The translations under genes were made by a program, and so were the position numbers. From contig JBBQVZ010000002.1 in the NCBI GenBank assembly GCA_038211015.1, positions 1 through 53,813 of the forward strand: a stretch of 53,813 nt of DNA, in the 5' to 3' direction. The stretch's first letter is position 1. Each line of letters starts with the position of its first letter. This document shows positions 1 through 53,813 of this stretch, piece by piece. The stretch comes from Actinomycetota bacterium (GTDB lineage: Bacteria > Actinomycetota > UBA4738 > HRBIN12). The notes below the pieces were generated by a model. It searched no databases, was not told where the DNA came from, and saw only the letters and a program-made list of their open reading frames with translations.

Positions 1-1131
1 TACGGGTCTTTGACGTTCGCGGACGCGCCTGCCGCGGCCGCGGACGGCTTGGTGCCGCGCCGGCTCCGCGCCGCCGGCGCCATCGTCGTCGGGAAGACGA
101 ACCAACCGGAGTTCGCGTTCGCGGGGTTCACCGCGAACCCGCTCTACGGCACGACCTTGAACCCTTGGGGAACCGAGTGGTCGCCCGGTGGCTCGAGCGG
201 TGGTTCGGCTGCCGCGCTCGCGGCAGGCATGGCGGCGATCGCCACGGCCACGGACGGCGGCGGTTCGATCCGGATCCCGGCGGCGTTCTGCGGCCTAGCG
301 GGCCTCAAACCCACGAACGGTGTGATCGGCCGTGAGCCCATCCCCGAGTGGATCGACCTCTCGACGTTCGGGCCGTTCGCGACGTCGATCGCCGACGTGC
401 GGCTGCTGCTGTCGATGGAGGCCGGACCGGTGCCGGGGGATCCGTCGGCGTTGCCGTTCCCGCTCCCGATGCGCGACGGGTTGCCGAGCCGCGCCCTCGC
501 GGTTCCTCGCTTCGAGGGGACGCATCCGCTACCGGTCGCCGTCGCGGAACGGTTCGACGCCGCGCTCGCGTCGATGGAACGGGATCTCGGGCTGGGGGTC
601 GAGCCGCTGGAGCCCGGCTCGGTGTTCCCACACGGCTCGACATCCGACGACTGGTTCACGCTCTGTGCGTTCGAGCACCTCCATGGGCTCGGGCGCGATT
701 TCGTCGAGGCGAACATGGACCGGTTCTCGCCGAACTTCCGCTTCACGATGAGGCTGGCGCTCGCGATCCCCGCCGATGAGTACATGGCCGCGAGGAGACG
801 CCGGTTCGACCATGCGCGCGACCTCGACCTGCTGCTCGGCGACGATGCGGTGCTCCTCACGCCGACGATGTGCGTGGAGGGGTTCGGACCCGAAGGGTCC
901 GGGCCCGAGCAGCGCGAGGATGCGGACGCGTATAACTCCGGCGAGACGAACATCACCGGGCACCCGTCCCTCTCGGTGCCTGCCGGGCAGTGCCCGAACG
1001 GCATCCCGTTCGGCTTGCAGATCACGGGGCCGCGGTTCCGCGACGACCTGGTGCTGAACCTCGGCGCCGCGTGGGAGACCGCCAACCCCTGGCCCCTCGT
1101 CGCGCCGGGCTACGAGCCGTTCGCCGTGTAG
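1..1131 (+). CDS. amidase-signature family amidase (5' end outside window)
   Basis: The reading frame is open from base 1; track ORF 10..1131 is the in-window part. It carries the Gly/Ser-rich amidase signature GGSSGGSAAALAAG after KTNQPEF. Stop is TAG at 1129-1131. Confidence 0.85.
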   Translation, partial: YGSLTFADAPAAAADGLVPRRLRAAGAIVVGKTNQPEFAFAGFTANPLYGTTLNPWGTEWSPGGSSGGSAAALAAGMAAIATATDGGGSIRIPAAFCGLAGLKPTNGVIGREPIPEWIDLSTFGPFATSIADVRLLLSMEAGPVPGDPSALPFPLPMRDGLPSRALAVPRFEGTHPLPVAVAERFDAALASMERDLGLGVEPLEPGSVFPHGSTSDDWFTLCAFEHLHGLGRDFVEANMDRFSPNFRFTMRLALAIPADEYMAARRRRFDHARDLDLLLGDDAVLLTPTMCVEGFGPEGSGPEQREDADAYNSGETNITGHPSLSVPAGQCPNGIPFGLQITGPRFRDDLVLNLGAAWETANPWPLVAPGYEPFAV

Positions 1132-1146
1132 TGCAACTCGCGGACG

Positions 1147-2565
1147 TTACGGGCCCAGGTTGTACCCCATGCGGCGCGGTAGGTGCGCCACGAAGTCGAC
1201 GATCGGGCTCGGCTCCTCCCCACGATCCTCGAGCTGGTCCTTCCGCCAGATCGCCTGGTTCGCAACGTAGGCGCCGGGGGAGCGGATCGGTTCGGGCGGG
1301 AACCGCATGGGCCGCTCGGTGACGAGCGGCAGGGAAAACAGATCGCTCGTCACTCCGAGCGTCAACGCCGCCAAGATCTGCCCGCCCAGGTGAGAGGGGC
1401 CAACCCCGTTGCCGGTGTAGCCGAGCCCGTAGTGCGCGTTTCCACGATCGAGCGAGCCGAAGAACGGCAGGTGATGGCCGGCCACGTCGATCGGCCCGCC
1501 CCACGCGGCCTCGATCGGCACGTCGGCGAACGACGGGAACATGCGGTACAGATCCTCCGCGGCGATCCGGACCGCGCGCTCGTCCCACGCGAACCTTGGT
1601 CCGATCGACCGGGCGAGCCCCGGCTGCATCCCTCCGACGCCGAACGCGATCCGGCCGTCCGGCGTGGTACGGACGTAGTGGAGGGCCGCTCGGTGATCCC
1701 ACAAGCCCATGCCGTTGGTCCAGCGCAGCTCCTCGAGCTTGTCGGGGGCCGGCGCCGTGAGCGCGATGTAGCTGCCGCGAACGGTGAGCAGGCGCCGGAA
1801 CCGTTTCCAGCTCGCCGCCCAGGCGTTCAACGCCACGACCGCAGCACCGGCCCGGATGGATCCCCGAGGCGTCTCGGCCACCGCCGGCGTTCCCGAGCCG
1901 AACCGCGTGACCGACGTCTGCTCGTGGATCCGAACGCCCCGCTCGAGCAGCGCGCGACGGAGCCCTCGGGCCAAGCGGGCGGGTTGGACCGTGGCGCCCA
2001 TGGAGGTGTAGATGCCTCCGTGCAGGCGAGGAGTGTCGATCAGCTCTCGCACGCTCTGGCGATCGACGACCTTGAAGAGATCCGGCATCCCGAGTCGATC
2101 CGCGGCCATCACGTTCCCGGCCCAGTAGCCGATCTGGGTCTCGGAGCTTGCGGCGCCCAGATCGCCGTCCGGACGGAACCAGGCGTCGACGCCGTGCTCC
2201 TCGCAGAACCGGCCGATGGCGACGACGCTCTCCTCGCCCGCGCGACAGAGAGCGAGCGCCTGTTCATCGCCGAACCGTCGGCCCAACTCTCCGAGCGCGC
2301 TCCACCAGCTGTTGACGAACCCGCCGTTGCGCCCGCTCGGGCCGCCACCGCAGATGTCCTGCTCCAACACGACGACGTCGAGTTCCGGCTCCGCCTCTTT
2401 CAGGAACCACGCCGTCCACATGCCGGTGTAGCCTCCGCCCAGAACGACGACGTCTGCCGTCGTGTCGCGTTCGAGCTGCGGAGCGGGTTCGCCGGGGTCG
2501 GCGGCAAGCGCGTCGCGCAACCACCAGCTCCGTCCGGCGTCGGCGGGGATCTGCGGCGCGCTCAT
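1147..2565 (-). CDS. FAD-dependent oxidoreductase (DAO-type), substrate unknown
   Basis: Track ORF 1147..2820. I trimmed the start to the ATG at 2565 (MSAPQIP...). The first 85 codons of the track ORF are Arg/Ser-rich and run into the ilvD 5' region. Dinucleotide-binding motif [14 protein letters not shown] lies near the N-terminus. Confidence 0.8.
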
Positions 2566-2665
2566 CGCGACGGAGGATATCGGACCGCTCTCGCGTCCCG
2601 ACCCGTCGTTCCCGTCGGTTGGTACGGTGTGTCCTTTCACCCGCTCGCCCCAGGAGGTTCGCCAC

Positions 2666-4342
2666 ATGGCAGACGACCGCCCACGCAGCTGGGAGGTCAC
2701 CGAGGGACCCCACCGCGCTCCGGCCCGCGCGATGCTGCGCGCCGTGGGGTTCTCCGAAGAGGACTTCGGCAAGTCACAGATCGCCGTGGCGTCGTCGTGG
2801 AACGAGGTCACGCCGTGCAACTACCACCTGGACAAGCTCGCCGCGCTCGCGAAGGAAGGCGTTCGGCAGGGCGGCGCCGTTCCCATCGAGTTCACCACGA
2901 TCGCGGTCTCCGACGGCATCGCGATGGGCCACGAGGGCATGAAGGCATCGTTGATCAGCCGCGAGGTGATCGCGGATTCGGTGGAGCTGGTGATGCACGC
3001 CGAGCGCTTCGACGGGCTCGTGGGGATCGCCGGATGCGACAAGAGCGAGCCGGCCATGTTGATGGCGATGGCGCGGCTGAACCTGGCGTCCGTCTACCTG
3101 TACGGCGGCACGATCCTGGCCGGGACCTATCAGGACCGCGACATCACGATCCAGGACGTGTTCGAAGCTGTGGGCGCTCACAACCAGGGGAGCGTGACCG
3201 ACGACGAGCTGCTGCAGATCGAGCGGGCCGCCTGTCCGACGACCGGTTCGTGCGCGGGCATGTACACCGCGAACACGATGGCCGCCGCGGCCGAGGCGCT
3301 CGGCATGTCGCTGCCCGGCGCGGCGTCGCCACCCGCGGTCGACTACCGGCGCGAGGTGTTCGCGCGCGAATCGGGGCGGCAGGCGGCGTGGTTGCTGGCC
3401 AACGACGGTCCCCGGCCGCGAGACATCCTCACCAAGGAGGCGTTCGAGAACGCGATCGTCGTGGTGATGGCGCTCGCCGGATCTACGAACGCCGTCCTGC
3501 ACCTGCTCGCGATCGCACACGAGGCGCGCGTGCCGCTCGAGCTCGACGACTTCGACACGATCTCGCGTCGCGTGCCGCATCTGGTCGACGTTCGGCCGGC
3601 CGGGAAGTTCGTGATGCAGGACCTCGATCGCGTCGGCGGTGTGCCCGTCGTCATGAAGGAGCTGCTCGATGCGGGGTTGCTGCACGGTGACGCGATCACG
3701 GTCACCGGGAAGACCATCGCGGAGAACCTGAAGGAGCTGGCTCCGTCCGCGCCGGACGGCTCGGTGATCCGACCGGTCGCCGAGCCGATCCATCCCACCG
3801 GTGGCACGGCGATCCTCCGGGGCTCCATCGCGCCCGACGGCTCGGTCATGAAGATCGCCGGCGCGGAGGGCATGGTCTTCACGGGAACCGCGCGACCGTT
3901 CGATTCGGAGCACGACGCGTTCGCTGCGCTCACCGCAGGCACGATCGCGGCCGGCGACGTGATCGTGATCCGCTACGAGGGGCCGAAGGGTTCGCCCGGG
4001 ATGCCCGAGATGCTCGCGGTCACGGCCGCGGTGGCCGGCGCCGGGCTGGGCAAGGATGTCGCGTTGATCACGGACGGACGCTTCAGCGGTGCGACCAAGG
4101 GCTACTCGGTCGGCCATATCGCTCCGGAAGCGTTCGTGGGCGGCCCGATCGCGCTCATCGAGGACGGCGACCAGATCGTGATCGACGCCGACGCGCGCCG
4201 GATCGACCTGCAGGTCGACGACGCCACACTCGCCGCGCGCCGCGCCGAGTGGAAGGCGCCCGAGCCCCGCTACACCACCGGCGCACTCGCGAAGTACGCC
4301 AAGCTCGTCGGGTCCGCCGATCACGGCGCCGTGACGGGATGA
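2666..4342 (+). CDS. ilvD: dihydroxy-acid dehydratase
   Basis: Track ORF 2462..4342, trimmed to ATG 2666, which has AGGAGG at 2653-2658. IlvD/Edd hallmarks are present: N-terminal [25 protein letters not shown] and [12 protein letters not shown]. Confidence 0.95.
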
Positions 4343-4343
4343 C

Positions 4344-5594
4344 TTGATGACGGTCAAGATCACGTCTCCCCAGGCGCTGCAGTGTCGAGAGTGCGGTCAG
4401 CAGTACGCGGTCGAGCCGCTCACGATCTGCGAGGAGTGCTTCGGACCGCTCGAGCCCACATACGACCTGCAGTCGATCGACGGAGAGGTATTCCGCAAAC
4501 AGGCGGAGTCCGGTCCGCGAACGTTGTGGCGCTACGAGTCGCTCTTGCCCGGCGGGCCCGGGCTGGAGCGGATCGACCTGGGCGCCGGGTTCACGCCGCT
4601 CAGACGGGCGACCAACCTGGCCGCTCGTCTGGGTCTCGAGACCCTCTGGATCAAGGACGATTCGGTCAACCCGTCGAACTCGTTCAAGGATCGAGTGGTT
4701 TCGATCGCGATCACGATGGCTCGCGCGTTCGGCTTCGAGGCGGTGTCGTGCGCGTCCACCGGGAACCTGGCGAACGCGACCGCCGCGCACGCCGCCAAGG
4801 CGGGGATGGACTGCTACGTGTTCGTCCCGGACGACCTGGAGCGGGCGAAGATCCTGTCTACCGAGGCGTACGGGGCCAAGGTCGTCCTCGTCGAGGGCAA
4901 CTACGACGACGTGAATCGCTTGTGCTCCGAGGTCGCGGACGCGCTGCCGTGGGCGTTCGTCAACGTGAACATGCGGCCGTACTACGCCGAGGGATCCAAG
5001 TCGCTAGGGTTCGAGACCGCGGAGCAACTGGGGTGGCGCCTCCCGGACCACGTCGTGGTGCCGATCGCGTCAGGGGCGTTGCTGACCAAGATCCATCGCG
5101 CGTTCAGCGAGCTGATCGCGATCGGTGCGGTCGACGAGAAGCCCTACCGTGTGTCCGGAGCGCAGGCCGAGGGATGTTCGCCGGTCGCTCGCGCGTTCGC
5201 CGACGGTGCCGACAACGTCACGCCGGTCAAACCCGACACCATCGCGAGGTCGCTCGCGATAGGCGCGCCCGCGGACGGGTTCTACGCGCTTCAGGTGGCG
5301 CGCACCACCGGCGGAGAGATCGAGGCATGCACCGAAGACGAGATCGTCGACGGCATCCGCCTCCTGGCCGAGACCGAGGGCGTGTTCACCGAGACGGCGG
5401 GGGGCGTGACGATCGCCGTGCTGAAGCGGTTGGTGGAGCGCGGCGTCATCGCTCCCGACGAGGAGACGGTCGCCTACGTCACCGGCAACGGCTACAAGAC
5501 GATCGACGCGCTCGAGGGAAGGATCGAACCCAGCTTCCACGTCAAGCCCGACCTCGACGGCTTCCTCGAAGCTCTCGATCGTCACCCCGCCTGA
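4344..5594 (+). CDS. thrC: threonine synthase-like PLP enzyme with N-terminal zinc ribbon
   Basis: CRECGQQY...CEEC zinc ribbon, then the PLP-lysine block NPSNSFKDR and a ThrC-like fold. Starts at TTG 4344 or ATG 4347, one nt after the ilvD stop. Confidence 0.75.
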   Translation: MMTVKITSPQALQCRECGQQYAVEPLTICEECFGPLEPTYDLQSIDGEVFRKQAESGPRTLWRYESLLPGGPGLERIDLGAGFTPLRRATNLAARLGLETLWIKDDSVNPSNSFKDRVVSIAITMARAFGFEAVSCASTGNLANATAAHAAKAGMDCYVFVPDDLERAKILSTEAYGAKVVLVEGNYDDVNRLCSEVADALPWAFVNVNMRPYYAEGSKSLGFETAEQLGWRLPDHVVVPIASGALLTKIHRAFSELIAIGAVDEKPYRVSGAQAEGCSPVARAFADGADNVTPVKPDTIARSLAIGAPADGFYALQVARTTGGEIEACTEDEIVDGIRLLAETEGVFTETAGGVTIAVLKRLVERGVIAPDEETVAYVTGNGYKTIDALEGRIEPSFHVKPDLDGFLEALDRHPA

Positions 5595-5678
5595 GCGGCT
5601 CCCTCTGTATCGGGCGAACCTGCCTAGACTAGCCAACGCGTCGCCGGCTACGTCCTGTTCGTTGGGACTTGGCAGCTC

Positions 5679-6374
5679 TTGTCGACGTTCGTCTTCGAGC
5701 CGTTCCAGCTGCCCTCCCCGTTCGCCGTCGTACGGGAGATGTGGGAGATCCTCGGGGCGGGCGACTTCTGGGAGAACTTCTGGGCGACGACGGAGCACCT
5801 CATGATCGGGTTCGCGATCGCGTTCGTGCTCGGCACCGCGGTCGGCATCACGATGGGACGGAGCGCCTACTGGAACGGCTTCTTCCGCGACTACGTGATG
5901 ATCACCCTGACGATGCCGGGGCTCGTGTTCGCCCTCGTGGCCGTGATGGTCTTCGGGTTGTCCGAACTGGGGCCGATCGTGGCGATCGCCCTGACCTCGT
6001 TCCCGCACATCACCGTGAACGTCGTTGAGGGGGTCCGAGCGATCCCGCGTGACCTGCTAGACATGGCCACCGCCTACGGCGTCGACCGGCGCACCAAGCT
6101 TCGAAGCGTGATCTTCCCGGCCCTCGCTCCGTACCTGTTCACCGCGGTGCGCTACGGTTTCGCGATCGCCTGGAAGATCACCGCGCTCACGGAGCTCTTC
6201 GGTGGCGCCGATGGCGTCGGGATCCAGATCCGGGTGGAGTTCCAGTTCTTCAACATGACCGGCGTCGTGGCCTGGGCCTTCTTCCTGGTGGCGTTCGCCC
6301 TGATCACGGAGCGCTTGGTCCTGACGCGCCTCGAGGAGCGGTTCTTCCGCTGGCGGCCGCAGGCGTTCGTATGA
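5679..6374 (+). CDS. ABC transporter permease, NitT/TauT (sulfonate/nitrate/taurine) type; true start uncertain
   Basis: LPSP...MIGFAIAFVLG and the cytoplasmic-loop block AYGVDRRTKLRSVIFPALAPYLF are typical of TauC/SsuC-like permeases. The first canonical start (TTG 5679) falls inside the conserved WQLL motif (see findings). Confidence 0.8.
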   Translation: MSTFVFEPFQLPSPFAVVREMWEILGAGDFWENFWATTEHLMIGFAIAFVLGTAVGITMGRSAYWNGFFRDYVMITLTMPGLVFALVAVMVFGLSELGPIVAIALTSFPHITVNVVEGVRAIPRDLLDMATAYGVDRRTKLRSVIFPALAPYLFTAVRYGFAIAWKITALTELFGGADGVGIQIRVEFQFFNMTGVVAWAFFLVAFALITERLVLTRLEERFFRWRPQAFV

Positions 6375-6388
6375 GAGGGGAGCGCTGA

Positions 6389-7243
6389 GTGCAGGCGACG
6401 GCCGGGGCCGCGCGCCCTGCGGGGGCGACGCCCTCGCGTCTGAGGCGTGCCCTGACGACGCCGCGGGCCGCTCGGATCACGGCGCCGATCCTGTTCCTGC
6501 TGGCCTGGCAGCTGCTCGTCCCCCTCTCGTCGTCGCTGATCATCCCGATGCCATCCGGCGTGGTCGAGGAGATGATCGACATGGTCAAGGACGGCTCGGT
6601 CTTCGGGAACTTCGGGATCAGCCTGACTCGATTGCTGATCGGGTTCCTCCTCGCCTTGGGCGTCGGTGGCATCGTGGGGTTGGCGATGGGCGTGTCGCCG
6701 CGGATCGAAGCGATGCTGCACGACTTCGTCGTCGTCGGGCTCGCGTTCCCGTACCTGATCTGGGGGCTGCTTGTGGCCATGTGGTTCGGGTTCGGGAGCC
6801 AGGGGCCGATCATCGTGGTCTTTATCGCGGCGCTCCCCTACGTCATCCTCAACGCGTCGGAAGGGGTGCGCGACGTCTCCAAGGAGCTTCGCGACATGGC
6901 GCACGCCTACGGCGTCCCGCCTCGGCGCGAGATGCGACACCTGATCCTGCCGTCGCTCAGCCCGTTCCTGTTCGCCTCCCTGCGTTACGGCCTGGCGAAC
7001 GGATGGAAGGGCCTGGTGCTGGCCGAGGTATTCGCGGCCACCTCCGGCGCCGGCTGGGCGATCGCGGACACCAGCGACTACGGGAACTTCGAGGCGATGG
7101 TGGGCTACACCTTGTACTTCGCGCTGTTCTCGATCCTGGTGGAGCAACTGGTCTTCGAACGGCTGGCGAAGCGGGTGTTCCGCTGGCGGCCGACCGAGGC
7201 CGCACGGATGCGGTTGCCGGAGCCCGCCGAGACGACGCACTGA
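6389..7243 (+). CDS. ABC transporter permease, NitT/TauT type (second subunit)
   Basis: GTG 6389 is preceded by GAGAGGGGA. N-terminal helix ILFLLAWQLLV, and AYGVPPRREMRHLILPSLSPFLF parallel to the upstream paralog. Confidence 0.85.
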   Translation: MQATAGAARPAGATPSRLRRALTTPRAARITAPILFLLAWQLLVPLSSSLIIPMPSGVVEEMIDMVKDGSVFGNFGISLTRLLIGFLLALGVGGIVGLAMGVSPRIEAMLHDFVVVGLAFPYLIWGLLVAMWFGFGSQGPIIVVFIAALPYVILNASEGVRDVSKELRDMAHAYGVPPRREMRHLILPSLSPFLFASLRYGLANGWKGLVLAEVFAATSGAGWAIADTSDYGNFEAMVGYTLYFALFSILVEQLVFERLAKRVFRWRPTEAARMRLPEPAETTH

Positions 7244-7272
7244 TCACACCGACCCCGAGGAGGCGCGACCGA

Positions 7273-8013
7273 GTGGCGACCGTCAAAGTGGAGAAGCTCC
7301 GGAAGGTCTTCGATGGCCAGGAACGACAGATCGTCGCGCTCGACGACGTGTCCTTCGAGGCCTCCGGGCACACGTTCGTCTCGATCGTCGGCCCCTCCGG
7401 ATGCGGGAAGTCGACGCTGCTCAACATCCTGGCCGGTGTGGAGACCCCAACCTCGGGAAGCGTGGACATCTCCGAGAGCGGCGGGAAAGCTCGTGTGGGC
7501 TACGTCTTCCAGGCGCCGAGGCTCCTGCCGTGGCGCTCGGTGATGGACAACATGCTGTTCGTCCAGTCCGACCAGGGTCCCGAGACCACCGCGCGCGCGG
7601 CCCGCTACCTCGACATGGTTGGCCTCGGCGATCATCAGAAGTCCTGGCCGTCCCAGCTGTCGGGGGGTATGCAACAGCGAGTAGGGATCGCCCGCGCCTT
7701 CTCGATCGAGCCGGATGTCCTGCTGATGGACGAGCCGTTCTCCCATCTCGACGCGATCACCGCACGCGGCCTGCGCCGCGAGCTGCACGGGATGTGGAGC
7801 GAGACGCGCAAGACGATCCTGTTCGTGACGCACGACGTCGGCGAGGCGGTCGAATTGTCGGACCGGATCGTGATCTTGGCGAAGGGCGGGCGGTTGCGGC
7901 AGACGGTCGACGTGGAACTGCCGTTCCCGCGCGATCCCTCGGACGATCGGGTGGCGCTGATGAAGGCGGACGTGTTGCGGACGTTCGAGGAGCTGGACCT
8001 GATCGCGACCTAG
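7273..8013 (+). CDS. ABC transporter ATP-binding protein, NitT/TauT type
   Basis: Track ORF 6781..8013, trimmed to GTG 7273 with GAGGAGG at 7256-7262. Walker A GPSGCGKST, signature LSGGMQQRVGIARAF, Walker B LLMDEPFSHLD. Confidence 0.9.
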   Translation: MATVKVEKLRKVFDGQERQIVALDDVSFEASGHTFVSIVGPSGCGKSTLLNILAGVETPTSGSVDISESGGKARVGYVFQAPRLLPWRSVMDNMLFVQSDQGPETTARAARYLDMVGLGDHQKSWPSQLSGGMQQRVGIARAFSIEPDVLLMDEPFSHLDAITARGLRRELHGMWSETRKTILFVTHDVGEAVELSDRIVILAKGGRLRQTVDVELPFPRDPSDDRVALMKADVLRTFEELDLIAT

Positions 8014-8047
8014 GAACGACACGACCGAGAGGAAGGAGCACGAACGC

Positions 8048-8395
8048 ATGAGCAAGATCAACTTCGACCGGAACGAGGACCACGAGGTCACCCCGCAATA
8101 CTCCGATGCGCGGGGACCCGTGTTGCGGAGCGAGAAGATCGAGGTCACCCGGACGTTCTTCGGAACGGGGAAGGGCGCGAAGACGCACTCGCACCCTGAG
8201 GAGCAGGTGTTCATCATCCTGAAAGGGCGCCTGCGGGTGACATGCAACGGCGAGACCTACGAGTGCGGTCCCGGTGAGGGGAGCTTCCACCCGTCGAACG
8301 CCGAGCACACCGTCGAGGCGCTCGAGGACGTGACCGCGGTGAGCTTCAAGAACCTGGTCGACCCGATCTACGAGAGCACGGGCACGCTGTCCTGA
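8048..8395 (+). CDS. cupin domain protein
   Basis: 115 aa. Metal motif HSHPEEQ ... GPGEG ... NAEHTV. RBS is GAGAGGAAGGAGCAC. Confidence 0.8.
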   Translation: MSKINFDRNEDHEVTPQYSDARGPVLRSEKIEVTRTFFGTGKGAKTHSHPEEQVFIILKGRLRVTCNGETYECGPGEGSFHPSNAEHTVEALEDVTAVSFKNLVDPIYESTGTLS

Positions 8396-8451
8396 AGCAG
8401 TCGACGCTCGCGCGTCCCGATGCAGCCCGACGAGAGGAAGGAGCACCACCT

Positions 8452-8787
8452 ATGCCGTTCGTCGTTTTCGAGGAGGTCGACAAGGAGTTCGTCACACCGA
8501 AGTACTCGACGGCCTACGGGGAGCTGGTGACCGGCCAGTTCGTCGAGGTCGGTCGTCTGACCTTCAAGAAAGGTGAGGGCGCCGTCGAACACGCTCACCC
8601 GCACGAGCAGGTGATGTACGTGATCTCCGGCCACCTTTCCGTCGACCTGGACGGTGAGCACGCCGAGCTAGGGCCGGGGATGGCGTTCCACGCGCTCCCG
8701 AACCAGAAGCACAAGGTTCAGGCGGTCGAGGACACGCAGGTGATCAGCTGCAAGCACGTCATCGACGGCGTCGGGCACAAGATCTGA
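8452..8787 (+). CDS. cupin domain protein (tandem paralog)
   Basis: 111 aa. HAHPHEQ ... GPGMA ... NQKHKV. The same GAGAGGAAGGAGCAC string lies upstream as for 8048. Confidence 0.8.
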   Translation: MPFVVFEEVDKEFVTPKYSTAYGELVTGQFVEVGRLTFKKGEGAVEHAHPHEQVMYVISGHLSVDLDGEHAELGPGMAFHALPNQKHKVQAVEDTQVISCKHVIDGVGHKI

Positions 8788-8797
8788 CCGCTTCGCG

Positions 8798-8815
8798 CAC
8801 GGCCGGATGGCCGTG
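8798..8815. terminator. hairpin between convergent genes
   Basis: CACGGCC-GGAT-GGCCGTG, a perfect 7-bp stem in the 43-nt gap between the cupin stop (8787) and the stop of the minus-strand gene (8831). There is no T-tract, so its function is inferred from position only. Confidence 0.4.
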
Positions 8816-8830
8816 TGTCGGTATGCTCGG

Positions 8831-9295
8831 CTATGCGAGCACGCGGAAGATGAAGTGGAAGCCGGAACCGTCGGGTAGCACCTTCAACTGCATGCTCCCG
8901 CTCGCGCCCTTGTACTTGCCCCGTCCACCGGTGATAACCATGACGCTGTTGTGCGAGTCGTAGAACGGTCCCTCGACGGTGATCGCTCCACCCTTGAGGA
9001 AGTTGATCCAGCGACATTCCCAGGACCCCTCGGTGGTGTTGATCCGGATGCAGTCCCCTTGATCGCGGCCGACCTTGTTCGTGTTCGTCTCGTCATAGAG
9101 GTCGTTGGCGAACGTGAGGAGATCGCCGCTCGAGTCCCCGGTCGCGCCGGCGTCGATCACCAGGTCCGTGGTCGCTCGCTCGACCACGTCGATCACCGTG
9201 GCCCGCTTCTCGTGGCCGGTCCCGGCCTGTGCCACGTAACCGGCCACGAGCACGACGGCGACCGCTGCGGCCGCGATCGAGATCGTCTTACGCAT
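8831..9295 (-). CDS. secreted allene-oxide-cyclase-barrel-like (dirigent-like) protein
   Basis: Track ORF 8831..9835, trimmed to ATG 9295 (MRKTISIAAAAVAVVLVAGYVAQA signal peptide). The mature part (GDLLTFANDLYD...GRDQGDCIRI...SWECRWINFLKGGAITVEGPFYD...ITGGRGKYKGASG) matches my memory of bacterial AOC-barrel-like proteins. Confidence 0.6.
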   Translation of the reverse strand: MRKTISIAAAAVAVVLVAGYVAQAGTGHEKRATVIDVVERATTDLVIDAGATGDSSGDLLTFANDLYDETNTNKVGRDQGDCIRINTTEGSWECRWINFLKGGAITVEGPFYDSHNSVMVITGGRGKYKGASGSMQLKVLPDGSGFHFIFRVLA

Positions 9296-9460
9296 GTCCC
9301 TGCCCCCTCTCCCATCGGTGCCACGGAGTCTGACACCTTCAGCCTCGTCCCGCTGAGCGCCTCGAACGACCATATTGCATTCCTGATCGGAACAGAACAA
9401 ACTCGCGCTGGTTCGTTCATGGGCGTGTGAGGAAAAGGGTCCGGATCCGTTGGGGGACGA

Positions 9461-10273
9461 GTGGAGCAACCGCTTCCGGCTGAGCGACATCGACGCATCA
9501 AGGAGTTCCTGAGGGAGCATCGAGCGGTCCGCGTTTCGACGCTCGCGGAACTCCTCGCGGTGTCGGAAGTCACCATCCGGCGTGATCTCGAAGAGCTCGA
9601 GCACCGTGGTCTGCTCGAGCGCACGCACGGCGGTGCCGTCTCCATCCATCGCTTGGGTGCCGAGCCCGCGTACGACGAGGCAGCCGGAAGGAGTGCGTCC
9701 CAGAAGAACGCGATCGGCCGAACGGCCGCCGGCCTGGTTCAGCCGGGCGACACGATCTTCCTGAACGGCGGCACCACCACGCTCCAGGTCTTCCGCCACT
9801 TGCAGATCGCGGGCGTGCGGGTCATCACGAACCACGTCGGGATCGCCTCGGAGGCGGCGGATCGCGAAGTCGGCCTGATCGTCGTCGGCGGCGAGTATCG
9901 AGCACCGTCGAACTCATGCGTGGGGAGCTTCGCGACGCGGGCGCTGCGTGGTGTCAACGCCACCCGGGCGCTCATCGGCGTGGAAGGGTTGAGCATCCGA
10001 TCGGGATTGACGACGCCCGTCGAACCGGAGGCGGAGATCGCTCGGGTCATGATCGAGCAGACACAAGGGCCTGTGATCGTGGTCGCGGATTCGACCAAGG
10101 TCGGGACCATCGCGGACTTCTCGATCGCCGGGATCGAGGTGGCGACCGCGCTCGTGACCGACCCAGGCCTGGATGACGTGTATCGCGACGAGCTCACGGC
10201 CGTAGGTGTCGACGTGGTGATCTCCGGGCACGATGCGCTCGTCCGTACGGGAGCGGGACATGCAGAAGGCTGA
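9461..10273 (+). CDS. DeoR-family transcriptional regulator
   Basis: N-terminal HTH (RHRRIKEFLREHRAVRVSTLAELLAVSEVTIRRDLEELE) plus a DeoR C-terminal sensor domain (IFLNGGTTTLQV..., VVADSTKVG). GTG start. Confidence 0.85.
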   Translation: MEQPLPAERHRRIKEFLREHRAVRVSTLAELLAVSEVTIRRDLEELEHRGLLERTHGGAVSIHRLGAEPAYDEAAGRSASQKNAIGRTAAGLVQPGDTIFLNGGTTTLQVFRHLQIAGVRVITNHVGIASEAADREVGLIVVGGEYRAPSNSCVGSFATRALRGVNATRALIGVEGLSIRSGLTTPVEPEAEIARVMIEQTQGPVIVVADSTKVGTIADFSIAGIEVATALVTDPGLDDVYRDELTAVGVDVVISGHDALVRTGAGHAEG

Positions 10274-11024
10274 GTTCGAGGCTGAGGCGGTCAGACTGGT
10301 CGACGCCGCGAACGCCGAAGGCACGACGCTTCGGTTGCTCGGTGCGCTCGCGTTCGCCACCCGGTGCCCGGACCATGCGTACCTTCAGGATCAGCTCGGA
10401 CGTGTGTACACGGACATCGATTTCGGCGGATACGGCAAGCAGGTCCGCCAGATCCAGCAGTTGCTCGCGAGGGAGGGATACGAAGAGGACGCCGCGGTGT
10501 ACGTCGAGTCGCAGGGGTCACGTCTGGTGCTGGAGCACCGGCAGACGAAGCTCCACTTGGATGTCTTCCTCGATCAGCTGGAGTTCTGCCACACCGTCTC
10601 GTGGAACGGCAGGCTGGCGATCGACGACCGAACGATCCCGCTCGCCGAGATGCTGTTGCAGAAGATGCAGATCGTGGAGATCAACGAGAAGGACCTGATC
10701 GACACGATCATGCTGCTCCTCGAGTACCCGCTCGGCGACTCCGACGACGGCCACATCAATATCGGCCTCGTCGCCGACATCTGCGCCAAGGATTGGGGCT
10801 GGTGGCGCACGCTCACCATGAACCTCGACAAGGTCCGTCAGATGGCATCGAGCTATCCCCAGCTGACCGACGAACAGAAGACCCGCGTTTCCGAGCAGGT
10901 TGCGACCGCGCTCGAACGGATCGACGCGATGCCGAAGACCATGGGATGGAAGCTCAGGAGCCGCGTGGGCGATCGCATGAAGTGGTACCAGGACGTCGGT
11001 GAGCTGACGCCGGAGGCAGGCTGA
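10260..11024 (+). CDS. hypothetical protein, possible Pol-beta-fold nucleotidyltransferase
   Basis: The ATG at 10260 overlaps the deoR end by 14 nt. LRLLGALAF...RVYTDIDFGGY resembles a G-x-n-D-x-D nucleotidyltransferase motif. Composition is protein-like and rich in K/E/Q/I. The family assignment is weak. Confidence 0.55.
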   Translation: MQKAEFEAEAVRLVDAANAEGTTLRLLGALAFATRCPDHAYLQDQLGRVYTDIDFGGYGKQVRQIQQLLAREGYEEDAAVYVESQGSRLVLEHRQTKLHLDVFLDQLEFCHTVSWNGRLAIDDRTIPLAEMLLQKMQIVEINEKDLIDTIMLLLEYPLGDSDDGHINIGLVADICAKDWGWWRTLTMNLDKVRQMASSYPQLTDEQKTRVSEQVATALERIDAMPKTMGWKLRSRVGDRMKWYQDVGELTPEAG

Positions 11025-12025
11025 TGCCGCTCTTCAGCAAGCGCGGAACGGCGAAGGGCACCCCCACCCGGCTGTTCTACGCCTGCGACATCCACGGCTC
11101 CGAGCCGACGTACCGCAAGTTCCTGAACGCCGCGAGGTTCTACGAGGTCGATGCGCTCATCTTCGGCGGAGATCTCATGGGCAAGCTGCTCGTCCCGATC
11201 GTCCGAGACAGCGGCGGCACCTACCGAGCCCGGCTCCAGGGGCAGAACCACCACATCACGTCGGATGAGGAGATGAAGCAGTTCAAGAAGGTGCTCCAGA
11301 CGCTGGGGTTCTACTGGCAGGAGATGGATCCCGAGGAGTACCAGAGCTACGAGGGGAACCAGGGGCGGATCGACGACCTCTTCGACGTCTTGGCGAAGGA
11401 GCGCTTGGCGGAGTGGGTCGTGCTCGCCGAGGAACGGCTGAAGGACACTCACGTTCGGATCTTCCTCTGCGGTGGGAACGACGACACCGACGAGGTGCTC
11501 TCAGCGCTCGACGAGACCGCACAGGACCGCGTGGTGAATGCCGAGAACCGCGTCGTTCAGATCGACGACGAGCACTTCGTCGCCACGGTCGGCTACTCGA
11601 CGCCCACGCCGTGGGAGACCCCGAGGGAGCGCAGCGAGGACGAGATCGCCGACGTGATCTCGAAGATCATGGCCGACGTGCCGGATCCCTCGCGTGTCGT
11701 GTTCAACTTCCACTGCCCACCCCTCGATTCCGGTCTCGACACCTGCTTGAAGTTGGATGCTTCGGTCTGGCCCCCGACCCCGGTCCTCGAGAACGGCCAG
11801 CCGATCTACTACGGCGCCGGTTCGCAGGCCGTGACCGACGCGTTGAAGGAGTACCAGCCGACCGTCGGCGTCCACGGGCACATCCACGAATCGCGGGGGG
11901 TCACGAACTATGGACGGACCCTGGCGCTCAATCCAGGAAGCGAGTACGGAGAGGGGGTACTGCGAGGACTCATCGTCACGATCCGCGGAGGAGATGTCGT
12001 CGGGCATCAGTTCACCTCCGGGTAA
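11024..12025 (+). CDS. metallophosphoesterase (calcineurin-like)
   Basis: Motifs ACDIHGS, FGGDLMGK, LCGGNDD and GVHGHIHESRG. The start overlaps the upstream stop (TGATG). Confidence 0.8.
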   Translation: MPLFSKRGTAKGTPTRLFYACDIHGSEPTYRKFLNAARFYEVDALIFGGDLMGKLLVPIVRDSGGTYRARLQGQNHHITSDEEMKQFKKVLQTLGFYWQEMDPEEYQSYEGNQGRIDDLFDVLAKERLAEWVVLAEERLKDTHVRIFLCGGNDDTDEVLSALDETAQDRVVNAENRVVQIDDEHFVATVGYSTPTPWETPRERSEDEIADVISKIMADVPDPSRVVFNFHCPPLDSGLDTCLKLDASVWPPTPVLENGQPIYYGAGSQAVTDALKEYQPTVGVHGHIHESRGVTNYGRTLALNPGSEYGEGVLRGLIVTIRGGDVVGHQFTSG

Positions 12026-12064
12026 GCCCGGCCCGTACCGCACGGAGACTCGAGGGGGTGGGGA

Positions 12065-13699
12065 ATGGCAGAGGCAGTAGCTCCACAGGTATTCACGAGG
12101 CGCGCATCCGGTCTCGTCCGGGTGATGTCGCCCTACTCAGCGTTCATCTACAACATCCTCACGATGGGGGTGATCTTCCCCTGGACCTACCTCTGGGCCC
12201 CCACGGCGTTCCAGGGGTCGAACCTGGTCTTGGGGATCTTGTTCGCGTTCCTGTTCGAGCTACCGATCGCGCTGTCTTACGTGTGGCTCGCGACCGCGCT
12301 CCCTCGATCGGGAGGTGACTACGTGTTCCAGAGCCGCGTCTTCGGCGGCGGTTTTGGGTTCACGGTCGTGTTCGCGTTCTTCGTCGTGTGGATCCTGCAG
12401 TGGGTCGCGCTCTCGGGCTGGTTGCTCGCGACGCTCGGCCTGGCGCCGACCTTCATCGGTCTCGGCGTTACGACGGGAATCGACGGGTTCACGAGCTTCG
12501 GCACGTGGTGCGCGTCGACGAACGGCATCATCATCATCAGCATCCTCAACGCGTTGTTGGCGATGGTCCTGCTGGTGACCGGGTTCAAGAACTACGTCCG
12601 CTTCCAGTACGTGATGTGGTACGCGATCCTGATCTCGTTCGGGATCGTGCTGCTGCTATTCCTGTTCACGAACCCCGGATCGGCCCAAGGCAAGCTGGAC
12701 GGGTTCGCGTCGAGCGTGGACGGTGTCAAGGGGTTCTTCGCCACAGCGAAGTCTGCCGCCGCAGGCGCGGGGGTCAACTTCAACCCGCCGTTCTGGCTGT
12801 TCGGCACCTTGATGGTGGCGCCGATCGCGTGGACGAGCCTGCAGTGGGCCACATATTCCGTGGAACAAGGTGGCGAGATCAAGAACGCGCACGTGTTCCG
12901 CAATCAACTGTTCATCATCGTGGGCTCGCTCGCCACGGTGGCCGCACTGTTGATCGTCCTGGCGCTCGCGCTGCAGAAGGGGTTCGGTCAGGACGGCATC
13001 ATGGTGGCGTCGTCCGGATACTGGTACGGGGTCGGAGAAGCGACGATCGGCGGGAACGTGCTGTTCCCGAACTTCATCGCGATGGGCCTCACCGGGAGCT
13101 GGGTGATCGTCTTACTGATCGGGTTCGGGTTCATCCTGAATTCCTTCCAGATCGTGTGTAACTGCTTCATCGGGACGACGCGGATCATGGTGGCGCAGGG
13201 GCTGGACGGCTTGTTGCCGGACTGGTTCGCGCGCGTCCACCCCAAGTGGAAGACGCCGTTGAACGCGCACATCGCGTACTTCGTCGCGGCCTTGCCGGTC
13301 ATCTACGGGTTCAACAAGGTCGGGAGCTGGACGCGATGGACGCTGGGCGTGACGTTCGCCAACGGGGCGGTGATGGTCCTGTCCGCGTTGGCGGCGGCCC
13401 TGTTGCCGTACCGGGCGAAACAGCTCTACGAGGCGTCCCCGGGTGCGCAGTACAAGTTCGGAAACGTCCCCATGGTGACCGTCTTCGGCATCTTGGGCTT
13501 CCTCCTGGGAGGGTTCATGGTCGTGTCCTTCCTGTTCGTGAAGGATCTGGGCCTGGCGTTCTCGAACGACGCTCTGCCCTACTGGATCGTGGTCGGCACG
13601 GCGGCCTTCGGCCTGATCGTGTATCTGGTCATGAAGTCGGTCCAGGCGAGCAAGGGGATCAAGGTCGAGTACGCGTTCCAGGAGATCCCGCCGGAGTAA
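12065..13699 (+). CDS. APC-superfamily amino acid/amine permease
   Basis: 544 aa and polytopic. LPRSGGDYVFQSRVFG is typical of APC transporters. Confidence 0.85.
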   Translation: MAEAVAPQVFTRRASGLVRVMSPYSAFIYNILTMGVIFPWTYLWAPTAFQGSNLVLGILFAFLFELPIALSYVWLATALPRSGGDYVFQSRVFGGGFGFTVVFAFFVVWILQWVALSGWLLATLGLAPTFIGLGVTTGIDGFTSFGTWCASTNGIIIISILNALLAMVLLVTGFKNYVRFQYVMWYAILISFGIVLLLFLFTNPGSAQGKLDGFASSVDGVKGFFATAKSAAAGAGVNFNPPFWLFGTLMVAPIAWTSLQWATYSVEQGGEIKNAHVFRNQLFIIVGSLATVAALLIVLALALQKGFGQDGIMVASSGYWYGVGEATIGGNVLFPNFIAMGLTGSWVIVLLIGFGFILNSFQIVCNCFIGTTRIMVAQGLDGLLPDWFARVHPKWKTPLNAHIAYFVAALPVIYGFNKVGSWTRWTLGVTFANGAVMVLSALAAALLPYRAKQLYEASPGAQYKFGNVPMVTVFGILGFLLGGFMVVSFLFVKDLGLAFSNDALPYWIVVGTAAFGLIVYLVMKSVQASKGIKVEYAFQEIPPE

Positions 13700-13718
13700 G
13701 CGCCAGGTTCCGGTCCGT

Positions 13719-13750
13719 CGATGGGGCGGGGCTTCGGTCCCGCCCCATCG
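13719..13750 (+). terminator. perfect GC-rich hairpin with UUCG-type loop
   Basis: CGATGGGGCGGG / CCCGCCCCATCG, a perfect 12-bp stem around GCTTCGGT (C-UUCG-G core), 20 nt after the permease stop. It is followed by TTCGT and then the RBS GAGGAGG of the next gene. The T-tract is weak. Confidence 0.55.
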
Positions 13751-13767
13751 TTCGTCGAGGAGGTCCT

Positions 13768-16188
13768 TTGGATCGCGCACGTGCCGTCGTGATCGGCGGC
13801 GGCGTCACCGGGTGCAGCATCCTGCTGCATCTCGCCGAGGCCGGCTGGTCCGACGTTCTCCTTCTGGAGAAGGGGGAGCTCACCAGCGGGTCCACGCACC
13901 ATGCGGCGGGACTCGTCACGATGTTCAACCCGTCGCCGACCATGATGCGGTTCCGTCGTTACTCGATCGAACGCTACCGAGAGCTCGGGGTGTTCGAGAC
14001 GGTGGGGAGCCTGCGGTTCGCCTCCAGCCGGAACCGGCTCCTGGAGCTGAAGCGCGGCGTCTCGCGCGCGAAGGGCATCGGCCTCGACGTCGAGCTCGTG
14101 TCCGCCGACCACGCCCGCCGGTTGATGCCGGCCGCTTCGCCCGAGGAGCTGTACGGCGCCCTGTACGTGCCCGGCGACGGATACCTCGACCCGCACGGCG
14201 CGACCCACGCGATGGCGGATGCCGCGCGTGCGCTCGGAGCCACGGTGCGCACCCACACCCGGGTCACGGGGGTGGAGCTGTCGTCGCGACGCGAGGTCGT
14301 GGCGGTCCTCACGGACCGGGGTCGCATCGAGACCGAGGTCGTGGTGAACGCCGCGGGGATCTGGGCGCCGCGCATCGCCTCGATGGTCGGAGCCTTCGTG
14401 CCGTCGACGCCGGTGGACCATCAGCACGTCGCCCTGAAGGCCGTGCTGGGCTCGGAGCTTCCGGGTGACATGCCGTGCTTCCGCGACCCGGACAACCTCG
14501 TCTACGGGAAGGCCGAGGCGGGTGGGGTGCTCTTCGGCGGGTACGAGCCGAACCCCGTCGCTCGGTGGGTCGACGGCGTCCCGTGGGAGCACGGCGGGAG
14601 GGCGCTCGCTCCCGACATGGGTCGGTTCGAACAGCTGATGGAGGGGGCCGCCCGCCGGTTCCCGTTCGTGGCCGACGCCGAGATCGTGAAGCTGGTGTGC
14701 CACCCAGACGCGATGACGCCGGACGCGAACCCGCTCCTCGGCCCCGTGCCCGGCGTGCGGGGGTTCCACATGGCGGCCGGCCTCTCCCTGAACGGGTTCG
14801 GCGCCGCGGGAGGTATCGGCAAGACGATCGCGGAGTGGGTCGTCGCCGGCGAGCCAGAGCTCGATGTCCTCGCTTATCGGTCATGGCGGTTCGGCGACGT
14901 CTACCGCGATCCGTCGTGGGCCGCCGAGGTCGCTCGAGAGACGTACCGGTACTACTACGAGCTGCGGTATCCGTTCGACCAGGACGAGTTCGGGAGGCCG
15001 AGACGCGAGAGTCCATTGATATCGCGGATGCAGGATGCCGGCGCCGTCTTCGGTGCGAAGAACGGTTGGGAACGGGCGGAGTACGTGGCCCCCGGCGAAC
15101 CATGGCGCCGGGCGGGACCGGACCAACGCGCGTGGGGGTGGACCGAGCCTCCGTTCCACCCTCGGGTCGCGGACGAGCACCGGGCCGTACGGGAACGAGC
15201 CGGGATCTTCGACATGACGTCGTTCGGGAAGATCGAGGTGGGGGGTACGGACGCGTTGGCCGTGCTCGAACGGGTGTCGGACAACCTGGTCGATCGGCCG
15301 GTCGGGAGCGTGGTGTACACGCAGTTCCTTGAGCGTCGTGGCGGGATCGTCGCCGACGTGACCGTCACGCGCCTCGCGGAGGATCGGTTCCGCGTGATCA
15401 CCGGGTCGGGCACGATCGACGCCGATCTCGGTTGGATCCGCGCGAACGTCCGGGAAGATGAGATCGTCGAGCTGCGCGACGTCACGCAGGAGCTGGCCGT
15501 CATCGGCCTCTGGGGTCCGTCCGCACCCGACGTGCTGGGGGCGTTGACCGAGGACGACGTCTCGAGCGCAGGGTTCCCGTTCATGCGGGCGCGGTCGATC
15601 GCCGTTCGAGGAGCGCCTGTTCTCGCGCAGAGGGTGACGTACGTTGGCGAGCTCGGGTGGGAGCTGTACGTCGCCCCCGAGTGGGCGACCCAGGTGTGGG
15701 ACCGGCTGATCGAAGCAGGAGCGGCGCACGGCATCGCGGTCGCCGGATACCGCGCGCTCGACTCGCTCCGGATGGAGAAGGGGTACCGCTACTTCGGGAC
15801 CGATCTGACGATGCTGGACGATCCCTTCGAGGCGGGGCTCGCCGCTTGTGTCCGCCTGGAGAAGGGCGGGTTCGTGGGGCGAGATGCCCTCATGGCGAAG
15901 CGAGAGGTCGGCGCTCCTTCGCGCCGGCTCCTGACGCTACTCGTGGGCGAGCACGATTACGTGCCGATCTACGGCGGCGAGGCCGTCGCATCGGACGGCG
16001 AGGTGGTTGCCCGTCTCCGCAGCTGCGCGTACGGCTTCACGATCCGGCGGAACGTGGCGTTCGCGTACCTGCCCGCGCGGTTCGGGCCGGGTGACGTCGT
16101 CGATGTCGACGTGTTCGGCGATCGGATCCGCGCCGATGTCGGCGAGGATGCCGTCGTGGGCGCCGGCCCCGGCTGGTCGGAGGCGTAG
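13768..16188 (+). CDS. dimethylglycine/sarcosine-dehydrogenase-type flavoprotein (DAO domain fused to GcvT-like folate-binding domain)
   Basis: Track ORF 13246..16188, trimmed to TTG 13768 after GAGGAGG; the upstream part overlaps the permease. Motifs: AVVIGGGVTGCS, GSTHHAAGL, C-terminal VTYVGELGWELY and RMEKGYR. Confidence 0.85.
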   Translation: MDRARAVVIGGGVTGCSILLHLAEAGWSDVLLLEKGELTSGSTHHAAGLVTMFNPSPTMMRFRRYSIERYRELGVFETVGSLRFASSRNRLLELKRGVSRAKGIGLDVELVSADHARRLMPAASPEELYGALYVPGDGYLDPHGATHAMADAARALGATVRTHTRVTGVELSSRREVVAVLTDRGRIETEVVVNAAGIWAPRIASMVGAFVPSTPVDHQHVALKAVLGSELPGDMPCFRDPDNLVYGKAEAGGVLFGGYEPNPVARWVDGVPWEHGGRALAPDMGRFEQLMEGAARRFPFVADAEIVKLVCHPDAMTPDANPLLGPVPGVRGFHMAAGLSLNGFGAAGGIGKTIAEWVVAGEPELDVLAYRSWRFGDVYRDPSWAAEVARETYRYYYELRYPFDQDEFGRPRRESPLISRMQDAGAVFGAKNGWERAEYVAPGEPWRRAGPDQRAWGWTEPPFHPRVADEHRAVRERAGIFDMTSFGKIEVGGTDALAVLERVSDNLVDRPVGSVVYTQFLERRGGIVADVTVTRLAEDRFRVITGSGTIDADLGWIRANVREDEIVELRDVTQELAVIGLWGPSAPDVLGALTEDDVSSAGFPFMRARSIAVRGAPVLAQRVTYVGELGWELYVAPEWATQVWDRLIEAGAAHGIAVAGYRALDSLRMEKGYRYFGTDLTMLDDPFEAGLAACVRLEKGGFVGRDALMAKREVGAPSRRLLTLLVGEHDYVPIYGGEAVASDGEVVARLRSCAYGFTIRRNVAFAYLPARFGPGDVVDVDVFGDRIRADVGEDAVVGAGPGWSEA

Positions 16189-16190
16189 CC

Positions 16191-17093
16191 ATGCCAACGG
16201 GCATCGACGATGTCGTCGAGCGGGTGACGCTCTGGCGGGGAGACGCCGTCGACGTCACCCCATTGTCGGGCGGCCTCACCAATCAGATCTACCTGGTGAC
16301 CCGCGGCGACGAGCGATTCGTCGTGCGGATCCCCGGCCCGTCCACGGAGTTGCTGGCGGTCGATCGCGCCAACGAGCGGCACAATGCCGAGGCCGCGGCC
16401 ACCACCGGCGTCTCCCCGCCGATCCTCGAGTACCTCGAGGACTGGTCGGTCATGGTGCTCGCGTTCATCGACGGCGAGACCATGTCGGCCGAACGGCTGC
16501 GTGCGCCGTCGATGCCGGCCAGGATGGCCGCATCGCTGCATCGCCTGCATGCCGGCCCCCCGTTCCTCCAGGACTTCGACATGTTCCGCATCACCGAGCG
16601 TTACCTCGGGGTGGTCGCCGATTGCGACGTGCGGATCCCGGAAGGGTTCCGCGATCGGATGGAGACCGTCGTCGACGTGGAGCGCGTCCTCGCGGTGAAC
16701 GCCCAGCCACGCGTGCCGTGCCACAACGACCTCCTCGCCGAGAACTACATCGACGACGGCAGGCAGCTCTGGGTCATCGACTTCGAGTACAGCGGGAACG
16801 ACGATCCGTGTTTCGAGCTCGGCGACACGGCGCAAGAGTGTGGGTTCGACGCCGAGCTGAAGGCGGCGCTCTGCGCCGCGTACTTCGGGCGCGACGATCC
16901 GATCCAACTAGCGCGGATGGAGCTCTACGCGATGATGGCCGACGTGGGATGGACGCTGTGGGCCGCGATCCAGGCGGAGATCTCGGACATCGATTTCGAC
17001 TTCTGGGGATGGGCCGTCGAGCGGTGGGATCGCGCGGTGGGCGCGATGGACGGACCGGGGTTCGCGGAGTTCCGCCGAGAGGCGACGCGATGA
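16191..17093 (+). CDS. choline/ethanolamine-kinase-fold phosphotransferase
   Basis: Catalytic blocks HNDLLAENYI and VIDFEYSGNDDPCFELGD. Starts 2 nt after the upstream stop. Confidence 0.8.
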   Translation: MPTGIDDVVERVTLWRGDAVDVTPLSGGLTNQIYLVTRGDERFVVRIPGPSTELLAVDRANERHNAEAAATTGVSPPILEYLEDWSVMVLAFIDGETMSAERLRAPSMPARMAASLHRLHAGPPFLQDFDMFRITERYLGVVADCDVRIPEGFRDRMETVVDVERVLAVNAQPRVPCHNDLLAENYIDDGRQLWVIDFEYSGNDDPCFELGDTAQECGFDAELKAALCAAYFGRDDPIQLARMELYAMMADVGWTLWAAIQAEISDIDFDFWGWAVERWDRAVGAMDGPGFAEFRREATR

Positions 17094-17389
17094 GGGTAGT
17101 GGCTACCCCCGAGGTGGTCGAGTTCATCCGCGAGAGCGGCGGGCAGATCTTCGTGTGGACCGTGACGATGGAGTACGGGTACGCGCGTGGGACCGTGTTC
17201 GTCCTGGAGGCGTCCGTCGACTCGCCCGGAGCGGAACGGGAGTTCCTGCGGTTCGGCGGCGAGGGCATCGAGGTCCTGTACGACCCGGGCGAGCGCGGCA
17301 CACCGGATGCGCTGCACCTCGCGTTGCGAGGGCGCGTTCGCAAGCGGGTCGTGGCCCTCTGGAACGGGCACAGCTTCGCGAGCGAGTGA
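17090..17389 (+). CDS. hypothetical 99-aa protein
   Basis: ATGA overlap with the kinase stop. This is the last 99 codons of track ORF 16007..17389 (MRVVATPEVVEFIRESGGQIFVW...) and has a protein-like composition. I recognise no family. Confidence 0.5.
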   Translation: MRVVATPEVVEFIRESGGQIFVWTVTMEYGYARGTVFVLEASVDSPGAEREFLRFGGEGIEVLYDPGERGTPDALHLALRGRVRKRVVALWNGHSFASE

Positions 17390-17493
17390 CTCGCGAGCCC
17401 TGCGCTCAGGGTCTGATCGTGATCGTCGACGACCGCGCGGATCCCGCGATCGCGGAACAACCGCTTGGCGCATCGAGAACGGGAGCGCGTCGC

Positions 17494-19932
17494 TCACACG
17501 CGGATCCGCTCGCCCTCCGGATCCCAGAGCGGTTCGTCGGCGACGGCGGCCGGCACCCGCTCGCCGAACACCTCGACCTCGAACGTGGTTCCCGGGATCG
17601 CCAGCTCGATCGGCAGGTAGGCGTAGGCGATCGATGCGCCGACCGTGTAGCCGAGGCCGCCGCTCGTCACGCGGGAGACCACCTCGCCGGAGCGGAACAC
17701 CGGTTCGTTCCCGAGCGTCATCGCGCGCGCGTCTGCGAGCGTCAGACACGAGAGCCTTCGCGTCACCCCACGCGCCAGCACAACCTCCAGGGCCTCGTTC
17801 CCGATGAACCCCGGCACGTCCATCCTGACCGCGAACCCGAGCCCCGCCTCGAACGGATGCTCCTCGGGGGTGATGTCCGAGCCCCACGCCCGATAGCCTT
17901 TCTCGAGACGCAGCGAATCGATCGCGCGATACCCGGCCGGCGTCATACCGAACGGCTCACCGGCCGCGACGAGCGTGTCCCAGAGCGCCCCGGCGAACTC
18001 CACGTCGGGGTAGAGCTCCCAGCCGAGCTCGCCGACGTAGGTCACCCGCAGCGCGAGGCACGGCACGTCGCCCACCACGATCTCGCGCGCGGTCAGGTAC
18101 GGGAACGCCTCGTTCGACAGATCGTCCTCGCTCACCTTCGACACGATGTCGCGGGCGCGCGGTCCCCACAGTCCGAAGCAGCCCTTCGCGCCGGTCACGT
18201 CGCGGACCGTCACCCCGTCGCGCCGGCCGTCCCCGAGCTGCTTGCGGATCCAGCCGATGTCGTGGTTGCCGAACGCCGTCCCGCTCACCAGCAGGTAACG
18301 GTCGTCCCCGATCCGGGTGGCGGTCAGGTCGCATTCGATGCCGCCGCGGCCGTTCAGCATCTGCGTGTAGACCACGGTGCCGATGGGGCGATCCACGTCG
18401 TTCGCCGACAGGCGCTCCAGGAACGCGGTCGCGTCGGGCCCGCTCACCTCGATCTTCGCGAAGCTCGACTCGTCGAAGAGTCCCGCGCGCTCGCGCGTGG
18501 CCACGTGCTCGGCCGCGATCGCGCTCGACCAGTGTTCGCCCGCCCATCCCCGCGGCCGTAGCCGATCGAGCGACGGATCATCGTTCGACCTGAACCAGTT
18601 GGCGCGCTCCCAGCCGGATTTCTCGCCGAACTCCGCGCCGAGGGCCGCCAGGCGGGCATACGTTGGCGCCGTCTTGAGCGGCCGTCCCGCCTGCCGCTCC
18701 TCGCCCGGGTAGTGGATGTCGTAGTACGTCGCGTACACCTCGTACGCGCGCTCGCATGCGTAGCGCCGCGACCGGTAGTGCCGGCCGAAGCGACGGATGT
18801 CCATCTTCCACAGGTCGTACTCGGGCTCGCCGTTCACGATCCAGTCGGCCATGACCTTGCCGACGCCCCCCGCGCCGGCGATCCCGTGCGCGCAGAACCC
18901 GGCCGCCACGAAGAACCCGCGGACGTCGGACTCGCCCAGGATGAACTCGCCGTCGGGGGTGAACGCCTCGGGGCCGTTGATCATCGTCACGACCTCGGCG
19001 TTCTGCAGCACCGGCACCAGCGCGAACGCGTTCTCGGCGAGCGTCTCGAACCGCTCCCAGTCGTCGGGCAGGAGTTGATGGTTGAAGTCGGCGGGCGGGC
19101 CGTCCCGCACCGCCCAGGGCGCGGGGTGCCGTTCGTAGCCACCCATCACCAACCCGCCCCCGGCCTCGCCGCGGAAGTACACGAGCCGATCTGGATCGCG
19201 CATCGTCGGCAGGTCGACGCTCCCGCCGGGGACGGGCTTGGTGAGCAGATACTGATGCGCGAACGGCACGACGGGCACCTCGACGCCGGCCATGCGACCG
19301 AGCTGGTTCGCGTACATCCCCCCGGCGTTCACGACGACGTCCGAGGTGATCGGACCGTGTTCTTCCGTGCGCACACCTCGCACGCGGCCGTCGGCAACGT
19401 CGATGCCCGTGACACGCGTGTTCGTGCGGATCTCGGCTCCGCGTCTGCGCGCGCCCTCGGCGAGCGCGAGTGTCAGGTTGGTCGGATCCAGGTGCCCGTC
19501 GGTCGGGATGAACGCCGCCCCCTGGATGCCGGTCGGATCGAACAGGGGGAACCTCGCGATCGCGGCCTCCGTGGAGATGACGTCGAGCGGCAGGCCGAAC
19601 GTGTGCGCCCAGCCCTCTTGCCGCCGCAGCTCCTGCATCCGCTCGTCCGAGGACGCGAGCCGCAACGAGCCGACCTCGTGCCAGCCGGGGTCCACGCCCG
19701 TCTCGGCCGCCAATCGCCGGTACAGCTCGGCGCCGTACATCATCATCCGCGTGAGCGATACGCTGGAGCGCAGCTGCCCCACGAGTCCGGCCGAGTGGAA
19801 CGTGGAGCCCGATGTCAGCTCGCCGCGATCGAGCAACACGACGTCCTGCCATCCGAGCTCGGTCAGGTGGTACGCGATGCTGGCGCCGGCGACACCGCCG
19901 CCGATGACGATCGCGCGGAAGCTCTCAACCAT
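17494..19932 (-). CDS. dimethylglycine/sarcosine-dehydrogenase-type flavoprotein (second paralog)
   Basis: Track ORF 17494..20025, trimmed to ATG 19932 (MVESFRAIVIGGGVAGAS). Motifs: GSTFHSAGL, VTYVGELGWELY, RLEKGYR. Confidence 0.85.
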   Translation of the reverse strand: MVESFRAIVIGGGVAGASIAYHLTELGWQDVVLLDRGELTSGSTFHSAGLVGQLRSSVSLTRMMMYGAELYRRLAAETGVDPGWHEVGSLRLASSDERMQELRRQEGWAHTFGLPLDVISTEAAIARFPLFDPTGIQGAAFIPTDGHLDPTNLTLALAEGARRRGAEIRTNTRVTGIDVADGRVRGVRTEEHGPITSDVVVNAGGMYANQLGRMAGVEVPVVPFAHQYLLTKPVPGGSVDLPTMRDPDRLVYFRGEAGGGLVMGGYERHPAPWAVRDGPPADFNHQLLPDDWERFETLAENAFALVPVLQNAEVVTMINGPEAFTPDGEFILGESDVRGFFVAAGFCAHGIAGAGGVGKVMADWIVNGEPEYDLWKMDIRRFGRHYRSRRYACERAYEVYATYYDIHYPGEERQAGRPLKTAPTYARLAALGAEFGEKSGWERANWFRSNDDPSLDRLRPRGWAGEHWSSAIAAEHVATRERAGLFDESSFAKIEVSGPDATAFLERLSANDVDRPIGTVVYTQMLNGRGGIECDLTATRIGDDRYLLVSGTAFGNHDIGWIRKQLGDGRRDGVTVRDVTGAKGCFGLWGPRARDIVSKVSEDDLSNEAFPYLTAREIVVGDVPCLALRVTYVGELGWELYPDVEFAGALWDTLVAAGEPFGMTPAGYRAIDSLRLEKGYRAWGSDITPEEHPFEAGLGFAVRMDVPGFIGNEALEVVLARGVTRRLSCLTLADARAMTLGNEPVFRSGEVVSRVTSGGLGYTVGASIAYAYLPIELAIPGTTFEVEVFGERVPAAVADEPLWDPEGERIRV

Positions 19933-20857
19933 CGAGAACGGGTTCCGATGCCGCCGCATGCAACCACGCGTCGAACCTATCGTCCGATGCCGTCGACAGG
20001 CAGCGCGCGAAGTGCCGGTCGGCATAGTCCACGTAGTCGAAGTCGAGCGTCGAGATCGCCTGCTGCACGACGCCCCACATGGCCTCGCGGAAGTCCGACA
20101 TGATCCGCATCAGCTGCAGGCGCGCGCGGTACACATCGGTCACGTCGCCGAAATAGAGGCGGAGCAGGAGCTCCTGCGCCTCAGGGCTGAGTCCGTTGTT
20201 GATCGAGAGGTTGCCGAGGTCGAAGAAGAGGTCGCCCATCCCACCGTACTCGTAGTCGACGATCCAGACGTGATCGCCATCGAGGAGGAAGTTGGCGTTG
20301 AGCAGGTCGTTGTGACACGGCCGGTCCGCGAGCGGCTGCTTCGCGAACGCGCCTTCGATGTCAACAGCCTTCGCGTGGATCTCGTCGAACGCGGCCGGCG
20401 CGACCACGCCGCGAGCTTCGGCGATCGCCCGGTAGTCCTCCACGATGCGGAACACCGGGAACGCGGATGGGATGGGAGGACACGCGTGGATCGCCTTGAC
20501 GGAGCGGATCACGGCCCCGAGCACGTCCTCGCGCTCGAGGTCCTCCTCGGGGATGTGTGAGCCCTGCACGAACCGGGTGATCAGCGCTGAGCGCTCCGGC
20601 AGGTAGGCGAACACTTCGGGAGCAACGCCGGCCCGGGCGGCCGCCGACGCCGCCTCGTTCTCGGCGGCGCGATCGATGCCGAGGAGGTCGGTGTCCTTGC
20701 CCGACAGCCGGACCACGAACGACTCTCCGCCGATGTCGACCCGGAAGTTGCGGTTCGTGATCCCGATGGTGATCGGGGTGATCTCGGGCTCCAGGCCCTC
20801 CCACTCAGGGATCGCCGCGATCGTCGCGGCGAGCGCGGGATCCTGGTCGGCGTCCAC
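19925..20857 (-). CDS. choline/ethanolamine-kinase-fold phosphotransferase (second paralog)
   Basis: HNDLLNANFL and IVDYEYGGMGDLFFDLGN. GTG start at 20857; its 3' end overlaps the dehydrogenase start by 8 nt. Confidence 0.8.
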   Translation of the reverse strand: MDADQDPALAATIAAIPEWEGLEPEITPITIGITNRNFRVDIGGESFVVRLSGKDTDLLGIDRAAENEAASAAARAGVAPEVFAYLPERSALITRFVQGSHIPEEDLEREDVLGAVIRSVKAIHACPPIPSAFPVFRIVEDYRAIAEARGVVAPAAFDEIHAKAVDIEGAFAKQPLADRPCHNDLLNANFLLDGDHVWIVDYEYGGMGDLFFDLGNLSINNGLSPEAQELLLRLYFGDVTDVYRARLQLMRIMSDFREAMWGVVQQAISTLDFDYVDYADRHFARCLSTASDDRFDAWLHAAASEPVLDG

Positions 20858-20863
20858 GCGCGG

Positions 20864-20893
20864 ACGCTACCGCCGCTCTTCGTTCCTGGTCAA
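20864..20893 (-). promoter_or_regulatory. candidate promoter TTGACC-N18-TAGCGT for the kinase/dehydrogenase pair
   Basis: On the minus strand, TTGACC lies at 20893-20888 and TAGCGT at 20869-20864. The GTG start at 20857 follows 6 nt later, implying a leaderless mRNA. This is hexamer matching only. Confidence 0.3.
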
Positions 20894-21004
20894 GCGTGAA
20901 CGAACATGATCGTTCCGGGAGCTGGCGCCTCAAGACGAGACCGAGGGCTTCGAGCTCGTCTCGCCCCAGGGGACCCATGACGGTAGTGGGTCAGATTGAC
21001 TGGG

Positions 21005-21789
21005 CTAGCTGATGCGTCCCGACGCGAGTTCGTGAAGTTGACCTTCGACCTTCTCAGCCATCTCTTTGGCCTCCGCCGATTCGCGAAGCAGTCCGGCAAC
21101 GGCGCTTCCCAGCGCACGATGGAGTTCGTCTGGATCGAGCGATCGCACGAGCGCATCGTCGAACGGATCCAGGACGTCGGCGGGCAGCTCGTCGAAGTCC
21201 CTGCCGTATGTGCCATCGAGCCCTCGGCGCCGACAAGCAAGGGCGAGTGCGTGATCGCGTAACGCGCTGATCCAATACTCCGCCTGCCGATGCCGACCCC
21301 GCTCGATGCAGGATCGTGCATGCAGTGCGTGGTGGACGGCGTATCCGAAGAGTTCGTGTGCGGGAGGCGGCGGACCGAAAGGTTGTTCGACGGCCTCCCC
21401 GAACAGCAGCTTGAACTTCGGCCCGCCCGCACCGAATTCGGAGCTGGCGTGAGTGAGAGATCGAGCTCCAGGCAGTTGGGGAGCAGGAACACCCGGTAGA
21501 TGATCGGCCCGCTGGGGAGGTCGAACAGTTGGACCGCGTCGAACTCACGAACGACGGCCCGGCTCCAGGCTTCCAGCACCTCAGTCACAGGCACGTCGTC
21601 CGCCACGGCGAACATGAGGTCGAGATCCGACCACTCATCCCCCTCATCGTGTGCAAGCGAGCCGAGGACAGCGCCGCCGACCACTCGGGGGTCAGACGAC
21701 GCCATGTCCAGGACCCGATCCCGTAGGCGGTTGCGGTCGCTGATGCTGAACACGTTGCGATTCTGGATCACGGGCCGAGGCAGGAACAA
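21005..21789 (-). pseudogene. nucleotidyltransferase (aminoglycoside/MNT-like), reading frame broken by a frameshift near 21440-21460
   Basis: The N-terminal frame (track ORF 20890..21789) reads VGGAVLGSLAHDEGDEWSDLDLMF...LELDLSLTPA, then turns Ser/Arg-rich. Shifting one base gives a clean continuation, EFGAGGPKFKLLFGEAVEQPFGPPPPAHELFGYAVHHALHARSCIERGRHRQAEYWISALRDHALALACRRRGLDGTYGRDFDELP..., ending at TAG 21005-21007. Confidence 0.7.
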
Positions 21790-21824
21790 GATTCAACCGA
21801 ACCTGCCATCCCCTACTCAGCGGG

Positions 21825-21852
21825 TTGACACCGCCTGACCTGCCCGTACACT
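21825..21852 (+). promoter_or_regulatory. promoter TTGACA-N16-TACACT of the ilv operon
   Basis: TTGACA at 21825-21830 and TACACT at 21847-21852. The leader-peptide ATG begins 9 nt after the -10 hexamer. Confidence 0.55.
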
Positions 21853-21861
21853 GGCAGGACC

Positions 21862-21912
21862 ATGTCGACAAGAGAGCTGTTCGGACGCAGCGTCCTCGTA
21901 CTTATTCGGTAG
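21862..21912 (+). CDS. ilv operon leader peptide [16 protein letters not shown]
   Basis: A 16-codon ORF ending in five consecutive branched-chain codons (GTC CTC GTA CTT ATT). It sits between the promoter and an intrinsic terminator upstream of ilvB. Confidence 0.7.
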
Positions 21913-21949
21913 GCGCGGGCGGGCCATGTGGCCTGCGACCGCGCCGATG

Positions 21950-21975
21950 CCCCTCGGAGTCCCGGGGGGTTTTTT
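21950..21975 (+). terminator. intrinsic terminator (attenuator) upstream of ilvB
   Basis: CCCCTCGG-AGTC-CCGGGGGG, an 8-bp stem with one G-U pair, followed directly by TTTTTT (21970-21975). This is the only clear T-tract terminator I saw in the window. Confidence 0.75.
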
Positions 21976-22053
21976 CTACCCCAAGATCCACAGGAAGCAC
22001 CAGCGGAACAGCGAGCGAACGGATCGGGAGCGATCCGAGAGGAGGAGAGGACC

Positions 22054-22377
22054 ATGCGGTACGAGTTCGAGCGGGACGGAACCGTCGTCGCGAGCGTGCT
22101 CTGGGAGGGCCCCGGCCAGGTCACGGTCGCAGCTTCCGAGCCCTCGGTGCGCGCCACGGTCGACCGTTACCTCTCCTCCGAGGTCGTCTACCTCGGCTCG
22201 GGCTTCGACGTCGGCGAGGACCAGGGCGACGAAGCGCTGCAGATGCGGCGCCGGGACTGGACGCCGTGGGAGTTCGAGCGCGCCTGCCGGAACCTGTCCC
22301 ATCGCCTGTCCGCCACGGTGAAGCGGGTCGAGACGGGCCCGGTCGAGGCTCGCACGGGGGAGGTGGCCGCCAGATGA
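22054..22377 (+). CDS. hypothetical 107-aa protein, first cistron of the ilv operon
   Basis: ATG 22054 lies behind GAGAGGAGGAGAGG. Its stop overlaps the ilvB start (ATGA at 22374-22377). Composition is protein-like ([25 protein letters not shown]...[13 protein letters not shown]...). I recognise no family. Confidence 0.6.
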
Positions 22378-24122
22378 AGGTCACCGGCGCGCAGGCGCTG
22401 TTCAAGTCGCTCGAAGGCGAGGGCGTCGACATCGTCTTCGGCATCCCCGGCGGCGCCATCCTGCCGGCCTACGACCCGCTGCTCGATTCGAGCGTCCGAC
22501 ACGTGTTGTGCCGGCACGAGCAGGGCGCCGGGCACGCGGCCGAGGGATACGCCTGGGCCACCGGCAAGGTGGGCGTCGCGATGGCGACGTCGGGCCCCGG
22601 CGGCTGCAACCTGGTCACCGCGCTCGCCGACGCGAAGATGGACTCGGTTCCGATGGTCGCGATCACCGGGCAGGTCCCGACGCCCGTGGTGGGCAACGAC
22701 GCGTTCCAGGAGGCCGACATCACCGGCATCACGATGCCGGTCACGAAGCACAACATGCTCGTGACCGATCCCGGCGACGTCGCCGAGACGATCCGCGAGG
22801 CCTTCCACATCGCGCGCACCGGCCGGCCGGGCCCGGTCCTCGTCGACCTCCCCAAGGACGTGCTCGTCAACGAGACCACGTGGAAGTGGCCGGACAGCGT
22901 GAGCCTGCCGGGCTACAAGCCGACCACCAAGGGCAACATGCGCCAGATCTCCGAGGCCGCGAAGCTGATCATGCGGGCGAAGCGCCCCGTGCTCTACGTC
23001 GGCGGCGGCGTGATCAAGGCGGAAGCTACGAAGGAGCTGTACAAGCTGGCGACGGCGGCCCAGCTGCCCGTCGTCACCACGCTCATGGCGCGCGGCGCGT
23101 TCCCCGACTCGCACGAGCTCTGCCTGGGCATGCCCGGCATGCACGGCAACTACACCGCGGTCACCGCGATGCAGAAGTCGGACCTCCTGATCGCCCTCGG
23201 CGCCAGGTTCGACGACCGGGTCACCGGCAAGCTCGACGCGTTCGCGCCGGACGCGACCGTGATCCACGTGGACATCGACCCGGCCGAGATCGGGAAGAAC
23301 CGCGTGGTGGAGGTGCCGATCGTCGGCGACTGCAAGGACGTGATCGGCAAGCTCGCGAACGAGCTGGGCAAGCGACAGGACGAGGCGGGCGGGGTTCCGG
23401 ACCGGAAAGTCTGGCTGGGTCAGCTCGACACATGGAAGACGACCTATCCGTACCGCTACGACCAGCAGTCGGACGGGCCTCTCAAGCCACAGTTCTGCAT
23501 CGAGCGGCTGTACGAGGCGGCCGGGAGCGACACGATCGTCGTTTCCGGCGTCGGTCAGCACCAGATGTGGGCGTCGCAGTTCTGGCACTTCGAGAAGCCG
23601 CGGCACTGGATCAACTCGGGCGGATTGGGCACCATGGGCTTCGCGGTGCCGGCGGCACTGGGCGCGGCGGCCGGTCAGCCGGACAAGCGCGTGATCGCGA
23701 TCGACGGCGACGGCTGCTTCCAGATGACCGCGCAGGAGCTCGCGACGTCCACGACCGAGAACATCCCGTTCATCACCGCGATCATCAACAACGCATACCT
23801 CGGCATGGTGCGTCAGTGGCAGGAGCTCTTCTACAAGGAGCGCTACAGCCAGGTCTACCTGAGCTACGACACGCCGGACTACGTGAAGCTGGCCGAGGCC
23901 TACGGCTGCGTCGGCCTGCGCGCCGAGCACGCCGACGAGGTCGACACCGTCATCGAGAAGGCGCTGTCGATCACCGACCGGAGCGTCGTGATCGACTTCC
24001 GCGTCGACTCGAACGAGATGTGCTTCCCGATGGTGCCCGCCGGAGCGTCGAACGACGAGATCATCACCGGACCCGAAGGCCTGAAGCGGGCGGACGACCC
24101 GGCCGAGGCACCCATCGCATGA
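22374..24122 (+). CDS. ilvB: acetolactate synthase (AHAS) large subunit
   Basis: Track ORF 21825..24122, trimmed to ATG 22374 ([27 protein letters not shown]). ThDP motif [16 protein letters not shown]...IDGDGCFQM. Confidence 0.95.
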
Positions 24123-24676
24123 GCACCCTCCACACGCTCTCCGTCCTGGTCGAAGACCGGCCCGGCGTCCTGACGCGCGTGGCGGGACTGTTCGCCGCCC
24201 GCGGGTTCAACATCGACTCGCTCGCGGTCGGCCCAACCGAGCGGGCCGGCCTGTCACGCATGACGATCGTCGTGACCGTCGACAAGAAGCCGCTGGAGCA
24301 GATCACGAAGCAGCTGAACAAGCTCATCAACGTGATCAAGATCCTGGAGCACGAGCCCGCCGACACCGTGGAGCGGGAGCTGATGCTGGTGAAGGTGCGC
24401 GCCGAGGGCGAGGCGCGAGCGCGGGTCCTGGAGTTCTGCCAGGTCTTCCGCGTCCGGGTGTCCGACGCCACGCACCAGACGCTCACGATCGAGGCCACCG
24501 GGTCGCCCGACAAGCTCTCCGCGCTACTCGAGCTGCTGGGGGACTTCGGGATCGTGGAGCTCGCGCGCACGGGGCGGATCGCGCTCACCCGCGGCAACCG
24601 CGGCATCCGCGAACGGACCCTCAGGTCCGCCAAGGCCGCCGGTGGCGAGGACGCGTGGGACGGCGGCGGCGTGTGA
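24119..24676 (+). CDS. ilvN: acetolactate synthase small (regulatory) subunit
   Basis: ATGA overlap with the ilvB stop. ACT domain start [34 protein letters not shown]. Confidence 0.93.
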
Positions 24677-24742
24677 GCGACATCGAGTCTGACCCGGACT
24701 AGATAGAGAAGACTGACGAGGACAGAGAGGACGACGACCACC

Positions 24743-25756
24743 ATGGCGACGATCTATTACGAGAAGGACGCCGATGCCGGCGCCCTCAGCGGGCAGAAGA
24801 TCGCGATCCTGGGCTTCGGCAGCCAGGGCCACGCGCACGCGCTGAACCTCCGAGACTCCGGGCACGACGTCCGCGTCGGTCTGCGTCCGGGTTCGTCGTC
24901 GCGGAAGGTCGCCGAGGACGCCGGCCTCCGGGTGCTCGATGTGGCCGACGCCGTGCGCGAGGCCGACGTCGTGATGGTGGTCCTGCCCGACACGGCGCAA
25001 TCCAAGGCGTTCGCCGACGAGATCGGACCGAACCTGGAGCCCGGCAACATGTTGATGTTCGCGCACGGGTTCAACATCCACTTCGGGACGATCGCGGCTC
25101 CCGAGGGCGTGGACGTCACGATGATCGCGCCGAAGGGGCCCGGCCATCTCGTCCGTAGGACGTACGAGCAGGGGATCGGGACGCCGGCGCTGATCGCCGT
25201 GCACCAGGACGCCACCGGCACGGCCCACGGGCGGGCGCTCGCGTACGCGGCAGGCATCGGCGCCGCGCGCGCAGGCGTGCTCGAGACGACGTTCAAAGAG
25301 GAGACCGAGACGGATCTCTTCGGCGAGCAGGCGGTGCTGTGCGGGGGTGCGTCCGCGCTGGTCCAGGCGGGCTTCGAGACGCTCGTCGCGGCCGGGTACC
25401 AGCCCGAGAGCGCGTACTTCGAGTGCCTGCACGAGCTGAAGCTGATCGTGGACATGATGTACGAGGGCGGCCTGTCGTGGATGCGCTACTCCATCTCCGA
25501 TACGGCCGAGTACGGCGACTACACCCGCGGGCCGCGGGTGATCAACACGGAGGTCCGCGCCGAGATGCGCCGGATCCTCGACGAGATCCAGGACGGAACG
25601 TTCGCCAAGGAATGGATCGCGGAAGCGGACGGGGGATTCACCAACTTCCTCCGACTTAGGCAGCAGGCGCGCACGTCCCAGCTCGAAGACGTGGGACGGG
25701 GGCTGCGCCAGATGATGCCCTGGTTGGAGAGCGACACAAAGGTGGTCCCGAAATGA
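24743..25756 (+). CDS. ilvC: ketol-acid reductoisomerase (class I)
   Basis: [21 protein letters not shown], 337 aa. Confidence 0.95.
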
Positions 25757-27321
25757 AGGAAGGCAACGTAGCCGACGGCAACACCGTACGGATCTTCGAC
25801 ACGACACTGAGAGATGGCGAGCAGGCTCCCGGCATCGCGCTCACGCGGGCCGAGAAGGTCGAGATCGCCGAGCAGCTGGCACGGCTGAACGTGGACATCC
25901 TCGAGGCCGGGTTCCCGGTCTCGTCGGAAGGTGAGTTCGACGCCGTGACCGAGATCGCGTCGAGCGTGCACGGCCCGGTGATCGCGGCCCTCGCGCGCAC
26001 CACCGAGGGAGACATCGTTCGCGCCGCGGAGGCCCTGAAGGGGGCCGAGAGCTGGCGGATCCACACGTTCATCTCGACGAGCCAGATCCACATGGAGGAC
26101 ATGCTCCGCATGTCGCACCGGCAGGTCCTGGACGCGATCAGGGACAACGTGAAGCTGGCGGTGAGCTACACCGACGACGTCGAGTTCTCGGCGCAGGACG
26201 CGACCCGGACCGAGCTGGACTTCCTGCTCGAGTGTTTCCGGGTCGCGGTGGAGTGCGGTGCGACGACGATCAACGTCCCCGACACGGTGGGGTACGCGAC
26301 GCCGACCGAGTTCGGGGAGCTGGTTCGCGTCGTCCGCGAGGCCACGCCCGACGACGTCGTGATCTCGACGCACTGCCACAACGACCTGGGCCTGGCCGTC
26401 GCGAACTCGCTGGCCGGGATCGAGAACGGCGCCCGGCAGGTCGAGGTCGCGGTGAACGGCATCGGCGAGCGGGCCGGCAACTGCGCCCTGGAGGAGATCG
26501 CCATGATCGTCCGCACGCGCGGGCAGGCGCTGGGCGTGACGCACGATCTCAACATCAAGGAGATCATCCGGACGTCGCGGCTCGTGTCCATGACGACCGG
26601 CTACAACGTGCAGCCGAACAAGTCGGTCGTGGGGGCCAGTGCGTTCGCGCACGAGAGCGGCATCCACCAGCACGGGGTGCTCAGCAACCGCGCGACGTAC
26701 GAGATCATGGACCCGCTCGCCGTCGGCCTGGAGGGCAACCGCCTGGTCCTCGGCAAGCACAGCGGACGGCACGCGTTCGTCGACGCGTTGGAGAAGATCG
26801 GCCTCACGGTCGACAAGGAGCACTTGGACCGTGCCTTCGCGCGCTTCAAGGACCTGGCCGACCGGAAGATCCAGATCACCGATCAGGACCTGGAGGCGAT
26901 CGTCGGCGAGGAGCGAGGCTCGGCAGAGGAGGGCGTTCTCGTGCTCGAGTCGCTCCAGGTCGGCGGCGGCACGCACCTCTCGCCGAGCGCCACGGTCCGG
27001 CTCCGGCGCGGCGACGAGGTGATCGAAGAGTCGGCGTTCGGCGACGGGATGATCGACGCCGCGTGCGGCGCGATCCAACGGGCCGCCGGGGTGGAGGCGA
27101 AGCTCATCCTGTTCAACGTGTCGTCGGTGACCGGCGGGTCCGACGCATTGGGCGACGTCGTCGTGCAGCTCGACGTCGACGGCCGGCGCGTGACCGGTCG
27201 AGGCGTGTCGGTGGACGTGGTGGAGGCGAGTGCCCGTGCCTACCTCGCGGCCATCAACCGTGCTCTGCGCGTCTCGGCCACCCAGGAGCCGGCGGAACCC
27301 GCCGCGGAGCTCACGCGGTGA
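25753..27321 (+). CDS. leuA: 2-isopropylmalate synthase
   Basis: ATGA overlap with ilv[29 protein letters not shown], and a C-terminal LeuA regulatory domain. Confidence 0.9.
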
Positions 27322-28373
27322 CCCACACGATCGGGGTGATCCCCGGTGACGGAACGGGCCCGGAGGTCGTCCGCGAGGGCCTGAAGGTCCTCGACGCCGT
27401 CCGGCAGGTGGAGGGGTTCCAGGTCGATCTCGTGGAGTTCGACCTGGGAGGGGAGCGGTTCCTGCGGACCGGCGAGACGCTCCCCGACGACGATCTCGCC
27501 CGTCTGCGACAGATGGACGCGATCTTCCTCGGCGCGGTCGGCCACCCCGACGTGAAACCGGGCATCCTCGAGCGTGACCTGTTGCTGCGGGCACGGTTCG
27601 AGCTGGACCAGTACGTGAACCTGCGGCCGATCGTGCGCTACCCCGGCGTGCAAACGCTGGTGCCGTCCCACGGCGAGGACGACGTGAACATGGTCGTCGT
27701 CCGAGAGAACTCCGAGGGCCTCTACAGCGGCGCGGGCGGCTTCCACCGCAAGGACACCGAGCACGAGGTGGCGGTGCAGGAGTCGATCAACACGCGCCAC
27801 GGCGTGGAGCGGATCGTGCGGTACGCGTTCGAGCTGGCGATGCGTCCCGACCGGCGCCGGAAGCTCACGCTCGTCCACAAGACGAACGTCCTGACGTTCG
27901 CCGGCGACCTGTATCAGCGGGTGGTGAACGAGGTAGCTACGGAGTTCCCGGATGTTCAGACGGACTACGTCCACGTGGACGCATGCTGCATCTACTTCCT
28001 GGATCAGCCCAGTCGCTTCGACGTGATCGTCACGGACAACATGTTCGGCGACATCATCACGGACCTCGGCGCCATGATCCAGGGCGGGATGGGGATCGCG
28101 GCGGGCGGCAACATCAACCCGGCCGGCGTGAGCATGTTCGAGCCGATCGGGGGCACTGCGCCCGATCACACCGGCAAGGGAACCATCAACCCGTTGGCCG
28201 CGATCGGCGCGGTGCAGATGCTGCTCGCGCAGCTCGGCGAGGACGGCGCGGCGGCTCGGGTCGCCGAGGGCATCCGGTTCGCGTGCATCAAGATGGAGTC
28301 GATGCGCGCAGGGGAGATGGGCTATCCCACGTCCGGCGTCGGCGATCTCGTCGTGGAGAGGGCGACGGCGTGA
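27318..28373 (+). CDS. leuB: 3-isopropylmalate dehydrogenase
   Basis: GTGA overlap with leu[14 protein letters not shown] and [12 protein letters not shown]. Confidence 0.9.
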
Positions 28374-29965
28374 CCACGACCGCCACGCGCCGGAAGGTGG
28401 AGCTCTACGACACGACGCTCCGCGACGGCGCGCAGCAGACCGGGCTGTCGTACTCCATCGAGGATCGCATGCGGATCCTCCACAAGATCGACCAGCTCGG
28501 CGTGCCGTTCATCGAAGGGGGGTGGCCGGGCGCGAACCCGCGTGACACCGAGTTCTTCAAGCTCGCGACGAAGGAGACGCTCCGGCACGCCGCGCTGACC
28601 TCGTTCGGCATGACGCGGAAGGCGGGCGAACGCGCGGAGGACAGCGCCGTCCTGCGCGAACTGCTGGATACCGGCACCGAGGTCGTGTGCATCGTGGGCA
28701 AGGCCTGGGACCTGCACGTGCGCGAGGCGCTGCGGACCGACCTCGACGAAGGGGTCGCCATGGTGCGCGATTCGATCGCGTTCCTGCGCAAGCAGGGACG
28801 CCGCGTGTTCTTCGACGCCGAGCATTTCTTCGACGGGTACGGCAGCGATCCCGCGTTCGCCATGCGCGTGGTCCTGGCGGCGGAGGAGGCCGGAGCGGAA
28901 CGGCTCGTCCTCTGCGACACGAACGGCGGGATGCTGCCGCTCGATGTCGCGCGGATCGTCGGCGAGGTCAACGCCCGGGTCGAAGCGGCGCTCGGCATCC
29001 ACGTCCACAACGATGCCGGGTGCGCGGTCGCGAACTCGCTGATCGCCGTGGAGCACGGCGTGTATCAGGTGCAGGGTGTGGTGAACGGCTACGGCGAGCG
29101 CACCGGCAACGCCGATCTGATCCCGATCGCCGCGAACCTGGTCCTCAAGATGGACGTCGACTGCCTGCCGGACGGCGCGGTCGAGCATCTGACCGAGGTC
29201 GCGCACTACGTCGCCGAGGTGGCGAACGTCGCCCCCGACTCGCACCAGCCGTACGCTGGCCGGTACGCGTTCACGCACAAGGCCGGACTGCACGCGAGCG
29301 GGATCGCCCGCCTGGAGGAAGCCTACGAGCACGTGAAGCCGTCGTCGGTGGGGAACCGACGCGGGGTGGTCGCGAGCGATCTGGGCGGCGCGGCCACGTT
29401 GCGTATGAAGGCCGACGAGTTCGGCGTCGAGATGCACGAAGGGGCGATCGCCGCGATCTTGGACGAGCTGAAGCAACGCGAGGCCCGCGGGTACACGTTC
29501 GAGGTCGCCGACGCCTCGCTCGAGCTGCTGATGCGGCGCGCGGGTGGCTGGGAACAGCCGTTCTTCACGATCGAGAGCTTCCGGGTGCACATCGAGCAGC
29601 GCATGGAGGACGCCGACGACGCACTCGCCGAGGCCACGGTCAAGGTCGTCACGAACGGCACCCGGCACATCGAGAGCGCCGAGGGCCACGGGCCGGTCGG
29701 GGCCCTCGACAACGCGCTCCGCAAGGCGCTCACGAACGAGTACCCGGCGCTCGACGACATGAACCTTGAGGACTACCGCGTCCGGGTGCTGGACGAGACC
29801 GTCGGGACAGGCGCGACCGTGCGCGTTCTGATCGACACGTCGAACGGCGAACGCGAATGGACCACCGTGGGCGTGTCGGAGAACATCATCGAGGCGTCGT
29901 GGGAGGCGCTCGTCGACTCGTACCTGTATGGACTGCTGCACCCGCGGGAGGATCAGCAGGCGTGA
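28370..29965 (+). CDS. cimA: (R)-citramalate synthase-type LeuA paralog
   Basis: GTGA overlap with leuB. VELYDTTLRDGAQQTGLSYSIEDRMRILHKIDQLGVPFIEGGWPGANPRDTEFF matches the CimA-type subfamily as I remember it. Substrate specificity cannot be read from sequence alone. Confidence 0.75.
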   Translation: MTTTATRRKVELYDTTLRDGAQQTGLSYSIEDRMRILHKIDQLGVPFIEGGWPGANPRDTEFFKLATKETLRHAALTSFGMTRKAGERAEDSAVLRELLDTGTEVVCIVGKAWDLHVREALRTDLDEGVAMVRDSIAFLRKQGRRVFFDAEHFFDGYGSDPAFAMRVVLAAEEAGAERLVLCDTNGGMLPLDVARIVGEVNARVEAALGIHVHNDAGCAVANSLIAVEHGVYQVQGVVNGYGERTGNADLIPIAANLVLKMDVDCLPDGAVEHLTEVAHYVAEVANVAPDSHQPYAGRYAFTHKAGLHASGIARLEEAYEHVKPSSVGNRRGVVASDLGGAATLRMKADEFGVEMHEGAIAAILDELKQREARGYTFEVADASLELLMRRAGGWEQPFFTIESFRVHIEQRMEDADDALAEATVKVVTNGTRHIESAEGHGPVGALDNALRKALTNEYPALDDMNLEDYRVRVLDETVGTGATVRVLIDTSNGEREWTTVGVSENIIEASWEALVDSYLYGLLHPREDQQA

Positions 29966-30486
29966 GCTCCGCGGGGGGCGTCGTCATCCGTGACGCGAAG
30001 CCATCCGAAGCCCGCGCGATCGCCGAGGTCAACGTCGCGTCGTGGCGTTGGGCGTATCGCGACGACCTTTCCGCCGAGCTCCTCGACGCCTTGTCGGTGG
30101 AGGACCGGGAGCGCGGGTGGAACGAGTGGCTCGCAGCTCGGCCCGGCGCCGCCACGCTGGTCGCCGAGGAAGGCGACCGCATCGTCGGCTTCTGCAGCGT
30201 GGCGCCGAGTGGCGATGAGGGCGCGAACGAACGTACGGCAGAGGTCCTCACGATCTACCTCCTGCCGGATGCCGCCGGCCGCGGGATCGGTCGCGACCTG
30301 TTCGCCTCCGCCGTCGATCGGCTCCGCACGTTGGGGTACGACCGGGCGACGCTCTGGGTGATGGCCTCGAACGACCGGAGCCGGCGCTTCTACGAGGCCG
30401 CCGGTTGGTCGTGGGACGGCACGACGAGCGAGCATCGCTTCGACTGCGCGAACCTGCCGATCGTCCGGTACGTGACCGACCTGTAG
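29962..30486 (+). CDS. GNAT-family N-acetyltransferase
   Basis: GTGA overlap with cimA. Acetyl-CoA motif AAGRGIGRDLF and C-terminal RRFYEAAGW. Confidence 0.8.
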   Translation: MSSAGGVVIRDAKPSEARAIAEVNVASWRWAYRDDLSAELLDALSVEDRERGWNEWLAARPGAATLVAEEGDRIVGFCSVAPSGDEGANERTAEVLTIYLLPDAAGRGIGRDLFASAVDRLRTLGYDRATLWVMASNDRSRRFYEAAGWSWDGTTSEHRFDCANLPIVRYVTDL

Positions 30487-30493
30487 GCGAACT

Positions 30494-31747
30494 TCATGTA
30501 GTGGGCGCCTTCGCCCGAGCACTGACGAGCTGGACGATCGCGTCCTCGATGCGGATCGCCTCGTCCTTGCTCAGGCCGTCGGACAGGATGGAGAACTCGA
30601 CCCAGTCCTTGACCTTGCGAGACCAGACCCAACCCGAGAGCGCGGAGATGTCCGTCAGCGTTCCGGTCTTCGCCCGGATCCGTGTGTGGCCGAGGCGTCC
30701 TTCGAGTGTTCCCTGGCCGCCGATCGGCAGGGCCGACCGGAGATCGGGTGCCCACGGCTGCTTTCCGGATGCCCAGAGCAGTCTCAGCATGCCCTGTGCG
30801 GTGACCCGGTTCGCGTACGAGAGCCCCGACGCGTCGCTGTGCTCGAATCGTCGGGCGCCATTCTCCGACGTGAACGCGTCGATCGCGGCGGCACCGGCCG
30901 CGATGGTCGCCGTTCCCGAGACCTCGGCACCGAGGACCTTGCCCAACACCTCGGCGTCGAAGTTGACGGAGTCGATGTTCATGCGATGGAGGATGTCGAT
31001 GATGGGTGCCGAGTCGATCGCGGCGATCTTGACCCGCGATCCGCCGGGTGAGCCCACCCCTGGCGGCTCCTTGACGGGTATCCCGAGTCGGCGGAGGGCC
31101 TTGGTGAGGTATCCGGCCGCCCGCAGCTCGGGGTCCTCGATGTGGCCGCCCTCCGGGCCGACGTTCCCGCGGAACGTGAGCGCGGTCGGTATCGCGACCT
31201 CGTCGTCGGGGAACTCGTCTTTCCAACCCGGCGCCCACCAATCGCGCTCGAACGGTCCGGTGTCGCCGATCACCGAGCCCTGGATCCGGGTCACGCCGGC
31301 GGCGACGATCTGTTGGGCGAGCGTGTCGAGCGCGTCCGGCCCGAGCTCCGGGTCACCGTGTCCCACGAGCCACAGGTCGCCGTCGATCACGCCCTCGAGG
31401 GGTGCCGCCGCCGCCATCGCGCGCGTCTCGATAGAGCGGTCGGGGCCAACCGCCGCGAGCAGCGCCATCGACAGGAGCAGCTTCTCGTTCGAGGCGGGCG
31501 CGCGTTTCACCCAGGCGAGGTGCCGGTACCAGGAGACGCCGTCGTCACCGATGGTCACCGACATCGCGTGGTCGCCGATCAGGGCGTCGATCCGACGTTG
31601 CCACCTGGGCTCGTCGGCCGGACCCGACGCGAGATCGTGACCGGTGGCGGGGGCGTGCCGGACGCCGGTCGCCGCCCAACCGGTGGCGGGGATGCCTGCT
31701 ACGACCGAAGCGACGAGCAGGACAACGAGGAGTGGTCTGGCACGCAT
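30494..31747 (-). CDS. dacB: D-alanyl-D-alanine carboxypeptidase/endopeptidase (PBP4, peptidase S13)
   Basis: Signal peptide MRARPLLVVLLVASVVAG. SxxK block ASNEKLL, SxN block DASGLS, and KTG block RAKTGTL. Confidence 0.85.
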   Translation of the reverse strand: MRARPLLVVLLVASVVAGIPATGWAATGVRHAPATGHDLASGPADEPRWQRRIDALIGDHAMSVTIGDDGVSWYRHLAWVKRAPASNEKLLLSMALLAAVGPDRSIETRAMAAAAPLEGVIDGDLWLVGHGDPELGPDALDTLAQQIVAAGVTRIQGSVIGDTGPFERDWWAPGWKDEFPDDEVAIPTALTFRGNVGPEGGHIEDPELRAAGYLTKALRRLGIPVKEPPGVGSPGGSRVKIAAIDSAPIIDILHRMNIDSVNFDAEVLGKVLGAEVSGTATIAAGAAAIDAFTSENGARRFEHSDASGLSYANRVTAQGMLRLLWASGKQPWAPDLRSALPIGGQGTLEGRLGHTRIRAKTGTLTDISALSGWVWSRKVKDWVEFSILSDGLSKDEAIRIEDAIVQLVSARAKAPTT

Positions 31748-31793
31748 GTTCGCACGATGGTACGAGGTCGATCCGGCGGAAGGCGGGAGGTGA

Positions 31794-34700
31794 CTACTGG
31801 CCCTGTGCGAGCGCTTCGACCTCGGCGTGCATCGCGTGGCGCTCCTCGAGCAGCGTACGCAACGCTCGCGGCGCGAGCGGCCTCGCGAAGAAGTAGCCCT
31901 GGCCCATGTCGCACTTGAGCTCCATGAGCCGCTCGAGCTGATCGGCCCGTTCGATGCCCTCTGCGACCGGTTTCAGGTTCAAGATGCCGGCCAGTTCGAT
32001 CACCGCGGCGGTGAGCGCGGACGATTCGCCGCCGTCGGCCACCTCGTCGATGAACGACTTGTCGATCTTGAGGATGTCGACCGGGAAGCGGCGGACGTAG
32101 TTGAGCGACGAGTAGCCCGTGCCGAAGTCGTCGATCGCGAGCAACACACCGAGCTCCTTCAGCTGGTTCAGACGCTCGATGGCGAGCTCCATGTCCTGCA
32201 TGACCATGCTCTCGGTGATCTCGAGGGTCAGGCTGGCCGCGGTCAGGCCGGTTTCGGTCAGGATGTCCCGCACCTCGTCCACGATCTCGGGGCGTGCCAG
32301 CTGCCGTGCGGAAAGGTTGACCGCCATGTGGAACGGCGGGTCCATGGGGAACTCGCTCTGGAGGTCCACCGTGTAGCGGCACGCTTCGCGGAGCACCCAG
32401 CGGCCGATCGGTACGATCAATCCCGTCTCCTCGGCGAGCGGGATGAACTCGAGCGGTTGCACGATCCCGCGGTCGGGGTGGATCCAGCGGATCAGGGCCT
32501 CGACGCCGGTGATCCTTCCCGAATCCAGCTCGATCACCGGCTGGTAGTGGAGGATGAACTCCTCATGCTCGAGCGCGCGCTGAAGGTCGGCCTTCAGCTC
32601 CAAGCGTCGCAGTGCCGTGTCGTGCATCGCAGGCTCGAAGACCTGATACCGACCCTTGCCCTTCTCCTTGGCCATGTACATCGCGACGTCCGCGTTGCGC
32701 ATGAGCGCCTCGGCCGCCTCCTCCTCGCCACCCTCGCCGGCCTCTTCCGAGACGGCGATGCCGACGCTCGCGCGGACGAACACCTCCTTGCCCTCCAGCG
32801 AGAACGGCTCCTCGAGCATCTGCATGATCCGCTCGGCGACGTCTGCGGCTTGGATCCCTTCTCCGCCGTCCTCCAGGAGGATCGCGAACTCGTCGCCACC
32901 GAGGCGCGCGGCCGTGTCGGCCGCTCGGAGCGCCTTCCGCAGCCGCTCGCCGACCTCCAGCAGGAGACCGTCGCCGGCGGCATGTCCCAACGAGTCGTTG
33001 ATCGTCTTGAAGTCGTCGATGTCCATGAACAGCACCGCGATCGGTTTGTGGTCGCGCTCCTGCCGTTCGATGGCGTGCAGCACGCGATCGCGGAACAGTG
33101 CCCGGTTCGCGAGATTGGTGATGGGGTCGTGGAAGGCCTGGTGCTGCAGTTGCTCCTCGAACTGCTTGCGTTCCGTGATGTCACGCGTGTTGAGGACGAT
33201 GCCCTTCACGTTGGGGTCGTGCAGCAGGCTCGTCCGCAGGGTCTCGGTGGCCAGGTAGGTCCCATCCCGGTGACGAAGGCGGAACTCCAGCAGCGCCGTG
33301 TCGCCTTCGCCGTCGCCAGCCGACGTCAGGAACGAGAGCACGCGCGTCTTGTCGTCCTGACGGACCAGGTCGATGAACCGCGTGCCCTCGAGCTCCTCGG
33401 GGCCCGATCCGAGCAGGCGTGACGCGGACGGGCTCGCGTAGCGGATCACGGTGGTCGGCTCGATGACCGTGACCACGTCCGACGAGTTCTTGACCAGGGA
33501 TGCGAACCGCGCCTCGCTCTGTTGGATGAGGAGATCCTCGGTGAGCGCCGCGCTCTCGAGCGCGAGCGCGACCTGCGACGAGAGCGCTCGGAGGCTGTCG
33601 GAAACGGAGGCGGGCATCTCTTGCGTGGTCGCGATCACCATCATGCCGCGGAACTCGTCGCGCATGAACAGCGGCGCAACCAACACGGAGCCCTCGACAT
33701 CGTGAGGGAGCAGGAGCGGCTTGCCGATCGTGCTCTCGTGCGATTGCACGACGTAGGCATCGCGGTCCAACAACCGCTGGCGTTTCCAATCCTGCAGGAT
33801 GTCGAGCGAGAATCGACGTCCGATCACGCCGGTCGCTTCGCCGTCGGCGGCTACCACGACGAAATCGTTCGGTCCGTCGTCGGACTCCTCGCACAGGCGG
33901 ATCGCCGCGTCCTCGCCCGCCAGGGCTCGTGCGGCGTCGATCGCGGCTTCGTGGATCGCCTGTCGGTTCGTCGCCGTCACGAGCGCGACGCCGACCTCGC
34001 GCAGCGCGCGTTCGCGTCCCGCCGACTTCTCCTGCTGACGGACGAGGCCGGACATCCTGGCGATCACGAGAAGGAAGAGGATGATCGAGGCGACGATCAC
34101 CACGAGCTGGTCGGTGCGTTGGGTGCCGGTCGAATACCGGCTCACGATGATCGCGTCGGTGAGAGGGGCGGTCAGCGACACCACCGCGAGGGCGGCGAGA
34201 CGGGTCCGGGACAGGCGGCCCTTCGTGTCGGTGGAGCGTTGCGAGAACGAGCGCACCGCGGGGTGCAGCGCCGCGGCGCCGAACAGCAGGTAGAACGCGG
34301 CCCACCCTCCCTCCAGGTAGCCCGTCTGGTTGTCGTATCCGCCATGGAGGCCGAACCATCCGTACATTGCGTCGGTCACGAAGAGCGCGATGACGGCGGC
34401 GAGCAGGAAGTAGAACGCCTGGTTCTTCTTGCCTCTGCCGACGGCGAGCCTGATGGCCCCGGTCACGAGCATGAGGTCCATCAAGGGGTATCCCATGGAC
34501 ACGAGCTTCTGCACGGTCGTGAGGGTCGTGTCGTGCGTGTACGGCGCGATCAGGAAGACCCACGACAACACGCCGACGCCGATGCCGACGATCAGCGAGT
34601 CGATGGCTCCGTCGCGGTCACGACCGGGATTCCGATGGCGGATCAACAACAGGATGCCGAGGAACAAGCAAGGGTAGACCGACAGATACAAGACGTCGCC

Positions 34701-34973
34701 GATCGACGGGTACGGCAGCTCCGTTCCGAAGAGCCGGTCGTAGTTGTACGTGATGACGTCTCCGGCCACGAAGAAGACCTGGCCCAACGCGATCAGGACC
34801 CACGGCAGCTTGTACTCGACGCGGTTGAGCCGAAGGGCCACCAGGATCACGACCGGAGACGACAGCGCGATGAGGTTCAACAGCCCACCGACGCGCATGC
34901 CGGGCACGAACAAGAAGACCAGGGTCGCGATCACCCCGGTCAGTAGATACACGAGCCATGCCCGCGCCCTCAT
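31794..34973 (-). CDS. membrane sensor / GAF / PAS / GGDEF / EAL protein (c-di-GMP turnover)
   Basis: Track ORF 31794..35648, trimmed to ATG 34973 (MRARAWLVYLL...). About 330 aa of polytopic membrane module, then a GAF-like region, PAS, an intact RLGGDEF motif and EAL blocks (EALIRW, DDFGTGYSSLNYV). Confidence 0.9.
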   Translation of the reverse strand: MRARAWLVYLLTGVIATLVFLFVPGMRVGGLLNLIALSSPVVILVALRLNRVEYKLPWVLIALGQVFFVAGDVITYNYDRLFGTELPYPSIGDVLYLSVYPCLFLGILLLIRHRNPGRDRDGAIDSLIVGIGVGVLSWVFLIAPYTHDTTLTTVQKLVSMGYPLMDLMLVTGAIRLAVGRGKKNQAFYFLLAAVIALFVTDAMYGWFGLHGGYDNQTGYLEGGWAAFYLLFGAAALHPAVRSFSQRSTDTKGRLSRTRLAALAVVSLTAPLTDAIIVSRYSTGTQRTDQLVVIVASIILFLLVIARMSGLVRQQEKSAGRERALREVGVALVTATNRQAIHEAAIDAARALAGEDAAIRLCEESDDGPNDFVVVAADGEATGVIGRRFSLDILQDWKRQRLLDRDAYVVQSHESTIGKPLLLPHDVEGSVLVAPLFMRDEFRGMMVIATTQEMPASVSDSLRALSSQVALALESAALTEDLLIQQSEARFASLVKNSSDVVTVIEPTTVIRYASPSASRLLGSGPEELEGTRFIDLVRQDDKTRVLSFLTSAGDGEGDTALLEFRLRHRDGTYLATETLRTSLLHDPNVKGIVLNTRDITERKQFEEQLQHQAFHDPITNLANRALFRDRVLHAIERQERDHKPIAVLFMDIDDFKTINDSLGHAAGDGLLLEVGERLRKALRAADTAARLGGDEFAILLEDGGEGIQAADVAERIMQMLEEPFSLEGKEVFVRASVGIAVSEEAGEGGEEEAAEALMRNADVAMYMAKEKGKGRYQVFEPAMHDTALRRLELKADLQRALEHEEFILHYQPVIELDSGRITGVEALIRWIHPDRGIVQPLEFIPLAEETGLIVPIGRWVLREACRYTVDLQSEFPMDPPFHMAVNLSARQLARPEIVDEVRDILTETGLTAASLTLEITESMVMQDMELAIERLNQLKELGVLLAIDDFGTGYSSLNYVRRFPVDILKIDKSFIDEVADGGESSALTAAVIELAGILNLKPVAEGIERADQLERLMELKCDMGQGYFFARPLAPRALRTLLEERHAMHAEVEALAQGQ

Positions 34974-35005
34974 GGCATGTGTATCGTCCGGCGGAGTGGC
35001 CAGCC

Positions 35006-36361
35006 TTAGACCGAAGGTTCTGGCGGCGGCGTCGGCCGTATGGGGGAGGCCGAACGCCCCACGACCTCGAGTTCCGGCGTGTCGTCGGGATGAGCCCCCT
35101 CCACGGAGCGCATGCCGGGAAGGAACAGGAACGACAGCGTCACGATCGCCCCGAGAACGCCGGCACCGATCAGGGTGTGCCGCGCGCCGAACAGGTTGGC
35201 GGCCGGTCCGGTCAGCGCGAACGACAGCGGAAGCAATCCGATCGAGATGAACCAGTCCAGGCTCGACACCCGCCCGAGCAGGTGGCGCGGCACGAGGCGC
35301 TGCTTGGTCGTCACCCAGACGATGGTTCCAGCAGTCTCGAGCGCGTTGAACAGGAAGCATGCGAGCATCGCCTGCCACGGAACGTGCGCCAGGCCGTAGC
35401 CGGCGACCGCGAGGGTCGACAAGGTCCACGCGATGTACATGAACGTGATGAATCGGCGCGGGGTCCCGCGCCGTCCCATGAACAAGGCTGCGCCGATCGC
35501 GCCGACCCCGCCCATCGCGAGGATGAATCCCAGGCTCAACGGGTTGCCTCCCCACCGGTCCTTCACGAGGAGCGGCAGCAACACCTCTTGCGGCCCGATG
35601 AACAACAGATAGGCGAACGCGGCGGCCAGCAACGTCCCCCACAACCACACCCGCTCACGCACGAAGCGGAATCCCTCTCGAACCTCGGCGAACGCCGTCG
35701 TGTGGGCACCTTTCGGCGGCGCTGCGATCGGGTGCGGGCTCATGAGCAGCAGCGCCACGATCGATATCCCGAACGTGGCGGCGTCGACCAGGAAGGCGCC
35801 GCCGGTGCTCCAGGCGACCAGGAACCCACCGAGCGCGGGTCCGGCGAGCCGCCACGCCGCAGGCCGCACGAACTGGTCCAGCGCGTTGGCTTGGATCAGC
35901 AGGTCGGTGGCCACCAGGTCGGGCACGATCGCGTCGAACGCCGGGCCGAAGAACGCGGTCCCTCCGCCGTAGAAGGCGGCGAGCACCATGAGGTGCCACA
36001 GCTCGAGATGTCCGGTCAGCGAGAGCACCCCCATCGCGCCCACGGCCACTCCGCGGATGAGGTCGGCGGCGATCAGGACCCGTCGTCGATCGAAACGATC
36101 GCTCACCACGCCCCCGATCAAGAGGAACAAGACGTTGGGGATCGTCATGGCCAAGCCCACGAGTGAGAGCGCCGTCGGTGCGTCCGAGAGCTGGTAGACC
36201 TGCCAGGCCAAAGAGACGATGAAGATCCCGTCCCCGACGAGAGACACGGTCATGCCCGACCAGAGCAGCCGGAAGTCCCGGTGCTTGAGCGGTTCGAAGA
36301 TGACGGGACGCCGTCGGCCCGACGGCCCCCCGCTCCCTCTCGGGTCGCGTTTCATCCCCAT
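35006..36361 (-). CDS. MFS transporter
   Basis: 451 aa with about 12 hydrophobic segments. N-terminal FRLLWSGMTVSLVGDG...VVSDRFDRRRV is typical of EntS-like MFS proteins. Confidence 0.85.
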   Translation of the reverse strand: MGMKRDPRGSGGPSGRRRPVIFEPLKHRDFRLLWSGMTVSLVGDGIFIVSLAWQVYQLSDAPTALSLVGLAMTIPNVLFLLIGGVVSDRFDRRRVLIAADLIRGVAVGAMGVLSLTGHLELWHLMVLAAFYGGGTAFFGPAFDAIVPDLVATDLLIQANALDQFVRPAAWRLAGPALGGFLVAWSTGGAFLVDAATFGISIVALLLMSPHPIAAPPKGAHTTAFAEVREGFRFVRERVWLWGTLLAAAFAYLLFIGPQEVLLPLLVKDRWGGNPLSLGFILAMGGVGAIGAALFMGRRGTPRRFITFMYIAWTLSTLAVAGYGLAHVPWQAMLACFLFNALETAGTIVWVTTKQRLVPRHLLGRVSSLDWFISIGLLPLSFALTGPAANLFGARHTLIGAGVLGAIVTLSFLFLPGMRSVEGAHPDDTPELEVVGRSASPIRPTPPPEPSV

Positions 36362-36421
36362 CGATTCGGTATCGGAGGCCGCGATGGGCTGCTTGACCCG
36401 CCACGGCCGCCCATGGCTACG

Positions 36422-37162
36422 TCAGATGGTCCCATCCGGTCGGTCGGACGATGGGGTGCCCGATGGGCCGAGCGCGATCAGCTCGCCGCGCAATAGTTGT
36501 CGGATGGCCGTCGTTCCTGAGAGCTCGGCGGTCCTCGGATGAGACGAGATCGCCTCTTCCAGATCCTCGGCTGCCACGGTGAGTGGGGCGCGGCGCCGGC
36601 GCACGTCCGCCGCGCGCACGGCCTCGACGGCGGCCGCGTACGCCTCGCTCGCCGCCTCCTGTTGTCCGTTCGCGAGCAACGAGAGGGCGAGGTCGAACAG
36701 CACCGAGATCCTTCCGGGAACGCGCTCCAGCGAGGCATGGAAGGACTGGATCGCCTCGTCCAGACGTCCCAGCCGGTAGAGGCTCCACCCCCGGAACTCC
36801 AAGCTTCGAGGCCGGTCGCCCAATGACTCCGAGACTTCCTCGGCCACGTCGCGGTAGAGGCGCTCGGCCACGACCTTGCGGCCGGCTCGATGATGCAGGT
36901 CCGCGAGCGCCGTTCGGGGCCATGACGCGGTGGCGTCAAGCGAGATCGCCGCTTCGTAGATCGCTCGGGCGTCGTCGAGATGCTGCTCGCCGAGGTTCTC
37001 GAGTGCCCACGCGTGGATCGTCTGTGCGAGCGCGTTGTTCGGCTCGAGCTCGATGGCGAGTACCGCGGTCTCGGCAGCCGTCGCATAGTCCGCGAGCTCG
37101 GTCAGCTCGCACGCGCGTCGGATCAGGTCGGACGCGCGACCTTCATCGGGCTCAGACACCAT
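36422..37162 (-). CDS. tetratricopeptide-repeat protein
   Basis: Track ORF 36422..37612, trimmed to ATG 37162. Repeated A-x-x-x-Y/A helical pairs (...DDARAIYEAAISLD..., ...RLDEAIQSFHASLE..., ...QQEAASEAYAAAVE...). Confidence 0.65.
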   Translation of the reverse strand: MVSEPDEGRASDLIRRACELTELADYATAAETAVLAIELEPNNALAQTIHAWALENLGEQHLDDARAIYEAAISLDATASWPRTALADLHHRAGRKVVAERLYRDVAEEVSESLGDRPRSLEFRGWSLYRLGRLDEAIQSFHASLERVPGRISVLFDLALSLLANGQQEAASEAYAAAVEAVRAADVRRRRAPLTVAAEDLEEAISSHPRTAELSGTTAIRQLLRGELIALGPSGTPSSDRPDGTI

Positions 37163-37275
37163 GCGCTCGCGTTCGGTTCGCCCTTCGGAGGCCGTACCGG
37201 TGGTCGGCGTTGGAATCGTACCCGGTCGCAGGTGGGGAGCAAGCAAAGGTCGGTTGCCTGGACCGGCAACGGCGT

Positions 37276-39459
37276 CTAGCCGATGTGGGAGACGTCCGGC
37301 GCCGCCCGGACGAGTGTTCCGTCCGGCGCAAGGTCTTCGAGCGACTCGTCCGACGCCGAGGCGAACGGGAGGTACACGTGGAACGAAGCACCGCCGCCCT
37401 CGCGCTCCTCGACCCACGCACGTCCACCGTGGAGTTCGGCGAAGCGCGTGACGAGCGAGAGCCCGATCCCGACGCCCGGGTTGTGCGTCACGACCTCGTT
37501 CCCCTGACGGAACGGCTCGAAGATCGAGCCCCGCAACTCCTCGGGGATCCCCGGGCCTGCATCCTCGACGACGATGAGCACCCCTTCCGCGTCGCCCGTC
37601 GCGCGCACCCATATCGGCGTGCCCGCCGGGGTGTAGCGGATGGCGTTCGCGACGAGGTTCTCGACGATCCGCTCGACCTGGGCGGCGTCGACGTTGGCGT
37701 GCACCGGGCCGACGGACGTGAGCTCGATGGGGTGCGTCTCGGTCGAGCTTTCCTCCAGCACGCTGGACAGGATCTGGATCACGTCGACGTCGTCGCGGTT
37801 GGGGGCAACGATCCCACGGCTCATCCGATCGAGATCGAGCAGGTTCGTCAGCAGGCGGTGGAGCTTCCTGGCGTTCGTCGCGATCCGGCCCACAAGGTCG
37901 TGCTCGTCCTCACGGGAGATCTGATCCTTGTCCAGGCTTCCCTCGAGGGTCAGGGCGCACCCCAGGATGCTCGTGAGGGGCGTCCGGAGGTCGTGCGAGA
38001 CGGCCTGGAGGAAGGAGTTCTGCATCTCGTGCAGGGCACGCAATCTGGTGGCCGCTTCCTTCTCGGTGGCCAGCGCTTTCACGAGCTGAGCCTCCGCGTT
38101 CTTCTGCTCGGTCACGTCGTACATCACGCCCTGGAGGTAGAGGGGACGGCCGCCGTCGTCGGCGAGCGCCTCGGCCTCTTCGTGGATCCAGATGACCCGG
38201 CCGTTCTTGCCGATGATGCGGTACTCGCAATGCATGCGCGGTTCGCCGTTCAAGATGCGCAGCTCGGCATCGAGGGCCAGCTCTCGATCCTCGGGCAGGA
38301 TCCGCTCGCGCCACAGGTCGGCTTGGCCGGTCCACTCGTCGGGCGTGAACCCCAGGATGGATTCGACCTTCGGGCTGATGTAGGTCCACGCCGCGTCCTT
38401 GCCGAACTCGGCGATGTAGACGACCGCGGGAAGACCCTCGACGAGGGATCGGTACTTGGCCTCTGCCTCTCGCATCTGTCGTTCGGTCCGTCGGTAGTCG
38501 CCGACGTCGACCATCAGTCCGTTGAGTCGGACCAGGACGAGGACGAACAGCAAGGCCGAGCATCCCGCGAGCACCGGGACGTCGACCTGCTCGCCGCGCA
38601 GCGCCTGGATCACCTCGACGGTGGGGGCGATCAAGGAGGCACCCGCGAGCACGGCCAGGCGTCTGCGCGGGTGTTGGAGGTCGCCCTCGGGCGTCGGCTC
38701 GTCCAGGTCGGCCATCGACGCGTGGAGGGCGGCCGCGCCCCACAACAGATAGAAGAGCCCCCATCCGAGCTCGAGCAGGCCGGTGGTGTTGTCGTACGTC
38801 CCATGCAGGAGGATCAGCGTGTAGATCGTGTCGGTTGTGAACAGCACGGCCACGGATCCCGCCATCAGGTAGAAGGCCGGTGGGCGCTTCCCGCGGTCGA
38901 CCGCGAGCCGGACGGCCACGCCGAACAGGAGCAGGTCCATGATCGGATAGGCCATGGCGGTCAACTTCTGCACGAGCGTCAGAGATTGGTCGTGCGCGTA
39001 CGGCGCAAGCAGGAACACCCAAGACAGCGTGCCGACGCCGACGGCGATGATCAGGGAGTCGATCAGGCTGGCGCGGTCGCGACCCGGGCTTCGGCGTCGA
39101 GCCAACAGCAGGACACCAGCGATCAGGAAGGGGTAGACGCTCAGGTAGAAGAGATCGCCGAGCGACGGGAACGGCGGCGTGTTTCCGAAGAATCGCTCGT
39201 AGTTGTACGTGATCACGTCGCCGGCCACGAAGAGCGCCTGGCCGACCGCGACCAGGTACCAGGGCAAACGCTGTCGGGGCTCGTGGACCCTCGCCGCGAT
39301 CACCATCGCCACGGAGGCCGAGAGACCGATGACGTTGAACAGCGGGCCCACCCGGATCGGGTGCACGAACACGAAGGCCGTCAGAACGGCTCCGCCGATC
39401 GAGAGGTAGATGGCCCACACCCGAGATCTCATCGCTTCATCGGTATCGGGCGGGGTCAT
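37276..39459 (-). CDS. sensor histidine kinase with polytopic membrane module and PAS domain
   Basis: H-box AVSHDLRTPLTSI, N-box LVANAIRYT, G-boxes VEDAGPGIP and GVGIGLSLV. The N-terminal membrane region is paralogous to that of 31794..34973. Confidence 0.9.
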   Translation of the reverse strand: MTPPDTDEAMRSRVWAIYLSIGGAVLTAFVFVHPIRVGPLFNVIGLSASVAMVIAARVHEPRQRLPWYLVAVGQALFVAGDVITYNYERFFGNTPPFPSLGDLFYLSVYPFLIAGVLLLARRRSPGRDRASLIDSLIIAVGVGTLSWVFLLAPYAHDQSLTLVQKLTAMAYPIMDLLLFGVAVRLAVDRGKRPPAFYLMAGSVAVLFTTDTIYTLILLHGTYDNTTGLLELGWGLFYLLWGAAALHASMADLDEPTPEGDLQHPRRRLAVLAGASLIAPTVEVIQALRGEQVDVPVLAGCSALLFVLVLVRLNGLMVDVGDYRRTERQMREAEAKYRSLVEGLPAVVYIAEFGKDAAWTYISPKVESILGFTPDEWTGQADLWRERILPEDRELALDAELRILNGEPRMHCEYRIIGKNGRVIWIHEEAEALADDGGRPLYLQGVMYDVTEQKNAEAQLVKALATEKEAATRLRALHEMQNSFLQAVSHDLRTPLTSILGCALTLEGSLDKDQISREDEHDLVGRIATNARKLHRLLTNLLDLDRMSRGIVAPNRDDVDVIQILSSVLEESSTETHPIELTSVGPVHANVDAAQVERIVENLVANAIRYTPAGTPIWVRATGDAEGVLIVVEDAGPGIPEELRGSIFEPFRQGNEVVTHNPGVGIGLSLVTRFAELHGGRAWVEEREGGGASFHVYLPFASASDESLEDLAPDGTLVRAAPDVSHIG

Positions 39460-39523
39460 CGGCGACCTTAGTCGTCGGGGGGGTCGGAGCGTGCCTTGTC
39501 AGGTGCCCTGTGCAGCGGATCGG

Positions 39524-40891
39524 CTAAGCGGATGCGGCGACGGCCTGACGGAGCTGGAAACGCTCACGTAGTGACCCGAAGACGTCGATCAGGTGATCGA
39601 CCTCTTCATCCGTGTTGGCGGCGGTGACCTGGACCCGGAAACCCACCTCGTCCTTCGGGACCAGTGGGTAGGCCGCCATCGTGGTGTAGATGCCCTCGTC
39701 GAACAGGTACCGACCGACCTGGTCGATCTCCGTGTGATCGGCGAGCGGCACCTCGATGATGGGGAAGCCGCTCTCGTTCGGCGTCACGATGCCGAGCCTT
39801 CCCAGCGCGTCGAGCACGCGGTGTGTTCGCTGCCAGATCGCGAAGCGAGCAACGTCGCCGCGCGTGCGGTTCACGTCGAGTCCGGCGATCGTCGTCGCGA
39901 GCGACGCGACGGGCGACGGGCCCGAGTAGAGGTAGGGAGGAGCCAGGACCTTGAGTGCGTCCTTGAGCCTGGTCGGAAGGGCGACGAACGCCAGCAGCGA
40001 CGAATAGGCCTTGGAGAACCCCGCTACCAGCACGACGTTGTCGTACCCAACGTCGCAGTGGCGCAGCAGGCTGTTGCCCGAGGTTCCGTAGTCGCAGAGC
40101 TCGTTCGGCGAGCGTTCGCCGATCACGCCGAAGCCGTGTGCGTCGTCCACGTACAGCAGGGCCTCGTGCACGTTCGCCAGGTGGGCGAACGCCGCGATGT
40201 CCGGTGCGTTGCCGGTCATCGAGTTCACGCCGTCCATCGCGATCACGCGTGGTTGCTCAGGGTCGCTGGCGGCGAGCAGCTCTTCCAGATGCGCGACGTC
40301 GTTGTGCCGGAACCTGACCACCTGCGCGCCGTGACCCACCGCGACCATCGCGCCGTCGTAGATCGTCTTGTGCGCTCTGCCGTCGAGGAACACCGTGCCG
40401 CAGCCCACCAGGACGGGGATCACGGACATGTGGATGTGGGTGATCGTGGGAAGGAGCATGACGTCCTCGCACGCCAGCAGGTCGGCCATCTGCTCCTCGA
40501 TCTCTTGGTAGAGGCGCGGACTGCCGAGGAGTCGGGACCAGCTGGGGTGGGTGCCCCACGCCGCCAGGTACTCAGGAACGGCGGCGATGATCTCCTCGTC
40601 GAGATCGAATCCCAGGTAGTTGCACGACGCCCAGTCCGTGAGCCAGCGATCGCCGATCCGGATCCGGCGCCCGATCTGCTCGTCGATGACCGCGTCGACC
40701 ATCGGGTGTTCGTCCTTCAGGCGCGTCAGATCTGCGGTGGTGGCGATCCATCGGTCCAGCCATCCGTCGGCCTGGCGACGCCGGGGCTTTCCACCCGAGG
40801 GCGATCCCACGACCAGGTCGGACTCGCGCCTGTGGACGCGCGAATCGGCCCCGTTCGAGCGGGCTCCGGTTCCTGAGGGGGAGTCGGTCAT
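39524..40891 (-). CDS. alpha-oxoamine synthase family PLP enzyme (KBL/AONS/serine-palmitoyltransferase-like)
   Basis: NYLGFD, YVDDAHGFGV, and the PLP lysine in GFSKAYSS. It has a roughly 90-aa basic N-terminal extension. Confidence 0.8.
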   Translation of the reverse strand: MTDSPSGTGARSNGADSRVHRRESDLVVGSPSGGKPRRRQADGWLDRWIATTADLTRLKDEHPMVDAVIDEQIGRRIRIGDRWLTDWASCNYLGFDLDEEIIAAVPEYLAAWGTHPSWSRLLGSPRLYQEIEEQMADLLACEDVMLLPTITHIHMSVIPVLVGCGTVFLDGRAHKTIYDGAMVAVGHGAQVVRFRHNDVAHLEELLAASDPEQPRVIAMDGVNSMTGNAPDIAAFAHLANVHEALLYVDDAHGFGVIGERSPNELCDYGTSGNSLLRHCDVGYDNVVLVAGFSKAYSSLLAFVALPTRLKDALKVLAPPYLYSGPSPVASLATTIAGLDVNRTRGDVARFAIWQRTHRVLDALGRLGIVTPNESGFPIIEVPLADHTEIDQVGRYLFDEGIYTTMAAYPLVPKDEVGFRVQVTAANTDEEVDHLIDVFGSLRERFQLRQAVAASA

Positions 40892-40950
40892 GTACTAGTC
40901 CATCGACGCCTCGGATGTCCGACTTGACCTCGTGGAAGGCCGGAGGTGGG

Positions 40951-42063
40951 CTACGCGGCAGTGCCATCCGCGCCGGCGAACATCCTCATGAAGTGCGCCA
41001 GAGCCTGTGCACCGGCGAGCGGCATGGCGTTGTAGAGCGAGGCGCGGATCCCACCCACGCTGCGGTGACCTTTCAGCTCCCGCAGGCCGAGCGCGGCGGC
41101 CTCCTCGACGAAGCGGCGCTCCAGGTCCTCGGAGGGCAGTCGCCACGTGACGTTCATCAGAGAACGCGATCCAGGCTCGGCATGTCCGCGGTAGTACCCT
41201 TCGCTGTCGTCGATCGCGTCGTAGACGAGCGTTGCCTTCTTGCGGTTGCGCTCTAGCTGCCCCTCGAGGCCCCCGACCTCGTCCCCGAGCCAGCGGGTCA
41301 CGAGCATGAGCACGTAGATCGCGAAGACGGGAGGGGTGTTGTACATCGAGCGATTCTCCACGTACGTGCGGTAGTCCATGACCGTCGGCAAGCCGTCGGG
41401 GATGCGGGCGAGCAGGTCGTCACGGATGATCGCGATGGTCACTCCGGCCGGACCCGCGTTCTTCTGGGCACCGGCGTACAGGAGCGCGTGGCTCGCGATG
41501 TCGACCGGCCGAGACAGGAAGTCGGACGACGCGTCCGAGATCAAGGGAACGGCCGGTGGAACGACCGGGGTCGCCGGGAACTCGACGCCGTGGATCGTCT
41601 CGTTGGACGTGATGTGCACGTACGCCGCATCCTCGTCGAGGACGGCGCGCAGTTCGTCGTCGCGTGGGATCCGGACGAAGCCCCCGTCCTTCCCCGACCA
41701 GACGACACGAACGGGACCTTCCTTCTCCGCTTCCTTCGACGCTTTCGTACCCCAGGACCCGGTCACCACGTATGCCGCCGGACGCTCGGCTCCCCGCAGC
41801 AGGTTCATCGGGACCATCGAGAACTGCATCGATGCCCCGCCCTGGCAGAACACGACGTGGTGTGAGTCCGGGATCGCGAGCAACGAACGAAGGTTGGCAG
41901 CGGCCTCATCGATGACGTTCTCGAACCATGGGCTCCGATGTGAGACCTCGAGCGGGGATGCTCCGATGCCGGGCAGCGAGACGAGATCGCGCTGAGCTTG
42001 TTCCAGGACGGGCACGGGGAGGGTGGCAGGTCCCGGGGCGAAGTTGAAGACGCGGTCGGTCAT
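40951..42063 (-). CDS. serC: phosphoserine aminotransferase
   Basis: Track ORF 40951..42117, trimmed to ATG 42063. FNFAPGPATLP and GGIRASLYNAMP. Confidence 0.9.
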   Translation of the reverse strand: MTDRVFNFAPGPATLPVPVLEQAQRDLVSLPGIGASPLEVSHRSPWFENVIDEAAANLRSLLAIPDSHHVVFCQGGASMQFSMVPMNLLRGAERPAAYVVTGSWGTKASKEAEKEGPVRVVWSGKDGGFVRIPRDDELRAVLDEDAAYVHITSNETIHGVEFPATPVVPPAVPLISDASSDFLSRPVDIASHALLYAGAQKNAGPAGVTIAIIRDDLLARIPDGLPTVMDYRTYVENRSMYNTPPVFAIYVLMLVTRWLGDEVGGLEGQLERNRKKATLVYDAIDDSEGYYRGHAEPGSRSLMNVTWRLPSEDLERRFVEEAAALGLRELKGHRSVGGIRASLYNAMPLAGAQALAHFMRMFAGADGTAA

Positions 42064-42106
42064 CGGGCCCCCAGGGTATCGTGACGGCCCGCGCGGAGGT
42101 CGGACC

Positions 42107-43114
42107 ATGGCATACAAACGGATCCTGTTCGGTACGGATGGCTCGGCGTCGGCGCAGATCGCCGGCGCCGTTGCCGCCGCGCTCGCGAAGGCGGGTGGGG
42201 CGCAGCTGTTCGTGGGGTTCGCGTTCGAGCGGCCGACCGACGCGGAGCAGATCGTGGCGACGGCGGTTCAGCAGGCGGAAGCGGCAGGCGTTCGCCGCGT
42301 TTCGGGCGAGGCCCGGGCGGGAGTGCCGGCCGACGCGCTGATCGCGCTCGCCGACGGATACGACGTCGGGCTGGTTGTCGTCTCGGGAGGGCGGGGCAAG
42401 AAGTACGGGCTGGGACAGGTGGCGCACCGGCTGGCCGTCCGCTCGCCGCGTGACGTCCTGTTGGTGTCGGGTTCGTCCACAGCGGGATCCGACGAGCCGC
42501 TGTACCGGCGGGTCTTGATCGCCACGGACGGGTCCTCCACCGCCGATCGGGCGGCGCGGAAGGGATTCGAGCTGGCGGAGGTGTTGGAGGCGCCCGTCAC
42601 GATCGTCTTCGTCGGACATCCGAAGACCGGGGAGCTCATCACCCAGGACACCATCGCGACGTACGCAGGGGAGGTGAAGACCGAGGTGCTCCTGCGCGAG
42701 GGCGACCCGGCGGCGCAGATCCTCGCCGCAGCCGACGATGTCGACGCCGGGCTCGTCGTCGTGGGTAACAAGGGCATGATCGGAGCCAAGGGGTTCCTCT
42801 TGGGGTCCGTGCCGCAGGAGGTCAGCGAGCGCGCGACCCGCGATGTCTTGATCGCCCGGACGGTGACACAGGTCGTCTCCGAGCTCGCTTCCGGAGAGGG
42901 TGGCATCGTGGAACGCGCGGGCGAGAAGCTCGCGGTCTACATGGGAGAGGATGGCGAGCCCCACGTGATGAGCGCCCGATGCACGCACATGGGTTGCACG
43001 GTGGCGTGGAACCCGGGGGAGAGAACGTTCGACTGCCCCTGCCACGGATCGCGTTTCGCCCCGACCGGTGAAGTCGTGAACGGACCGGCGGCGCGGCCGT
43101 TGCCCCCCGCGTGA
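42107..43114 (+). CDS. tandem universal-stress-protein domains fused to a C-terminal Rieske [2Fe-2S] domain
   Basis: ATG 42107 follows GGAGGT. Two USP units (ILFGTDGS... and VLIATDGS...VVVGNKGM...GSV), then CTHMGC...CPCHGSRF. Confidence 0.8.
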   Translation: MAYKRILFGTDGSASAQIAGAVAAALAKAGGAQLFVGFAFERPTDAEQIVATAVQQAEAAGVRRVSGEARAGVPADALIALADGYDVGLVVVSGGRGKKYGLGQVAHRLAVRSPRDVLLVSGSSTAGSDEPLYRRVLIATDGSSTADRAARKGFELAEVLEAPVTIVFVGHPKTGELITQDTIATYAGEVKTEVLLREGDPAAQILAAADDVDAGLVVVGNKGMIGAKGFLLGSVPQEVSERATRDVLIARTVTQVVSELASGEGGIVERAGEKLAVYMGEDGEPHVMSARCTHMGCTVAWNPGERTFDCPCHGSRFAPTGEVVNGPAARPLPPA

Positions 43115-43130
43115 ACGATCCTGCCGACCC

Positions 43131-43601
43131 TCAGAACGGTTTGAACAACATCAGGTAGAGGATCGCCAGCAGTCCCACGACGCCGATCGCGGCGATCACG
43201 TGCGCCTCGCCCGACCGCAACAGCTGCTCGAGCTCCTCGTCGGAGACGCGTGGCACGCCGCTCGGTCGGATCTCGCAGGCGGCCGTGATGCGGCGGAAGT
43301 ACGGCTTGGCGAGCCCCGACATCAGACCGATCGTGACCAACAGGATCACGATCGAGATCCAGAGCCACCACTGCGAGAAGAGGTGGAGCGCGAGCCCGGC
43401 ACCCACCCCTCCGACCGTGAGGACCAGCAGACTGATGTACATGGGCCGCGTCGTCGTCCCGCTGAACGCGATCAGCTCCGCGATCCGCCGGCGGTCGTGT
43501 TCTCCGCGGATCCGGTACAGCACGAACATCGACGCCCCGTGTGCCCCGACGAACGCGAGCACGCCCGTCAGATGCAGGAGCAACCACCACTGCCAGGTCA
43601 T
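43131..43601 (-). CDS. integral membrane protein (four predicted helices), function unknown
   Basis: 156 aa with hydrophobic segments WWLLLHLTGVLAFV, MYISLLVLTVGGVGAGL, WWLWISIVILLVTIGLM and VIAAIGVVGLLAILYLMLF. Confidence 0.6.
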   Translation of the reverse strand: MTWQWWLLLHLTGVLAFVGAHGASMFVLYRIRGEHDRRRIAELIAFSGTTTRPMYISLLVLTVGGVGAGLALHLFSQWWLWISIVILLVTIGLMSGLAKPYFRRITAACEIRPSGVPRVSDEELEQLLRSGEAHVIAAIGVVGLLAILYLMLFKPF

Positions 43602-43631
43602 GGCGTGGAACGATACCGGACGACGCGGTCG

Positions 43632-44480
43632 TTATCCGCGCTCGAGCGGCCGGGTGAGGCAGGTGGGTCCGCCGTCGCCTTTCCGAGAGATCTCGTCGCC
43701 GACGTAGGTTCGAACGTCGACCCCGGCCGCCTCCATCCGCCTCCGGGTCTCGGGGTTCCCGGCGAGCGCGAGCGCGATCCGGGGACCGAGCGCCAGCACG
43801 TTCGGTCCCATGGAAGCGAACTCGTCGTCCGGGACTTCGACCACGCGGATGCTTCGGTCACCGAGCATCTCCAGCAAACGAACGGGGACCATCGGGAGAT
43901 ACGCGACCACGAGATCGACGTCCAGAGGGGACACGAACGACATCAGGTGCAGGCACTCATCCCCTCCGCGGAAGTGCGGCAGGTCGAACTCGACCACGTC
44001 AACGGCCGCTCCCAGCAGCGCGCGAAGCTGCACGATCCCCTCGCCGTTCGTGCGGTACCCGCGTCCCGCGAGGAGCGTCGAGCGGTCCAGCCAGAACAGA
44101 TCCCCTCCCTCCGCCGTTGCGGGAGCCTCCATCCGACCGGCGATGGCGATCCCGCCGGCCGTCAGGTCGCTCGCGGATGCGGCGGGTTCGGCGCGACGCC
44201 CTTCCTTGCCCGGGCGAAGCAGGATGGCACCGGCGTCGGTCATCAGCACGGGGTCGTACGCGTAGATCGCGTCGGGGTCATCGGGCACCTGCGCCGAGCC
44301 GAGCTCGACGGTCGCACCGGCGAGCTCGAGTTCGGCGCGGAATGCCGCGTGCTCCTCGCCGGCTCGGGATGGATCCGGCTCGGACCGCCAGCCGTAGGTC
44401 TTCCAGGCGCTCAGATCGGCGGCGACGGGGGCGCGCACGTACACGCGGCGCAGCGGCGAGATCTGGTCCTGGATCGACAA
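43632..44480 (-). CDS. amidinotransferase-superfamily enzyme (dimethylarginine dimethylaminohydrolase / arginine-deiminase-like)
   Basis: TAEGGDLF, RGYRTN, LHLMSF, and C-terminal GGPTCLTRPL with the catalytic-type Cys. TTG start one nt after the upstream stop. Confidence 0.75.
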   Translation of the reverse strand: MSIQDQISPLRRVYVRAPVAADLSAWKTYGWRSEPDPSRAGEEHAAFRAELELAGATVELGSAQVPDDPDAIYAYDPVLMTDAGAILLRPGKEGRRAEPAASASDLTAGGIAIAGRMEAPATAEGGDLFWLDRSTLLAGRGYRTNGEGIVQLRALLGAAVDVVEFDLPHFRGGDECLHLMSFVSPLDVDLVVAYLPMVPVRLLEMLGDRSIRVVEVPDDEFASMGPNVLALGPRIALALAGNPETRRRMEAAGVDVRTYVGDEISRKGDGGPTCLTRPLERG

Positions 44481-44481
44481 C

Positions 44482-45063
44482 CTAGGGTTGGGGATCGCGT
44501 TCCACGAGCGGCGAGACGGGCAGGATCAGGATAGGAGCCGGCTCGCGATCGACGATGATCGCCTCGTCGTCGGCGATCGCGTGCGAACGGACGACACCGG
44601 GCCCCGGGAGCACGTCGGCCAAGCCGGCTCTCGGGCGGGGGTCGCGCTCGGGTCGCGGCCGGGACGTCATCGACGAAACGGTCGCGGGAACGGGCTCGGG
44701 TGTGGGCAGCCCGCACGCGCGTTCGACGGCGGGCCCGAGCTCTCTGAGAACCTGCGTCGGATCAACGGTCGCATCTCCGGTGATCGGTGAAACGTCCGAC
44801 GGCCATACGAGAACGATCTTGGCGTCGGGGCACATCTCCCGTGTCAATACGACCGCGGTGGTTCCGATGACCTCGTCGAGGACCACGGCTTCCGGTCGAT
44901 GCACGGCGAGCGCCTGCACCAGCTCGACCGCGGTCGAGGCGTCGGCGAGCACCATGAATCCCTCGCCCTCCAACACGAAGCGCAGCAGCCCCTTGCGCAC
45001 CGGATGACCCTCGCCGACCACGACGCCGATCCGCGGACCCTCCGGAGTCACGTCTCGCTCCAC
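44482..45063 (-). CDS. atypical receiver-like (pseudo-receiver) domain protein with a disordered Pro-rich tail
   Basis: IGVVVGEGHPVRKGLLRFVLEGEGFMVL...AVVLDEVIG...KIVLVWP follows the receiver-fold pattern, but GE replaces the acidic DD pair. There is no output domain. Confidence 0.6.
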   Translation of the reverse strand: MERDVTPEGPRIGVVVGEGHPVRKGLLRFVLEGEGFMVLADASTAVELVQALAVHRPEAVVLDEVIGTTAVVLTREMCPDAKIVLVWPSDVSPITGDATVDPTQVLRELGPAVERACGLPTPEPVPATVSSMTSRPRPERDPRPRAGLADVLPGPGVVRSHAIADDEAIIVDREPAPILILPVSPLVERDPQP

Positions 45064-45098
45064 GGTTGGAGCCTACTCCAGCAGCCGAGCACCATGTC

Positions 45099-46238
45099 TC
45101 AGACCGGTCGGTGGGTGATCACGAAGCGGCCGACGCCGCCGATCCGCACGGTGCCCTCGCCCCGGGCCGTCACCGTCCCCTGCAGGCGCAGCCGGATGTG
45201 TCCTTCGCCCACCGCGATGCGGATCGTGCCGTTGCCTCGAACGCGAACGTTCGCAGAGGAGACGTTGTTCACCACACCTTCCCCACTGACCTTGACGTCG
45301 CCCGAGGCCACGATGTGCGCGAGGCCGTCGATGCGCAGGCGGATGTCGCCGGATGCTCGCAACCGGATGTCGCCGTCGGCGCGGACGTGGACGATGCCGT
45401 GGTACGTCCCGGGTTGGTCGCTGATCACGGGCTGGTCTCCCGACCCGGGAAGCGTGTAGCCGCCGAGGCTGCCCGCGACGATCTGGGTCCGGACGGGGCC
45501 GAGGTTCGAAAGGATCGCCACCAGGGCGATCGCCACCAGGGCGACCACGGCCGCCAGGACGACCACGGCGAGCAGGCGTCGGTTGTCGCCGGTCGCGGCC
45601 GCGCCGGGCGCCGTGTAGGTCCATGTTGGCGAGGCGATGTCTGACGGGCGCATCAGCACGTGCGGCAATGGCTCGGACACCGTGGTGGCTGCGGCCGCGT
45701 CTTCGGAACCCGCAGCGACGTCCGTGTCCTCCTCCTCCACGTCCGCCGGCGGCACCGCCGTTCCCGCGAGGACCGGTGCCTCTCGTGGCATCTCCGAAGG
45801 CACTTCCTGCTCTCGCGCCTCCTCCACGGGAGGAGCCTCGGGGACCACGATGACTTCCGGCGGGGCGACCCGAGGCCTGGGTGGCGCCATCACCGGGCCG
45901 CGACCCACCACGCGGGCCACGGTGCTTCCCAGCGAGGTCATGACCTCTGAGGGCTCCAGGCGCGCTTCGACGCCCACCGCGGCCACGCCTCTGGGCCACA
46001 CCAGGATCACCTTGGCCGAGGGCAGCACCTCTCTCATCATGCCGACCGCGCTGGCGTCGATGCCTTCGTCGAGCACGACGACGTCGGGGCGGTGGATCAC
46101 GAGCCGCTGTGCCAGCTCCAGGGTGGACGTCGCTTCGGCGACCACGTCGTACCCCTCGTTCTCCAGCACGAAGCGGAGCAGACCCTTCCGTGACGCCTGC
46201 CCTTCACCCACCATGACGCGGATACGTTGTTCACTCAT
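45099..46238 (-). CDS. atypical receiver-like domain / Pro-Glu linker / TM helix / beta-helix-type repeat protein
   Basis: IRVMVGEGQASRKGLLRFVLENEGYDVV...VVVLDEGID...KVILVWP, then TM LLAVVVLAAVVALVAIALVAIL. The C-terminus is a repeat: GDIRLRASGDIRLRIDG...SGDVKVSGEG...VRVRGNGTIRIAVGEGHIRLRLQGTVTARGEGTVRIGG. Confidence 0.65.
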   Translation of the reverse strand: MSEQRIRVMVGEGQASRKGLLRFVLENEGYDVVAEATSTLELAQRLVIHRPDVVVLDEGIDASAVGMMREVLPSAKVILVWPRGVAAVGVEARLEPSEVMTSLGSTVARVVGRGPVMAPPRPRVAPPEVIVVPEAPPVEEAREQEVPSEMPREAPVLAGTAVPPADVEEEDTDVAAGSEDAAAATTVSEPLPHVLMRPSDIASPTWTYTAPGAAATGDNRRLLAVVVLAAVVALVAIALVAILSNLGPVRTQIVAGSLGGYTLPGSGDQPVISDQPGTYHGIVHVRADGDIRLRASGDIRLRIDGLAHIVASGDVKVSGEGVVNNVSSANVRVRGNGTIRIAVGEGHIRLRLQGTVTARGEGTVRIGGVGRFVITHRPV

Positions 46239-46428
46239 GTCCCTCGGCCAGCCTAGTGGGGAGGCCGCCGCCGGGCGACCGACGAAGGTCCCGACCCCTC
46301 AACCGAACGACGGAGGCCGTTAGACCCGTCTTGGCTGCGTCCGCACGGGATGAGCCGTTCCTCCCGACGGTCTTCGGGGTCTGTCACAATGGCGGCCCGA
46401 AGGCCATCGACCTCACCCGAGAGGCGAC

Positions 46429-49400
46429 GTGTCGGACACGGTGGAGCGAACGAGCAGCGGTCAGACCTCGCACGCGGGCCAACGGCCCGCGGCCGCCGCA
46501 TCCGGCTCCGAGCCCCGTCCGGCGCTCGGGCCGCTCCTCGCGCTGATCGAGGAGCGGATCCCCGTCGAGCGCCGGGAGACGGTCGCCGCGTTCGCGAAGA
46601 CGTACCTGCGGCGTCTCGCCGACGACGAGCTCGCCGCCGCGCCGCCCGAGGAGCTCTATGGCCTCGTCTGCTCCACGTTCGACTTCGTCGATGGGCGGAG
46701 GTTGCAGCCCTGGGTCGTGCGGGTCTTCACCCCCGATGTCGCGACGGACGGATTCACGTCTCCCGGCACGGTCCTCGAGTCGAACGTCGACGACTCCCCG
46801 TTCCTGGTCGACTCCGTGACCGAGGAGCTCACCGCTCGGAACCTAGTCGTGCGGAGGATCTTGCACCCGGTCGTCGGCACGTCCAGAGACGAAGAGGGGC
46901 GGCTCGAGCGGATCTCCTCCGCACGAGATGCTTCGCACCGCGAGTCCGTCATGCACTTCGAGCTCGATCGGCGCTTGTCCGATGCGAAGCGCGCGGACCT
47001 GGAGGAACGCGTCAAGACGATCCTTCGCGACGTTCGGCTCGTCGTGCGCGACTTCGAACCGATGCAGGATCGCGCGCACCACATGCTCGAGATGGCGCGT
47101 CACGCCGCCGTGCGTTACTCGCCTCAGGAGGTTGGCGAGACGGTCGACTTCCTCGATTGGCTCCTGCAGCTGAACTTCGTCTTCTTGGGCTATCGCGAGT
47201 ACGAGCTGGCCGACACGCCGGACGGCCGGGCGATCAGTGCCGTTTCCGGTAGCGGCCTGGGCATCCTCTCGGACGTGAGTCGTTCGACGTTCTCCGAAAC
47301 GACGCTGCTCGATTCGCTCGATCCCGGGTTGCGACGAAGGATCGAGGACGGCGACCTGTTGGTCTTCTCGAAGACCAACGCCTACTCCACGGTGCACCGT
47401 CGCGCGCGCATGGACTACATCGGCGTGCGTCGCGTGAACGCCGAAGGCGAGATCGTCGGCGAAGCACGGATGATCGGTCTCTTCACCTCGAAGGCGTACA
47501 TGGAGCCGGCCGCCAAGACTCCGCTCCTGCACCACAAGCTGGAGCAGGTGCTGACGGCGGAGGACCTGATCCCCGGTTCGCACGACTACAAGGCCGCGAC
47601 GACGCTGTTCGAGTCGTTCCCGAAGGACGAGCTGTTCCAGGCATCGGCGGGCGAGCTCCGCCGTCTCATCGGCGGACTCCTCCAATTGGAACGGCACGGC
47701 GGTATCCGCGTGCTCGTCCGCCGGGACCTCTACGGCAGGAGCATCTCGATCGTCGTGGCGCTTCCGCGAGATCGCTTCAACGCGGACCTGCGCAAGAGCC
47801 TCCAGCAACTCTTCAAGGAGCGGTTCCACGGTTCCACGGTCGATTACCACCTGTCGCTCGGCGAGACGGAGAACGCGAGGATCTTCTTCACCGTGCACGT
47901 GGACCCGGGGATCCAGATCCCCGAGGTCCCCTACGAGGAGCTCGAGCAGGAGGTCGAACGGCTCGCGCGCACCTGGGACGACGACCTCAGGGATGCGCTG
48001 ATCTCGCGCGTGGGCGCCGATCGCGGCTCGGCGCTCGCCGACCGCTACGCGCCCAGGTTCCCCGAGTACTACAAGTCCAACCGCGACTGGGACCTGATCG
48101 TCGACGACGTCCTCAAGCTCGACGAGATGGAGCAGAACGACGAGGGGTTCGTGGTCGGTCTGGGGAACGAGGCCACCGGAGAGCGCCTCACGCGCGTCAA
48201 GCTGTACAAGACCGGCGGCAAGGTCGATCTCTCGGCCTTCATGCCGATCCTCGAGGCGCTCGGTCTCCGCGTCGTCGAGGAGGTGCCGACCGGGTTGCTC
48301 GGTGAAGGCAAGGTCTACATCCACGACTTCGGGGTCCTGGACTCGCGAGGCGCGGTGCTCGATCTGGAGCACAGCTCCCATCGGATGGAGGAGACCATCG
48401 TCGCCGTGTGGCGCGGCCAGGCCGAGTCCGACTCACTGAACCGCCTGGTCGTGACCGGTGGACTCGCCTGGGAGCAGGTGGGCGTCCTGCGGGCGTACCG
48501 GAAGTACCGCCAGCGCATCTCCACTCGGTTCACGGAGGAATACCGCAACGACGCGCTCGCCGAGAACCCGGTGATCGCATCCAAGCTCGTCCACTATTTC
48601 GAGACCCGCTTCGATCCCGACCGCGCGTCGACCGAGGACGAGATGGAAGCGATCCGCAAGGACATCCTGCAGGACCTGCGCCAGGTCTCTTCGCTCGACC
48701 AGGATCAGATCATCCGTCACATGCTCGGGACGATCCAGGCCAGCGTGCGGACGAATGCGTACCGGCCCGTCCGGGAGTCGTTGTCGTTCAAGTTGCGCTC
48801 CGGGGCCGTGCCGGAGATGCCGAAGCCGTTCCCGCTCTTCGAGGTGTTCGTGTACTCGGCCGAGATGGAAGCGATCCACCTCCGGGGCGGCATGGTCGCG
48901 CGTGGGGGCATCCGCTGGTCGGATCGCAGGGAGGATTACCGGACCGAGGTCCTCGGCCTGATGAAGGCGCAGATGGTCAAGAACGCCATCATCGTTCCCG
49001 ACGGCTCGAAGGGCGGCTTCATCCTGAAGCGGAACCCGCAGACGCCCGACATGCTGAAGGCGGAGGTCATCAAGCAGTACGTGACGTTCATGCGGGGGTT
49101 GCTGGACATCACCGACAACCTCGATCAGGGGAAGGTTGTGCATCCCGAACGGGTACGGGTGCTCGACGGAGACGACACCTACCTGGTCGTGGCCGCCGAC
49201 AAAGGAACGGCGACGTTCTCCGACACGGCCAACGGTGTTGCCGCCGAGCACGGCTACTGGCTCGGTGATGCGTTCGCGTCGGGAGGCAGCGCCGGCTTCG
49301 ACCACAAGGCGCTCGCCATCACCGCGCGGGGCGCGTGGGAGTCGGTGAAACGGCACTTCCGCGAGTTGGGGATCGACATCATGTCGACCCCGTTCACCGT

Positions 49401-51294
49401 GGTAGGGGTCGGCGACATGTCGGGCGACGTGTTCGGCAACGGGATGCTCCTGTCGCCGTTCATCAAGCTCGTGGCGGCGTTCGACCACCGGCACGTGTTC
49501 GTCGATCCCGATCCGGACCCGACGATCAGCTTCGAGGAGCGCCGTCGGCTGTTCGACGTGCCGGGCTCTTCCTGGAACGACTACGACCGATCGAAGATGT
49601 CGCCCGCGGGCGACATCTTCGATCGCAAGGCGAAGAGCGTGACGCCCTCGCGTGAGGTGCGCGCCGCGATCGGCATCCCCGACGACGCACCTGAGGAGAT
49701 GACGCCGAACGTCCTGATCAAGGCCATCCTGAAGGCGCCCGTGGACCTGCTGTGGAACGGCGGCATCGGCACCTACGTGAAGTCGACGAAGGAGTCGAAC
49801 GGAGACGTGGGCGACCGGGCCAACGACTCGGTGCGGATCAACGGTAACGACGTGCGGGCCCGGGTCGTCGGCGAAGGTGGCAACCTCGGGTTCACGCAGC
49901 TCGGCAGGATCGAGTACGCCCTCGGGGGCGGCCGGATCAACACGGACTTCATCGACAACTCCGCCGGCGTCGACACGTCCGACCACGAGGTGAACTGGAA
50001 GATCCTGTTGGGGCTCGCCGTGTCGCGGGGAGAGCTCACGTTGGAGGAGCGGAACGAACTGCTCCAATCGTGCGCGCCCGACGTGGTCGACCACGTCCTG
50101 TACGACAACTATCTCCAGGCGCAGATCCTGTCGCAGGAGCTCGACTTCTCGGTCGAGCGCAACGACGCGTACGAGGACCTGATGCAGCAACTCGTCGCCG
50201 ACGGCGAGCTTGAGCGCGAGGTCGAGTTCCTGCCCAACTCGGAGGAGATGCTGGAGCGGCGCGCGAACGGCCAAGGCATGGTGCGTCCCGAGCTCGCGGT
50301 GTTGCTCGCGTACGCGAAGCGTTCGATCGCCGCCGAGCTCATCGAGTCCGACTTACCGGATTCCGAATACCTGGAACAGAACGATCTGCGCCGCTATCTC
50401 CCGCCCGCGATCGTCGATCGATTCGGCCATCTGATCCCCGAGCACCCGCTGAAGCGTGAGCTGATCGCCACGATCGTGGCGAACGACGTCGTGAATTCGG
50501 CAGGGATCACGTTCGTCTCCCGGATGGTGACGGAGACCGGTTCGCATCCGGCAGACGTGGTGCGTGCGTATCGGATCGCGCGCGACGTCACCGGCGCGGT
50601 CGAGCGGTGGGAGGCGATCGAGGCGCTCGACGGCGTGATCGACCCACATGTGCAGGGGGACCTGATGCGAGGTGTGGACTACCTGGAGGAGACCGCGTCG
50701 CGTTGGTACCTGGTGCAGTCGCACGGCGAGCGACTGTCGGAGGCGATCGACGATCAGCGTGCGTCGTTCGCCGAGCTCTCCTCCCTGATCTGGCAGATCG
50801 GCCCGGAGCCGTGGCGCGAGGAGCACGAGCTCGACGTTCGGCGTCTGGTTGCGGAGGGTGTGCCGCAGGAGATCGCGCGACGGCACGCGTTCCAGGGCGA
50901 GTTGGTCCACGGTCCCGACATCATCGCCGTCGCCCACGCGGCGGGCTGGGAGGTGATGCAGGTGGCCCGCGCCTTCTTCATGGTGGGAGAGCGGGTCGGT
51001 CTCGACTGGCTCGAGCACCGCTTGGAGTCGCTGCCCGTCGGCACGCACTGGCAGCGATGGGCGGCCCAGTCGATGGAGGACGATCTGTTCCTGGTTCGTC
51101 GTCAGCTGGTCGAGAAGATGATCGCGGAAGCGCCAGAGATGGCGGTTGACGAGGCGGTTGAGGCGTTCTTCGTCCGGCGCGCCGAGGCCGAGGAACGCTT
51201 GCAGAGGTTCATCAAGAACCTGTCGGTCGAGGGCGTCACCGACCTGGCCCAGTTCACCGTCGCGCTGAGACAGGTGCGCACGCTGCTCGGATAG
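46429..51294 (+). CDS. gdh: NAD-specific glutamate dehydrogenase, large (about 1600 aa) bacterial type
   Basis: 1621 aa. The catalytic core RGGIRWSDRREDYRTEVLGLMKAQMVKNAIIVPDGSKGGF...AADKGTATFSD...GGSAGFDHK is typical of the giant NAD-GDH family. Confidence 0.93.
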   Translation: MSDTVERTSSGQTSHAGQRPAAAASGSEPRPALGPLLALIEERIPVERRETVAAFAKTYLRRLADDELAAAPPEELYGLVCSTFDFVDGRRLQPWVVRVFTPDVATDGFTSPGTVLESNVDDSPFLVDSVTEELTARNLVVRRILHPVVGTSRDEEGRLERISSARDASHRESVMHFELDRRLSDAKRADLEERVKTILRDVRLVVRDFEPMQDRAHHMLEMARHAAVRYSPQEVGETVDFLDWLLQLNFVFLGYREYELADTPDGRAISAVSGSGLGILSDVSRSTFSETTLLDSLDPGLRRRIEDGDLLVFSKTNAYSTVHRRARMDYIGVRRVNAEGEIVGEARMIGLFTSKAYMEPAAKTPLLHHKLEQVLTAEDLIPGSHDYKAATTLFESFPKDELFQASAGELRRLIGGLLQLERHGGIRVLVRRDLYGRSISIVVALPRDRFNADLRKSLQQLFKERFHGSTVDYHLSLGETENARIFFTVHVDPGIQIPEVPYEELEQEVERLARTWDDDLRDALISRVGADRGSALADRYAPRFPEYYKSNRDWDLIVDDVLKLDEMEQNDEGFVVGLGNEATGERLTRVKLYKTGGKVDLSAFMPILEALGLRVVEEVPTGLLGEGKVYIHDFGVLDSRGAVLDLEHSSHRMEETIVAVWRGQAESDSLNRLVVTGGLAWEQVGVLRAYRKYRQRISTRFTEEYRNDALAENPVIASKLVHYFETRFDPDRASTEDEMEAIRKDILQDLRQVSSLDQDQIIRHMLGTIQASVRTNAYRPVRESLSFKLRSGAVPEMPKPFPLFEVFVYSAEMEAIHLRGGMVARGGIRWSDRREDYRTEVLGLMKAQMVKNAIIVPDGSKGGFILKRNPQTPDMLKAEVIKQYVTFMRGLLDITDNLDQGKVVHPERVRVLDGDDTYLVVAADKGTATFSDTANGVAAEHGYWLGDAFASGGSAGFDHKALAITARGAWESVKRHFRELGIDIMSTPFTVVGVGDMSGDVFGNGMLLSPFIKLVAAFDHRHVFVDPDPDPTISFEERRRLFDVPGSSWNDYDRSKMSPAGDIFDRKAKSVTPSREVRAAIGIPDDAPEEMTPNVLIKAILKAPVDLLWNGGIGTYVKSTKESNGDVGDRANDSVRINGNDVRARVVGEGGNLGFTQLGRIEYALGGGRINTDFIDNSAGVDTSDHEVNWKILLGLAVSRGELTLEERNELLQSCAPDVVDHVLYDNYLQAQILSQELDFSVERNDAYEDLMQQLVADGELEREVEFLPNSEEMLERRANGQGMVRPELAVLLAYAKRSIAAELIESDLPDSEYLEQNDLRRYLPPAIVDRFGHLIPEHPLKRELIATIVANDVVNSAGITFVSRMVTETGSHPADVVRAYRIARDVTGAVERWEAIEALDGVIDPHVQGDLMRGVDYLEETASRWYLVQSHGERLSEAIDDQRASFAELSSLIWQIGPEPWREEHELDVRRLVAEGVPQEIARRHAFQGELVHGPDIIAVAHAAGWEVMQVARAFFMVGERVGLDWLEHRLESLPVGTHWQRWAAQSMEDDLFLVRRQLVEKMIAEAPEMAVDEAVEAFFVRRAEAEERLQRFIKNLSVEGVTDLAQFTVALRQVRTLLG

Positions 51295-51316
51295 GCCCGA
51301 CGGCCGGTTCGCGTCG

Positions 51317-51796
51317 TCAGTCGAAGGCCTGGAACGTCACCCAGTAGTAGCCGTCGACGTGCGCAACGCCGAGACCCACGTGGTGGAACCGCGGGTCGAG
51401 CATGATCCGGCGGGTTTCCGCTCGGCCGAGCCACGCGTCTCGGATCCCCTGAAGGCCGCGACCCTTGCCCAGGTCCTCGCCGAACACCGATCCTCCGACC
51501 CCGCGCACCAGGTCGGCGAGGTTCGGCGTGTGCGAGATCGTCCCGGCACTCCCCATGCGTTTGGAGTGCCGCAGGGCCTCCTTGCTGAGGCGAGCGTTGA
51601 TGCGTAGCTCCGGGAGCCCTCGCACCTCACGCGACCGGTTCACCAGGTTCAGCATCCGTCGCGCGAGCTCGTCCGCGGTCGGTCGTGGCGTCGATCGTGC
51701 GCTCGCGTGCACGGACGGGGCGACGAACGCCGCGCCGATCAGCGTGAGCAACACCATGCTCGCGGCCACGCGCGAGCGCGTTCGGGGGGAGGTCAT
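51317..51796 (-). CDS. secreted CAP/SCP (PR-1-like) domain protein
   Basis: Signal-like N-terminus. RLSKEALRHSKRM...HTPNL...GEDLG...MLDPRFHHVGLGV...YYWVTFQAF. Confidence 0.75.
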   Translation of the reverse strand: MTSPRTRSRVAASMVLLTLIGAAFVAPSVHASARSTPRPTADELARRMLNLVNRSREVRGLPELRINARLSKEALRHSKRMGSAGTISHTPNLADLVRGVGGSVFGEDLGKGRGLQGIRDAWLGRAETRRIMLDPRFHHVGLGVAHVDGYYWVTFQAFD

Positions 51797-51839
51797 CTCA
51801 CGCGGAGCCTACTGCGCGGGGAGCTTCGGGGTCCAGCAG

Positions 51840-52298
51840 CTAGCCGTAGAGCTGCAGGGTGACCCAGAGCCACCCTTTCGCTCGAACGACGCCGATCCCG
51901 GCAGAGCTGAACGCGGGGTTCAGCAGGTTCGTCCGGTGATGCATGCTCTGCATCCACAGTTGCTCGACCCGGAGGAGCGTCTCCGCGTACGCGACGTTCT
52001 CGCCCCATGTCCTGGCGTCGTACGGCCGCACGAGGTCAACGAGGTTCGACGTGTGGAACAACACGTAGCGACGTCCCATCTCGATGCTGTGGCGCAATGC
52101 CTCCCGCGAGAGACGCAGGTTCATGTGAACCGTGTGAAGGCCGTGCGCGTTTCGCGTCTGGTTCACCAAGCGCAGCATCTCGTTCTGGAAGCGCTGGGCT
52201 CGACCACCGGCGTGCGCGGCCTGGGCGGGAATGGTGAGTATGACCGCCATCACGAGGGGACCTGCGATCACGCGCACCAACCGTCGAAGGTTGGTCAT
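51840..52298 (-). CDS. secreted CAP/SCP domain protein (tandem paralog)
   Basis: RLSREALRHSIEM...HTSNL...GENVAY...LLNPAFSSAGIGV...LWVTLQLY, the same block order as 51317..51796. Confidence 0.75.
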   Translation of the reverse strand: MTNLRRLVRVIAGPLVMAVILTIPAQAAHAGGRAQRFQNEMLRLVNQTRNAHGLHTVHMNLRLSREALRHSIEMGRRYVLFHTSNLVDLVRPYDARTWGENVAYAETLLRVEQLWMQSMHHRTNLLNPAFSSAGIGVVRAKGWLWVTLQLYG

Positions 52299-52379
52299 GC
52301 TCTAAGAGCCTAACGACCGGAGACCTTGGACGCAAACACACCGGTCAGCACGTTGGAACATTCGGTACGGAACATGCGG

Positions 52380-52688
52380 TCAGGCTTTGTCGCGCAGCTT
52401 CTTCGGCGTGATCGATCGACCGACGAAGTGGATCGAGACGCCGAGCAGGACGGCGAACAGCGTAGTGATGAGCACGAACCCGATAACGATCGTGACGGGG
52501 TTCTCGCCCGCTCCCGGCCCGATCGCGCGCACGATCGCGTAGATCGTCAGGAACACGTACAGCACCACGACGAAGACGAACGACATCGTCGTGAAGAACG
52601 CGACGATGATGCCCCCGATCGCAAGGCCGATCCCTTTGGATCCGCCTCCACGTTCGTCCCGATCCTGGCTGCGTTCGCCTCCCGGCAT
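52380..52688 (-). CDS. small membrane protein (two or three helices), function unknown
   Basis: 102 aa with a charged N-terminus, then GLAIGGIIVAFFTTMSFVFVVVLYVFLTIYAIV and VTIVIGFVLITTLFAVLLGV. Confidence 0.5.
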   Translation of the reverse strand: MPGGERSQDRDERGGGSKGIGLAIGGIIVAFFTTMSFVFVVVLYVFLTIYAIVRAIGPGAGENPVTIVIGFVLITTLFAVLLGVSIHFVGRSITPKKLRDKA

Positions 52689-52740
52689 GGGCCGAGTCTA
52701 GCCGTGCCGATGACCCTTCAGGGACGGCCGCCTCCGACCG

Positions 52741-53514
52741 ATGGAGTTCCAGGAAGATCTCAGGCTACCGGAGCGCACGATGCAGACCGAAGAACGTGCA
52801 GTCTGTCCCTCCTGCGGTGGGGACAACCCGAAGGCGGCTGCCTTCTGTTGGCGCTGCTACGCGAACATGACGCCGACGCAGACGCCGGCGGGCCCGGGCT
52901 ACGTCGGCGGACAAGGTGCCGCCCGGTCCTTCGGCCATCCGGGCGCGCCGTTGCCGATCCAGCCGTCGATGCCCGCTCCGCCGCCGTCGAGGAGCGGGGC
53001 GTCGACGATCGCTCGGGTCGCGGTCACCGCGGTCGCGTCGCTCATCGCGGTGTTCGGTGTTCGATCCGTGCTGCATCACGGGCCGTCGCTCCCGGACATG
53101 GTGGCCGGCACTCCACGCATCACGACGCAGGAGATCAAGGACTTCGAGAAGGAGATGGTCGAGAACGGCAAACGTTCGGACCTGGACGTCGCGGCGGGCG
53201 CCTACGGCACCGGCGCGGTACCGACGTTCGTCGTGCTGTTGGTCGAGGGGCGAACGAACGAGGCCACCGACGACATCTTCAGCGAGTTCGTCGGCGGCAT
53301 GACGTCGGGCGGTGCCACGGTTGAGGCCAGCGCGACCCAGAGCGGCCAGCACGAGGGCGTGGAGTATCGGTGCGTTCCCGTGGTGGCTCCCCAGATCCAG
53401 GCCGCCGCGTGCATGTGGCGCGACGACGGCACGGTGGGGATCGTCTTCCGGCTCGATGCAAGCATCGACGAGACCAAGGACCTGCTCTTCCGGACGTACG
53501 ACGAGATCGCCTGA
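52741..53514 (+). CDS. zinc-ribbon / Pro-rich linker / TM / extracytoplasmic-domain protein, function unknown
   Basis: CPSCGG...CWRC ribbon, TM IARVAVTAVASLIAVFGV, and a globular C-terminal part of about 150 aa. The start may be ATG 52780 (MQTEERAV...). Confidence 0.6.
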   Translation: MEFQEDLRLPERTMQTEERAVCPSCGGDNPKAAAFCWRCYANMTPTQTPAGPGYVGGQGAARSFGHPGAPLPIQPSMPAPPPSRSGASTIARVAVTAVASLIAVFGVRSVLHHGPSLPDMVAGTPRITTQEIKDFEKEMVENGKRSDLDVAAGAYGTGAVPTFVVLLVEGRTNEATDDIFSEFVGGMTSGGATVEASATQSGQHEGVEYRCVPVVAPQIQAAACMWRDDGTVGIVFRLDASIDETKDLLFRTYDEIA

Positions 53515-53575
53515 ACAGACCCTTCATCGTCACGGTCGGGTGTGGCTCCGACGCGCGTGGGACACTGAGCGGGTG

Positions 53576-53813
53576 ATGGCGAGCGCATCGGAAAGCGGCC
53601 GGTGTCCGACATGTGGTGAGGGAACGTTGGTCGATGTCTCGTTCGATCTCCACCCGGCAGACCCCGATGCCGACGGCACGCAGGAAGCCGAGAGCCGCCA
53701 GATCGAGACGTACTCGTGCGGTCACACGGTCATCGGGCCACGGTTGTCCAGCGCCGACCAGGAGGCCATGACCGTCGAGCGCCGTACCTCGGACGAGACG
53801 ACGATGCCGGCCG
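53576..53813 (+). CDS. possible zinc-ribbon protein, 3' end outside window
   Basis: Frame open from ATG 53576 to the window edge (MASASESGRCPTCGEG...YSCGHTV...). It is not in the ORF track because no stop is reached. Support is composition only. Confidence 0.35.
   Translation, partial: MASASESGRCPTCGEGTLVDVSFDLHPADPDADGTQEAESRQIETYSCGHTVIGPRLSSADQEAMTVERRTSDETTMPA

Follow-up and report, generated by a model that had tools for sequence, protein, structure and literature searches.

Flavoenzymes of the DMGDH/DMGO/sarcosine dehydrogenase family, with structures available for rat and human DMGDH (4p9s, 5l46) and for Arthrobacter globiformis DMGO (1pj5), couple oxidative N-demethylation to transfer of a C1 unit to tetrahydrofolate. 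FAD is covalently linked to His91 in human DMGDH, and a catalytic His/Tyr dyad has been described for the DMGDH/DMGO family (PMC5082570). A functionally related system described in 2025 in Eubacterium limosum, MthK/MthB/MthC/MthA, demethylates choline only as phosphocholine, with the phosphate suggested by its authors to provide the acidic group such demethylases need (PMC12155760). This anaerobic pathway acts on quaternary phosphocholine and ends at dimethylaminoethanol phosphate. Choline/ethanolamine-type kinases are otherwise known from biosynthesis, with the characterised enzymes serving lipid, teichoic-acid or toxin production. A kinase is also combined with a flavoenzyme in ACAD10 and ACAD11, in which an APH-fold kinase is joined to an acyl-CoA dehydrogenase acting on a phosphorylated intermediate, the phosphate being eliminated as a leaving group.

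In the window (the whole 53,813-nucleotide stretch analysed), positions 9461-20857 appear, on balance, to form a single cluster, under DeoR control, for the catabolism of small N-methylated amino alcohols (Table 1), a judgement made jointly with the substrate and pathway model set out below. The cluster, a conserved one for nutrient uptake, contains two pairs, DH1/K1 and DH2/K2, each consisting of a DMGDH-type flavoenzyme gene and a kinase gene. DH1 starts with a TTG codon 8 nt 3' of a GAGGAGG-like ribosome binding site and its stop codon lies 2 nt from K1, with the end of K1 overlapping the start of s99 by ATGA. K2 and DH2 overlap by 8 nt (ATGGTTGA), and a 104-nt convergent gap (17390-17493) separates s99 from DH2. 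Every sequence detail of the original prediction (coordinates, gaps, overlap and motifs) was re-derived and found correct, confirming its observation, whilst its interpretation is partly supported.

Table 1. Features of the kinase/dehydrogenase cluster. The start of u263 follows public gene calls (10260); the longest open reading frame starts at 10233.
Feature	Position	Strand	Length (aa)	Remarks
DeoR/GlpR-family transcriptional regulator	9461..10273	+		likely cluster regulator
u263	10260..11024	+		predicted pol-beta-type nucleotidyltransferase fold
MPE, metallophosphoesterase	11024..12025	+		candidate phosphatase or phosphodiesterase; start overlaps u263 stop
APC1, APC-superfamily permease	12065..13699	+		likely amine-substrate importer
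DH1, DMGDH/DMGO-family	13768..16188	+	806	predicted FAD- and tetrahydrofolate-dependent N-demethylase
K1, choline/ethanolamine-kinase family	16191..17093	+	300	paired with DH1
s99	17090..17389	+	99	candidate CC_Se_fam (PF28096) member; predicted IscA/SufA-like fold
DH2, DMGDH/DMGO-family	17494..19932	-	812	predicted FAD- and tetrahydrofolate-dependent N-demethylase
K2, choline/ethanolamine-kinase family	19925..20857	-	310	translationally coupled to DH2

Both flavoenzymes share the four-domain architecture of DMGDH and DMGO, with DAO, FAO_M, GCV_T and GCV_T_C all scoring above the Pfam gathering score, as the original description of these ~800-residue proteins, with an FAD fold and a GcvT-like C-terminal half, had anticipated. 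DH1 carries the motifs AVVIGGGVTGCS, GSTHHAAGL and VTYVGELGWELY, and DH2 the motifs AIVIGGGVAGAS, GSTFHSAGL and VTYVGELGWELY. DH2 matches rat and human DMGDH and A. globiformis DMGO with E values of 1e-163 to 1e-167, and DMGO residues H48, H225, Y259 and D552 are all conserved in the alignment. The His of GSTFH in DH2 aligns with DMGO His48 (phmmer), with GSTHH of DH1 at the same position, bearing out the proposal that this His is the covalent-FAD residue; the two proteins are both predicted to carry the 8-alpha-linked flavin. The His/Tyr dyad (DMGO His225/Tyr259) corresponds to AHQY and LVYFR in DH2, and to DHQH and LVYGK in DH1. IECD of DH2 and IVAD of DH1 align with VRSD552 of DMGO, Asp552 being the folate-site Asp. 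The full DMGDH architecture together with the retained His48, His225/Tyr259 and Asp552 suggests that DH1 and DH2 are competent tetrahydrofolate-linked N-demethylases, expected to perform the same chemistry as their characterised relatives. They depart clearly from DMGDH/DMGO at one site alone, DH2 position 353, where Gly/Ala replaces His beside the conserved GAGGVG segment, and comparison of the FAD domains shows no Arg or Lys gained specifically by this family. Neither protein has an NCBIfam equivalog match above cutoff.

K1 and K2 carry the motifs HNDLLAENYI...IDFEYSGNDD and HNDLLNANFL...VDYEYGGMGD respectively, with CHNDLLxxN (Brenner motif HxDxxxxN) and the Mg-binding (I/V)D(F/Y)EY (the D-x-E-Y segment) invariant in the kinase alignment. 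Both exceed the Pfam gathering scores of Choline_kinase (PF01633, cutoff 29) and APH, with K1 scoring 90.2 bits against the former and 76 bits against the latter, and K2 scoring 62.2 and 68.7 bits respectively. In the PDB, K2 has its best match in 3dxq (1.9e-41), which belongs to the choline/ethanolamine kinase family, with LicA of S. pneumoniae (4r77) next, and PDB matches of the kinases are limited to choline/ethanolamine kinases. GntI (pre-guanitoxin N-oxide kinase, NF041256) is the top NCBIfam model for both (K2 274.7 bits, K1 196.1 bits), however both fall under its 357-bit equivalog cutoff and are related only. The remaining NCBIfam matches are to thiamine kinase, LxmK, homoserine kinase and CotS, with no APH or Mph resistance family model matched, and aminoglycoside and macrolide resistance kinases can be rejected. 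As originally proposed, the sequences place K1 and K2 in the choline/ethanolamine-kinase family and outside the resistance clades. They share the fold, HNDLLxxN and D-x-E-Y with LicA, 3dxq, eukaryotic ChoK/EtnK and GntI, and probably also a preference for small amino-alcohol-type substrates, but identity to the characterised choline/ethanolamine kinases and GntI is ~30% or less, and the context of K1 and K2 is catabolic rather than biosynthetic. With identities of 44% between DH1 and DH2 and 34% between K1 and K2, the two pairs are paralogues of long standing rather than products of a recent duplication.

The kinase/dehydrogenase pairing is conserved far beyond chance. In a survey of 80 species-representative genomes holding 96 kinase genes, a DMGDH-type gene lies within 300 bp of 50 and within 3 kb of a further 21 (71/96 in total), whilst just six lack a DMGDH-type neighbour on contigs that extend far enough in both directions to show one. 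The pairing recurs in either order, as predicted, with adjacent pairs (tblastn) arranged as kinase then dehydrogenase in 35 cases, the reverse in 11, convergent in four and divergent in one. Pairs track orthology (K2-DH2 at 40 loci, K1-DH1 at eight, mixed at two), and a kinase-DAO fusion call exists. The pair is carried by, among others, Actinomycetota, Chloroflexota, Dormibacterota and cultured Alphaproteobacteria, with adjacency seen in at least four phyla and cultured examples in Ruegeria, Salipiger, Labrenzia and Nonomuraea. The linkage expected of a 1:1 pairing is conserved, but the ratio is not universal, as some Anaerolineales loci hold one kinase and two dehydrogenases.

Three further components recur with the module: a transporter for amines (APC, EutH or ProU-type), a regulator of the DeoR type and a phosphatase. 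In the window, APC1 matches Pfam AA_permease_2, and its orthologues (54-94% identical) adjoin DH1-type genes in Actinomycetota and Chloroflexota. EutH lies between the kinase and dehydrogenase in Rubrobacter, a ProU-type betaine/choline ABC system is present at the Ruegeria locus, and EutH-kinase and APC-kinase (permease-kinase) fusions occur, with these transporters pointing to choline/ethanolamine-like amines as cargo. The DeoR gene (Pfam HTH_DeoR and DeoRC; NCBIfam GlpR/AgaR-like, under cutoffs) accompanies the module in Actinomycetota, Anaerolineales, Ruegeria and Salipiger. The phosphatases belong to three unrelated families, with MPE found in window-type clusters and a HisN-like IMPase directly after the dehydrogenase in Dormibacterota, Chloroflexota and Ruegeria, whilst in P0308 the kinase itself is fused to a HAD hydrolase; this component has been replaced non-orthologously. 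The MPE translation carries DxH, GD, GNDD and GHxH motifs, with weak Pfam matches to Metallophos/Metallophos_2/_3 and no sequence relative in the PDB. It is found together with APC1, u263 and DH1 in 11 loci, and could be a phosphodiesterase with another role.

Two further genes of the cluster are less readily placed. Each of the >1845 homologues of u263 is named 'hypothetical', and neither u263 nor these homologues has a Pfam domain. Its AF2 model (pLDDT 90.6) has MenT1, ANT(2'')-Ia and LnuA as best Foldseek PDB matches (E 3.6e-4, TM 0.38-0.5), with G28, D52-x-D54 and D101/D105 invariant. It is always accompanied by MPE and APC1 genes at the loci surveyed. This conserved protein of predicted nucleotidyltransferase fold has no place in our pathway model. 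The 99-residue s99, originally assigned to no known family, has a precomputed PF28096 (CC_Se_fam) match, as do several of its 62 homologues. However, it scores 21.9 bits against the NCBIfam CC/Se model (cutoff 40) and has no Cys, so that the name-giving CC/Se motif is missing. Its AF2 model (pLDDT 88) weakly matches the IscA/SufA fold (E 1.3e-3), and it is present in 12 related loci.

At many loci the pair lies amid GS-like, SDR, aldehyde dehydrogenase, PuuD-like amidohydrolase and permease genes, the set forming the Streptomyces GlnA4 ethanolamine pathway (PMC6529630), so that the module often sits inside GlnA4-type ethanolamine-utilisation clusters. The Streptomyces cluster itself contains neither a kinase nor a DMGDH-type enzyme (PMC6529630), and the window lacks GlnA4-type genes, with no ethanolamine-utilisation genes identified among the window ORFs scanned. 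None of the clusters scanned contains betaine or choline oxidation, LicC/LicD-type or sarcosine oxidase genes. What sets DH1 and DH2 apart from characterised DMGDH/DMGO-family enzymes is their company, a choline-kinase-family gene together with a transporter for amines and a phosphatase, and never betaine or sarcosine genes, a context which argues against dimethylglycine or sarcosine as substrate and suggests a phospho-ester rather than a carboxylate.

The model we favour, with somewhat more confidence than doubt, is that N,N-dimethyl- or N-methyl-ethanolamine is demethylated as its phospho-ester following import and phosphorylation, with a phosphatase acting last. The amine would enter via the APC permease and have its hydroxyl phosphorylated with ATP by K1 and/or K2, yielding a phospho-base whose acidic group would let it stand in for dimethylglycine or sarcosine. 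The N-methyl group would be oxidised by DH1 and DH2, which would use covalent FAD and pass the C1 unit to tetrahydrofolate in the GcvT-like domain as 5,10-methylene-tetrahydrofolate, with two enzymes allowing conversion of dimethyl to monomethyl to primary amine. A phosphoesterase (MPE here, the HisN-like IMPase or HAD hydrolase in other genomes) would then free ethanolamine, and the DeoR regulator probably senses a phosphorylated intermediate. The presence of both a kinase and a phosphatase is sensible only if an intermediate step uses the phosphorylated form, and the two dehydrogenases per kinase in Anaerolineales fit one phosphorylation followed by two demethylations. If the DH1 product is already phosphorylated, however, a second kinase is superfluous in a linear pathway. 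Further points against the model are the lack of an Arg or Lys gain in the FAD domain, the possible phosphodiesterase role of MPE, the unplaced u263, the absence of ethanolamine-utilisation genes among the window ORFs scanned, and the six kinase homologues with no dehydrogenase neighbour. Gene structure, family membership, catalytic-residue conservation, conserved linkage and the fusions are shown by the sequences, whereas we infer the identity of the substrate, the order kinase, dehydrogenase, phosphatase, how the two pairs share the work, and what MPE, u263 and s99 do. The proposal that the kinase makes the true substrate gains from the recurrent phosphatases, DeoR regulators, fusions and ethanolamine-utilisation neighbours, but phosphocholine, one of its candidates, is chemically excluded as flavoenzyme substrate because a quaternary nitrogen cannot form the iminium of a flavin amine dehydrogenase, leaving secondary and tertiary phospho-bases.

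MthK/MthB is a much closer precedent for this model than ACAD10/11, to which the locus was originally likened. The kinase-plus-flavoenzyme logic holds for the latter, but the analogy is loose, since the phosphate is a leaving group there, whereas here it would be a binding handle later removed by a separate phosphatase; moreover, DH1 and DH2 are DAO-fold and not ACAD proteins (Pfam). As proposed for K and DH, MthK makes the phosphate ester first and the methyl carbon ends on tetrahydrofolate, with kinase and demethylase genes adjacent and co-localised in many genomes. The resemblance is functional only, as MthB belongs to the MttB superfamily of cobalamin-dependent methyltransferases and MthK resembles serine kinases, both being unrelated to the DH and K proteins. 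No Pfam/NCBIfam match to MttB-family, corrinoid-protein or cobalamin:tetrahydrofolate methyltransferase models is found in the window cluster proteins or the scanned recurrent neighbours. As flavin oxidation acts on tertiary and secondary amines only, the DH system would start where MthB stops.

The same kinase, flavin demethylase and phosphatase logic may instead serve another N-methylated hydroxy-amine, such as N-methyl-aminopropanol, N-methylserinol, N-methylserine or -homoserine, or an N-hydroxy compound of the kind that GntI uses, an unlikely alternative in which the two pairs may serve two compounds rather than successive steps. The substrate of GntI, the best kinase model, is an N-hydroxyguanidine rather than ethanolamine. 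A permease, a phosphoesterase and u263 belong to the K1/DH1 module alone, as expected of a separate pathway. Histidinol-phosphatase, the nearest relative of the HisN-like phosphatases, takes an amino-alcohol phosphate of greater size, and Chloroflexota loci contain genes for aldolase, transaldolase and aminotransferase, a hint of longer carbon skeletons. Ethanolamine-type compounds are, however, specifically indicated by the linkage and fusion of EutH, by ACT-type permeases and by GlnA4-type clusters. It is more doubtful that the dehydrogenase acts first on a free N-methyl amino alcohol, with the kinase then phosphorylating the ethanolamine product and the phosphoethanolamine being trapped or fed to phospholipid synthesis or a phospho-lyase. 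Biosynthesis is the normal destination of choline/ethanolamine kinase products, the original prediction had allowed that the kinase 'removes the product', and class-III and class-I/II aminotransferase-family genes at some loci could act on phosphoethanolamine. The recurrent, even kinase-fused, phosphatase would nevertheless render such phosphorylation futile, the fusions of transporter and kinase put the latter immediately downstream of uptake, and a phospho-lyase is not consistently present. Furthermore, the characterised substrates of the matched DMGDH/DMGO-family enzymes (dimethylglycine, sarcosine) are all acidic, which free amino alcohols are not.

It is very improbable that DH1 and DH2 are ordinary dimethylglycine/sarcosine dehydrogenases beside unrelated kinases, making for example phosphocholine for cell-surface decoration. 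Whilst the match to DMGDH and DMGO (E ~1e-165) with all catalytic residues kept would fit, the translational coupling in the window, the adjacency retained across phyla in both orders and in orthology-consistent pairs, the kinase-DAO fusion call, the gene content of the clusters and the absence of any NCBIfam equivalog score at cutoff all speak against it. Similarly small is the likelihood that the dehydrogenases deaminate phosphoethanolamine, a primary amine, to phosphoglycolaldehyde in an alternative ethanolamine pathway. Linkage to EutH and ethanolamine clusters is in keeping with this, and the phospho-aldehyde could feed the aldolase/transaldolase genes downstream of the dehydrogenase in Anaerolineales, but an intact GcvT/tetrahydrofolate domain with its conserved folate-site Asp would be left without a role, the matched characterised DMGDH-family enzymes all act on N-methyl groups, and the route would duplicate the GlnA4-type pathway encoded next to it.

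Phosphate tagging followed by methyl removal from methylated ethanolamines is a probable route in soil and marine bacteria, with such phosphorylate-first demethylation being undescribed for DMGDH-type enzymes.

The kinase and flavoenzyme genes paired in both units very probably belong to a single pathway that breaks down a small N-methylated amino alcohol. The structural statements of the original prediction, which described two convergent dehydrogenase/kinase units, all proved correct against the ORF table and a direct reading of the junctions, with every quoted peptide motif present and the units separated by a gap of 104 nt. Its coordinates hold for the genes named, but its extent of 13768-20857 falls short, with four plus-strand genes lying directly upstream and belonging to the same unit (see table). 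The remaining genes of the window are housekeeping genes, including ilvD, ilvBNC, leuA, a large NAD-glutamate dehydrogenase, signalling proteins and similar, with no ethanolamine-utilisation genes identified among its scanned ORFs. A promoter and terminator scan of 9000-22000 gave no signal above shuffle expectation, the 104-nt convergent gap being empty. The nearest relatives are uncultured Actinomycetota MAGs.

Genes of the cluster and flanking features, in window coordinates
Feature	Coordinates	Strand	Remarks
Amidase, DAO-family oxidoreductase, ilvD and PALP enzyme	10-5594		upstream block
Separate DAO-family oxidoreductase	1147-2820	-	within upstream block
DeoR/GlpR-family regulator	9461-10273	+	
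u263, conserved protein	10233 or 10260 to 11024	+	254-263 aa
Metallophosphoesterase (MPE)	11024-12025	+	start overlaps u263 stop
APC-superfamily permease (APC1)	12065-13699	+	
DH1, DMGDH-type flavoenzyme	13768-16188	+	806 aa; TTG start behind GAGGAGG-like ribosome-binding site
K1, choline/ethanolamine-kinase-family kinase	16191-17093	+	2 nt after DH1
s99, 99-aa ORF	17090-17389	+	ATGA overlap with K1
DH2, DMGDH-type flavoenzyme	17494-19932	-	812 aa
K2, choline/ethanolamine-kinase-family kinase	19925-20857	-	8-nt overlap with DH2 start (ATGGTTGA)
299-aa ORF	20890-21789	-	just upstream of K2, same strand

The 299-aa ORF beside K2 carries an N-terminal GS...DxD nucleotidyltransferase-like motif and a Ser/Arg-rich C-terminal half. 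It was excluded from the system because no related locus has a counterpart and its Pfam matches to nucleotidyltransferases are all sub-threshold; the gene may be degraded or specific to this lineage. In the upstream block, where the PALP enzyme bears an N-terminal zinc ribbon, the DAO/ilvD/PALP genes are syntenic with the kinase-dehydrogenase module in related MAGs (e.g. locus L087, 16278-20936).

Both dehydrogenases comprise the Pfam domains DAO, FAO_M, GCV_T and GCV_T_C, with DH2 matching rat and human dimethylglycine dehydrogenase (DMGDH) and Arthrobacter globiformis dimethylglycine oxidase (DMGO) over its full length (E 1e-163 to 1e-167). The histidine of the S-T-x-H block, named in the original prediction as the covalent-FAD site, does align in DH1 and DH2 with DMGO His48 and with His91, the covalent-FAD residue of human DMGDH (PMC5082570). 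The DMGO catalytic dyad His225/Tyr259 and the folate-domain Asp552 are likewise kept in the residue alignment, and since four catalytic positions are retained in both enzymes, DH1 and DH2 are expected to be active as tetrahydrofolate (THF)-linked oxidative N-demethylases. Neither reaches an NCBIfam equivalog cutoff, so their substrate cannot be read from family models. When the FAD domains of 61 kinase-linked enzymes were set against those of rat DMGDH and DMGO, no family-specific gain of Arg or Lys emerged, and one change stood out alongside a few hydrophobic ones, a His to Gly/Ala substitution at DH2 position 353 (window 18874-18876; Ala at the aligned position of DH1). Here, just before the conserved GAGGVG segment, the HAGG/HSAG of rat DMGDH and DMGO becomes GAGG in the kinase-linked enzymes. 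The substitution may enlarge the substrate pocket, and its position would be near the carboxylate-binding Lys348 of monomeric sarcosine oxidase. Of such functional residues, the human DMGDH study (PMC5082570) names the dyad only.

Each kinase scores above the gathering threshold for both Choline_kinase and APH in Pfam, with the best NCBIfam model being the guanitoxin kinase GntI (275 bits for K2 and 196 for K1, cutoff 357), and the best solved structures being 3dxq, a "choline/ethanolamine kinase family protein" (1.9e-41), and then pneumococcal LicA. The proteins of both units are clear members of known families, namely DMGDH/DMGO and the choline/ethanolamine kinases. A role as antibiotic-resistance kinases, one of the outcomes that would have refuted the prediction, is rejected, with no match to aminoglycoside or macrolide kinase (APH or Mph family) models in NCBIfam or the PDB, and with choline/ethanolamine kinases and GntI as nearest kin. 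Recent tandem duplication is also rejected, as identities of only 44% between DH1 and DH2 and 34% between K1 and K2 mark them as old paralogues, each with separate orthologues in other phyla. An exhaustive search of 50%-identity cluster representatives yielded 364 kinase relatives (E<=1e-30), including metagenomic proteins in which a K2-type kinase is fused to EutH (P0393, 714 aa; also P0381), to an APC permease (P0386), to a HAD-type hydrolase (P0308), or to the start (N-terminus) of a DAO domain (P0399). Distant homologues (~30% identity) occur two in tandem on Agrobacterium, Rhizobium and Shinella plasmids (L084 6012-10698, R. rhizogenes pTi; L085, Shinella), beside a HisN-like phosphatase, Zn-dependent hydrolase, amidase, peptide-type ABC transporter and DeoR regulators, and lacking a DMGDH-type enzyme; this module is possibly opine-related.

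The adjacency of kinase and dehydrogenase recurs across genomes in either order, as the original prediction would have it. A GTDB scan with the kinase alignment, restricted to a single genome for each species, gave 596 confirmed relatives, and in the best 80 of these 596 loci, searched by tblastn with the window proteins, 71 of 96 kinase genes lie within 3 kb of a DMGDH-type gene (50 within 300 bp, 21 at 300 bp to 3 kb), with six lacking one despite contig room on both sides, and 19 lacking one on contigs too short to judge. Adjacent pairs are arranged kinase then dehydrogenase (35), dehydrogenase then kinase (11), convergently (4) or divergently (1), and track orthology, with 40 K2-type/DH2-type, eight K1-type/DH1-type and two mixed pairs. 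Carriers include Gaiellales, Rubrobacter and Solirubrobacterales within the Actinomycetota, Chloroflexota (Anaerolineales, Limnocylindria, Chloroflexia) and Dormibacterota. The complete window-type cluster (u263, MPE, APC permease, DH1, K1 and s99, then DH2 and K2) is present in ~10 actinobacterial MAGs and, rearranged, in Chloroflexota, with several Anaerolineales loci encoding two dehydrogenases and one kinase. Among cultured carriers, found by tblastn on annotated plasmid and replicon records, Ruegeria sp. THAF33 encodes DeoR, a ProU-type betaine/choline ABC transporter, the kinase, an 815-aa "FAD-dependent oxidoreductase" and an inositol-monophosphatase-family protein, and Salipiger abyssi encodes DeoR, oxidoreductase and kinase; the same pair occurs in Labrenzia sp. 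and Nonomuraea gerenzanensis. Genes of these loci include FIU92_RS18715, RS18720 and RS18725 in Ruegeria sp. THAF33, and Ga0080574_RS02150 and RS02155 in S. abyssi.

Neighbouring ORFs of 86 loci were clustered after a frame filter (codon-position GC) and representatives annotated, with permease, kinase, dehydrogenase, in that order, emerging as the commonest module. Often next in line is a HisN-like IMPase-family phosphatase (263.7 bits to the histidinol-phosphatase model, cutoff 275), histidinol-phosphatase-type enzymes being hydrolases of an amino-alcohol phosphate. In two Rubrobacter genomes, a EutH ethanolamine transporter gene (Pfam E 7e-120) lies between kinase and dehydrogenase. Three unrelated phosphatase families (metallophosphoesterase, IMPase/HisN-like and HAD hydrolase) are tied to the kinase, as are three transporter families for choline/ethanolamine-like amines. 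Additionally, an ACT-type amino-acid permease (29 of the 86 loci), an aldehyde dehydrogenase (16), a glutamine-synthetase-like enzyme (11), a short-chain dehydrogenase and a PuuD-like gamma-glutamyl amidohydrolase recur as neighbours, a gene set matching that of the GlnA4 gamma-glutamylation pathway for ethanolamine utilisation in Streptomyces (PMC6529630).

Further gene associations were seen in the Chloroflexota. In Anaerolineales (L029 13451-18467; L033 13700-14905; L035; L073 13491-15568; L078 13410-16240), K2-DH2 is followed by genes for a transaldolase-like protein, a class II fructose-bisphosphate aldolase and a class I/II (HisC-like) aminotransferase, and here, instead of losing its phosphate, phosphoethanolamine may undergo transamination to phosphoglycolaldehyde and then condensation. 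Other loci (L059 1412-8100, L062, L075, L076, L080) share a conserved block upstream of a permease (APC2), kinase and dehydrogenase, comprising an AAA/MoxR-like ATPase, a VWA-domain protein, a 182-aa membrane protein and an atypical 487-aa class II aldolase-like protein.

The u263 family comprises >1845 clusters, all annotated "hypothetical protein" and without a Pfam domain. Its confidently modelled structure (pLDDT 90.6) best matches the pol-beta-type nucleotidyltransferases MenT1, ANT(2'')-Ia and LnuA (E 3.6e-4, TM 0.38-0.5), with an invariant Gly, D-x-D and further Asp; PDB sequence searches gave no significant match for either u263 or MPE. The two genes are translationally coupled and always found alongside the APC1/DH1 module, and the pair may add a nucleotidyl-transfer and phosphodiesterase step to the pathway. 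The 99-aa ORF, originally assigned to no family, is a real, conserved gene and a probable member of Pfam CC_Se_fam (PF28096), with a predicted fold weakly resembling IscA/SufA and no cysteine in the window copy. Homologues elsewhere (L087 13399-13689; L014, L017) are part of small operons that also encode an amino-acid permease and converge on the kinase-dehydrogenase pair, and some genomes carry two tandem copies.

DMGDH-type enzymes are textbook demethylases of carboxylate substrates, and the named substrates of the matched enzymes, dimethylglycine and sarcosine, both bear a carboxylate. A phospho-ester would supply an amino alcohol with an equivalent acidic group, and as the module would both add and remove phosphate, which is sensible only if the dehydrogenase uses the phosphorylated form, the kinase would make its substrate. 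Transporter-kinase fusions argue that the kinase acts right after uptake. We lean slightly towards a specific four-step route, in which N,N-dimethyl- or N-methyl-ethanolamine would be imported, phosphorylated by K1 and/or K2, demethylated as the phospho-base by THF-linked DH1 and DH2, and finally dephosphorylated to ethanolamine, in the window most likely by the metallophosphoesterase. Phosphocholine, an initial candidate, is excluded on established chemistry: a quaternary nitrogen is closed to oxidation by flavin amine dehydrogenases, which need a tertiary or secondary amine, and this leaves the tertiary and secondary phospho-bases. The two dehydrogenases per kinase in Anaerolineales fit one phosphorylation and two successive demethylations. 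In a strictly linear pathway a second kinase would be superfluous, though with it imported monomethylethanolamine may be usable directly; alternatively, each kinase-dehydrogenase pair may handle a compound of its own. Regulators of the DeoR/GlpR type are usually responsive to phosphorylated metabolites, and their presence is consistent with a phospho-intermediate as inducer of the four-step route.

Full-text literature searches found no paper describing the kinase and DMGDH-type combination, its accessory genes or phospho-ester substrates, nor any aerobic catabolism of methylated ethanolamines, in keeping with the initial impression that the architecture was undescribed. The sole precedent they turned up, in logic, is the cobalamin-dependent MthK/MthB system of Eubacterium limosum, reported in 2025, in which demethylation to THF requires choline in its phosphorylated form, phosphocholine, and yields dimethylaminoethanol phosphate, and for which the acidic-group argument for phosphorylation has been made (PMC12155760). 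The order of phosphorylation before demethylation is the same, whereas the proteins are unrelated and the chemistry here is flavin-based. The ACAD10/11 proteins, first proposed as the analogy, share the kinase-plus-flavoenzyme logic, but form a weaker parallel than MthK/MthB because phosphate is there a leaving group.

More broadly, we judge the chances even that these genes represent a widespread, undescribed aerobic pathway, carried by soil Actinomycetota, Chloroflexota and Dormibacterota and by marine Roseobacters, in which N-methylated ethanolamines are broken down solely in the form of their phosphate esters. Phosphorylation would there give the neutral amino alcohol an acidic group, so that it mimics dimethylglycine for a DMGDH-type enzyme, with the phosphate removed afterwards. 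Sources of methylated ethanolamines are phospholipid head groups and anaerobic choline demethylation, of which they are end products, and such a pathway would be their missing aerobic sink, its substrates including the dimethylaminoethanol released by that demethylation. It would give a function to many "FAD-dependent oxidoreductase" and "phosphotransferase" gene pairs now annotated only generically, and a large DMGDH subfamily of wide phylogenetic range acting on kinase-made phospho-esters would widen the chemistry of the family. The idea is directly testable, given a large family and cultured carriers (Ruegeria sp. THAF33, S. abyssi, Labrenzia, N. gerenzanensis). If true, the MthK/MthB strategy of "phosphorylate before you demethylate" would have been invented a second time, independently and on a flavin basis. 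Two such cases, in which a demethylase recognises its substrate by an added phosphate, would point to a general shortcut in evolution by which enzymes that bind acids become adapted to alcohols.

Follow-up and report, generated by a model that had tools for sequence, protein, structure and literature searches.

A ten-helix membrane domain common to a histidine kinase and a GGDEF-EAL protein lies beside a synthase and an exporter gene in an actinobacterial genome

The window analysed here, a stretch of 53,813 nucleotides from an Actinomycetota bacterium (GCA_038211015.1, JBBQVZ010000002.1:1-53813), contains on its minus strand a sensor histidine kinase gene (37276..39459, 727 aa) and the gene of a c-di-GMP turnover protein (DGC/PDE, 31794..34973, 1059 aa). 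In the kinase ORF, a 10-TM module (aa 10-322, 38494..39432, delimited by BLASTP and AlphaFold) is followed by the Pfam domains PAS_3 (360-446), HisKA (480-548) and HATPase_c (591-700), with the H-box SHDLRTP at residue 489 and the N, G1 (DAGPG) and G2 boxes all present. Pfam detected no REC domain in this protein, which is consequently not a hybrid kinase, and no REC-domain gene was found in the whole window. The DGC/PDE carries its own copy of the module at aa 1-315 (34029..34973, BLASTP and tblastn), then a GAF_3/GAF region at approximately 340-473 that is sub-threshold in Pfam, and PAS (489-604), GGDEF (613-774) and EAL (795-1032) domains. Its GGDEF motif is preceded five residues upstream by an RxxD site (RAAD), and the EAL, DDFGTG, KIDKS and EGIE motifs are all intact, so that both cyclase and phosphodiesterase activities are possible for this protein, judging from its motifs. 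Its most likely start is at 34973 (MRARAW), because a longer ORF runs into the upstream MFS gene.

Three further minus-strand genes accompany this pair. A 455-aa PLP enzyme of the alpha-oxoamine-synthase (AOS) family (39524..40891, Pfam Aminotran_1_2, PF00155) is encoded 64 bp upstream of the kinase gene, and an MFS_3-type efflux transporter of 451 aa (35006..36361, Pfam MFS_3 and MFS_1) is encoded 32 bp upstream of the DGC/PDE gene. Between the kinase and MFS genes lies the gene of a 246-aa TPR-repeat protein (36422..37162, TPR Pfam matches), which starts at MVSEPDEG.

An earlier note on this DNA had claimed that the same N-terminal module heads both signalling proteins, at a distance of 4 kb. 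To compare them over their full length, the two proteins were aligned by BLASTP, which gave a single colinear HSP between kinase residues 10-331 and DGC/PDE residues 1-326, in which 162 of 326 positions (50%) are identical and 4 are gaps, scoring 315 bits at an E-value of 3e-98, and thus bears out a common module of about 315 aa at the positions given in that note. The 93-residue core with 63 identities aligned there by hand was recovered exactly (kinase 65-157, DGC/PDE 56-148), and the shared blocks GWGLFYLLWGAAALH / GWAAFYLLFGAAALH were located at kinase residue 232 and DGC/PDE residue 223. Downstream of the module the outputs differ as it had described, PAS_3-HisKA-HATPase_c in one protein and GAF-PAS-GGDEF-EAL in the other. 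When one module was replaced by 100 composition-preserving shuffles, the scores fell to 18.4 +/- 2.5 bits, with a maximum of 25.8, while the true alignment reaches 309 bits; the similarity is therefore not generic hydrophobicity. In the window, tblastn finds exactly two module copies. The two proteins bear paralogous copies of one membrane-embedded domain.

Structure prediction by AlphaFold gave a confident membrane model for the kinase module, with ten long helices (pLDDT 93, pTM 0.89), loops of 5-21 residues and no folded extracytoplasmic domain. The hydropathy profile agrees with this layout, and an N-in/C-in topology brings the loop charges into line with the positive-inside rule, so that the module is predicted to be a ten-helix bundle with both termini in the cytoplasm, of which the last helix would lead directly to the linker and the output domains on the cytoplasmic side. 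A Foldseek search of the solved PDB structures returned no significant fold match, the best hits being 7-TM receptors and rhodopsins (E 0.078, TM-score at most 0.40), and a sequence search of the PDB found no relative either.

When the representatives of 1.84 billion clusters were searched with a profile, 14,980 clusters (at 50% identity) matched at E<=1e-3, 9,785 at E<=1e-10 and 2,850 at E<=1e-30, mostly in Actinomycetota, with members also in Deinococcus and in one haloarchaeon (Haladaptatus). Among 54 representatives, GGDEF is the output in 25 (19 with EAL) and HATPase_c in 21 (HisKA in 17, HisKA_3 in 5), while REC occurs in 6 and Hpt in 2. The Deinococcus homologue has the order module-HD_5-GAF-GGDEF (hhalign probability 97.6), HD_5 being of the HD-GYP type, the Haladaptatus kinase has a shortened module (hhalign probability 99.0), and the Kitasatospora and some Streptomyces homologues show a 10TM segment followed by PAS-GGDEF-EAL. 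The module is thus a real recurrent domain, joined to kinases, hybrid kinases, GGDEF, GGDEF-EAL and HD-GYP proteins, and this range of outputs on one domain argues for a MASE-like input domain. Both window proteins and about 60 relatives were scanned for named families. At E<=1, no Pfam or NCBIfam model falls on the module of the window proteins, MASE1-5, MHYT, 5TMR-LYT and 7TMR-DISM included, and no NCBIfam kinase model spans the membrane region of the window kinase. The 54 representatives gave no match at E<=0.01 to the Pfam models of MASE1-4, MHYT, 5TMR-LYT and 7TMR-DISM, and the Kitasatospora, Deinococcus and Haladaptatus homologues none at E<=0.1 to the same families and MASE5. From these profile comparisons, we infer that the module is an uncurated MASE-like domain, for which Pfam and NCBIfam hold no model and whose function would be sensing.

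Across 86 modules, 66 positions are conserved at 90% or more, and all 66 are common to the kinase and cyclase types, which split consistently at only two TM10 positions (L309V and M316V). The motif set of the module comprises W67, GD81, D102-x2-Y-x3-YP, IDS134, YPxxD175, D210 and GAAALHPSM; D81, D102, D134, D175, D210, R184, H246 and several Trp/Tyr (kinase numbering) are identical in the two window copies. About 30 near-invariant polar or aromatic residues persist at an overall identity of about 30-40%, even in the archaeal homologue. TM3-TM6 form the most conserved core. The earlier note had suggested that charged or polar residues inside the helices form a ligand or ion site. GD81 and D134 do lie within helices and are conserved in the family. 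PGRDR, however, is placed by the predicted topology in the cytoplasmic TM4-TM5 loop, so that a positive-inside role or one in coupling is more probable for it than a ligand site. In the tree, the kinase-type modules and the cyclase-type modules of the cluster form one group (bootstrap 0.60).

In 80 related loci, which are not independent samples because they were picked as the closest relatives, an AOS-like gene adjoins the module protein in 64, an MFS gene is present in 55, and both occur together in 51. The other window neighbours are seldom kept (LeuA in 7, PepS13 in 5, SerC in 2). The gene order varies (AOS-HK-(TPR)-MFS-DGC, AOS-TPR-MFS-DGC, AOS-DGC-MFS and one divergent arrangement), and the TPR protein, weakly conserved at 33-63% identity, is found in only some cassettes. 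A short-chain reductase gene lies beside the synthase gene in some of them. A conserved synthase-exporter cassette surrounds both signalling genes, a context that is new beyond the earlier note. The synthase link is limited to one clade, and no synthase neighbour was found beside the Kitasatospora and Streptomyces homologues. In this lineage the sensor-GGDEF-EAL protein forms a three-gene cassette with the AOS-like enzyme and the MFS exporter, and some genomes, the present one among them, have a kinase with a closely related sensor copy within it.

The enzyme itself belongs, on its sequence, to the AOS family: in addition to Aminotran_1_2 it has the PLP lysine motif GFSKA and a DDAH motif, and its best PDB sequence matches are the AOS/KBL entries 7poa/8s1y at E 1e-41, followed by serine palmitoyltransferases at E 1e-32, with ALAS and BioF also among them. 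It scores below every NCBIfam equivalog cut-off (bioF 185/426, SPT 170/500, CqsA-type 84/428 bits), and higher on the BioF, SPT and KBL models than on the CqsA-type one. The Tet(V)-like and EntS-like NCBIfam matches of the transporter are likewise all below cut-off.

Taken together, we consider it probable (about 0.6) that the two proteins carry one sensor domain of a large family without a model, set in a cassette, and most likely respond to the same intramembrane cue, since the copies do not differ at the buried polar and aromatic residues listed above and the consistent differences are confined to the exit of TM10. In response to this cue, the kinase would phosphorylate an unlinked response regulator and the DGC/PDE would alter c-di-GMP. 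Such parallel routing of one membrane signal, already proposed in the earlier note, is plausible from the comparisons made here. The joint retention of kinase and cyclase genes in at least 7 loci, with module identities of 60-91%, and the common set of positions conserved at 90% or more count for it, whereas the 50% identity of the window modules and the separate cytoplasmic sensors (PAS in one protein, GAF-PAS in the other) count against it.

It is somewhat unlikely that the modules instead diverged to different cues after duplication, with the synthase and exporter as unrelated metabolic genes held by synteny and a membrane property (lipid order, proton motive force, pH or a cation) as the cue. 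A module identity of only 50% could accommodate different specificities, and the conserved Asp, His and Arg of the helices would suit proton or cation sensing too, but the two types have every highly conserved intramembrane residue in common and can be told apart at two TM10 positions only. As for the neighbours, the synthase is strongly conserved (72-88% identity among the best 120 matches), which a housekeeping lipid or cofactor enzyme would fit too; members outside the clade have no synthase beside them, and a SerC...AOS...DGC-PepS13-GNAT-LeuA synteny is partly common to some relatives, so that this part of the gene order may reflect lineage inertia. However, the AOS-sensor-MFS trio outlasts both reordering and a full turnover of the flanking genes, a persistence for which inertia does not account; in loci L062 and L079 the genes beyond the trio are related neither to one another nor to those of the window.

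Returning to a common intramembrane cue, our working guess is that it would be a lipophilic compound, an alpha-aminoketone or an amino-alcohol, which the neighbouring synthase would produce and the MFS pump would transport. Its amine would be bound by a putative cluster of Asp residues where TM3, TM4, TM6 and TM7 cross the outer leaflet. That this synthase makes the cue sensed by the module is a hypothesis we regard as rather unlikely. Equally doubtful is its broader form, a self-contained small-molecule signalling cassette of soil Actinomycetota composed of AOS-like enzyme, MFS pump and 10-TM sensors. In such a cassette, the synthase, sometimes with the adjacent reductase, would make the product, the pump would release it, and the 10-TM domain would bind it within the bilayer and alter c-di-GMP turnover, and a phosphorelay as well where the paralogous kinase exists.

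The module could also be a divergent, extended member of MASE5 (PF17178) missed by the current models, which appears quite unlikely. The earlier note could not match the module to the MASE, MHYT, 5TMR-LYT or 7TMR-DISM domains, and the scans agree, with no match above threshold and a sole MASE5 hint among about 60 members scanned. This hint comes from P0123, an orthologue of the window kinase, of which residues 57-177 (TM3-TM6, the most conserved core) align with profile positions 3-117 of 192 at E 1.4e-4, about ten-fold better than the YhhN and DUF4231 matches of the same scans (E about 3e-3), judged spurious. Its 22.2 bits nevertheless remain below the gathering cut-off of 25.2, and weak matches among membrane proteins are often compositional. 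Moreover, neither window protein matches MASE5 at E<=1, the distant homologues being equally negative at the threshold given above, and the 192 positions of the model, 60% of them aligned, compare with about 310 in the module. As the match is near the threshold, "unnamed" may become "distant MASE5 relative".

Finally, it is very unlikely that the 10-TM region serves chiefly for transport, or as a membrane anchor and dimerisation scaffold, with sensing left to the cytoplasmic PAS and GAF domains. The charged residues within its ten helices, the PAS and GAF domains that follow the module in most members, and the reported importance of a TM region for protein stability in Streptomyces RmdB (PMC13232838) would fit, but no transporter family (Pfam, NCBIfam) or transporter fold (Foldseek) was matched, a mere anchor would not retain about 30 near-invariant polar or aromatic residues down to 30-40% identity and into an archaeal homologue, and many members join the module straight to HisKA, HisKA_3 or GGDEF without PAS or GAF.

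The family of this probable sensor domain comprises thousands of clusters with a confident predicted fold that matches no solved structure significantly, and as Pfam and NCBIfam have no model of it, annotation pipelines leave about 300 residues blank. Kinases and c-di-GMP enzymes often have membrane-embedded input domains, for most of which no cue is known. The two proteins illustrate how a single membrane cue might govern a phosphorelay and a second-messenger output, and the cassette of one clade offers a concrete candidate ligand for the module, which would thereby be gained for a MASE-type domain if the signalling-cassette reading were true. If the synthase link were incidental, a solid new domain family would still be worth curating.

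Among known systems, MHYT, 5TMR-LYT and 7TMR-DISM are likewise multi-helix membrane inputs common to kinases and c-di-GMP enzymes, but differ in helix number and motifs. CdgC and CdgF of Streptomyces venezuelae, described as "10TM-PAS-PAC-GGDEF-(deg)EAL" (PMC6205966), are likewise membrane-bound c-di-GMP enzymes of Actinobacteria; ten helices are predicted in them, PAS-GGDEF-EAL domains come next, and their input signal is not known. The likeness is one of architecture, and CdgC is near-universal in the genus whereas the Streptomyces matches of the module look sporadic. A further group are the membrane-associated sensor domains MASE1-MASE12, of which Pfam covers MASE1-5 and for which 6-8 segments are described in MASE9-11 (Galperin and co-workers, bioRxiv 10.1101/2021.11.05.467447). 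Like the module, they are polytopic, loop-poor and N-terminal to exchangeable outputs (histidine kinase, GGDEF, EAL, HD-GYP), with conserved aromatic and charged residues in helices and a ligand not known, and their families were defined by the same one-input-many-outputs logic. The module differs by its ten full helices, about 310 aa, own motif set and mainly actinobacterial distribution. MASE9-MASE12, whose prototypes are TM1467, VC1295, SO1387 and Bas0914, are described with 6-8 segments and two short hairpin helices, with a HAMP domain after MASE10 and with MASE12 confined to Bacillales, which does not fit the module; models of MASE6-12 were perhaps not all in the library used, and the module might conceivably be identical with one of them.

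For the cassette, a parallel is alpha-hydroxyketone quorum sensing by CqsA/CqsS in Vibrio and LqsA/LqsS in Legionella, where an AOS-family PLP synthase gene lies next to that of a polytopic sensor kinase. In both cases the enzyme gene adjoins a sensor kinase without large extracellular domain, and a lipophilic product would be perceived in the membrane. The synthase was rejected as a CqsA/LqsA equivalog, since it reaches 84.5 bits on NF005526, which has its cut-off at 428. Nor does the sensor resemble the six-helix domain that CqsS carries on a hybrid kinase, the module having ten helices and the kinase no REC. Here, unlike in CqsA/CqsS, the synthase has as its core partner, in most loci, the GGDEF-EAL protein rather than the kinase, and an MFS exporter is part of the cassette. 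Were the signalling-cassette reading true, a CqsA/CqsS-like autoinducer logic would have been built from unrelated sensor parts.

The kinase (727 aa, 37276-39459) and the GAF-PAS-GGDEF-EAL protein (1059 aa, 31794-34973), both encoded on the minus strand of this actinobacterial DNA (window GC about 67%), begin with the same membrane module, as had been claimed from the sequence alone. BLASTP aligns residues 10-331 of the kinase with residues 1-326 of the GGDEF-EAL protein in a single colinear segment, with 162 of 326 positions identical (50%), 4 gap positions and an E-value of 3e-98; the start of the second protein was put at MRARAW because the longer open reading frame overlaps the upstream MFS transporter gene. 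The similarity cannot be attributed to generic hydrophobicity, since the real pair scores 309 bits and the shuffled module (n = 100) only 18.4 +/- 2.5 bits. The hand alignment in the earlier note, a 93-residue core with 63 identities, is exact on recount, and its account of the architectures past the module agrees with Pfam, which gives PAS_3-HisKA-HATPase_c in one protein and GAF-PAS-GGDEF-EAL in the other. The catalytic motifs of the output domains are all intact, with the H-box and the N, G1 and G2 boxes in the kinase, and GGDEF with its RxxD site, EAL, DDFGTG, KIDKS and EGIE in the cyclase. The window contains these two copies of the module only.

AlphaFold, run on an alignment, models kinase residues 1-330 with confidence (pLDDT 93, pTM 0.89) as ten long helices with short connecting loops, and TM10 runs unbroken into the cytoplasmic linker. 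Given an even number of helices and cytoplasmic output domains, the module should begin and end in the cytoplasm, in agreement with the distribution of Lys/Arg (2, 5, 3 and 3 in the loops after TM2, TM4, TM6 and TM8, and 0-1 in the putative outer loops). Polar and aromatic residues within helices make up most of the near-invariant set, which in kinase numbering comprises W67, G80-D81, Y85/Y87, P98-S99, D102, Y105, Y109-P110, D128, I133-D134, W147, P153, Y171-P172, D175, R184, D210, W233, the G241-AAALH246-x-SM motif and R267. The predicted topology would put D81, D102, D175 and D210 in the outer-leaflet halves of TM3, TM4, TM6 and TM7, respectively. The PGRDR motif had been proposed as part of a ligand or ion site, a role that its predicted position in the cytoplasmic TM4-TM5 loop speaks against; in this model it is more likely to be an element of topology or coupling. 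A weak likeness between TM2-TM3(GD)-TM4 and TM6-TM7(TD)-TM8 could be the trace of an ancient repeat of 4+4 helices; when the two halves of the module (window 38494-39432) were compared by hhalign, such an internal duplication was not significant (E 0.018, probability 2.5%).

The module heads a variety of outputs. A word-indexed search returned 166 relatives, none with a Pfam annotation on the module, whose tails are PAS/HisKA, HisKA_3/HATPase, GGDEF or GAF. In an exhaustive profile search over 1.84 billion cluster representatives, matches numbered 14,980 at E<=1e-3, 9,785 at E<=1e-10 and 2,850 at E<=1e-30, and since the profile contains about 50 linker positions the last figure is the safe lower bound for the family. 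Among 54 full-length representatives, 25 carry GGDEF (19 of them with EAL) and 21 HATPase_c (HisKA 17, HisKA_3 5), with REC in 6 and Hpt in 2. The closest 80 loci come nearly all from uncultured Actinomycetota, including Solirubrobacterales, Gaiellales and Thermoleophilia-like MAGs. Beyond these, tblastn against plasmids reached a Kitasatospora homologue (module-PAS-GGDEF-EAL, 38% identity), a Deinococcus homologue (module-HD_5-GAF-GGDEF, hhalign probability 97.6) and, in the archaeon Haladaptatus, a shorter module heading a kinase (hhalign probability 99.0); a further search added members in Streptomyces, Streptosporangiaceae, Nocardiopsaceae, Pseudonocardiales and Acidimicrobiia. Many high-GC database entries of the family are truncated or frameshifted, and three proteins (P0142, P0257 and P0381) are fused or misnamed in public gene calls, P0142 joining an aminotransferase C-terminus to the kinase module and P0257 two c-di-GMP proteins. 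Taken together, the promiscuity of the outputs, the buried conserved polar residues and the direct continuity of the last helix into the outputs argue that the module is a signal-input domain, to which we give a probability of about 0.8.

The relationship between the two copies was followed in distance trees of 86 modules. Kinase-type modules group with 24 cyclase-type modules taken from cassettes in which the synthase, the MFS exporter and the cyclase occur together, with moderate bootstrap support (0.60). The mean identity is 0.65 within the kinase type, 0.66 within the cyclase type, 0.56 between the two types and 0.47-0.48 between either type and other cyclases. From this grouping and these identities, it is most likely that the cyclase sensor of the cassette itself was duplicated to give the kinase sensor, and the comparison of the modules indicates that the duplication is old and not a recent local copy. 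A clean monophyly of the kinase-type modules was recovered in a BLOSUM neighbour-joining tree; with Kimura distances its bootstrap was only 0.17, and it was not retained. In two loci, L006 (2083 vs 5649) and L008 (2353 vs 6001), kinase and cyclase modules from one locus share 66-67% identity, far above the 50% of the window, so that the kinase module is as close to its neighbour as to its counterparts in other genomes. Possible explanations are gene conversion between the neighbouring genes, a slower rate of divergence, or duplications that happened independently. None of the 66 positions conserved at >=90% in the 86 modules differs between the kinase and cyclase types, the only consistent discriminators being L309V and M316V, both in TM10 and adjacent to the output linker. 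This would be expected if the sensing core had stayed the same and the coupling had been retuned. The common residues and the co-retention of both genes make us lean slightly towards the view that both proteins of the window respond to one and the same intramembrane cue, or to very similar ones. The earlier proposal, one membrane signal passed in parallel into phosphorelay and c-di-GMP signalling, is plausible, and the interpretation in the earlier note as a whole is partly supported. A response regulator for the kinase was sought by tblastn, and no REC domain was found in the 53.8-kb window.

The two genes belong to a series of seven, all on the minus strand from 42117 down to 30494 with gaps of 32-113 bp, in the order SerC, AOS-like aminotransferase (the synthase), kinase, TPR-repeat protein, MFS_3-type exporter, GGDEF-EAL protein and D-Ala-D-Ala carboxypeptidase. 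Neither intergenic terminators nor sigma-70 promoters above chance were found as operon signals, and scans of the whole 53.8-kb window yielded neither a tRNA gene nor any Rfam family at the gathering threshold. When the window proteins were compared by tblastn with the 80 related loci, which were chosen as closest relatives, the AOS-like gene was present in 64, MFS in 55 and both in 51, with LeuA in 7, PepS13 in 5 and SerC in 2; of the 16 loci counted as synthase-less, 6 have <2 kb upstream of the module, too little for its presence to be judged. Six loci (L001, L004, L006, L008, L017, L024) keep a window-like order, AOS-kinase-(TPR)-MFS-cyclase, and the other orders are AOS-TPR-MFS-cyclase, AOS-cyclase-MFS, AOS-cyclase and one divergent arrangement. 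Outside the AOS-cyclase-MFS trio, L062 and L079 have genes wholly unlike each other's and those of the window. The conserved unit is the synthase with the sensor-GGDEF-EAL protein and the exporter, to which a subset of loci adds the kinase. A link to the synthase outside this clade was not upheld, no synthase lying beside the Kitasatospora and Streptomyces homologues; a module protein of Kitasatospora carries the name 'aminotransferase class I/II, partial', apparently an annotation artefact, although no such gene lies nearby. Five loci with actinobacterial-type cassettes (L004, L027, L076, L077, L078), whose AOS is 60-77% identical, stem from MAGs assigned to Velamenicoccus, Planctomycetaceae, Binatia, Pseudomonadota or Acidobacteriota, probably because of mistakes in binning or labelling or, alternatively, because the cassette was transferred horizontally. 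On the plus strand of the window, two paralogous HMGL-like/LeuA_dimer genes of the 2-isopropylmalate or homocitrate synthase type (25753-27321 and 27983-29965) lie about 660 bp apart; a GNAT acetyltransferase (29857-30486) follows the second, and several relatives show the GNAT-LeuA pair in synteny with the cyclase gene.

The synthase beside the kinase (39524-40891, minus strand) is a genuine PLP enzyme of the alpha-oxoamine synthase family, with the lysine motif and PDB relatives among AOS/KBL, SPT, ALAS and BioF. It scores below every NCBIfam equivalog cut-off, including those of BioF (185 bits, cut-off 426), SPT, KBL and the CqsA-type autoinducer synthase; sources label it '8-amino-7-oxononanoate synthase'. 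Its orthogroup is very abundant (6,889 matches at E<=1e-20), and its best 120 database matches are 72-88% identical. In two further loci reached from the synthase side, a short-chain dehydrogenase/ketoreductase (L084 9398-10231, L085 9362-10180) stands between the AOS and sensor-GGDEF-EAL genes, in the place of the window's kinase, TPR and MFS genes. By analogy with sphingoid-base synthesis, this pair would fit the conversion of an aminoketone product into an amino-alcohol. Cassette conservation raises the rather unlikely possibility that the cue is lipophilic, made by the adjacent synthase and moved by the MFS pump. The conserved synthase-exporter cassette makes testable the old question of what such membrane domains sense.

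Pfam has long included MASE1-5, MHYT, 5TMR-LYT and 7TMR-DISM as families. None of them matched the window proteins (E<=1), the 54 representatives (E<=0.01) or three distant homologues (E<=0.1), and the module of both window proteins matched no Pfam or NCBIfam family at E<=1. Pfam and NCBIfam scans of the 54 representatives and the three distant homologues likewise placed no named domain on the module. The earlier note could not match the module to the named membrane sensor domains that it lists, and the scans agree with one reservation. A kinase orthologue, P0123, aligns through TM3-TM6 to positions 3-117 of the 192 of MASE5 (PF17178), with 22.2 bits (E 1.4e-4) under a gathering cut-off of 25.2; this single sub-threshold match among about 60 scanned proteins is about ten-fold better than the chance membrane matches to YhhN and DUF4231 in the same scans, and suggests a possible remote link to MASE5, not membership. 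A profile of 23 modules matched no PDB sequence, and Foldseek with the module model found no PDB chain at E<=0.001, the 7-TM receptors and rhodopsins giving only partial overlaps (E>=0.078, query-normalised TM-score <=0.40) and being rejected as fold relatives. The module family is an uncurated MASE-like sensor family, and a survey of HD-GYP proteins states that many further membrane domains remain undefined (bioRxiv 10.1101/2021.11.05.467447). The MASE9-12 domains defined in the same survey are described as having 6-8 segments and other features, and by that description would differ from the module. The Streptomyces proteins CdgC and CdgF, described as '10TM-PAS-PAC-GGDEF-(deg)EAL' and with unknown signals (PMC6205966), resemble the module-headed proteins in that described architecture.
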